Source: Chromera velia
Lineage: Eukaryota
Length of the DNA: 49,537 bases
Assembly (NCBI GenBank): GCA_018398765.1
Contig: JAHBMJ010000358.1
Span: 1 to 49,537 of the forward strand
Direction: 5' to 3'
Part shown: positions 1-49,537 of the stretch, one piece after another
How positions within the stretch are numbered: position 1 is the stretch's first letter
Layout of the letters: each line of letters starts with the position of its first letter
Notes under the pieces: generated by a model
Seen by the model: the letters and a program-made list of their open reading frames with translations, nothing else
Database searches by the model: none
What the model was told of the DNA's origin: nothing
Program-made: the position numbers and the translations under genes

Positions 1-506
1 GGGGGGCACAAGAGGGAAAGAGAGAGAGAGAAGCCAGCGGTGGAATGCAGTTCACCTCAAGTTCTTCAGAAAAGTCCTCTCATTTCGCGTGAAGTGCAGG
101 GCCTGTTGCTGCACGTGCGGGCATGTATCTGTAGAGACTGCTTCGTTTTCAAAACTTTGAGAGAAAACAAAAGGAAAAGGACCTGCAGGCATGTAGACGA
201 GACGGGATGCAACCGACAGAAGTGAGGACAGGGAGAGAGGTGCAGGGTGAAAAGACTTGTGGCGTCTAACCTTGCAGGACTGAGGCTCGGGGACAGAAGC
301 GAACGTGCCAAAGAAAGCAAAAAGGGCAGAAGGGGGGATGGTGCACTGATGTACGGGAGAGCCGGCTCGGGAGGCCCACCAGGTTGGAATCAGACTGAGG
401 ACTGTGCCCTTCACCTAACGAAACCCCTACAAGGCCGCACTTCTTGCATCCTGTGGATTACTGACCAAAGCACCACAAGAGAAAAGACAAGGAGAAAGGG
501 ACTGAC

Positions 507-917
507 TTTGCCAACCCCTGAGGGCCCCGCAATGACCAGTGGTGCGCTGGCGGGGCTGTCGCACAGTTCTTCTGAACTGCACTTTTTCCTATCGTCCATT
601 GCGATTTGCTGTTTTCCTTTGCCTTTTTCTGGACGTGTGGAAAGAAGAGAATGCCTCCTGCTGTTCAAAGGAGGGCTACCAGACTCCTCTGCCGTTGCGT
701 CTTCCTCTTGCCCCAACCACTTGTCCCGATCCACTCTACCTTCCTTATCCTCGCGAGTGCGAAAAAAGAGACGGAGGCGCCTCAAGGAGAGACGAGCCAG
801 ACTTGGACCCGCACTCCTTTCAGAGGCACACACGCCTGTAACACCAAAGTGCGAAGGCAGGGGCAGAATGCCTGCAGCAATAAATATGCGAAGAGCTTTC
901 TGTGGCGAGAATCCCAT
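507..917 (-). CDS. Guanylate kinase, first coding exon (the rest of the gene probably lies left of the window)
   Basis: Translation ends PLVIAGPSGVGK, the guanylate-kinase P-loop context, followed directly by a GTCAGT donor at 506. Candidate ATGs are at 917 (MGFSPQ, hydrophobic then R/S-rich leader) and 599 (MDDRKK). No convincing next exon was found in 1-506. Confidence 0.65.
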
Positions 918-1542
918 GCACTCCTCACTCCACTTTGTCTCCTGTGAACGACACTCCAGGACGCAAGCATGCAGAAAGGAGCAAGATTCAGTCTGCTCTT
1001 TCCAACAGGAAATTAACGGCACCCGACATCAAGGCTGCACAGTCGTTCGCGGAGCCAATCATTCAAGATTCAAAGATTGAAGTACTCACTCCCATCCCAC
1101 TTCACACCAACGGATCTTTCGCGCAAAGAAAGCAACAACAAAAAGCCCCAGCAAATCAATTTTTGTAAGTGCCCCACATGCAGACGATTGCAGACGTGCT
1201 GAGCTATGGCCGAGATAAGGAGACTGCATGTCTGCCGAGACATGATTCAACCTGATTCGACTGACGGAATGATTGAGATCGAAGATCGTCATGACTCAGA
1301 TTGACTCAGTGCAGCGGTCATTACTGAGCACTTCTCTGCATTGCGGTCCAATTTGCGGAACCCTTCGATTTCTACTTTTCTGCGTGGCGGAACTTCCTGT
1401 TGCAATTTGTCTCTCTGCATACTGTTAAGAAGCTGCCGCTCCAGAATCCCAGTAAACAGACCGCTTTCTACAACGAAAGGTTTTTTTGGGCTCTCTGAAC
1501 CCACGGTGGTTTTCGTTTCTTCACTCGTCCGTTCGGAAGAAA

Positions 1543-2228
1543 ATGTCGGGAGGTCAGGTTGTGATTGACATTGAATCCTCCTCAGACGAAGAAATGGGAT
1601 CACAAGGAGAGAGACGGGAGGGTACAGACAGAGCCTCTGGAGGTGGGCATGTTTCTCAGGCCGAGCACAGAAGAAGACACGACAGGGTGGCACAAAGTCT
1701 CTTCGCATCTTCTTCTTCTTCGACAGCTGCTGCTGCTGCTGCAGCTCCTTTGCGCCCACAGTCTCAGAACGCTTCCCCTCCAACGGCCCAGTGGTTGGAG
1801 GAGGAGAGTGAAAGTGAGAGTGAGGAGAGCAGCTCAGAGGACGAAGACGGGGGCGGGAGCCAATCAACTGAAGACGAAGTATTTGCGGGTCAGGAGAAAG
1901 GGTGTTCTAACGTCCCGAAACTGAGAAAAAAATGAAGAATGCGCAGACAAAATAGAAATACGTGAACACAACAATGCTGAAAAAAGATGAGGCCTTCACA
2001 TGCAGGCCGCGAACGCCCTGAAACTTGTTTCCCCCTGGAGTGCTGATCATACAGTGCAGCAGGAATCAGAAAAAGAAACGAGAATTACGGATAAAAGAGG
2101 ACAAATTCTGTAGAGGATTGGCCACACAAAAAAAGGCAGGAGGCGATGACGTTAAGTAACCGTCTCTTGGCTTTCAGTTTTCCTTTCCATCAGCCTCTGT
2201 TGCCTTCATTCCCTTCTCCCTTTTTTGC

Positions 2229-2264
<36 letters not shown>

Positions 2265-3817
2265 ATGCATGTGCTTTCCAATGAGGTCACTGCAGGTAGT
2301 GTGGAGCTTCAAATCGTGGGGTGTCGGTACTACAGCGGGGTGGCTCACGCAGGAGAGTTCGTGAGTCTGAAGAGAGAACCCAGAAACCCATATGACAGGA
2401 ACGCCATCCGAGTCGACAACATACAGGGGGACCAGGTCGGCCTCTGCATACATGGAATGAATGAAGAGGTCACACCATTCGGCCGGGTGGTCATGCTCTA
2501 GGGCTGTGATCGGGAAACTTATTACAGAAGAAATGGCCGAAATCTCATTAATCGAAACCAGCATGTCGGGCTCTTGAATGTAAGTTTTCATAGACTGCAG
2601 GTATGAGATAGGCGGAGTGCCGAGAAGAAAGGGGCAGAACAGCACAGAGTGCAGTTGAGGGAAAGGAAAAAACAAGAATTGCTTGGTCTCGTTATCCACT
2701 TTTGCCCGCCTCTTTCCTTCCTGCTCGTGTTGTTCTGCAGGTCGGGCACATCAAGCGCGAGTACGCAGCCGTGCTTGCCCCTGTCCTTGACCGTGCCCTC
2801 GCATCTTCAGCCCGGCCATCTGCGGGGCAGCGCCCCGGGGGGGGAGGGGGGGCCGCCGGCTTCCCCCGTGCAGAAGCTACCATTCCTCGTCAGACCAAGG
2901 GGACGTTCTCCATGCCTGTTGAGATTGGGTTCTACACAGAGAACAGCGAGGGGGCAGAGGATTTGAGGCGTGAGCTGTCGAGGAGAGGTGTGTTCTTAAA
3001 CGCCTCTGTGTCGGGGGACCGGCCTTTCATGTCTGATTTGAGTAGAGGGGCGGGTGGGGGNNNNGGGGGGGGTGCTGTGTCGTCTCGAGAGGTGGTGGAT
3101 CCTGAGAAGTCCCTGGAAGAGCTGGATGCTCTTTTTGAGAAATTTGAGACAGAGGGAGTGGACGCGAAGGGAGGGAAGAAGGAGACAGGGAAGGAGAAGG
3201 ACAAGGAAAAGGAGAAGGAGAGGGGGCGAGACGGTCCTCTTCTTTCCCTCGACACCTCTAGGGCTCTGAGTGCCTTGAAGGTCCCTCTGTATGCCCACCA
3301 AAAATTGGGGGTTGAGTGGATCCTCCGGAGAGAGAAATTGTCCCCTGCAGACTTCAATTGTCCTTTTGTGACGGAGAGAACAGAGGGAGAGAAAAAGAAA
3401 AAGAAGAAGGAAGCGGAGAAAGAAGACACCCCACATTTGCCTGCATTCTGGGAAAAGAGGAAGGAGATGGGCAGAGTTGTCTATTTTAATTCCATCACAA
3501 ACTCCTCACAGATCAACGCACCGAAACCAGTGGCGGGAGGGATTATTGCGGATGATATGGGACTGGGAAAAACAGTCCAGGTCATAGCGACAATTCTCGC
3601 AAACCCTTCTTCTCTTTCCTCTTCTTCATCTTCTTCGTCTTCGTCTTCCTCGGGAGACAGACACATGGGGGAAGGACCGAAAAGACAAAAGGCTGTTAGT
3701 GCCCCCCCTTCCTCTTCTTCCTCTTCCTCCTCGCTCAGTGGATCCATCGGTCCGCGGCCAACTCTGGTGGTCTGTCCGACCTCTGTGCTCGCAGGTGAGT
3801 TGGCGAGTCTGTGTGTG

Positions 3818-3849
<32 letters not shown>

Positions 3850-4296
3850 GTTTGGAGTGTCCTCCGAGTGGTGATCACACGTCTGGGTGGGTGCAGATGA
3901 TGTCGTTGCTGTCTCGATCGCGTATATTGATATTCGGAGTCTGAGAAGAAGAGTAGCCAGAGAGAGGATCAGACTCCCCACTCACGTTGCCATTTTTATG
4001 TGCAGAATCTCAGGAATGTATTTTCTTGATGCCTTCAGAAGCCAAACATAGAGGAAAGATCTGTGCAGTCTTCCACTTCTCTCACACCCACATTTTCTAC
4101 ACACACTTTCCCTCTTCTCTGTGCATCCATCGCCTCTCAGGTTGGGAGGCCCAGTTAGACGAGCATGTCCAACCTGGAGCACTGAGAGTGGGTGGGAGGG
4201 TGCGTGGGTGGGTGGAGGAATCAGTTGGTTGGCTGCCTCTCTCTCTCTCTCTCTCTCTCTCTCTNNNNNNNNNNNNNNNNNNNNCTCTCTCTGCGC

Positions 4297-4332
<36 letters not shown>

Positions 4333-4404
4333 ATGTGTGTATGTGTGTATGTGTGTATGTGTGTGCGTGTGCGTGTGCGTGTGCGTGTGCGTGTGCGTGT
4401 GCGT

Positions 4405-4448
<44 letters not shown>

Positions 4449-4491
4449 GTATGTATATGTGTGTGCGTGCGTGTGTATGTATATGTGTGTG

Positions 4492-4523
<32 letters not shown>

Positions 4524-5693
4524 TGTGTATGTGTGTGTGTGTGTGTGTGTATGTGTGTGTGTCCGTCTGTTTCTGTGTCCCTATTCAAGAAGGGGAGAGG
4601 AGAGAAAAGGACAAGAACAATTAGTTTAAGAAAGATGCAAACGCAAGAATTCGAAGGACCTCTCTCTCTATTTCTCTCTCAGTTGCGCGCGCGCTATCGC
4701 GCATACGTTTCGTTCTCTTTCTCTCGTGTTTTTTCTTGAATCCTCCCGAGTGTGCTCATGAGGTAAGAACATGCAAACATTGAATAGGAGCAAAAATCAA
4801 CATGATGGCCTGTAGACCTCATAATAAGAAACGATTGGTTTCATGTCGATGCAGGTGGTGACCTACCACGGCCCCGGAAAGCAGACTTTGGATCAGAGGG
4901 ACCTCAGAAATGCCGACGTGGTCCTGACCACCTACGGAGTTTTGACATCCGAATTTGCGGCCGTCTCCGCTGATTCCCCCCAGAGTAAGGAGAAGGGAGA
5001 GAAGGGAGGAAAGCCGGGAAAGAGAAAGGCAGTCGGGGGAGGTCAGGGATTGCTCTTTGAGCTTGAGTGGCGCCGTGTAGTGCTTGACGAAGCGCATCAG
5101 ATCCGAAATCGAAACACCAAGAGTTTTAAGGCTGCACAGTTACTCAGTGATCGAGCTCGGTACAGATGGTGTGTGACCGGCACACCTCTGCAAAATCGTG
5201 CGGATGACGTTTACGCCCTTTTTTCGTTCATTCGAAGTGAGCCTCTGAGTTCTCTGGAGGTCTGGCAGAGAGCTGTCGGTCGGCCTCTGCAGAGAGGTGA
5301 CCTTGTGGCCCTCTCCCGTCTCCGTCTCCTCCTCCAGTCCGTCGCTCTGAGAAGGAAGAAAAGCTCTGTGGCTGCGGCACTGCCGAAGAAGACCGTCGAG
5401 ATCAGAAAGGTTCGCGGGGATTAATTTCTTTCCTCTCTCTCTCTCTCTCTTTTTTTTTTTTTGTCTTTTTGGTTCTTGCTTCGAGAGTGAAAATGAGTAA
5501 GGAGTTGAGAAAGGCAACAACCTATGAGCATAGGCGTTCATGGAACAAGTTCTTGCGGCTCTCTTGATCCGCTTTCGGCTTTTCCATGACTGTACTTACG
5601 CTGTCTCTCTCTCCCACTATCTTCTCTCGTCGTCTGTTTCCCTTCAATCCCACTCCCTCTCTTCCCTTCTCCCCCGTCTCTTTTTTTGCATGT

Positions 5694-5792
<99 letters not shown>

Positions 5793-7280
5793 AGGTGAGG
5801 TTTGAGGGTCCCCACTTTGAGGCCTACAGGACGCTGTTCGACTCTGCCAAGGCGGCCTTCAGGGCAGCTGCAGCTGTGAGTCTCTCAAAGAGGAAGTTCA
5901 AAAGGGGGGTTGGGGAGCCTCGGTTGAAAGATGCCTGAGAGTACTTTTGAATAGCCACAGATGCAAACAGAGGTTTTTCCGAATACAAGATGTCTGAAAT
6001 TCCCACTTGCGATGTTCTTTCGTTCATCGTTTTTGTTTCCGACGGCTCGAGAAAATTTTCAATAAATCGGTAATTTGAAGGCAAAATCTCTCTCAAAAAA
6101 GTAACCTCCTGCCATTACTCCATCTTGTGTGTCGGTTCGACTTGCTATCTTTTTTGTCCCATTGCAGGTGAGTGACGATGCAGTGCTGCGGAATTATTCC
6201 TCCGTCCTGGAGTGCCTCCTGAGGGTGCGGCAGTGCTGCTGCGATGCGAGGATGGTGCCTGTGGAGAGATTGGAGAGCGCCCGCAGAGTGCTAGCCGAAT
6301 ATTCGGATCGTCTCGGGGGGGGAGGGGGGGGAAGTAAGGGAAAGCCCGTCCTGTCTGCCGAGGAGGCAAAGGAGCTGTTTGAGAAACTGAAGGGCGCGTT
6401 GCATGGCGACGGGATGCGGGTGGAGGGAGCGGATGCGGGGGGGGGGGGGGGGGAGTCGGCAGCAGAGTGTGCGATCTGTTTTGAGGTTGCCACATCGGGC
6501 GTGTTGCGTATCATTCGTAAGTGTCGTCACTGTTTCTGTGCAGAGTGTCTGGACAGGATTCTTGGGAAGGCCCGAGAGGGCACCTTCAGGTCGATGAGTG
6601 CGTCTGCCAAGTGTCCCTTGTGTCGGCAGCCCTTCGCTGCAGCTGACTGCCTTGGACTTGAGTCTGTAGAGGCTGCACTCCCCTCGTGCTCTGCGGGAGA
6701 GGGGGAGGGGGGTGGAGGAAGGAAGACAAAAGAGGAGAAATCTGTGTATCCTGCCAGTCCCAAGACCGTGGCCCTGCTGGAAGGGTTGCGAGAGATGAGG
6801 GCAGGGGATGGGAGTGCAAAGGCTGTTGTGTTCTCTCAGTTCACCTCCTACATGGATTTGCTTCAAAGGGAGATGAGAGAGGCGGGGGTCGAGTGTCTTC
6901 GCCTGGACGGCTCCCTTTCAATGCCTCGTCGTCGTATGGTTTTGTCGTCTTTTGAATCCTCAAAGACCGTTCAGGTCCTGCTTGTGTCCACAAGGGCTGG
7001 GGGGGTGGGGTTGAACCTCACCGCAGCCAATTGGGTGTTTTTGATGGATTTGTGGTGGAATGCGGGGGTTGAAGAGCAGGCCATTGACAGGGTACACAGA
7101 CTAGGTCAGAAAAAGGAAGTGAGGGCTGTGCGTTTTGTGTGCGGGGGGGACAGCGTGGAGGAGAGGATTCTGGAGGTGCAGGCCCGGAAGGCCGCGCTAC
7201 AGTCAGGAAGCATGCAGAAACTGTCGGAAGAGGAAATCCGAAAACTCCGAATGGCAGACCTCAGACACATCTTCGACTGA
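1543..7280 (+). CDS. Rad5/HLTF-like SNF2 DNA helicase and RING E3 ligase (HIRAN + SNF2_N + RING + HELICc), 7 exons
   Basis: Inferred exons 1543-1888, 2296-2435, 2741-3794, 4141-4187, 4855-5409, 5795-5875 and 6168-7280, all GT-AG. Motifs: HIRAN (IVGCRYY...[16 protein letters not shown]...QVGHI), [34 protein letters not shown]3HC4 RING (CAIC...CRHCFCAEC...CPLCR), [24 protein letters not shown]. Small N gap at 3061-3063. Confidence 0.95.
4238..4562. repeat. Compound intronic microsatellite (CT)n-(GT)n-(GCGTGT)n
   Basis: Directly visible. Similar tracts lie at 2230-2265, 5697-5790, 27170-27285, 9087-9160, 35590-35680 and 46070-46200. Confidence 0.95.
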
Positions 7281-9085
7281 AGGACTGAGTGTGTGTACAT
7301 TTTTTCTGCAGTATCGATTCCGTGAAGTCGATTGGATGCATCATAATCATCGCATTGAGCAGATTTGTGCATGGGCCCGTGGGACTGCATGAGTGAATGT
7401 GTTGACGGCGTCGAGTTCCGTTGTATGTACGCTTGGGGATCTGCAGAGTCTGCGTGAGCATCACTTCATCCCGCGAGTGAGTTGCACATCAATACATACG
7501 TATCAATGTTTTTCAGTGGCAGGTCTGTGCAGTGACAGTGCAGTCTATATATTATACCGGCAACAGACATGTGCATGCATGAGTCAAACATTTTCAATGG
7601 TTTTGAATTTTAATTGAATGATCTCTGATCGAATCTTATCATTATATTGAGTAAGTCATTAAAGTTCAGGTTCTGAAAAATATTAAATCGTCATGCAGTC
7701 ATTGTCAGTCAAATTCTTTTGTTAAGGTATTTTCTTTAATCCTGTTATTCAAGTTGTATAGCTGCTAACGCGATTCTTTCAACCTTTTATAATTACATTT
7801 TCTTAGCTTTTTTCGGGTTGGGCTGTGCATGCACGTTTTTGAAATGATTGTTTAAGCTATCTAGTCAGCTATATTTTTCACACATTACATATCATATCAA
7901 GAGTCATTTTTAAATTTTTTTATGAGGGATCGATGATATTAAAGCTGCATGTAGCTGCAAATTGATGTATGCTCTAGTGCCTAAGCCTAGGCCTAACCTA
8001 GTCTAGAACCTACTAGCGCGTGTTGCGGGACTCGCGGCTACTCCATCACTCAGTCAGTTTGAATGTCAGAGACATCATATATTATAGTAGGTCCAGTATC
8101 AAATTACTAGTGAAATTATGACTCAAATAGCACAGAACAGATCAATATAATCATTAATTTACATATTATTAAGACATTTTCATAACGATAATTGTGATGT
8201 AGATTTGTTAGCAGTTTAACTGCATGACACTTAATTTAATTGATGTCAGTGGTGCACTAGCTGCGGTGGTGAACATTCGACCCAGCATTCGATTTTACTG
8301 GTATTAGTAATTTTAATATTAATCACTTTACCACGTGACTTTATAGATTCAACTTCTCAGCTAGCTCCTCAGTTACTCCTGCCAACTCGTTCTCAATATC
8401 AATCTAGGTATTGACCCAAGCACGGTATGTTTGACTAGATGTTCGAGTACCAACGCTATACCATAGGTTGGTAGTAGCCTGCAACTGTGTCTGCCGTAGT
8501 ACGTGTATGCAATGTACTACTATGCATCGCTTATCTCTCTGCAGAACAATGTATGCGCGCGTGGGGAGAGACCGACGGCTTCATGAACACAATTGCTTGC
8601 ATGGTCAAACAACGTCAACATATGCAAATCTTCTGTTAAAAAAAAAGAAACGAGCTCGGACGTAAACCTTTTGGCGATTTATTGACATTCGCCAGCGAGT
8701 GGGTGATGCGCATGCGAAGAGGGTGCACCGACTGGTATGTACTACAACAAGAATGAGCACAAAACTACAAAAGACAAAAGGATTTATCGTGTCATGCAAT
8801 GTTTAATGGCAGCATGGGCGGGTTCATGTATGCGGAAACTGAGTGACTCCAAACCGTGGGCTATTTCTTTATCATGAGGCACGACACAACGTGCCAGCCG
8901 TTTGTGGAGAGGAAAGAAACAGAATCAATGCTCTGGTGGGCTTCAAAACAAAACAGGCAGTGCATTGAAGTCAAATATGAGGATCCATCAGCAGACGAAT
9001 AGTGAGAAACGTTACTCTTTTGACTTCTTCGGACGAATTAGCTTTCGCTGTAGATTTGGTGATCCGACTGCCTCCGCTTCCCTTC

Positions 9086-9116
<31 letters not shown>

Positions 9117-10254
9117 GAAAGAAAGAAAGAAAGAAAGAGAGAGAGGGAGAGAGAGAGAGGCACCTCCGCACAAGGAGGCATAAGAAAGGATAGCGGAACT
9201 CAGGAACAGGAAGCCTGAAAGAGATGAGAAGAGAAGCAGGAGGGGCATCATTCCGTGGACTGAACGAAAGTCCACTGTTTTGCACTTTCATCTATTTGTT
9301 CAGTCCCACATTCCTTCTGACTTTCATTCAGCGAACTTTTCTTCGCAGCTTGGGACTTGAGTCGCTGATTCATGCACTTAATTAACTGAATTTCTGAGGA
9401 AGGTTTCATTTGAATGAATAGAGAGAGACTTTACTACGGAGGAGGTGAACAGGACAGCAGGCACTCTGCCGTACCGGGACCCCACAAGCCATGCCACCAT
9501 GGACAGCAAAAGACTATTCAAAATTAGTGCAGTCGCATCCGGAGCATACAGGATGAAAACAAAAAAAATGATGCGATAGAACAGAAAGGGCGCGCATCGT
9601 ACACGAGTATACATGGGCATGTAAATGGTGGGAGAAGGAAATGAAAGACTTTCGGATGATTGATTATTCATGAAGGTGAATGCTCAAGCCAGCCTCGGCC
9701 TCTTGCATTCAAATTGGGCGCTTCAGCGATTTTATGCTGCAGTGAGGAGAGAAAGAGAGAGAGATTTTGAGTAGAAAGATCGAGAGAAACAGATTGAACT
9801 TGAATTTTGCGGGTATGCATGACGATGTGTTGCAGACGGCTGTCTGTCTGTATGGTAATATTAATCCAGTTTGAGCCCACAGAAAAGGGCGCCCCGATGA
9901 ATCAGTGCCAGCCTCGCGACTTTACGCTCAGCCGGTGCATAATTTATCACAAAAAGCGGGAGAGCGATTGATTTTTCAGATTCTTTTTCGAGTGAGTGGT
10001 AAGCAGGGACGAGCCAGATGTGGATCGTTTCTTCGTGTCACTTCCCTGCCTTCCGTCGCTGCTCTGCTCTGTTCTGGTTTAGTCTGTCTTGTTTCTTGAT
10101 CTGTGATACAGATATGGCACCACGAGTTCTTTTTCTTCCTTTCCTCCCGAGGCTATCAGTCTCTGCCTTCGCTTCTTCTGCGATCGTCTTTCTTTAGAAA
10201 TCTCCGTCGTCCTTTCAGACACCCCTTCTGCATTCATCTCGCGGCCTGCCCTCG

Positions 10255-11973
10255 TTACTTTTCCACTTCAGCGCCTGGAGCCAGGACCAGGACCCCGCTG
10301 TTGTTTTCGTTTTCCTCCTCCCCTTCTTTGTGCCCCTCATATCCCAAGCCTGAACGGATGTGATCTCGAGGCAGACCGGTGACAGGGCTAGTCAGGTGCT
10401 GAAGGGGGGGAGGTTCGATTCCTGAAGAGGCTGCCATCGCACTCGCACGTCTCTCAGCCAGCAGCGTGTTGCTCCAAGAAGTCCGCACATAGTACACATA
10501 GCTGCAGGCAGGCAGGTAGGCAGGCAGGCAGGCAGGCGGCAGGCAGGTGGTGCATGAGAATGCAAACATCATATGCGCATGCATGCAGTGAGATTCGCTG
10601 ATACAGAAGGGAAGGAGGGATGAACGAATGGAATAGAAGGGCGAGAGAGTGAGTGAAGGAAAGGCATTTGGGGCGGTGGGGGGAGGGGTTGAATGAGGGC
10701 GTCCATCACCAAACGAATGAGTGCGAGGACGAAAAAGTAAAGGAAACCACTGGAACTGCATGTCATTGATGGCCTGCCAGTATCCTTTCATGAGACAAGA
10801 TCGCCTGTATTCATTCCTCAAATCGCTAAACGTATCGATGAACTGACGCACGCGGAGAAAGAGAGTTTGGAGATCAGGTCCATGCACGAGAGCACGATCA
10901 CCTCCGCCTGTCCTGGAATTGCCCTGACTCCGTTGGGCCCAATCAGCCAGGCGATGGGAAAGGTTATCCACGTGACCACCACACACACGCAGATGCCCCG
11001 CATGTGGGATCTCCCTGCAGACACGCACGCAGGTGGGCAGATGGGGGGGGGGGTACTCATAGGTGTTGGGCAGATGCGCAGCAGCAGAAAGGTATGAAAG
11101 CCGCGAAGGAAGGCAATCAACTTTCCTTCAAGGTTTGAAAGGCACTCTGCAGCTTCCTGAGCGTACATAATGCAATAAAAAGAGTTTTCGAGAAAAGCAA
11201 ATATCAAATGCTTGTCTTTGTCTTGTGAAGGGGTCTGCGACAAACCTTTGAAAAGGGATTCCTTGTTCTCTGAAGTCTCGCGGACTGCCCAGTCGAGGTT
11301 AATTACCAGGAGGGTGAAGAATAGAAGGCCAATTCCGAAGGCCATCATTCTGTAGTGATACTCCGGGATTGCGTTTGCCCAGAGGCCCATGACCAGCATG
11401 AGGAAGGTGCAGAGAACCAACTCAACCTGTCGCTGCATCTTGCTGCGTGCAAGCAGCGAGACCTGCCACGCGAGGAGGGGACAGGTGATGACGAACTGGA
11501 CGAATCTGCATCGGAAGTTGGATATACATGCAAGCATTCGTATTCACGAACTTCCAACTGAAGGTGCGTACAGTTCTGGCATGGGTTTCACTTTTGTCTG
11601 ACCTTCCAAGGTCGTTGCGCGTGCAGTTTGAGAAGATCACGTCGTCTGCCTGGGAGAGCATGATGAGGTTGTGGCAGCCCGAGAAGAGCATAATGTACCC
11701 ATTCAAGCTGGTGCACATAGAGAACACAGCCAGTCGGTCATCTTTCACATGAGGGTCGGGAAATCGGGTCCAGTAGAACAAGCCCACCAGCACAAACAGG
11801 GATGCTTGGCCAACACGAATTCCGAAGGTCAGAGTGCTCATGGGCTCGATAGCGTCGTCGGCAATGCACTCAGCAAGGTAGTCACGGGTCGCCTCCGCAA
11901 GGGAGGGGACGGCCATTACGGCCCATGCCAGAAGAGGAATGGAAAGGAAGCGGGTCATGTTTGCTCTAAACAT
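10255..11973 (-). CDS. Type-1 (microbial) rhodopsin, channelrhodopsin-like, 346 aa, with N-terminal signal peptide
   Basis: Exons 11973-11603, 11505-11246, 11014-10852 and 10501-10255 join in frame through GT-AG introns (1041 nt). Helix C RFVQFVITCPLLAWQ aligns with bacteriorhodopsin RYADWLFTTPLLLLD. Helix F is WITFPIAW and helix G is DLISK (Schiff-base Lys). Seven hydrophobic segments follow the leader. Confidence 0.93.
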
Positions 11974-13249
11974 CTGACCTACTCTGCAAAAATCAATCAG
12001 CGCGAACCCTTAAACTTTAATCTGCGCTAAGTGTTCGTATGGAGAAATTTAGACAGGCGAGAAACTCGGACAGCTTAGTGTCTTGAAGTGTGAGCCGGCA
12101 TCAGTGGACGAGGCTGTGGGAAGATTGAAAACGCTTCGGTGGATCAATGCGTGCATTCCACGCTATAATTATATAGCTGCACAGCATGCACAGTGACATG
12201 CATTTTCATGCAGGCAGTTCTGCAGCTGCATGTGAACAACACCATTTGACTGTTGCAAAAACAACAGTTGCTAAACAACACTTGCCAAACAACAGCAAAA
12301 CAACAGTTGTCAAACAACAGACAACAGACCATGCACTGTGTCAGGCAGTTTTGAAACAACCGTTGTCGGTTATTCTATAGCAGGACTGAGGATTTTGTCA
12401 CCCCTGTCATAATTATCGATACGCGCGCGCGACCTCGCGGATGCACGCGGGCCCTTGCAAGACTTGTAAAAATTTGCACTCAAGTCCAGAGAATCGGATT
12501 GGTCACAATTCATCAGTCAATAAATGAATCTATTCATTCTAATGTTCAGTTCAATGGTTACATCATCTATTCATTCTAGACTTCATAGTGCTACTGCAAG
12601 TGTATGTTCGCTTGGTTCTTTCTTCTGTTTTGGACTTCGACTTTCAGGGTTGAGTTGAGCTGTGACTGACCTGCATGCACATGCGTATGTGCGGCGAAGG
12701 GCGCCGCCACTTTTATAATAATAATTCTGTCAGGGGTGATTATATCTGTCTCGCTCGAATTGCGCACCCATTTTTTGATCTGTTCTATCCTCAGTCCTAC
12801 TATTCATATACATATATACTCCAACTAGGTTGCCAGTTGCCAGTTTGGCAACTTACAGTGCAAACAACAGTCTGGCAAACAACATTTAATCCGTACGCGG
12901 TACAACAGCTGCGAACTGCATGTTCGTTCTTCTCATTCCCAACACTGAGTCTGTTGACACCTGTCCTATCTTTCTGTATATATATGTGTCAAAAAGCAGA
13001 CAGGTGTGTTTGATTACCAGACAAAGCAGTGCCTTTGTACCGAAGCTTCAGTTGGAATTCCACAGTTTCGAAACACTTGCGATTCTCACGGATACCCTTT
13101 TGTCACTTGGCGAAATTGCCATGTATACAGGCAAGCAATATGTTCCGAACTTGATGTGAAAACCTAAACGGGTTGAACAAATTTGAGGCTTTCTTACGAA
13201 GTGAGCATAGACAGTGCATTCTGATCGGCGACCGTGCTCAGCTTTCTTC

Positions 13250-14146
13250 ATGGCTTCCAACTGGAAGTTGCAGTTTGTGCCGGCTGCGGAGCTTGCACGA
13301 TGTTTGGATTCCATCAGAACTGTAAAAGCGCTTCTGCTCGAAGCTTTTGGAGAAGACAGCGACATTGGACGGTCCGAGACCTTCAAAAACGCAGAAGGAA
13401 GAGAGGTGATTGAGTGTCTCCTTGGGTTTCACAGTTTTGAGGCCACTAGCTTCCTAATCCTCTGGAACCGGGGCGCAAGAGGGGACCAGAGGGACTGGCA
13501 AGCCGTTGGTGCGGTACAGTTTGTAAATACTGTGCTGACCGTCTATGTCTGCTCCCTTGCAGTGAAACCGTCCCATCGAAATCGTGGCATTGCAGGTGGG
13601 CTCTTGAAGGAAGTTGCAGTCATTGCTGCAGACCAGCTGGGAATCAGGCAGGCAACAGGGACAGTTGAGAGTCGCCTCACACATCTCGTTCGGTACTACA
13701 CCCGTCTGGGGGGGGAGGTGGACGCTTCCGCGTCTGCGGGAAGCGCCCCCCCTGCACTGCTGAGGATTCATAGAACAATTAAGGATGAAGAACTGGAGAA
13801 GTGGAGAAGCGGGACGCACAGGCAGGCATGGGAGTCTGCGAGTGGAACGTATGGACTCTCATCGTGCTATCAGATGTTGTCAGTGCCACTTGGACGTTCC
13901 GTAGGTCATTGGTGGAAAAGACTCGTAGATCTGAAGGACACAGCAGCCACGGGTTTCTCTTCTCTTTGGAGAAAAAGACTCAGCAGGCTGAGACTGACTC
14001 GGCAGTCACCAGCAGGAAGTGATCCGCTCCGCTTGAGCTTCTCCCACCAGTTGATACTACTCCTTGCCCCACTGGCAGCAATTTCTGCACTAATGTACAT
14101 GCGGTTTAACAGAAAAAGACAACATTTCACTACCGTAAGAAAGTGA
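13250..14146 (+). CDS. GNAT-family acetyltransferase with a C-terminal transmembrane anchor, single exon
   Basis: Acetyl-CoA binding motif A (VCSLAVKPSHRNRGIAGGLL) and a motif-B-like LVRYYTRLGG. C-terminal hydrophobic LILLLAPLAAISALMYM followed by a basic tail. ATG at 13250. Confidence 0.8.
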   Translation: MASNWKLQFVPAAELARCLDSIRTVKALLLEAFGEDSDIGRSETFKNAEGREVIECLLGFHSFEATSFLILWNRGARGDQRDWQAVGAVQFVNTVLTVYVCSLAVKPSHRNRGIAGGLLKEVAVIAADQLGIRQATGTVESRLTHLVRYYTRLGGEVDASASAGSAPPALLRIHRTIKDEELEKWRSGTHRQAWESASGTYGLSSCYQMLSVPLGRSVGHWWKRLVDLKDTAATGFSSLWRKRLSRLRLTRQSPAGSDPLRLSFSHQLILLLAPLAAISALMYMRFNRKRQHFTTVRK

Positions 14147-14834
14147 AGGAAAAGGTTTGAAAAAAACATGTCAGCTTAACAATGTATGCCATCGGTCGGT
14201 CTAGGCGATACAAAAAAATAGAAATAGACGTCAACCATTTTAAGAGGCGGGACAGTTCCCTATCTAACCATACATCAAACATAGTTAGTCTATTTAAGCT
14301 CAAATTTAAATATGACTGTTTCATTTATAAGAAAAGTTGAAAAAACTAGCGATTAAACACTTGATAAGCGCTAGGATAAGCGATCCTGTATGCTAGTGTT
14401 TTACATAATCCTGTTTTCATAAGACGCGCGTTTATTTTTCGATTTATGAGTATTTTTTATAAGACGCGAAACATAGCTAGCTAGGGTTGTGCCACGCCAG
14501 TGCAGGCTATCAGAGGTTGGATCAGGTTTAGGCGTTCTTGGTCTGATGCCGGCTAGGACACTGGTTAGAGTTGATCAATGGTGCTAGCAATGGTGGAACA
14601 ATTATGCACCTTTTGACAGTATAAGATAGTATAAGTCGATACCGCTAGATACCGGTAGTAGAGTCTGACTCGGAGTGGACCACGGGGAAACGCAGAACAA
14701 TACTAAGAAGATTAATCATCATATATGATGATTGAGGGTTTTATTATGCATTCCGTATTATCATATATCGGAGTCTCATCATAATTATGTATGGTGCATG
14801 TAGGGTTGTTTATAGTAATCAATCGATACTCGAT

Positions 14835-16173
14835 CTAGGGGTTATTTTTTTTAAAAAAAAAATTATTTTCACTTTTTTGTTTTTTATTTTTTTTCTGATA
14901 TCAAACTAAAAAATATGTTGTTTAAGTGTTGTTGATATGTTGCACGAATCAACAAGTGTTGTTTAAGTGTTGTTCATCATCATCATCATACGCCATCGTT
15001 GTCTGCCTAGACTAGTGGCCTAGCCTTCGAGGCTTCCAACGTTCGGTAAGAGACAAGCTCGGCAGCCCACGGCCTCCCCCAAAGGAGAAAGCACACATAA
15101 AAATACGACAAATGACCCCCAGCGGCTCAAAAAGGGCTTGTCCTAAACTATGAAAAAAGGCCGGTTGGCTTTAAACGCTGGTCTATCATAGGATTAAAAG
15201 ATGAATGGGGGGAGCTAAACTACCTGTCTTCTTCTATCCTATCTCTCTCTTTTTCTTTTTTTCTTTATTCTCTTTACTTTTCCTTGACTGGTGTTCGTAT
15301 ACTGGGAAACTCCTGCCATCACAGCCGTCCTGAAGTGTTCTATAGCGTGTGCATACGTGTGACTTGCTGTCCTAACCCAGGTGGAAAACCCCCATCGAGT
15401 CCTGCCCCTAGATTTTCACCGTCTCCTCCGATTTTCTTCTTCTACACAGCACTACCCTTTCAAAAACTGGCTGCGGCCGTAAGTGCAGCTTGTCTGGTCG
15501 ACATTGAAGGAAGGGGGAAACCTGGAAGGCTGGTATCTACCCCCAGGTGTGCGGAGTCACGGGCATAGCCATATTTGCCATGGTTCTGGGTCTGTGTACG
15601 ATAGAGAGCCCAGCTCGCAGGCGTCTCCTCAGTTGGTTGAAGCTTCAAGGTCGTTGTGGGTGTTTTGCTTCCTTTGCCTACTCTGTGGTTATCCTTTTGG
15701 CGCATTCACTGCTTGACAATGTTCCGGAGTGAGGGGACACCTGGTGACTCCGGGTGCCTCAACTGCATCAAGAGACTGGGGGAACAAGAAGTTTGCAGAG
15801 CCGTCTCCGACTGTTGAAGAAGAAGCTCACTGTGTTGGAAGCTGGAAGCCTTCTGCGGCCATGTGGGGCTGCCTGCTTGTTTGTCTACTCTCTTCGCACC
15901 CACGCCAAAGCCTGAAAAAGATCGTTGTTATACTACTGTTTCTTTATTATAATAATAAATAAATGTTGTTATACTGTTATATATATAGTTGTACAACTGT
16001 TGCTTTTGTATTCAATGTGTTGCAAGCTGTTACATATGGTTATGTCAGATAATAATAATATGTCTTAAATTGATGGAGATCATCATGCCGCCCCAGTGAA
16101 AAAGCAAAAAAAAAAAAAAAACATTGCTCTGGAAACTTTTTTTTTTGTTTTTTTTTTTTTAAGTAACCCCCAG
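14835..16173. mobile_element. Putative non-autonomous hAT-like DNA transposon (1339 bp)
   Basis: Ends CTAGGGGTTATTT and AAGTAACCCCCAG form an imperfect 13-bp inverted repeat. An identical 8-bp direct repeat TACTCGAT flanks it at 14827-14834 and 16174-16181. TGTTG-rich subterminal motifs; no transposase ORF. Confidence 0.5.
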
Positions 16174-16838
16174 TACTCGATCTACAGTACGATTTATTTA
16201 ATATAATTAAAAAAACATTTTAGTCTTTATTGCTGCAGCCTGGCTGCTGTTAATTAGGGCTGCTGTAAATAATAAATTTACAGCAATCATTGCTCATCAA
16301 ACTCCAGGTATAAAAAAAAATTAAACCGAGAGGCGGAACGAAAGGTCACACAAAACGCTTCATACATGCATCGCCCATCATTTGCGGGACATGCAGACAG
16401 AGTTCAAACTTCAAAGCAACCAAAGAACTTAATGCAATTGAAGAAGGCTTCACACAAATGCAGTTTATTATGCAGAGGCTTCGGAGCAACCAAAGAAGAA
16501 AAGCTCCACAGCACATGCAGACAGAACTCGGAGCATCAAAAAAAGAAACGCTTCACACGCATGTAAGCCTTCGGAGCAGCCAAAGAGGAAAGGCTCCACA
16601 GAACATTCAGAGTTCAAAGCAACCAAAGAAGAAAGGTCTTGACAGCGGAAGGACCTTGCGGCTGAACAAAATGTTTAAAAAAGAACGTTACAGCAACGCA
16701 GTGTAGACGTTAATTTGAGTTTGTTCAGGATGCCTTCCGCCCTCTGGTGAACGGCGGACTCGATTGTTCCTTTTTGCATATGTCTTTCACAATCAACTTC
16801 AATTTGAACGGACACCAAATCCGACTGTACGGCGTGCG

Positions 16839-17711
16839 TCATGATGCAGGGATAACACTGTTGTAGTGCTCTCCCAGAGAGAGCAGATAACGGTGATAAG
16901 ACAGACGAAGAGGAGCGAGGCCCTCTTTGAGAAACTGTTCTCCGTATGTGATCTCTGGATTCTTCTTACCGCTGAAGATCGTCACAGGACGCCCCAGGGC
17001 CTCTGACAACGCACGCACCTCCAGCTCCCCCCCCCACTCTGTGGTCGATCTGATCGTCTCACAGTACTCAGAGAGCCCCTCCTCAGTCTGACTCTCCTCA
17101 TCTAAGTAGGGAAGGAACTCGTCCTTGTGCTTCAGGATGAACTCTGCGCAAAGACGCCTCATCTCCTCAAAGGACTCTGCCTTGCCGCCCTCAGACAAGG
17201 AGAGCTGGTGCCCGAATGCGCGGTACAGACAGTTTCCGTCTGCCGCAATCTCGTGAATCTTCAGGTTCTTCTCTGCCAACTGGGCATCGATGTCTGCATT
17301 CTCTAATTCTCCAAGGGATGGGTCATCCCCCAATTCTTTCATGATCTGTTCTCGTCTCTGCTTCTCCTTCTCACTCTTCCTGTTCTTTTTCTTCTGAGAT
17401 TTCGAAATCTCTTGCGGCTGAGAGCCGTAAAGACTCAAGTTCTCCATGTTCAACGTGCCCGCGGCGTCTCCAGCTTGATCGGTTTCTGCCGTCTCCTGCT
17501 GATAAGCAGCCAACTCCTCCTCATGTTTCTTCAACAAATCTTCCTCCTCTGCCTTGAACTTTTCTTCTGCTTCTCTCTTATCTTTCTTGTTTTTGATTCT
17601 TGCCGTCTCCTTCTTTGCCCTGTCCTTCAACTCTTTCAACTCCTTCTTATGACGTTGAACGACCTTACCCCTTCCAGGGCGCGCGCTTTCGTTGTCCTCC
17701 ACGTCTGACAT
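16839..17711 (-). CDS. OTU-domain deubiquitinase (OTUD6B/Otu2-like), single exon
   Basis: Lys/Glu-rich N-terminus (QRHKKELKEL), catalytic IAADGNCLYRA, WGGELEVRALS and LSYHRY...LGEHYNSV. ATG at 17711. Confidence 0.93.
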   Translation of the reverse strand: MSDVEDNESARPGRGKVVQRHKKELKELKDRAKKETARIKNKKDKREAEEKFKAEEEDLLKKHEEELAAYQQETAETDQAGDAAGTLNMENLSLYGSQPQEISKSQKKKNRKSEKEKQRREQIMKELGDDPSLGELENADIDAQLAEKNLKIHEIAADGNCLYRAFGHQLSLSEGGKAESFEEMRRLCAEFILKHKDEFLPYLDEESQTEEGLSEYCETIRSTTEWGGELEVRALSEALGRPVTIFSGKKNPEITYGEQFLKEGLAPLRLSYHRYLLSLGEHYNSVIPAS

Positions 17712-18749
17712 GGCTTCAAGTGTATCGAACAAAGCCAAGGTCACACGCCCGCCAAGAGACTTTCAGAGTCAGTCTGAGAATCAACTCAACTCCTTTCTGG
17801 CTGGCACAAGCAACTCAGTGTGCATGGAAACGCTATATTATACACGTATCGAGAAAGAGGGGAGCTTGGTGATGCTTGGTGGGGCGCGCGCATCAGTTAT
17901 GCAGGATGCCACTTCCACAGGCTCCAGTGGCATGCCGGGGCCCAGCAAAAAATCCTCTGGACCAAAGCCTCTTAGTATTAATCCTCTGGGCCATCTTACA
18001 AAAAGACTGTCTGGAGTCTGGACGATGAAAGTGGAAAGACTATCATGCAAACAGACAGAAAGATAGAAGTGGCGAGTTCGTTATTCAATTAAGCACGAAA
18101 GATGAAAGTGAAGAGAAGTTTAATGTTTGCATGTTTATTTTGGTTTGTTCTTATACTATTCCACAACCATTCATAACTATTCAAACCATTTTAAGTTCTA
18201 TCATTTTTTTTTTTCAAAGTTCTTTATCTATCTTTGTCAAAAGTATTCAAAATTTGGTAAATTACCCATAGTGGTACATAAATTATAACTGAAATTACGC
18301 AAGTTTACACATTTTTTTTTCTTTTGTTTCTATCTCTAATTTTATATGTCCAGCTGCAAATGGGGCTTTGAATAAACATAAGTCTTTTCGGTTTTCCTAC
18401 TAAATCTCTTCCCAACAAGAATTTTACAGAAACGTAAACTTGTAATGTATTGCTATGGTGAATATGTTGAAAATTCTGCTAGAAATTCCTTGTGAGGAAG
18501 TCTTTGTTGTTTTTTGTTCAAATATTGTAAACTCCATCCTCCATCCTCCTCCAAATGATTCTGCTTTAAATTTCATATTTTAGAAAGACAAAAACATTCT
18601 TTGTGGTCCAGGAAAAGCCAACATCCAAACATATGAAAACAGAAAAGAAAACTAGAGAAATGAAACTGAAACAGACGTTAGCTTTTGTATGGAATTATCA
18701 ACCAGACGAGATTTAGAGCATATTGTTTGTTCCAATGAGGGGTCATACA

Positions 18750-19920
18750 CGCAGACAGACAAGAAAGATGAAGACTGAAAGGTCGTCATGTGAGGAGACA
18801 AGGAAGATGAAAGTGAAGCGGACTTTCTGCAAGCAAACGGGCTAGCAGATAGGATGAAACTGGAGAGGCCCTTAACACGCAGACAGGAAAGATGGAAGCT
18901 AGCGGAAAGTAGTCATGCAAACCGGTAAGATAGACAAAAGTGGAGAGTCGTCATGTTTGACAGCGCACGACAGAAGAAAGTAGAGACCCACCAAGCAAAC
19001 AAAAAAGAAAGATGGAAATATGAAAGTGGAGAAGCCGTCGTGCAAGAAGAAAGAAAGAAAGATGGAAGTGGAGAGGCCGTCATACAAACAGACAGAGAGA
19101 CGGAAGTGGAGAGGCCGTTATGTAAACAGACAGAAAGATGAAAGTGGAGAGGCCGTCGTGCAAGAAGACAGAACGATTAAAGTAGAGAGGCCGTCATGCA
19201 AACAGATAGAAAGATGAAAGTGGAGAGGCCATCGTGCAAACAGACAGAAAGATGGAAGTGGAGAGGCCGTCAATGATATGCAAACAGACAAAAAGATGGA
19301 AATGGAGAGGCCGTCGTGCAAACAGACAGAAAGATGAAAGTGGAGAGGCGCCATACAAACAGATAGAAAGATGAAAATGGAGAGGTGTCATGCAAACAGA
19401 CAGAAAGATGGAAGCAGAGAGGCACCATATAAACAGACAGAAAGATGAAAGTGGAGAGGCCGTCATGCAAACAGACAGAAAGATGGAAGTGGAGAGGCCG
19501 TCATGCAAACAGACAGAAAGATGAAAGTGGAGAGGCATCATGCAAACAGACAGAAAGATGGAAGTGGAGAGGCCGTCATGCAAACAGACAAAAAGATGGA
19601 AGTGGAGAGGCCGTCATGCAAAGACAAAAAGATGAAAGTGGAGAGGCCGTCATGCAAAGAGACAGAAAGATAAAAGTGGAGAGGCCATCACGCAAAGAGA
19701 CAGAAAGATAAAAGTGGAGAGGCGTCATGTAAACAGACAGAAAGATGGAAGTGGAGAGGCGCCATGCAAACAGATAGAAAGATGAAAGTGGAGAGGCTGT
19801 CATGCAAACAGACAGAAAGATGGAAGTGGAAAGGCCATCATGCAAAGAGACCTAGAAAGAGACAGAAAGATGGAAGTGGAGAGGCCGTCATTCAAGCAGG
19901 AAAGGTGAAAGTGGAGAGAA
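18750..19920. repeat. Minisatellite, ~38-bp unit, roughly 30 diverged copies
   Basis: Consensus AAAGATGRAAGTGGAGAGGCCGTCATGCAAACAGACAG; period 38 measured at 19441/19479. A few further degenerate units lie at ~18020-18140. Confidence 0.9.
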
Positions 19921-20979
19921 GTTCAACGTCTGCATGTTTATCTTCATATAGGACTTCTGGCCTGAAGATTTGATCTTCTCACCATGTGTCCAGACAGAAG
20001 CTTGATTAAACTGTGTATACAGAGTTCGTAATAAGGTCAGTCAAAAAGCTGCTGTTTAGCTGTACGCACAGACGCAGGATTGACTGCAAATTTGGACCTA
20101 CTGGTGGGCCTGTTACCTCTATCCTGCAGATATACAGGAGAATGTGCAGCTATGTCTGTCTCATACCAGTTCTTTTTTACCATCGAAGATCCTATAACTT
20201 AATTGAATGCATTGGCGTGGCCGAGATCGATCTTGTGCCATGCACCGGCGTCCCGCACATATTGCTTGAGGGGCACGTTTCTCTCTGCATGTTGTGCGGA
20301 GGGATGGATTGTTTTCTCGCGACCGTTCGCATGGAGCCCGCCATGCGTGACGGATAATGATTGAGGGTTTTTTCATGCATGCCGCGTCCCCATATATGAG
20401 AGGCGGATCGGTGGGTGTCGCGATCAGCTAGGCTTCACTCGCGCGCGTTACCCGTTGACCCAGGTCGCGGGGGTATACAGAACTAGACAAGAACCGAGGC
20501 CCTGGGCCCCGGCAAGCGGGGATTAGCCTGGCGATCCGAGACGGCAGTCTGATTCTCACCCCGGACAGTCCCCGTTCATGCATGCAGATTCATGCGTGCT
20601 GCGTGCAGAGTTTTGTTAGCCGGGGTGATGCCGGGGTGACACTGCCTGCATGAATTATTCATCGGCCCGCACAAATCAGCCAGGTGCAGAAATTTTCGAT
20701 CCCTTTCCTCAAACAGACCTCCACCATACCTCCACCTTGGAAAAGCAGTACAGCTGCGGCAGTAACAGCAGTAATAGCAGAGTTGTGCATGAGTCGTTCC
20801 ATTCCCCTAGCGTCGCTGGACCTATCAAAGTGGTCACGTTGAGGTTGCAGTTTTTTTCCCTTGCTGGTGCTCCTTCGTTGACCTTCTCCCCTCGTCTCAG
20901 GGAGAGGAAGCACTGCCCCACTTGACGGGGGCTTCTGTCCTGTTCCTGTCCACCCGCGTTTTTCTGGCTGTCAGTCAAA

Positions 20980-23900
20980 ATGGTGCGGGTAATGTTGAAG
21001 GGAGGGGTGTGGAAGAACAGCGAGGATGAAGTGCTGAAAGCCGCTGTTATGAAGTACGGACTGAACAACTGGTCCCGTGTCGCTTCTCTTCTCGTTCGCA
21101 AATCTGCCAAACAGTGCAAGGCGAGGTGGTACGAGTGGCTAGATCCCTCTGTGAATAAAACAGAGTGGACGAGGGAGGAGGATGAAAAGCTTCTCCACCT
21201 GGCCAAACTCTTCCCCACCCAGTGGCGAACGATTGCCAAGATGGTTGGCCGCACCGCCTTTCAGTGTCTTGAGCGCTACGAGCGCCTGCTCGATCAGGCA
21301 CAGGGCAAAACCGAAATGGACGAAAACGATCCCAGACGTGTGAGACCCGGGGAGATCGATCCCCACCCCGAAACCAAACCGTCGAGGGCAGATGCAGTCG
21401 ATATGGATGATGACGAGAAGGAAATGCTGTCGGAGGCCCGTGCCCGTCTTGCCAACACAAGAGGTAAGAAAGCGAAAAGGAAGGCGAGGGAGAAACAGAT
21501 GGAAGAGGCAAGGCGTCTAGCGACTTTGCAGAAGAAGAGAGAGTTGAAGGCAGCAGGAATCCAACTAGGCCAGTGGAAGCCTAAGAAACCCGGTGTCGAT
21601 TACGGAAAGGACATTCCGTTCGAACACCAGCCCCCAGCAGGCTTCCATGAGGTGGGCGCTGATGAGCGTCCCGAAGGCAATTTGAGTTTTGCAAACATTA
21701 GCCTTCAGCACTTGGAGGGGAAAAGGAGGGATGATGAGGATGCCCGACACCGAAAAGATGATGAGAGAAAATTGAAGAGACTCAAACAGGATAACCTCCC
21801 CCAGGCTATTGACATGATAGCCAAACTGAATGACCCAAACTATCACGTGAAAAGGTCCAAGCTTTCCCTTCCCAGCCCATCCCTCCAAGACCATGAGCTC
21901 GAGGAGATTGTCAGACTCGGGGGCAGCGCTGCTTCAGTTGGGGGTGGGTCGGTGTCAGGGGGGCATGCCCGGACCCTGGTGGATGATGCTGCCTCCGCTG
22001 CCGGTGGGGGGCTCAGCGGGCTCACCCCTATGCGCACCCCCAAGCAAGACAATCTGATTATGATCGAGGCACAAAACGCAGTAGCCCGAATGTCTGCCCA
22101 GACTCCTCTCGAGGGGGGGGAGAACCCCGAGATCATTGAGTCGGGCCTCGGGGCCTCCCGGACCGTCATCCCTTCCCGTCCCGGTGCCATGAAGACCCCC
22201 AACCCCCTGGCCATGCAGCAGGGTAGACAGGGGGCGGGGGGTGCCACTCCCGCACCTTCTGCCATTGGTCTTCCTTCCTATGCAGGGGGGGCGAGATCGA
22301 TGTCGGGGGCAACGCCCATGACCCGACGGGGGGGGGGGATGTTTAGAGATGACGTGCAAAGCATCCATCCTCAGTCCGAGATGGGGACCGAGAACCCAGA
22401 AGCAGACGAGGCAATGCTGCGTCTCCAGGTACGCACGTCTCTCGCGAACCTTCCGAAACCTCAGAACGAGATTGAAATTGCACCGCCTGAGGTGGATGAA
22501 AACGGTGACACAACCATGGGGGGTGTGGGGGGTGAGATTGAGGAGGATGCAGAGGATATTGCGAAACGGAAGGAGGAGGAGGAGAAGGCCCGATTGGAGA
22601 TGGAGAGACGGAAAAGGTCCAAGGTGGTGCAGGCGGGGGGTGTTCTTCCACGGCTGTTGTTCGTCAATACCCTTGTGTTGACTCCTACAGAGGGTGACAA
22701 GACAGGCAAGGGGGCAGAGGAACTTCAGGCCGCCGAGGCCGAAGTCCTTGATGAGATGAAGAAGCTGATCTTCCGTGACGCTATTGAGTTCCCACCCACC
22801 AGGGATGCTCCTCGCCCCCCAGAAACGCCGGAGGTTGAGGATATCTCCCTCGAGGCTCTCGAGAGAGCCGCTGCCGAGCTAGACGCCGAGACCGAATTCC
22901 TGCAACAGCAGATGCAGCATGTCGATGTGGCAGAGGAGAAGGTGATGAAGGCGTGGCAGGAATCGCTGGATGCGTTCGCGTATGCCCCGTCTCAGAAACG
23001 GTCAGTCAAAGAGTGGACTGAGCAGACTTGACACACATCAACTGCAAGTGGGGGAGGGCGGGGCTAGTAAGTAGCTTGGGAGAGATGGAATGGGAAAAAT
23101 CAGGAATGGCGGTTGCTATAATGTCTTCTGAATAACGAACCTTCCCTCAGCTCGTGAGCAGTGTCTGCCCGTTTGCCTCTCTCCGACTGGCTTCGACAGC
23201 GTCCCTTCATCCATTCTTTGCTCCCTCATTTCGCCCCGTAAGATTGCGATCAGCTCCCTTCCTTCCGGTGTTCCCCTGCATTCGATTGTGCCTGCCTGAA
23301 AGAAATTTCATCTCACTGAGGTACAAAAAAGTGATGAGAAGTTTTATGCATTCAAGAAATAGCGAGACTCCTTTTTCCAACCTCTAAGACAGGATTCCTT
23401 CTGCTTGTTCATGTGTCAAAGCCATTGTTTATTTTACACCGCCTTTCTGTCTGTGTCTGTCTGTCTGTCTGTGTATCTGTCTGTGTATCTGTCTGCAGGT
23501 TCATCCCAGCCCATCAGCTCCCTCGAGGGGATCGGGTCGAGACTGTGCGCCGTCAGCTGGATGAGCTGAGGGACCAGCTGCTGCGAGACAGCGAAAGGAG
23601 GACAAAGCTCGAGCAGAGGTTGGGGGTGAAGACCCACGGGTATATGAAAAGATCGAGAACTGCCCTCAAATCCACCGAAGAGCATTTCAAAGCACTCCAG
23701 GACGAGGAGATGAAATACTTCTCCTATGCCTACCTTCACGAGATTGAAAGGATGGCCGTCCAGCGGCGTCTGGACGAGGAGAGGGTGCGGGCAGAGAAGA
23801 CGTCTGACAGCCACGCGCAGCTGCAGGCGTTATTTGCGAGACTGAAAAACGACAAGAGAGACCTCCTCGATGCCTTGCAGCACGCAAACGCAATAGAGGA

Positions 23901-23985
23901 CGAGGAGGGGGGGGTGCAGGTGGTTCGTGTGAATGGGCACGGGGATCACCAGATGAATGGGGTGTCCTCAGTGGACTCCGACTGA
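20980..23985 (+). CDS. CDC5L: Pre-mRNA splicing factor CDC5L/CEF1 (Myb domain, Prp19 complex), 2 exons, ~835 aa
   Basis: Begins MVRVMLKGGVWKNSEDEVLKAAVMKYGLNNWSRVASLL...CKARWYEWLDP; contains PGEIDPHPETKP and EMLSEARARLANTRGKKAKRKARE. Exons 20980-23000 and 23499-23985 join in frame. Confidence 0.97.
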
Positions 23986-26537
23986 TCGATCGATCGCCTG
24001 CCTGCATCTGCATTCATTGGGGGAGGGAGAAGAGGGGGGAGGGGGGGGTGTGAGTGAGCTCGGTGGGCCAGGGGAATGGAGGGAATGCAGAGGGAGAGTG
24101 GCGGAAGGAGGGCGCTCTGCCAGGCGTTTTCCGTCTCTCTCTTTGTCAATCCATGTGTCAGCGTTTTCTCAGAAAGGCCTCCTTAAAGACTCATCTTTCT
24201 ATGAATGAGAGGCGAAGGGGGCTCAGCTCGCTGCCTTTCTGTGTCTTGCGCTCTTTCTCTCTCTTTCCCCGCCTCTTAGCTAGGTGCTGCTTTTCCGCTC
24301 TTTGCACGTTGCCCCGTCACATCAAGCTTGAGGGTTCCGCCTGTTTTGTGGGGAAGGGACAGAGAGTTGGCGAAGCAATTGAAGGAACGAATTAAATCAA
24401 ATCAGAGTCTTTGAGGCAGCTTCTCAAACAAACAGGAAAATCCACTCATCAGAAAGTGGGTGGAGGGAGGGAGGGAGGCATAGTCAAGTACAGGATTTTG
24501 GATATCCTCGCCAGTTGTTAGAGAGCTCTGGGGAGCTTGGTCGACTGCTTTCTCCTATGCTCTGCTGTTTGCCCCCGGCCGTGCATGAGAACTCTCGCCC
24601 CGACGACCCTCCTTCTTCTTCTTATTCCCTCTGTTCTTCGATACAGCACGATCCCTGCCGTTCATGGCATCACTCCGGTGAGTCCAGTCACTGAAATCAA
24701 GTTCGAATTGAATGATGAATTTGAATCTGCCGTGTAGTTAGCAACTAAGTTGAAAACCTCGCTTCCATCGGTGCATGCCGACTGTCCTCTGGATTGTTCT
24801 GCATGTGACTGCCCGCCAGCTGCCGTGCTGACAGGGTTAATTTCTGTGGGTTTACTACAAATAAGCACCATCATTACCGTAGAGCTAGCCGTGGCCCGTG
24901 GAGAGAGCCTGATTTTTCTAGCAACGATATAATAAATTAACAGCATTCATAGCATGCATACTTGAAGTTTTACACTTTTTTTTCCGGGCGGTATTGACTT
25001 AAAGTTTTAATTTTCTCAGCTTCTAGGCTGTACTTCTTCCTCTTCATTCTGTATTATTTATCTTTTCTCGCTATTTCTCGCTACTCGCTCTATCATAATT
25101 ATTATACTGACATACTCTATCATTCGTTCGACCTCATATTGATTTGACTCTAGATATGACTGAAACAATTAATGTTATCTAGATTCTAGAATGTTATACT
25201 ACGGCAGCAATGATTTATGCCTTCCGTAACTACTATAGCCAATTGTAGTACAAAGACTACTTAATAAACTAGTTAATAAATACTATATTATATTTAAATT
25301 ATAGTATCTATTCAAGGAGAGATCCGAGAGGATTAATGTTCTGGGCCAGGTTCTGGGTTGTCTTGCGGTCTCCTGCACCTTTCAAGCCTAAGTTGTAAAA
25401 AAATACTAGAAATCATTGCATACATGGCTATTACACGCTCTCATACAATATAAACGATTGTTTCTGAATTTTTAATCATGTAATACTTTGATTGGTTACT
25501 AAAATTCCAATCAAAAAAAAGAATTCTTCATAACGTTTTCCTTTCATTTCTGTACCTACGCACAGTTATGTCGAACATCTGAATTCAAAAGTTCACCTAG
25601 GATTTCATTTTTACTACAGGTCCATCCAAACCATCCCACAACCAAAAAGTTGTTGGTCTGTGGTCTCGCTTTTGACTCTTTTTCACTTCGGGCCCTGTAG
25701 GAGGGAACGTGCCCCCTTTTTCTAAAGCACCCTTTTTTGCTTTTCTTTTCATTTCTGCTCCTTCAATTCCTCTCTCCAAAAAGCACCTTTCTCTTTTCAA
25801 ACGATCCTTGTTGCTTGCGGGCAGAGGTGTGCATGTGAAGAGAGAGAATTACAAGCAAGGAAGAAAGTGTCAAACGGACAAGGTGACGTGAGACAAAGCA
25901 GCCGATCAATCGGTCAGTCGGTTGACTGATCAGTTGATCAACAAAGGATCGAAGGTCGATATGCAGACTTCATTCGCTCCATTCAAACAACTGCGGACTC
26001 CTTCGAATTGAATTGCAAGCATCAAATATACAAACAGCTTTCATACAGGAAGGGTGCACGTCTACGTCCGAGGTTCCTCCTCGATCTTGACTTCCCCCCC
26101 CTCTCTCTCCAAAATGTTCCCCCTGCAGATTCCAAAATGGTATCCATGAACCGTTCGCGCGGTGCAAGCATGCATGTATGTATGAGGGGTGACTCCCCCA
26201 TGGATCCTTCCGAGTGCTGTACGTTCGTCACTGCAGGAATTCGTTCAACGGTCTTGTTTCTGCATGCATGCATGCCACCACACCGACTCTCTCTGTGAAT
26301 GGGTGGAAGCTCGCTGGTTTCCGACGAGTTCATAAACGATCCTCTGTTACAGTCCTTCGACCAGTCACTACTCACCCTCTCTCCCTCCCACCCTCCCCCC
26401 CCATCTCTCTTTCTTTCGCCCAGACTCGCAGCCCACCCTCGTCCTGCCCTCACGAAAACACACAGGATCATGCAGACACATACAGAGACGAACGAGCAAT
26501 CCCGCCTGCTGTTCCGCTTCTGCTTCTTCCTCTTGCT

Positions 26538-27170
26538 TCAACTTCCCTCTTCTCCCGCCCCCTCAGCATCCGCATCTTGGAGCTCCTTGAAAGAAGGATG
26601 AGAAGGGTCCAGTTTGACAGGGTAGCCCTGATGAATGCCCTCAATCTTCCTTTTGCTCTTTGTCTCTCTGGCAATTCTTTCGTCCTCTGCCGCCCTGTCC
26701 GCCAACTCCAACAGAGACTTCAGGACATTCACTGCCGCCCTCCACCACAGACCCCCTTCCGCCCCGTGTGCCGCCAGGGCCTTCTCTCGTAGGTCCATGT
26801 ACCGCTGCCGTCTCGTAGCGTCAGTCATGCACTCGAGAACCTCCTGGTGGGAACTGGCTGAGGCAGACAGACATTGACAGGCCACGACTTGAACCTGCAA
26901 GCTCAAAAGAGCACGAAGAGGCGTACAAAGACGGGTGAGCAGAAGCACGAGAGCAGCCAGACAGAAAATAAAGCAGGAACTCCAAAAGTTCAAATCCCAC
27001 TCGCCCACTCCTTCACTGACTCATCGACGCACCCAAATACTTACGTTCTTATCCTCAGGAAACCTCTCCATCGCCTCCAAAAACATTTCAACGTCGCCCT
27101 CCCAACCGCTGGCAAAGGACCTGTAGTAGGCCCCAGAGAAGGCGCTGTCCAGTTGAAACAGTCTGCACAA

Positions 27171-27225
<55 letters not shown>

Positions 27226-27241
27226 TACACACACAATCAGC

Positions 27242-27281
<40 letters not shown>

Positions 27282-28442
27282 CCAGTGTGAAATCCCACCA
27301 CCCACGGTCTTTTGTCTGCACAGTTCTTCATGATTGTCTTGCTTGAACATGACGGTCCTCCTTTTTTTCCATTTGGCTAGCTTGTTCTCTGGCCCAGCGT
27401 TGTTGAGGAGACTCGTCCTGATGTTACAGCACCCAAACAAACAATCGAGTCATCCTGTGACTTACAAGCCTCCGCGACAAAATCGCACAAGTACTCATGT
27501 GGTTATATTCTCGCCAATGATAACGGGGGCGAATGAATTCCCTTTTCTCTGCTAGTATACCGATACAACCCAAACTGAAAATCCACCACTCTCTCTGCCC
27601 TCTTTGGCTGTTCAAGTGAGCGCATGCTCAACTGCTTACATGACAACTTCGCACCCGGCCAGTCACTCACAAAGGCGAAGCTGAGCGACCGACCGACCGA
27701 CAGACAGGACTTACTTTGCCAGCAGTCTGATGCCCTCCCTTGCAGTCACAGTTTCACTTCCCTTCCCAAGCCCCCTTCCCAGCTCGACAACCTTGTTGTC
27801 CAGGTAGAAGCCCATCAAGTCCCGCACAGACGTCAGACGCTCGAGGGCCCTGAGCATCCAGCACAGGGCTTCCGCTTTTTTTGGGTCTGCAGAAAGTGCC
27901 TGCTGGTCGGCTGACAGACTCGCTGCGATCTTTTGGCATCCGGTGTGGAAGCCTGAGGCCGCAAAATAGTAGGCAGAGCTGAGTGAGAGGGTGCAGAGAG
28001 CGTCAACGGACTTTCCGAGACGTGTGCAGAGATCAAAAGATTCGCCGGTGGAGGTTTGAGACACCATTTTGGAATAGGCTTCGATTGCTGGTTTGATTAC
28101 AAGGTCGGCATTTTCCTTGTTTGGATTCTGCTTATTCGCCTGTGAAGCCAGAAAGATACAAGCCTCAAAGAGTTTGCATTGTCGCATCTCGATGGGCTCA
28201 TTCAACTTCGGGTGAAGCTCATCCAATGCCAGAAGAGCGACTGCATAGGGACCCCCCTTGTCTATGTATTCCTTTGCAGTTGGGGATTCCAACCCGGAAT
28301 AGAGGGGCTCTGCGTGTTCAATGAGGGAAACGGTTCGGACTACCCCCACGTGTACTGGAACTCCGACACCTGGGGTCTTCGTTCCCCCGTCTTGGGGGAG
28401 CGAGGAGTCGACAGGGCGAGGCTTGGTTGTGCCACAGCCCAT
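26538..28442 (-). CDS. Predicted N-myristoylated/palmitoylated ARM-repeat-like helical protein, 3 exons, ~400 aa
   Basis: Exons 28442-27715, 27162-27045 and 26894-26538 join in frame with GT-AG ends (1203 nt). Starts MGCGTTK. The segment FLEAMERFPEDKNVQVVACQCL resembles an armadillo repeat. Confidence 0.7.
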
Positions 28443-29059
28443 GGTACGGCGAAAGATTCAAAGTGTATATACGTGTCAAGCTAATGAGCCGAGTTCCCAA
28501 CTGTCCTGCTTTGGAAAGAATGTTTGGGAGATTGTCCACTTCGAGGAAAGGATAGTTTAGTATCGTAATAACATGTGCATGTAGTTCAAGCCTTCGTGCT
28601 CTGGGAGAGTGTCCTGCGTCAGACCCGCGAGTCAATCTCAAGAGTCAAGACAACAACGGCAACAGTTGGGGGGGGGCGAAGGTCAGTCACTCTGCCAGAC
28701 ACGGCGTGCATGCTTTCGGCCGTGACCGAGCTAAACGCGATGGACAGGATTTTTTTTTTTTAATGCAAGCCCGCGCCCCGCGGCCCTAGCTGAGGCGATA
28801 CTGCGGTCCTCAGGCAAACGGACCTTCAGTACACTGAGGAGACAAAGCTGACGTTCGCGTGCAAACGTCACACACGCATACACTCTGTGACAGTCTGACT
28901 TCAGCTTGTGAATCGGAAGGCTAATGTTTCTTGCAGCTTGAAGAAAAAAAAACCGTGTACTGCAGTTACAGGTACATCCAGCCGTGTTGAGCTTTTGATA
29001 CGCAATTGACTGACCTGCATCTCACCAGGCTAGCATCCCAAGGCAAATTTGTAGAAAAG

Positions 29060-32000
29060 ATGGAGGTTCCAGAGGGGCTGCGACATCTCTTTAATGAGAT
29101 CTCGCTAGCGTGGCACGCCACCGCCCTCCGGGCTCTCGACATCGCAAAGAAGTACGCAGAGACGGGTAATGCGGGAAGCCGGCAGGGAACACGACTGGTT
29201 GTTTGCAACGCCGACGAGTTCCTTCTTGCCAACAGCGCCGAGCCCGACGATCATTTGCAGTCTGCCCCCGAGGGAGCAGGAGGGGAAGAGAAGGAAGAAA
29301 AGGGAAAGGGACAGAGGTTGACAAAGTATGGGGGTGTGGAGGAGGGGAATATCCGCAAATTCCCTAAAGATATCAAGACTGAGGAGGGAACGAAAACCCT
29401 CAATGAAAGAATGAACGACGACGGGGCGCTGATTATCGACGGCCTGAGTGGAGAGTTTCGGGCCTCGGGTTTCCGTCTCAAGTACGGAGGGGACGCCTCC
29501 TCCATCGGGGGGGGTCTTGGGGCGGCTTCCTCTGAGGAGTGTGCGAAAAGGGCGCGCGCCTTCGTCCTTGCTGTCTCTCACGATGGGGCTATCAAACTCT
29601 TTGCCGGGCAGGCCAAGCCCGTGCTTTGGAAGGGCGACACAGAGGTGCAGCCTCTGAAGCTTCGCCAGAGGTACCCCCCCAGCCTGAAAGTGGGAGGGGA
29701 CAATTTTTTTGGCCGGTCGGGTCCTCTGGACGAGTTACTTGGGTGGGTCCGGGGGGGGGTGAGAGGTGGGGGTCCCTCAGGTTCAAAGAGAGAGGAGAGG
29801 GAAGGAGCTGAGGCGGAGTCCCCCCCTTTCATCCGAATTTCAGGAATTGGGGGAGTCGGAAAGAGCCAGCTGGCCGCCGAGATGCTCCACCGCTGCGACG
29901 TGCCCCGCACAAAGATATGGCTGGGAGCATCCTCTCGCGAGCATCTGCACGGAGAGGTGCAGGAAGTTTGCAATCTCTTCAGATCAGCAGGGGTGCCAAT
30001 GGATGGTTGTCGGGATCTATGTGAGTGGCTAGAGACAAACAGTCACTGGATTCTGGTGGTGGACAATCTAGAGGACCCAGAGTTGCTTTGGGAGTTCGTT
30101 CCAAGAAACCACACGTGCACAGTCGTCATCACCTCCCGTGATGACGCACGCACGATGCGCCCCCCTCCCCGAGAAGTAAAGCTGGATACCCTTCAGCTCC
30201 CCGACGCACAGACCCTCCTGCAAACTCTGGCAAGAGAACCGAATGACGCGAGTGGTTCCGAGAAGCTCGCCAGGGCCCTCGGATGCCTTCCTCTGGGTCT
30301 TGTAATGGCCTCCTCTCTCGTGCTGGAGAAGCGGGGGACGCTGACATTCAGCGATCTGGCTGAGACTGTGTCCGCGGAGAGGGGGGAAGTTCGGGATTTT
30401 CTTCAGAAGAGGGGGGAGATCCAGAAGTGGACCGAATACCAATTGAGTGTGATCAGTCTTTGGCGGCAACAGCGGCAGTTCCTCTGTGAGGGGGGCCTGT
30501 CGAGGGCTGCCACTCTGATGGAGTGCCTCTCGTTTGCCGACCACCGACAGATCTCGATTGAGACATGCGAGACCGTGGGTTCACTCTCGTTGTCCGCTCA
30601 GCTGTTTGTTGCAACTGCATTCTGCGTTCCGGATCGTGTCGTGAATTAAAGAGGAGTAAGATTTCTAGACGAAATTCGTTTTTTCTTCAGCAGTAGTGCA
30701 GATCTTTGCCCCTCTGCAGTGGCTACTCAATGGGTCTGGTTTTTCTCGTGATCGCTCATTGATAGATTCTCTCATTACGGCAACTCTTATTGATGAAGGA
30801 AAAGCAAGTCGGCATTGCGTTAAACAGAGATCAAACGGTCATTTTGATGTCTGTGTGCAGGTGTACGAGACATGCAGAGAGAGAGACGGCGAGGAGGCAG
30901 GACAGGGATTCCACAAGTGTCTGTCTGAGCTTCTCAAGCAATCTCTTGTAACACAGCTCTCTCACGAAAGACCTAGCGAAAGACACAAAAACGAGTTCGT
31001 TGGGGGGGGGAGAGTATCGATTGAAGTGGAAGACGAGCCCCCCCCCCAAAGATGGAGAACGAAAGGTGGTTTACCATCCATGAGCTGACCCACCTTGCAG
31101 TCCGCACAGAGTTAGAATGGGGTCAAGCTTCTAGGGAGGGGGGTGAGGATGCAGAAGGTCATCTAGCCGGCTTACTACGGAAACGAAGGATTTTCAATTT
31201 GATGGTGCACGCCATGATTGTGGGCAGACGCACACAGAAGACGGGGCGGTGGGAGAGGGAAGAACTGTTTTGCCGTTTCCCGACCCCCAACGGACGACAC
31301 ACTCATCAACTTGAAATACTCAACCGGTGGTCGAAGAGTTGGGATGAGCCATGGGCATTCATAGAATCTCGAGAGGTTGAGATGCTCATGCTGTTATGCT
31401 TCTGGTTTGAGAGGCTGTTCTTTCAGGACCATTGGAGCTCGGCCATCAAACGGCCCTGGTTGGTGAGGGAGATTGAAACCAGGTGGCCTGAAGAAGAACA
31501 TGACACAGAAGAGGAAGAGGGGGTGATCGTGAGAACACTTGTAGGGGAAGTGAAAGCCGTGCTGTTGGAGCTCGCTTATGAGCCCAAGGTAGATATGGCA
31601 AAAGTCGTTACGCTCCTTGCCCATCTGGTCAGAAGCATCCTATGGGGTCAGAACTGGTGGCAACAGAAGTTCTTCCACGAGGTGATCTTGATTCGACTTA
31701 TCAGTCCCTCCAAGTCCCTCCCCCTCCCTTTCCTGGTTCGAGTCGTGAAACCGTTGCTCCCCTTCATGAAAGAGCCCAAACTAGGCTTGCTCCTTGCGGA
31801 TCATCACTTGCGCAATGAAAAGGGCACAGAGGCCTGGAATGCAGTTTGGACTATGTGGCAGGCCTACACAAGAGCAGGAATGCACGAAGGCCCACACATG
31901 GCAAGCATAGGGAGTAGGTTGAACAGGATAGCAGACATGTTGGAGAAGAAGACAGCAACCGCTTGGTCGTCGCCCGAGATGGCAATTCTCCTCTCGTCCC

Positions 32001-34376
32001 CTGCACTTGAGCTCAGAGAGTTCACAGGAATGGGGAGGATCAAGAGAGGTCTGCTTTTCTCTGACCTCGTGTGCAAGGCCATGATCGAGTGGCGGCTTGA
32101 TCGAAATGTCCGTGCCGCAGAGAGCCTCCAAATGGCTTCCTCCCTCCTTCCGACCGAGTGGGACTCCGACAGACTTGCTGCCGAATTTGCCACCGATAGC
32201 GCTTCTGACTCCGCTTCTGAAAGTCTTCCGACCAACCCTCCCCTCCCCCCGATCCCCGACAATATCGCCGTTGACTCTTTGATCTCATTCTTTGAGCTCC
32301 GGAGTGAGATGTGGTGGCATCTGGGCACATGCAGGGCACTCAGAATTGCCGAGCGGTACATGCAAAGGGCAGCCGCAGTCAGCCTGGCGGCATTACATGA
32401 GTATACAGCCGCAGAGAAGCGATTTGAGGAAGACCGACGGTTTGCGCGGGTCCTCGAGGCACTCGAAGAGGGAGAGAAAGGTAATCTGCAGAGCGCTCTT
32501 GAAACGCTCCAGCCCCTCCTGAAAGACTTTGAAATCGCCGTCCAAAAAATGAGCAGCAGCCCACCATGGTCAAAGTGGACGCTTCGATACTTCCTTTTTC
32601 TGCATTTGGCGCAAATGCGCCTGACAGGGGATAAACAGAGCACAGAAGTAATAGACGGTCTGAGTGAGTTCTTGACTGCAGAGCGGCTGAAACAGGGGAT
32701 GGAGCATTACTTGAGAAATCGCGAAGATCCCGTAAAGCACGGATTCGAATTTCTGGACCATTATGTATGGGATGCTGTTTCGGAACTTTTGGAGGAGATG
32801 GGTGAGGGAGGGCAGCGCTCTGCCGGGGACTTAGAACAGGCAATAGAATGCGTGGTGACGATTAAGATGCCCCGGCGCAAGCAGGACGGTGAGTGGTGGG
32901 CAGGGCTAGGAGGTCGGGCTTCATCTGAGGGCTCGGAGCCTCCTGTCGAGTGGCGGGTCCTGCACCCCCTCAATCGTGCACTCCTGCATTGGATGATAGA
33001 AACCTCCGTGGGCCTTCTGCGGAGACGGGGGGAGTCGGAAAGGCTTGCCAAAGTGCTCGCCCTTGCGCTGGAAAAGAAACCTGAGGAGGTGGGGGACGTG
33101 GATGCGGCGGTTGCAGAGCTGAGCAAGCTCCGCAGAGCCGCCTGGAAAGAGACAAAAGCAGCTCTCCAGCTGAGGAGCGGGGGCACTTGCCGCCCTCTTT
33201 TGCGACAATATCACGAGACAGTGGAAGACGACAAGCTGAGGCAGGCACACAAAAACGGTACGTCCTGAGGCGGCAGAGCCAATTAAAGGGAAGCCTACTG
33301 AAGCAAAAGGACAGACAAAGACAGACAGAAAGCATGACGTGCGGAAGGAACACATAAAAGCAAACAGCATTCAGGCCAGGAGGCAGAAAGGTAGGGAGGG
33401 AGGAAAGGAAGGGAGAGGGGGAGAAACGAAGTATTGAAAGAAAATTATAGACAGAAAAGTGAGACGAATGGGGGAAGGAGGGGGGCATGAAAAGAAGCAC
33501 GGGGAACGAAGAAACACAACAAACTGTCTTTTTTGTGCTTAAGATTTCCGGGATTCGGCCACATGTATAGCAAGATCCACCTGGCTTTTTCGACTCTTCC
33601 CCCTCTTTTTGACATTCTTTGCGCTTAATTCCCTCCGCCCCTCTTCCTCATCTTGTGTGTGGCATCATGCAGAGGGTTATCGAATCCACAAGGAACTCCC
33701 GGACTCGGAAACCACAAAGTATCCCATTTTCTTCAAGGCGTTGTGTGAGGAACCACTCGAAATCAATTGCAGAAGAAGGGAGCCTAGCGAGAATCTGGGG
33801 ATGTGGTTTGCCCAAGCACTGGATGGGTTTGGTCACTGGGAGTATAGCATCGCTACTCGCCTCGGATTGGTCGAACTTCAAGCTCCGTGGGCTGCCAGAG
33901 CAGAAACAAGCCCAGGTGACCAAGTCCCAGATGAGCCGGAAGGAAGCTCAGCTGTCTCCGTCATGTCTCATCCCCTTTCGAGGAAGAATGTGGGGAATGG
34001 GCCAGATACACCGGTTAATTCGGCATCTGAGACTCGGGTGGCAGCGAGGCAGAGTTGTGAGACAATGTTTGCTTCTCTTGGCCTACATCCCCCCTCCCGA
34101 CTGCATCAACGGACGCCGGTTCAGTTGGAGGAGATCCTCCCGTCCGGGAATCTCTTCGCGTCAGAAACTGACAAGAAAGAGGTTTTTGCAGCCTCGCAAG
34201 CGCTGCAGGTCGAGCTCTCTCAGACAGTCTCAACTGCTGAGATTCGATCTGGTGCAGCTGCGTTCCTGAGAACCTCGGGGGTTCGGGGGGACTTTGACGC
34301 TCCAAGTGTAGGAGAATTGTTGTCTGCTGTGATCTGTGTTTCACGCATGGGGAAGGAGGGGGGTGGGAGAGGGTAG
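29060..34376 (+). CDS. NLR-like STAND NTPase: DisA_N/DAC-like domain + NB-ARC + winged helix + helical/TPR-like region, ~1540 aa, with one apparent frameshift
   Basis: Exons 29060-30574, 30861-33257 and 33673-34376. NB-ARC motifs: FFGR, Walker A ISGIGGVGKSQLA, Walker B WILVVDNLED, VVITSRD, GCLPLGL, LSELLKQSLV and MHD-like FTIHEL. N-terminal DAC-like motifs: QGTRLVV, DDGALIIDG, GLG, FVLAVSHDGAIKLF. The frame changes at the C10 run 31038-31047. Confidence 0.85.
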
Positions 34377-34997
34377 GGACTCGGCAGAAACTGATGATTG
34401 CATGTTTGCGTTCGTGCCACGTAAGGTAGGCTAGCACTTAAGAAAGCCTGCTACGCTTCTTTCGATTCAAAATTTTGAAGCTAGATCTGCCTTTAAGTTT
34501 GCTGAAGCTTAAGTAGTCTACTTGGTTACCACTGGCAGCTTCAATAGCTACAGTTCAGTAGTTGCTAGTTGGTACATGTTGGTACCTCACACTGGCAAAT
34601 AATATGAAATTATGGAATCATAGCTTCAGAGATATCTTTGCTACCGTGTGACTGCTCATATATTTTAGTAGTGCATAAGTGAGAACTTGAATTGACGTAA
34701 TTTTATTATCATAATATCATTTTAACTTGTTAATCCGTCAATTCTAGTAAAACGACCAGAAAAACGACTCTTTATTAAACCTTTAACTAAACTTAATTCA
34801 GTTGTATAACTTAAACCAAAGATTTAATTGAATTTTCTACTAGTTTTAGTACTAGGTCTACTAAAAGTTATTTTATGTACCAGCACTGCCCAGTAGGGTA
34901 ATTTAAATATTATTATTATTATCAGATGCGTTGCATTGAACGGCTGCAATGTTTACAACTTTAACTTTATTAGGATCAGGCCTTTCTTTGGGTTCCT

Positions 34998-35031
<34 letters not shown>

Positions 35032-35867
35032 TAATTTGACCTCAACCACCTATGAGCTCTCCATGTCTAAGATGATGTCTTCCCACGACCTTGCTTTTTC
35101 TATTAGGAGAGGCTGATCGTCACTCCTTCTATCCGAGTGCTACCGCTGCCGCTGCCCCTCCCTCAACGCTCACTCTTCACACCTCTCCCCTGGTGCCCCG
35201 CAGGCACCCGCTGGCTACTCTGTGGTGCGCTGCTTGCATTTTTGCCTTTATGTATGTGCACACCTGGCCGCAATTTTAATTTCATCATGTACAACTTTAG
35301 CACGAGCTTTAATAACGTGAGTTAAGTCTTAAACGAGTTTTTCAACTAAATTACTAGTATTACTTCTGCATTTTAGATACTGAATTTACTAGTAGGCACT
35401 ATAAAGATTCAATAAAAACAAACTTGATTATATAATTCATTAAATTTATTTAAAGATTTAACTGTATTTAAACTCAATTAAGTATAAAATGCCATACAAT
35501 CGCTGCAATAATGTTTATTTCTTCACTCTTTTTTTTTTTTGCATTGACTTAAAGTTTGTTCCTAGCGTCTGCACTCAATGATACTCATTGAAGAGTCTCA
35601 TTCATGTATGCATGCATTCATTCTGAGTTATTCATTCATTCATTCATTCATTCATTAATTCATTCATTCATTCATTCATTCCTTTAAGCATTCATGAAAT
35701 TTCATTCATTTGTTAATTTGTTTTTCAAATTAAATTAATTTTAACATGCATAATTCATTAAATTATTCATTCATTCATTGAATTTCATTCATTTGTTTAT
35801 TCATTCATTATGGATATAGATATGGATGTTATTGGATGACGATGGCGCTAGCAATGGCGCGTCATAG

Positions 35868-36453
35868 CATAATGTTCCAAAAGCATGCTGGTCCTGTTTT
35901 TTGCTTGTCGATATGCACTTCTTCTGTCTTTTTCCGTTTGGTAAGGGGCGCATGCCGAGTAAATTGATTTTTAAAGCGCGTAAGTCCCCATCTGGATCCC
36001 TAAATGCTGTGCGCACCACCACTGGTTGGCTTGCCTCACACATGATATTCATCTTTCCATGCGCTTCTCTCTTTGACTGATCCCGGCTCGTCTCTCCTGT
36101 CAGTGATTGCACGTTGAGTGACGCACGCTGAGTCCCGATTGTTTACGCAAGTGATTGCTATCCTTAGAATTCTTTCACTTCTTGTTTTGGGCTTTCCGGG
36201 GTTCCCGCACGCAGGGACTCTGTCAAGCGTCTCCTCTCGCATCTATTTTGACTCACAAAATTTCTCATTATTCCATGTCGATCGATTGATAGAATTGAAC
36301 GTTTCTCCTCTCGGAGTGGCTCTTTGCTTGCCATTCTGTAACGACTTTCTCTGGAATAAGGAGTCCAACCTACGGATCGATTTCTTCGTGAGTCTTTATT
36401 TCTATCTTCGTGTGTAGCTAGACATTCGTTCTTATAGTCTAGCACACATCTCG
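35868..36453 (+). repeat. 5' LTR
   Basis: Ungapped direct repeat of 44468-45053, with about 35 mismatches in 586 bp by manual count. Confidence 0.93.
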
Positions 36454-36470
36454 TGGTGCCGGCTCCCGCT
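36454..36470 (+). other. Primer-binding site (tRNA identity not determined)
   Basis: TGGTGCCGGCTCCCG immediately follows the 5' LTR; the TGG start complements the tRNA CCA end. Confidence 0.6.
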
Positions 36471-36561
36471 TTCTTCCTCTGATTTTTTGAGAAAGCGTTC
36501 TTTTTTTTTCCGGGTCGAACGGCTTTTTTCTTATCCGTTTGCTTTCTTCTTAGCTTCTACA

Positions 36562-39500
36562 ATGGAGCAAACTCCAGTAATTGAACAATCTCTGTCCGGT
36601 CCAGGACCTCCCGCATCTGGCTCTAAGCTCGTTTCTGCTTTATCTCCTCCTGATACAGCAGATCACGCTCCGCCAGCGGTTGGAGTCGAGGAGCACATCG
36701 AAGTGTCTCCACCTGATGTCTCTGGTGCCTCTGGTTAGGCTGAGCAGGGTGATCCACCTCCTCTTGTGCCTCCGGTGTCCGACCTTCCACACCCGGTGGC
36801 TGAGGCGTCCTCAGGTGATGGTCCCCCTGCACCTCTTCCCGCTCCTCCATACCCCTACTTAGCTCTGCCGACGGGGCACCAGGCCGCCTACTACCCCATT
36901 GGAACTCCTGGTCTAGGTTTTCCTGGATTTGCTCCTTCACAGGTGACTCTTGTACCTCCTGCCTCAGGCTTCTTCCCTTCTGCAGGCCCGTACGTGACTC
37001 CTGTACCGCAGTCCGTACACCATTATTGGCCTCTCTGGCAGAACGTTCCGTCTCCCTCTCCTCCTGTGCCGCCTCTGCAGCAGCAGCCACCCTGGCAACC
37101 TTTTCCCGTTCCTTCCTCTGGTCACTCTGTTCAAGTTGTGACCCGCCGGAGTGAGTTGGCGAAAAAGGCGATTGACCAGTTGGCGATTTTTTCGGGCACC
37201 CCCCAGGAAGACATGGAACTGTGGAAAGAGAGCTTCCACGAGGTGGTAGATGAAGTCCGCTCGTTGGACGGTCCCCATGCACTCGGTCCCCAAGACCTAT
37301 CTGGCGTCATCCGTCAGAAGGTCTCTTCAGGGGTGTGAGAGGTCCTCCGTTCTCGCACTGTGCAGGCCGACCAGATCTACGACCCTTCATGGCTGCTTGA
37401 CACCCTCGACAGCCTCTATCTCGGTCCATACGAAGTCCCTATGCTCGAAAACCGACCTTTATGCTGAAGTCTGACCTTTGTATTTCATGTGCCTGCATAT
37501 ACTAAGCGGCCCGTGCAGTAGCACTGCAGCCGGTCATGGCGCGTGCAGCGCAGGATCCGCATGCACGCCGTGCGCCGGCCGCAGCGTGGTACGCTTAATT
37601 ATGGCCTAGATTATGGCTGCTCGCATCAGAACCGATTATCCGGCTGTTCATGCCGGGGCTCTGCATGCTTTTTTCATTAATTGGCTGCGTGTGTAAGTCG
37701 TCAATGCATCAGATTCGCCTTGCTGAATGCTTATACGCTTTATCCTCTTGATCGTACTTACTTCGATCGTGTGTGTTGAAACTTCTGTTGTGCTTTGTCG
37801 GGGAGCGGGAACTACCTTTGTGACTCCTTCTTCCGGTGAGTCCGGTCATCTCGATCTGCAGATGTGCAGATTATGTGAAGTTGTTGCATTGCATCAAAAA
37901 AGGATGCCACTTGCTGAATATTGATGCGCTTTGTCCTCTACTTCTGGCATGTGTATACGCAGGATTTGGAACTCCTCTTATGCTTTGTCAGGCAGGTGGA
38001 GCTGCCTTTGTCTCTAAGCTCTTCCATTGAGTATATAGTCCCGTCTCTGCCTATTTGCAGAATGTGTGAAGTTGTTGCAGTGCGTCATGCGGCGTCAGGC
38101 TGGGCGTCAGGAAATGATGTGCCCTGGTGAATGCTCATGGACTTTCTTCCCTCCTTCTCACGTGTATGTATGCAGGATTTGGGACTCCAGTTCTGCTTTG
38201 TCGGGGAGGTGGATCGAGTCCTTGTAGAATCTTCTCTGGTGGGTTCTGGGTATTGTTTGGGAAAAGGGTTGAAAGCAACGCCTCAGACCCGTCAGGCAAC
38301 CATGCAGTAGAAATATATCTTTCCTTCTTTATGGAACGCCTTAAAGTTTTCTCTTGCTTGCTTGCCAGCAGATTCTATTGTATTAGGGGGCTTGTCTTGA
38401 TTTCTTCCCTCCCATCTCCTTTATGTTTTCTGCCCACGTCAGCAAACGACCCAGATTTCTCAGAGAGGGATTGGCCCGGACGTCTTGTTGTGGCTGACTT
38501 GTCCTACAAGAAGTTGGTGTCTGAGAATGTCATTCTTTGGGCGATGGTAGAGGAAGTGCAGAAACGACTCTTCAATTAGAATCGGTCTGAATCATAAATA
38601 GAATAAAACGGTTTAAACATTGGCCTTTTCAAGGTTTTCTCTTGAAATAATATTTAAAAAATATTAAACTTTAGTTTTCGATCATTGTTTTGATAGTATT
38701 AAAATTTAAAACTCATTCTCAGTAAACTATTTTTAAAAGAATTTTCCAGAGAATTAATTTTATTCTGGTCTGACATTTGTAGTGAAAACTTTAAAATGTA
38801 TAGATTATCTAGATAGATTATAGTTTTTTTTTTTTAACTTTTTGCCGCGCATTCATGCGCACACATATACTTAATCGAATAATAGTCAAATTTCAAAACT
38901 TTTTTAGCTATAACAGTATCATTAAATAGATTTAGATTTAAAAAACATTCACGCGCAGCAGCTGGCAGTCACTGTTGATCAATCATCTTTAATTAGCTAG
39001 CACTAGAATTACTTTTAGGAACTTGAATCTAAATTTATAAACATTTGTTATCAGCTTATTTATCATTGATAAACTAAAAAAAAAAATAATTTAATTAACT
39101 TATATTTTATGTCAAGAAAACGTAGAATAATACTATTAATATAAAGGTCAGACTTCAGCATAGAGGTCCGTTTTCAAGCATAGGGACTTTACGAGTCCCG
39201 TGTCCGGAAATGCTGGCATGCCGTCAAGGTACTTTATCCTCTCGCCAGTGAGTCCGTCGACACCTACTTTGCCCGAGCAGCAAAAGTCTTTGGCTGTCTC
39301 CATTGACTCGTTCCAGCGATGGCGTTTGGGTCTGAGCCCTTTGTCCCCTTCGAGTACAGCATCCTCCTGGAGTCACTTCCCACTGAAAGAGGCGCTCATC
39401 GGTACGTCCTCGCATACCTGCAGGATTATACCCCCATGGGCCTTCGTGACTGTCTGCACCGCTACGAACAACAGCTCGGAACGCCGACTCCCTCTGCCAT

Positions 39501-42500
39501 GATCTGGTTCTTGAGTGTACCTCCCTCCAGGTCATCTTCTACTCCCGAGCCCAACCACCTCAAGTGCATCTACTACGGGGTCGCTCACCTATGGAGGAAG
39601 CATGTGAAGTGCATCGCTTACGGTGTCTCACCTCATGCTGATTGCTCTACTTACCCAGCGATCGCTCACGTTTGCGGTTGTGGCAAGCAAGGGCACCTTG
39701 ATGCCATGTGTCCCTCCAAGCTCCGTGCCTCCAAGAAGGCCGCCAACGTTCACTGCGCAACCGTCTCTTTTGCTTCTGCTGCCGTTACCTCCCCCGATTT
39801 GGTCCACGGCCCTCATTTCAGCAAGGACGACGGGGCAACTGTCGAGGCCGTCGGTAAGCTCTACCTTGAAAAGGTCTCCGCCTCGGAGTCCATCACTTAC
39901 ACCGTGAAGGTACTCAACACCCCAGTCCTTGTGCGGACTGCTGGTCACAACGACTCCTCTGAGGCTTCCGGGGCTGTCGTTTATACCACCCACTCTGTCA
40001 CGCTCGATGACGTTATCTTCGGCGACCACCTTGAGTCCATTACCTTCCTCATCCTTCCACAGTCTTCGATCCCTTTCCTCTTCTCGAAAGCCCTTGCCCA
40101 GCGGCTCTCTATGAAGATGGATTACAAAGATAATGTTATGGTGATCCTATCGCCCTCTGGGCCTGATGTCACCTTGACATGGATCGAGCTCGGGGAGTAT
40201 TACGGCCTCCCTCTCGTCTAAGATGACAATTCTCCACCTTCGTTGGTGGACTCAGATGAGTCCGACGACGAGCGTCCCCCCCTGGAGGATGATCCCAATG
40301 AGTCGGAGGACGAGATCGATAACTCTGCCCCCTTCCGTCCTCTTCCTTTTGCCATGTGCACAACCACCTCTCCCATCACTACCCCTGCTTTACACTCGCC
40401 TCCAGAGGGCATTGCGGGTGTCGGGGTTTCTGTGTCTACAAGAGAGGCACCTAAGGGAGTGTATGTTTGTGTGTCTTGAAGAGAGACACCTGGGGGCGTG
40501 TGCATGTCTATGTGTCCGGAGGAGGCGTCTGTCCCCTCTGGAGAGGGAGTTGAGGGATTGAAGGAGCCAGCGTGTCCAAGCGGGCTCACAGGTGGGGCAT
40601 CCACTACAGCGCAGGATTCTGTGAAAGCAACTACTGGCGGTGATGTCCCTTCTCTTTCTGTTTCTTTTTCTGATGATCACGATTCTCCCCCCTCTGAATC
40701 TCTCTCTGTCGATGAATCTGAACCTTCTCTCTCTGAGTTTGAGTTTTTTCAACTCACCGTGACGTTTACAATTCAACTTAAACAGACAGGCACAGTCAAG
40801 ATTTTTACTGCTTCTGATTTTTGGGATTTGGTTCGCGGGGTTCATTGCGAGTGTACGCATGCGGGCATGAAGGAAGTGATGGCTCAACTCCTCTTTCATT
40901 TCAGAATCTCTTTCGAACTCCCGCTCACTACCATTCGAGCGTGTGTCGCTCGTGTTCTCTCTTCTTGCCCTGAGTGTCCACAGGTGAAGGGCCTGGTTAG
41001 TTTTTCCATCCCCGATGTCTCCTTCACTAAGGGGGCATACGTGAGGGTGAGGCTACACCTCGACAGCCTGTATTTGGGGGTATCTGACTGCGGTCCGACT
41101 CATCAACTCACGGTGCTGGAGGATTTCCTCCCTTATGGCCTTGCCCCTCGCTTTGCTGCTCACCCCAACAGCTACAAGACTGTCGCTTTCCTTGAAAACG
41201 TATGGTTCCCTCGTTTTGGGGTCCCAGAGGAGATCCGATGCGACCAGGGGTCTAAGTTTGCAAACGCCTGCCTCATTGAGCTCTCAAAGCGTCGGGGCTT
41301 CCGTCTCTCATTTGTGCCCTCCAGCTACAAGGACGGCAACTCTTTATCCGAACGATGGCAGAGAGAGGTGCTTGCCTCCGTCCGCTCTCTCCTCCTCAAG
41401 CGTCAGCTCCCCGGCAGTTCATGGCCTGAGATCCACGATGAGCCGATTCGACATTTGAACAACCGAATGTCAGTGCAGGGGGGGGGTTCTCGTCATGCAC
41501 ACAGCCGCTGCCCTCCCTGGTTCGCTGTCTTGTGTTCACCGTTCTTTCCCCTCTGCCCGCCCTCCCCGCCCATCTGCTTTGCAGACTTATTGTGTGGGAG
41601 ACATTGCTATGTATAACTAGGGCGCCTCTGGAGGGGGGGGTCAATCAGGTCAAGGTCACAAGTGTGGCCCCGTTTGGGCCCTCTATCGCGTTGTCTCTGT
41701 TGAGAACGAACACTTCTACAAAATCGTAGCCACCGATGAGTCCCTCCGCCCCCAACGGACCACCGCATCGCCTCACCAGCTCCGTCCAGCCGTCCGCCCT
41801 ATCCTATCTGGCATCAACTTTGAAGCGCACACAACCTAATCCCCAAGGTGCTACTTTGGCCAAACGCGTAGAATGAAGAGATTCCGCCTCGCTTCCTTCC
41901 TCCGCTGATGCTGCTCTAAGTCTGCTTCAGGAACAGGAGGCAGCAGCCTTTGTCCCCCTCTTTAGTCCCAACCCAATGACTGAGTCCCCCCCCGACACCG
42001 TAATAGTCCCTGTGCCCCCGATCCCTGCCCCTTTACCTCCTGCTGACTTGCCTGCTGTCCATACAACGGACCCGCCTCTGTCCTTGCAGCCCACTCAGCA
42101 GCCGATCCCCGAGTCTGCCCCGCCGGCAACTCCCCCTCTCGCCTCTCCTTTCCCTATCCCGCCTGCTCCGCTGCAGCCAGGCACGATATGGTGATTGGTC
42201 GTTCCCCCGAGCATTCACTCCTGTGGGTAGGAGAAATCCTTGGTGTCCTGCCGAGTGATGGAGCAGCAGAGGGTGATGTCCGGTATGAGGTCCATGCGTG
42301 GGGTTCCCACCAGCGATGTGCTCTGTCCCGCAGGTAGTGGGCACCGGGCTACTATTCCTCGGAAGGGAGGTATGTCTCATACGATAAGTGCGCTTTCAAG
42401 CGTCTGGCAGAGATTGTTGAACTGTCGCACGGTCAGATCGCGGCAGCAGGCTTCGAGATGGAGCGTTTGCAGGGCAATCACGGGTCTCGTCTTCCCCTTT

Positions 42501-44300
42501 CTCTCTGCTCTCATTTTGCCTCTAGCTCGGATTGGTATCATTTTTATGAGTATTCAGGTGCTCGTTTGTCTGACCCTTCTGTCGCATCTGCTGTCGCTTT
42601 TCTTGCTTCTATTGATCTGTCGGTGCATGCTGCAATCACATACCGACCAGTCAGTTTGAAACATCTGTGTTCTGCTTCCTGTCAGCTTGTCTGTTTCGCA
42701 GACCAGAAGGAGGATCAGGGATGGATCGATCGGGAGGTCTACATCAGGACTCCGATCTCTGAGGTCCTGAGGAACGTTCCTCACATCCCTCTCCTCCGTG
42801 TGCGCACCGAGAAGCTTCAGGACAACAGCACACGCAAGTTCAAGACGCGTACCGTCATCAATAGCAAGCAGGTCCCTTGGGAGGGTTTGAGTGTCGCCAC
42901 CCGACTCTGCCCCCCCGAAGCTGTGCGCATTGTCCTGCAGATTGCGTTGAACGCTTGCAAATGTCAAAGCGTCGACCTTTCCCTTCAGAAGGCCGATGTC
43001 GTGCAGGCGTACCTATAAGCCCCGTTGCTTTCTGATCGCCTCCCCCTCGCTGCTATCCCCCCTTCCGACCACCCAGACCATGGGCGGTTTCTCTGGGTCC
43101 TCCGCAAGGCCGTCTACGGCTTGCCCGACGCAGGCAAGGTCTTCGAGGATTTTTTTACCTCCGTCCTCCGCTCCCTTGGATGGGAGCCAACGCTCTTTCT
43201 GGGCATGTGGGTGTTGCGTCGTGCCGATGGTGAGCTTTGTGCTCTCCTGGCCACCTACTGTGATAACCTGCTCATTCTGGGCATCGGGGAGGATGCGGCA
43301 GCTACCATCGACCCCCTCAAGGACATCGAGACGTGCGGCAATTATACCGATCTCTCAGAGGGTCGTTTTGTTGGTGTACAGTTCGACATCTCCACCACCG
43401 GCGTGTTCTGCCAGCAACATGACTACGTTGCCTCCCTTGTCCTCCCTCCTGATATGGCCGGCTCTGACCGACGTGCAGACAAGCCTCTCCCTGTCGGGTC
43501 TACGCATGAGGATGATACCTGTCTTCTGCTGTCTGCCGCAGGTGTGAAGGTCTTCCGAACCTTGCTCGGGCAGGTAGGCTACATGGCAAGCTGCATACGG
43601 CCAGATGTCACTCTCGCGCACTCCTACCTGTCACGTTTTTTGGCGTCCCCGACCGAGAAGGCTCTTCGTCTTCTCTTCCAAACGGTGTGCTACCTCCGTT
43701 TGCACCCATCTCTTGGGATCCACGTCCGTCCTTCCTCCAACCCGACCAAGCTGACTGCCATCAAGCACGGGGACTCATCGTTTGGCAACGCCGCCTCCCC
43801 ACATCCTCAGACGGGCTGGGTTGTTTTTATTAACAACTCACCTCTCATTTAGAAAAGCAAGAGGCAGTCCCGCGTAGCAAGATCCACTACAAGAGCAGAA
43901 GCGCTCGCTTTGGAGGAAGACATCGACGCCGCACTGCATTTTGCAAACTGCACCGCCCCCTTCTACTCCAACATCCGTATCAGAATTGGCTGCGATGCAG
44001 CGAACGTTTTGTCTCTGCTGTTGTCTGGCGCCTCTTCTTCTGCCGAGCATGCCCTCCTCCCCATTATATGGGAGATGCAGGACAAGGCTTGTGTCGTTCC
44101 CCTCCAGGCCACCACTGACTTGGTCGAGCAACACAGGATTGGCATCTTCAAGATCCCTACCGAATCTAACATCTCTGACCTCCTCACGAAGGTGCTCGAC
44201 CTTGGCGCTCTAACTTGACAATGTCTCATGAGTCCCTCTCCCTCTCTTTCTCCAGTGTTTGGGAGCGAGATTATGTCTTCTCTTCCTCCTCTCGCTCTGC
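36562..44300 (+). pseudogene. Copia gag-pol pseudogene
   Basis: Pro-rich gag; knuckle CGCGKQGHLDAMC; integrase HCECTH...CPEC, LHLDSL, IRCDQGSKF, SER; RT ADVVQAYL, LRKAVYGLPDAG, YCDN; RNase H GDSSFG, STTRAE, IGCDAA, NISDLLTK. Several in-frame stops and frame changes are present. Confidence 0.9.
37433..39189. mobile_element. Non-autonomous TIR DNA transposon (1757 bp) nested in the copia gag
   Basis: ~50-bp TIRs (AAGTCCCTATGCT...GCTGAAGTCTGACCTTT, with its reverse complement ending at 39189) and a 4-bp TSD TACG (37429-37432, 39190-39193). Removing it restores the gag frame (LYLGPYE/SRVRKCW). Confidence 0.9.
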
Positions 44301-44467
44301 GTGACCGCCCGACGATGGAGAAGGAAAGAAGGGGGGATGGGGAGGAGCTGACCGCATGAGAGCGTTTTGTTTGTTTCTCATGGTTTCCTTTACATTTTCT
44401 GTTACGTTTCGTTTCTTCTGTCTCGTTTCCCGGTTTTGTCAGCTACTGCTGTAGAAAAAAGAAGCCA

Positions 44468-45053
44468 CGTAATGTTCCAGAAGCATGCTGCTCCTGTTCT
44501 TTGCTTGTCAATGCGTACTTCTTCTGTCTTTTTCCGTTTGGTAAGGGGCGCATGCCGAGCGAATTGATTTTTAAAGCGCGTAAGTTCCTATCCGGATCCT
44601 TAAATGCTGTGCGCGCCACCACTGGTCGGCTCGCCTCACGCATGATATTCATCTTTCCATGCGCTTCTCTCTTTGACTGATCCCGGCTCGTCTCTCCTGT
44701 CAGTGATTGCACATTGAGTGACGCACGCTGAGTTCCGATTGTTTACGCAAGTGATTGCCATCCTTGGAACTCTTTCACTTCTTGTTTGGGGCTTTCCGGG
44801 GTTCCCGCACGCAGGGACTCCGTCAGGCGTCTCCTCTCGCATCTATTTTGACTCACAAAATTTCTCATTGTTCCATCTCGATCGATTGATAGAATTGAAC
44901 GTTTCTCCTCTCGGAGTGGCTCTCTGCTTGCCATTCTGTAATGACTTTCTCTGGAATAAGGAGTCCGACCTACGGATCGATTTCTTTGTGAGTCTTTATT
45001 TCTATCCTCGTGTATAGCTAGACATTCGTTCTTATAGTCTAGCATACATCTCG
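44468..45053 (+). repeat. 3' LTR
   Basis: Copy of 35868-36453, preceded by the purine run AGAAAAAAGAAG (PPT-like) and followed by the TSD CATAG. Confidence 0.93.
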
Positions 45054-46166
45054 CATAGTCATTGTCATATTATGTCACTCATATAACTTAAACGCTACGT
45101 ATTTGCATGCGCAAATGTTCAATCATTATAAGTTTAGACCTAGGTTTAGACATACATGCAAATAGAGATGCATGGTGTAAGTCGAAGATGTTGTTGTTCT
45201 TTTGCATGCTGATACTGCATTTTTAAAAAACTATTAAGGGAGCGTACGGTCTGACTCTGACCGTGACACCCACCTATCTAGCCACCTATGCAGTATGAAG
45301 ACCCCCTGCACGCATACAAACAGAGAGATCACCCACAAAAGCAGCCTGTGATCAACGTTCAGGCCCACCTCAGATGGCGTCTCCACGTCCTGTCGTATTG
45401 AGTGACGTTCAGTGTATCGAACTTTGAATTCGATCGAAACACATCTTCTTGCTGAAGGTGGACACAAATGCAAACAAATATTGCAACCCGCTATGAATTC
45501 TGAAACCATGCGATATGAGTCTACACTGACTTCGATTCCTTCCCGGCTCGATCTCGAAACCCAACCACGCTCTTCAGGTCCAACATGCATATGTACTAAT
45601 ACAGGTCACACATGATGTCTATGTCCGTTCCCCGAAAACTCCCTTCCCTCCCTTCCCGCCCTCGCGAATTCAATCAACGAAAATGTCAGGCGTTTCATTC
45701 CATCCATCCATTCATCCATTGATCCACTCATGCGTGGACCATCGCTCGAGCACTCCGCGTTGCTCTCTATGCAGTCTGGCATCCGTCCTGGAGCTTCCAT
45801 TGATCAAAGGACCCCTGACAATTCAGATGCAGAGGTCGTGATCGATCGAGGAGGGATGATTCGATTGGTCGACCACGGAACTGAGTGGGCACTTTCGTCT
45901 TTCACGCGGAGCATGGCTCAGCATGTTGGATAACATGCCTTTCGGGTGACTGATCGCTTCACGGCAATACAGGCATGCATGCAGAGCACCCCAAAGAAAG
46001 CCGGAAGACAGCGTGACAGGAAGGAACCTAACGGAATTGAGCCTCAGACGAACAACGAAGTACCATGAGCAAGCAAGCAAGCAAAGAAGCAAGCAGGCAA
46101 AGAAGCAAGCAAGCAAGAAGGAAGGAAAGAAGGAAGGAAGGAAGGAAAGAACGAAAGAAAGAACGA

Positions 46167-46203
<37 letters not shown>

Positions 46204-47465
46204 CAGAAAGCTGCACGCACGGCCTTGACTGGCGAGACCGCAGTGCACGCACGCACAGGGACAAAAGATCCAGGCAGGCACTCGCATCACTCGCTCGTGC
46301 AAACTTCTGCCTTTGGAGCTCATTTCTTTCTGTACGCCTAGCCAAGCAGTCTTTGTCGCTGCGTGTCTTACTATTGGATGTCTTCCCAGTGCCTTACTAT
46401 TGCATTGAAGGGCCAGGCCTTGACAGATAGAGACGAACGCATGTATTATCGAGAAAAAGAGTATCAAACGGAGCAAACCACAAATGTGTCCTTCTTTGTG
46501 CCATGCGGATCGCTCAGTGGTTCATCGAAATCTCTAAGGAAACCTGCTTGCTGTCTTGACTACCATGAATGCATGCATACAAGCTGGACCTATCATGTCA
46601 GTGTTGCGGTCCTGCAAAGAGGCACTGGACTTTCTTTTCTTCCCTTGCTTTTCCTTTCCCCAATCATCTCTGCACCTACCCCTTTTGTTCGTGTCTTCGT
46701 CTTCCTTCTTTTGGTGGTAGGCCTTACCCGCCTACCTGCTCATACAATCAATCAATCAATCAATCAATCTTCATTGTCTCACCGATTCAACTTCATGATG
46801 CCTGGATATGGTACGTGTTTGAAGGCTGGCAGAGAGAACAAACAATGGCTTTGTACGATGTTCAGTCTCTCTCTCAGCTTCGTGTCTCCCCTTCGATTAA
46901 TCGACCCTTCATGCATGCATGCAGGCTTTCTTCGTTCATGTGCGCCTCGCATCCTGCTTCTTTCATTCTCGCCATGATGAAGCGCTCTCTCTTTCTCTCT
47001 CACTGAAGCAGCAGATCGAATTGAAAAGTGAAGAAGAAGAAGGATGGATGCACTTTGCAAACATCGAATCGCGGCATTCCTTCACTTTCCCTTAATGCCG
47101 TTTTTTTACTCATGCACAAAGCCACAGACAGACAGACAGACAGACAGACAGACTGACATGATCGCATGCATGCGATTCGGGTTTGCGGAGTCAGCTGAAG
47201 GAGGGAAGAAGAGAGGAACGATGCAAGACGAAGGCAGAGAAGAAAAAAGAAACGAACCAAGGTAAAGAGAAAGGAAAAAGAAGGAATGAGGAGAAAACGG
47301 GAAGGGGTGACCTTTTCGATCGCCCCCCTACCCGTAAACCTCATTCGTAGTGTGCAAAATTCAAAATGTTGAATGCGATTTGGGACCTAGGTTCCTAGGT
47401 TCATTTCCTCGCCTGATCCTAAAGAGTAACGTCCTTTTCCGTTCCCTGACTTGCCCTCCCCCCCC

Positions 47466-47776
47466 NNNNNNNNNNNNNNNNNNNNNNNNNNNNNNNNNNN
47501 NNNNNNNNNNNNNNNNNNNNNNNNNNNNNNNNNNNNNNNNNNNNNNNNNNNNNNNNNNNNNNNNNNNNNNNNNNNNNNNNNNNNNNNNNNNNNNNNNNNN
47601 NNNNNNNNNNNNNNNNNNNNNNNNNNNNNNNNNNNNNNNNNNNNNNNNNNNNNNNNNNNNNNNNNNNNNNNNNNNNNNNNNNNNNNNNNNNNNNNNNNNN
47701 NNNNNNNNNNNNNNNNNNNNNNNNNNNNNNNNNNNNNNNNNNNNNNNNNNNNNNNNNNNNNNNNNNNNNNNNNNNN
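47466..47776. other. Assembly gap (N run)
   Basis: Run of about 310 N; smaller gaps at 3061-3063 and 4265-4284. Confidence 0.98.
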
Positions 47777-47888
47777 CCCTCCTATGACAATTAGTCATCC
47801 TTCTTACAGGTTCCCCAAACTACCTCTTGTCGGGCAGATGCCCGACCATTTCCCTCTCTCCCTCCCCCCCTCCCCTTCGATCACTCAT

Positions 47889-49181
47889 TCACTCGCTTGC
47901 TTGAGGAGGGTCCTTGGAGGACTTTCGACTCGAGTTGGAGCGCTCCCGTCCCTGGGAGTCTTTCGTCGAGTAGCACTCCTCAAACGACGGGAGAGTCGGA
48001 TGAAAAGAAAGAATCTCCCTGCAGACAGAGGCGGAACGTAGACAGGCAATTAAGGCGTCATGACATCACACACATAGAAGGACAGAGAGGGACGTACAGA
48101 CTCAGAAAAAAGGCGAGCACAAGGCAGAGAGAAAGCTGCGAACGAAAAGTACGGGCCTGGACAGGAGCAAGAAAAAAAGTTGAGAAAGAAGAAACGCAAC
48201 CAAAGCCATCCATGCCCGAAGGACTCTGTGGCGCTGCCTTTGCAGTGTTTCTGATTGCCTGACTCACAGATTGATTGACTGACTGACTCGTGAATGAGTA
48301 GTTCTAGTTTCTCCATGTCTGCCTCCTGAATCAACCTGCACGCACTCACGCGTATACACATGGATCTTCTTTCATACAGAATTCTTTTTCAGGGAGTGTA
48401 TTTTCTTTCACACAGAAAATGCATGCCTCCTGAATCAACCTGCACGCACTCACGCGTATACACATGGATCTTCTTTCATACAGAATTCTTTTTCAGGGAG
48501 TGCATTTTCTTTCACACAGAAAATGCATGCCTCCTGAATCAACCTGCACGCACTCACGCGTATACACATGGATCTTCTTTCATACAGAATTCTTTTTCAG
48601 GGAGTGCATTTTCTTTCACACAGAAAATGCATGCCTCCTGAATCAACCTGCACGCACTCACGCGTATACACATGGATCAGAGTGAGAAAGAGAGAGAAAG
48701 TCACGAAGTCTAGATGCACTTGCATCTAATCGCTGCACGAGAGCGAGTGAGACCGGTCCCCGCGTCTTGTCGGACAGAAAGACAGCGACGGATTTGCAAA
48801 TAGAACCAGAAGAAACCATCGTCTCAACTTCACAAACTATCTTTGCAGTCAAATTCTGCTTAATTCTTTCTCTCTCTGTGCCTGCCCAGTGCAGGGAGGG
48901 AAGATCCCCTCGATCACAAAGTAACCATCAACCCCTAGCACCATCTTGTATCGCTTCTTGGCAGAAAAAAAGAAAAAATTCACTCCACCAACCCCGTGAA
49001 TCTGCCTACACAGTCACACACACACTCACTTACTCACTTACTCACTTACTCACTCACTCACTCACTCACTTATTCACACTCTCACTGACTCACTGGCTGA
49101 CTTACTTACTTCTCGTATTCAAAGTCGAAAGGCTTGTCCAGCGTAGGCTCGTCTGACGGGTCGTGGAGGTGTGCTAGGTAC
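47889..49181 (-). CDS. MAP kinase, C-terminal exons (kinase domain lies right of the window)
   Basis: Exons 49181-49110, 48335-48288 and 48018-47889 join in phase to give YLAHLHDPSDEPTLDKPFDFEYEKLIQEADMEKLELLIHEEILSFHP. This matches the MAPK common-docking domain (LHDxxDEP) and the C-terminal L16 helix. It is not in the ORF track. The true last exon is uncertain. Confidence 0.85.
48320..48678. repeat. Tandem repeat, 104-bp unit, ~3.4 near-identical copies
   Basis: GCCTCCTGAATCAACCTGCACG recurs at 48321, 48425, 48529 and 48633. Confidence 0.95.
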
Positions 49182-49537
49182 CTGCAATCAGCCAGTCAGT
49201 GAGCCATGAGACAGACGAAGGGGCGTTATTTGACTTGAAGAGAAAAGCAAATGATGGAGGGCAGGACATGACGAATCAAAAAGAAGTATGGGAAGTTCCA
49301 AGAGCGAAAAAGATGGAGGAAGAGACACAAGGGGAGGACCAAAACAGAAACAGGGAGCACCCATAGCGGCAACAAGAGGCAGGAAAACAAGTTGGAAGGC
49401 AAAGCAACACGCATAGAGATACTCGAAAACTGACGTCCGAGAGCTCCCATTCGTCTCTCTTTGCCACGTCTTGCTGCCCGTCTGTCTGTCTGTCTGTCTG
49501 TCTATCTGTCTACGGCTGTCTACCTTTCTGCCTCTTT

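What the first reader, a model, noticed from the sequence alone, without database searches (positions are those of the whole stretch)
29060..34376. Eukaryotic NLR-like protein with a diadenylate-cyclase (DisA_N/DAC)-like effector domain
Seen: a spliced gene whose first ~185 aa carry, in order, QGTRLVV, DDGALIIDG (DGA at 29420-29428), GGGLG and AFVLAVSHDGAIKLF. A complete NB-ARC module and ~900 aa of helical sequence follow. Established: this motif order matches DisA_N/DAC domains (GALIV, DGA, GLGTRHR, AIVVSEE-G), which make c-di-AMP in bacteria and archaea and need two domains face to face. STAND NTPases oligomerise on ligand binding and thereby activate N-terminal effectors such as TIR, HeLo or nucleases. 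Inference: this is a protist immune receptor that couples sensing to a cyclic-dinucleotide-type module. I do not know of a characterised eukaryotic DAC-NB-ARC fusion, but I cannot confirm novelty without a search.
Basis: partly seen in the sequence, partly recalled or inferred. Interest (0 to 1): 0.9.

Follow-up and report, generated by a model that had tools for sequence, protein, structure and literature searches.

The report
Protist NLR-like sensor with remodelled cyclase
This spliced protist gene joins a domain predicted to have the fold of the bacterial c-di-AMP-making enzyme, but missing its key arginine, to a likely immune-receptor switch, so clustering of the receptor would likely trigger an altered nucleotide reaction rather than ordinary c-di-AMP synthesis.

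Summary
The fusion is real. Residues 3-195 have the diadenylate-cyclase (DAC) fold: model pLDDT 84.6, Z 14.2 to DisA, and all 6 matches with Z>=5 are DACs. They share one open frame with an NB-ARC domain that keeps its core motifs. RNA-like contigs join both introns. Three more DAC-like + NB-ARC clusters are named Chromera velia proteins, one with a transcriptome record.

(1) The domain keeps DGA, the pocket Ser and an acid at the metal position, but lacks the R-H of RHR, as do 18 of 18 complete family domains. Published mutants without this Arg make no cyclic dinucleotide, so ordinary c-di-AMP synthesis is unlikely. (2) As assembled, a 10-C run shifts the frame and ends the spliced protein at 580 aa. 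One spanning contig has 11 C, giving 1538 aa.

Best reading: an NLR-like receptor whose oligomerisation pairs a remodelled DAC-fold site. Immunity, binding and catalysis are untested. Ten literature searches found no such fusion; the main DAC survey was unavailable.

The parts
29060..30574 (+). Exon 1 (505 codons): DAC-fold domain, linker and most of the NB-ARC module in one frame without stops
   Evidence: contigs X1-X3 cover parts of it
29066..29644 (+). DAC-fold domain, aa 3-195, with a low-confidence insert near aa 61-82
   Evidence: AF2 pLDDT 84.6, pTM 0.82; Foldseek 41 hits E<=1e-3; VIA Z 14.2 to 3c1y
29180..29194 (+). R41-Q-G-T-R45: loop and start of strand 1. R41 is R in 16 and K in 2 of 20 family domains; R45 is in the 4 NB-ARC-fused rows. 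Candidates to replace the lost Arg (inferred)
29420..29428 (+). DGA motif (D121) kept
   Evidence: D in 18 of 20 family domains
29507..29533 (+). Gly-rich loop GGGLG followed by AASS, where DACs have G-L-G-x-R-H; R-H absent
29576..29584 (+). S173-H174-D175, aligned to the S-E-E motif; Ser kept, acid kept at the metal-binding position
29702..30565 (+). NB-ARC/STAND module: Walker A 29843, Walker B 30053, sensor-1 30122, GxP 30281
   Evidence: Pfam NB-ARC; NF040586 E 2e-26 aa 215-502; AfsR E 1.3e-4; positions
30575..30860 (+). Intron 1, 286 nt, GT..AG, phase 0 (reported joint 30573->30860; the one-base shift to GT..AG is my reading)
30861..33257 (+). Exon 2: rest of the winged-helix region, then helical repeats
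31038..31047 (+). Run of 10 C that shifts the frame in this assembly; contig X1 has one more C
31076..31087 (+). IHEL, MHD-like end motif of NB-ARC (identified by eye), behind the frameshift
   Evidence: motif name recalled
31088..33257 (+). Mostly helical region, putative sensor; TPR-like is a weak lead only
   Evidence: AF2 pLDDT 39.1; Atlas TPR clusters 0.81-0.85, recognition low; no Pfam hit at cut-off
33258..33672 (+). Intron 2, 415 nt, GT..AG, phase 1
   Evidence: joint in 3 of 4 runs; phases match
33673..34376 (+). Exon 3 to the stop codon, about 234 aa, no family match

Best explanation
The gene encodes a predicted DAC-fold domain lacking the RHR arginine, fused to an NB-ARC switch and a long helical tail, and it likely acts as an NLR-like receptor whose clustering would pair the DAC-fold domains into a remodelled metal-nucleotide site with a reaction other than ordinary c-di-AMP synthesis. 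Shown: the fusion, splicing, motif state, NB-ARC match and paralogs. Predicted: the fold. Inferred: a trigger binds the helical tail, the NB-ARC swaps ADP for ATP and oligomerises (established STAND behaviour, recalled), two DAC-fold domains meet face to face, and D121, S173, D175, the Gly loop and perhaps R41 or R45 bind and process ATP or another nucleotide. The product and the downstream target are unknown.
For: Fold; profile hit to S. aureus DacA E 0.0035. The pocket is conserved across two separate subclades: D121 18/20, N119 18/20, G154 19/20, S173 18/20, D175 15/20, where two partial rows are gaps at the last two positions. Review PMC7288161 section 2.3 names Asp, Ser and Glu at these motif positions as ribose, phosphate and metal ligands and says two domains must face each other. 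NB-ARC motifs are intact. The fusion recurs in 3 more clusters at 41-62% identity in the DAC-like part. Between this sequence and the contigs, 15 of 30 coding differences are synonymous, pN/pS 0.30, p 0.0012. Other family members sit beside COR-A, a weak GTPase match or a long low-complexity, coiled-coil-like tail (by eye), partners that commonly dimerise (recalled).
Against: R-H is absent in 18 of 18 complete domains. RHR->AAA abolishes CdaS activity, and R105A abolishes both products of PanS, so any catalysis needs an unshown substitute. One NB-ARC-fused paralog (P0017) has lost the DGA Asp and part of the Gly loop, so the pocket is dispensable in at least one fusion. The Chromera subclade lacks two His residues conserved in the environmental subclade. 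The sensor region is poorly modelled. The assembly has a frameshift. No immune data exist.
Confidence: 0.4

Rival explanations
1. The DAC-fold domain is a catalytically dead pairing module. Activated receptors would recruit other proteins that carry the same domain (GTPase-, kinesin-, kinase-like and coiled-coil fusions), much as death-fold domains do, possibly gated by a bound nucleotide.
For: Loss of the essential Arg. The same organism name carries the domain on unrelated proteins P0007, P0008, P0009, P0011. P0017 keeps the fusion with a decayed pocket. NB-ARC-fused and other Chromera domains are not resolved apart in the tree.
Against: Acidic and Ser pocket residues are kept across two deep subclades, more than a bare scaffold would need.
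Confidence: 0.3
2. It is a working diadenylate cyclase that makes c-di-AMP or cUA on oligomerisation, with R41 or R45 replacing the lost Arg.
For: Fold, DGA, Ser and acid are kept. Defence DACs with reduced motifs (DGF, GGR) are active. R/K at position 41 in 18 of 20 domains.
Against: Even minimal PanS keeps the Arg, 100% conserved across that paper's bacterial DAC alignment. 8 of 8 prokaryotic best matches picked by the family profile carry R-H. Nothing here places R41 or R45 at the phosphates.
Confidence: 0.12
3. The domain is an integrated sensor or decoy. It binds bacterial c-di-AMP or a pathogen factor and switches the NB-ARC on, rather than carrying the output.
For: A pocket kept without the catalytic Arg fits ligand binding. 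Integrated decoys are known in plant NLRs (recalled).
Against: It occupies the N-terminal effector position and is the only N-terminal domain; a long C-terminal helical region is already present.
Confidence: 0.1
4. This copy is a broken allele, or a non-immune regulator of the AfsR/FxSxx-TPR STAND type, and the DAC-fold domain is a relic.
For: Frameshift in the assembly; only 1 of 4 runs has a listed contig that spans the run and shows the extra base. Nearest NB-ARC matches are bacterial regulators. PADLOC 0 of 6 proteins.
Against: The break lies in a homopolymer. A paralogous contig keeps the long frame across the same span (243 nt against 239). pN/pS 0.30. Three more clusters keep the fusion.
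Confidence: 0.08

Closest known systems
DacZ/CdaZ-type diadenylate cyclases (PF02457 with DacZ_P/DacZ_A)
   Same: Top Atlas structure rows, TM 0.65-0.67. The N-terminal loop and strand 1, DGA and Ser align. The best prokaryotic profile match is 36.8 bits.
   Different: No R-H; no DacZ_P or DacZ_A match in Pfam; fused to NB-ARC; separated from 22 sampled prokaryotic DACs by a long 100/100 branch.
DisA (T. maritima 3c1y, M. tuberculosis 9y4s) and CdaA/DacA
   Same: Fold: Z 14.2, rmsd 3.0 over 135 residues, 16% identity. Activity depends on two domains facing each other.
   Different: RHR absent. The oligomer would come from a STAND NTPase rather than DisA's helical spine.
PanS of PanDA/Panoptoo and DS-2C/CdaG defence DACs (PMC13640721; 10.64898/2026.08.10.743927)
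   Same: DAC fold used in immunity, with a remodelled active site and altered product.
   Different: Bacterial two-gene or CBASS-type operons that keep the catalytic Arg. PanS is constitutive and has no STAND domain. Neither text mentions eukaryotic DACs in my term searches.
NB-ARC-TPR NLR-like STAND proteins (AfsR 8k60, FxSxx-TPR NF040586, fungal NLRs)
   Same: Effector - NB-ARC - helical tail layout; NB-ARC match E 2e-26 and 1.3e-4.
   Different: The N-terminal domain is a DAC fold, which I did not find described for any NLR. TPR identity of the tail is not established.
UniRef A0A0G4F0C9 (Chromera velia 'DAC domain-containing protein', P0008)
   Same: Same domain family, 63% identity over aa 87-194; shows an automatic DAC label already exists for one eukaryotic member.
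   Different: No NB-ARC; the NB-ARC-fused members are labelled only 'NB-ARC domain-containing' or 'uncharacterized'.

Membership tests
Diadenylate cyclase (DAC/DisA_N, PF02457) | DAC alpha/beta fold | tested here: met
Diadenylate cyclase (DAC/DisA_N, PF02457) | Pfam score above the curated cut-off (27 bits) | tested here: not met
   no hit for aa 1-200; relatives reach 13.6-19 bits
Diadenylate cyclase (DAC/DisA_N, PF02457) | DGA motif | tested here: met
   29420-29428; aligned to prokaryotic DGA
Diadenylate cyclase (DAC/DisA_N, PF02457) | RHR motif, at least its first Arg | tested here: not met
   absent here and R-H absent in 18 of 18 complete family domains
Diadenylate cyclase (DAC/DisA_N, PF02457) | Conserved Ser and acid of (V/I)SEE | tested here: met
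   S173 and D175, with His at the middle position
Diadenylate cyclase (DAC/DisA_N, PF02457) | Face-to-face dimer | not tested
Diadenylate cyclase (DAC/DisA_N, PF02457) | Synthesis of c-di-AMP from ATP | not testable with these tools
   needs an enzyme assay
NB-ARC STAND NTPase | Pfam NB-ARC above cut-off, with Walker A, Walker B, sensor-1 and GxP | tested here: met
NB-ARC STAND NTPase | Complete winged-helix with MHD-like motif in frame | tested here: inconclusive
   IHEL lies behind the frameshift in the assembly; in frame in contig X1 and in a paralog contig
NLR-like immune receptor | C-terminal superstructure-forming repeats (TPR, LRR, WD40, ankyrin) | tested here: inconclusive
   helical, low-confidence model; TPR lead under 0.9; no Pfam or NCBIfam repeat hit
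NLR-like immune receptor | Ligand-induced oligomerisation and defence output | not testable with these tools
   inferred from architecture only
PanDA/Panoptoo or DS-2C defence DAC | Stand-alone minimal DAC or DACNG/DACNH-DAC with an adjacent effector gene, catalytic Arg kept | tested here: not met

The most novel reading that the evidence does not exclude
A eukaryotic branch of the DAC fold has rebuilt its active site without RHR and makes a new nucleotide messenger. In chromerids it is wired directly to NLR-like receptors and to other switch proteins, giving a eukaryotic NLR-to-nucleotide-signal pathway unrelated to cGAS or TIR.
Probability: 0.3. Interest if true: 0.9.

Novelty: new variant of a known kind. 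Interest (0 to 1): 0.72.

Why it matters
DAC enzymes are treated as prokaryotic and were only recently shown to act in bacterial immunity. An expressed, duplicated DAC-fold + NB-ARC fusion in a protist whose closest matches are chromerid (relatives of apicomplexans, recalled) adds a new effector type to NLR-like receptors. It also exposes an uncharacterised RH-less branch of the fold (17 rows in my tree). A 195-residue domain can be assayed directly. If active, it points to an unknown eukaryotic nucleotide signal; if dead, to a new pairing module.

Tried and rejected
Single-sequence PDB search of aa 1-200 found 0 hits at E<=10. The word-index search with P0001 1-205 among long proteins found none (weak). 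Pattern scans with the family alignment confirmed no relative among 17 viral, 113 metagenome and 74 genome stretches, and tblastn of plasmids found no match; these are insensitive at this distance. In 301 genomes of one bacterial phylum, 14 matched at 24-37 bits; no close prokaryotic relative was found in those searched, and no donor can be named. The tree's prokaryotic rows were pre-selected by a motif containing R-H, so they cannot show that RH-less prokaryotic relatives are absent. Five rows were dropped before the tree: two non-DAC chance matches, two partial second copies, one near-duplicate. The C-terminal model was too poor for a fold search. No listed run is on record as RNA; I treat them as RNA-like because contigs skip GT..AG introns. 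No contig bridges the DAC and NB-ARC parts (gap 29556-29791 uncovered); the link rests on the open frame and on paralogs. No whole genome was held, so paralogs could not be counted. Galperin 2023 (survey of DAC architectures) was not held, so I saw nothing of it. No supplements were read; those of the two preprints could bear on how far the Arg varies. No second copy of the gene is in the window. Thirty further ORFs had no Pfam hit.
Full report
Observation. The ORF at 29060-30649 (+) encodes 529 aa. Pfam finds NB-ARC at aa 252-424 (E 6.9e-6, 25.9 bits, cut-off 23.5) and nothing for aa 1-200. Walker A, Walker B, sensor-1 and GxP motifs are at 29843, 30053, 30122 and 30281 (motif names recalled). 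NCBIfam FxSxx_TPR matches aa 215-502 at E 2e-26, far below its whole-protein cut-off, and the nearest solved NB-ARC is AfsR, E 1.3e-4. PADLOC found nothing for 6 of 6 proteins.

Gene structure. Four runs of one study hold the stretch; none is on record as RNA. Their contigs skip 33258-33672 (GT..AG) in 3 of 4 runs and a 286-nt stretch in 2 of 4 runs. The tool reports the second joint as 30573->30860 with ends CG..CA; shifting it by one base gives a GT..AG, phase-0 intron at 30575-30860 (my reading). Spliced as assembled, the protein stops at aa 580. The MHD-like IHEL motif and about 970 further residues lie in another frame behind ten C at 31038-31047. Contig X1, the only listed one that spans the run, has one more C, which gives 1538 aa. 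A paralogous contig replaces the same span with 243 bases and stays in the long frame, whereas the window's distance is 239. The long form is therefore probably the true one; whether the window has an assembly error or a broken allele cannot be told. The 529-aa form is what UniRef and EukProt hold, and one X2 contig reads into intron 1 up to 30647. Of 31 listed differences, 30 are coding: 15 synonymous and 15 not, pN/pS 0.30, binomial p 0.0012 (crude site counts, one study, no transition correction). No contig bridges DAC to NB-ARC, but they share one frame.

Fold. The Atlas's own model of aa 1-205 matched DAC clusters in 9 of 9 rows shown (TM 0.65-0.67), most with DacZ accessory domains. A profile of 11 family domains hit S. 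aureus DacA at E 0.0035, and 6 of 9 hits were DACs. AlphaFold2 on that alignment gave pLDDT 84.6, pTM 0.82. Foldseek found 41 matches at E<=0.001, and every listed row is a DAC. VIA-align over 48,161 chains gave Z 14.2 to DisA 3c1y (rmsd 3.0, 135 aligned); all 6 chains with Z>=5 are DACs and the next is 4.7. The C-terminal 735 residues modelled as helices at pLDDT 39.1, with a TPR lead under 0.9; this is not established.

Family. phmmer over 1.84 billion representatives gave 12 hits at E<=0.001: the query, 7 named Chromera velia proteins, 3 from environmental or unnamed contigs, and one repetitive chance hit (P0015, set aside). Three clusters repeat the DAC-like domain plus the STAND region: P0006/P0016 and P0010/P0017 with Pfam NB-ARC, and P0005, which ends early after Walker A. 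P0017 also has an MMETSP transcript record. Four carry the domain on other proteins: a weak GTPase match (P0007), a coiled-coil-like tail (P0008, UniRef 'DAC domain-containing'), kinase-like motifs seen by eye without a Pfam hit (P0009), and a kinesin-labelled protein (P0011). Profile searches added P0020 (COR-A plus two DAC-like copies) and P0021-P0025 from 0.9-1.7 kb contigs of unknown taxon. The window is therefore probably from a chromerid (inference from the paralogs). In a tree of 39 rows, the 17 family rows stand apart from 22 prokaryotic DACs with 100/100 support, and split into a Chromera group (96/85) and an environmental group (98/92) (midpoint root, prokaryotic rows pre-selected by motif). 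No donor is shown.

Active site. In an alignment of 20 family domains with 24 prokaryotic sequences (2 of them chance motif matches), the family keeps D121 (18/20), G154 (19/20), S173 (18/20) and D175 (15/20); two partial rows are gaps at the C-terminal positions. A two-residue gap falls where prokaryotes have the RHR start. R-H is absent in 18 of 18 complete domains; one row has a lone Arg and two near-identical rows a lone His nearby. In contrast, 8 of 8 prokaryotic loci fetched by profile score alone carry R-H. PMC4568413 (passages) reports that RHR->AAA or DGA->AAA abolishes c-di-AMP formation by CdaS. PMC13640721 (abstract, results part 1, section 7, discussion) reports the Arg 100% conserved in its bacterial DAC alignment and R105A inactive. 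10.64898/2026.08.10.743927 (abstract, sections 5 and 8) shows DGF and GGR suffice and are required. PMC7288161 (passages, section 2.3) assigns ribose, phosphate and metal roles to the Asp, Ser and Glu positions that are kept here. So the pocket looks able to hold metal and nucleotide but not to run the textbook reaction. R41 (R 16, K 2 of 20) and R45 (4 NB-ARC-fused rows) might compensate; this is untested. P0017 has lost the Asp.

Mechanism. I commit to an NLR-like receptor whose oligomerisation pairs a remodelled DAC-fold site that handles nucleotide in a non-canonical way (0.40). Rivals: dead pairing module (0.30), canonical cyclase with a substitute Arg (0.12), integrated sensor (0.10), broken or non-immune gene (0.08). 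Only the anatomy is shown; sensing, oligomerisation, binding and output are inferred.

Novelty. Ten searches of the held library: diadenylate cyclase + eukaryotes + NB-ARC 0 papers; DisA-N + conflict systems + effector 0; Chromera + diadenylate cyclase 1 unrelated; NLR-like + protists terms 1, on fungal cell death. Listings showed no eukaryotic DAC-NLR title or abstract start. PMC10249747 and PMC12901056 (passages) discuss only prokaryotic DACs. Galperin 2023 was not held, and subscription journals are mostly missing, so absence from print is not proven. One eukaryotic member already carries an automatic DAC label. Earlier scan notes had nothing on this sequence but list RH-less DAC folds in other genomes, mostly described as prokaryotic (unchecked), so loss of RHR alone is not unique. 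Verdict: a real fusion, a new variant of the NLR-like kind, not a member of the active DAC family by the RHR test; interest 0.72.

Noticed in passing
P0013, P0014, P0019, P0021-P0029 (short environmental contigs): A sister subclade of RH-less DAC-fold proteins with conserved HRAGH and DGAH motifs, several with a hydrophobic N-terminal segment seen by eye. The extra conserved His residues suggest a distinct active site. Taxon unknown.
   Followed up: partly
P0012, P0020: Two tandem DAC-like copies, the second partial; P0020 has COR-A upstream (E 7.9e-6, below cut-off), suggesting a ROCO-type protein with an internal DAC-like pair.
   Followed up: partly
window 30548-30647: One X2 contig reads into intron 1 up to the stop of the 529-aa ORF. 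It may be unspliced RNA, DNA, or a short sensor-less isoform.
   Followed up: no
window 30965: In-frame 12-base deletion in contigs of 2 of 4 runs, in the linker before the C run.
   Followed up: no
window 29409-29478: Contigs of other family members (about 85% alike around DGA) are listed in all four runs, so paralogs are present in the same data.
   Followed up: partly
window 2612-7280 (+): SNF2 + RING + Helicase_C pieces with a weak HIRAN hit, Rad5/HLTF-like (name recalled); a 30-G run at 3817-3846 and short N runs nearby.
   Followed up: no
window 10821-11543 (-): Microbial rhodopsin exon, Pfam Bac_rhodopsin E 6.4e-18.
   Followed up: no
window 13211-14146 (+), 16839-17762 (-), 20926-23031 (+): GNAT acetyltransferase, OTU protease and CDC5-like Myb splicing factor: ordinary neighbours, no cluster of immune genes seen.
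   Followed up: no
window 40480-43852 (+): Weak integrase and RVT_2 matches in separate frames, a copia-like retrotransposon remnant about 6 kb downstream.
   Followed up: no
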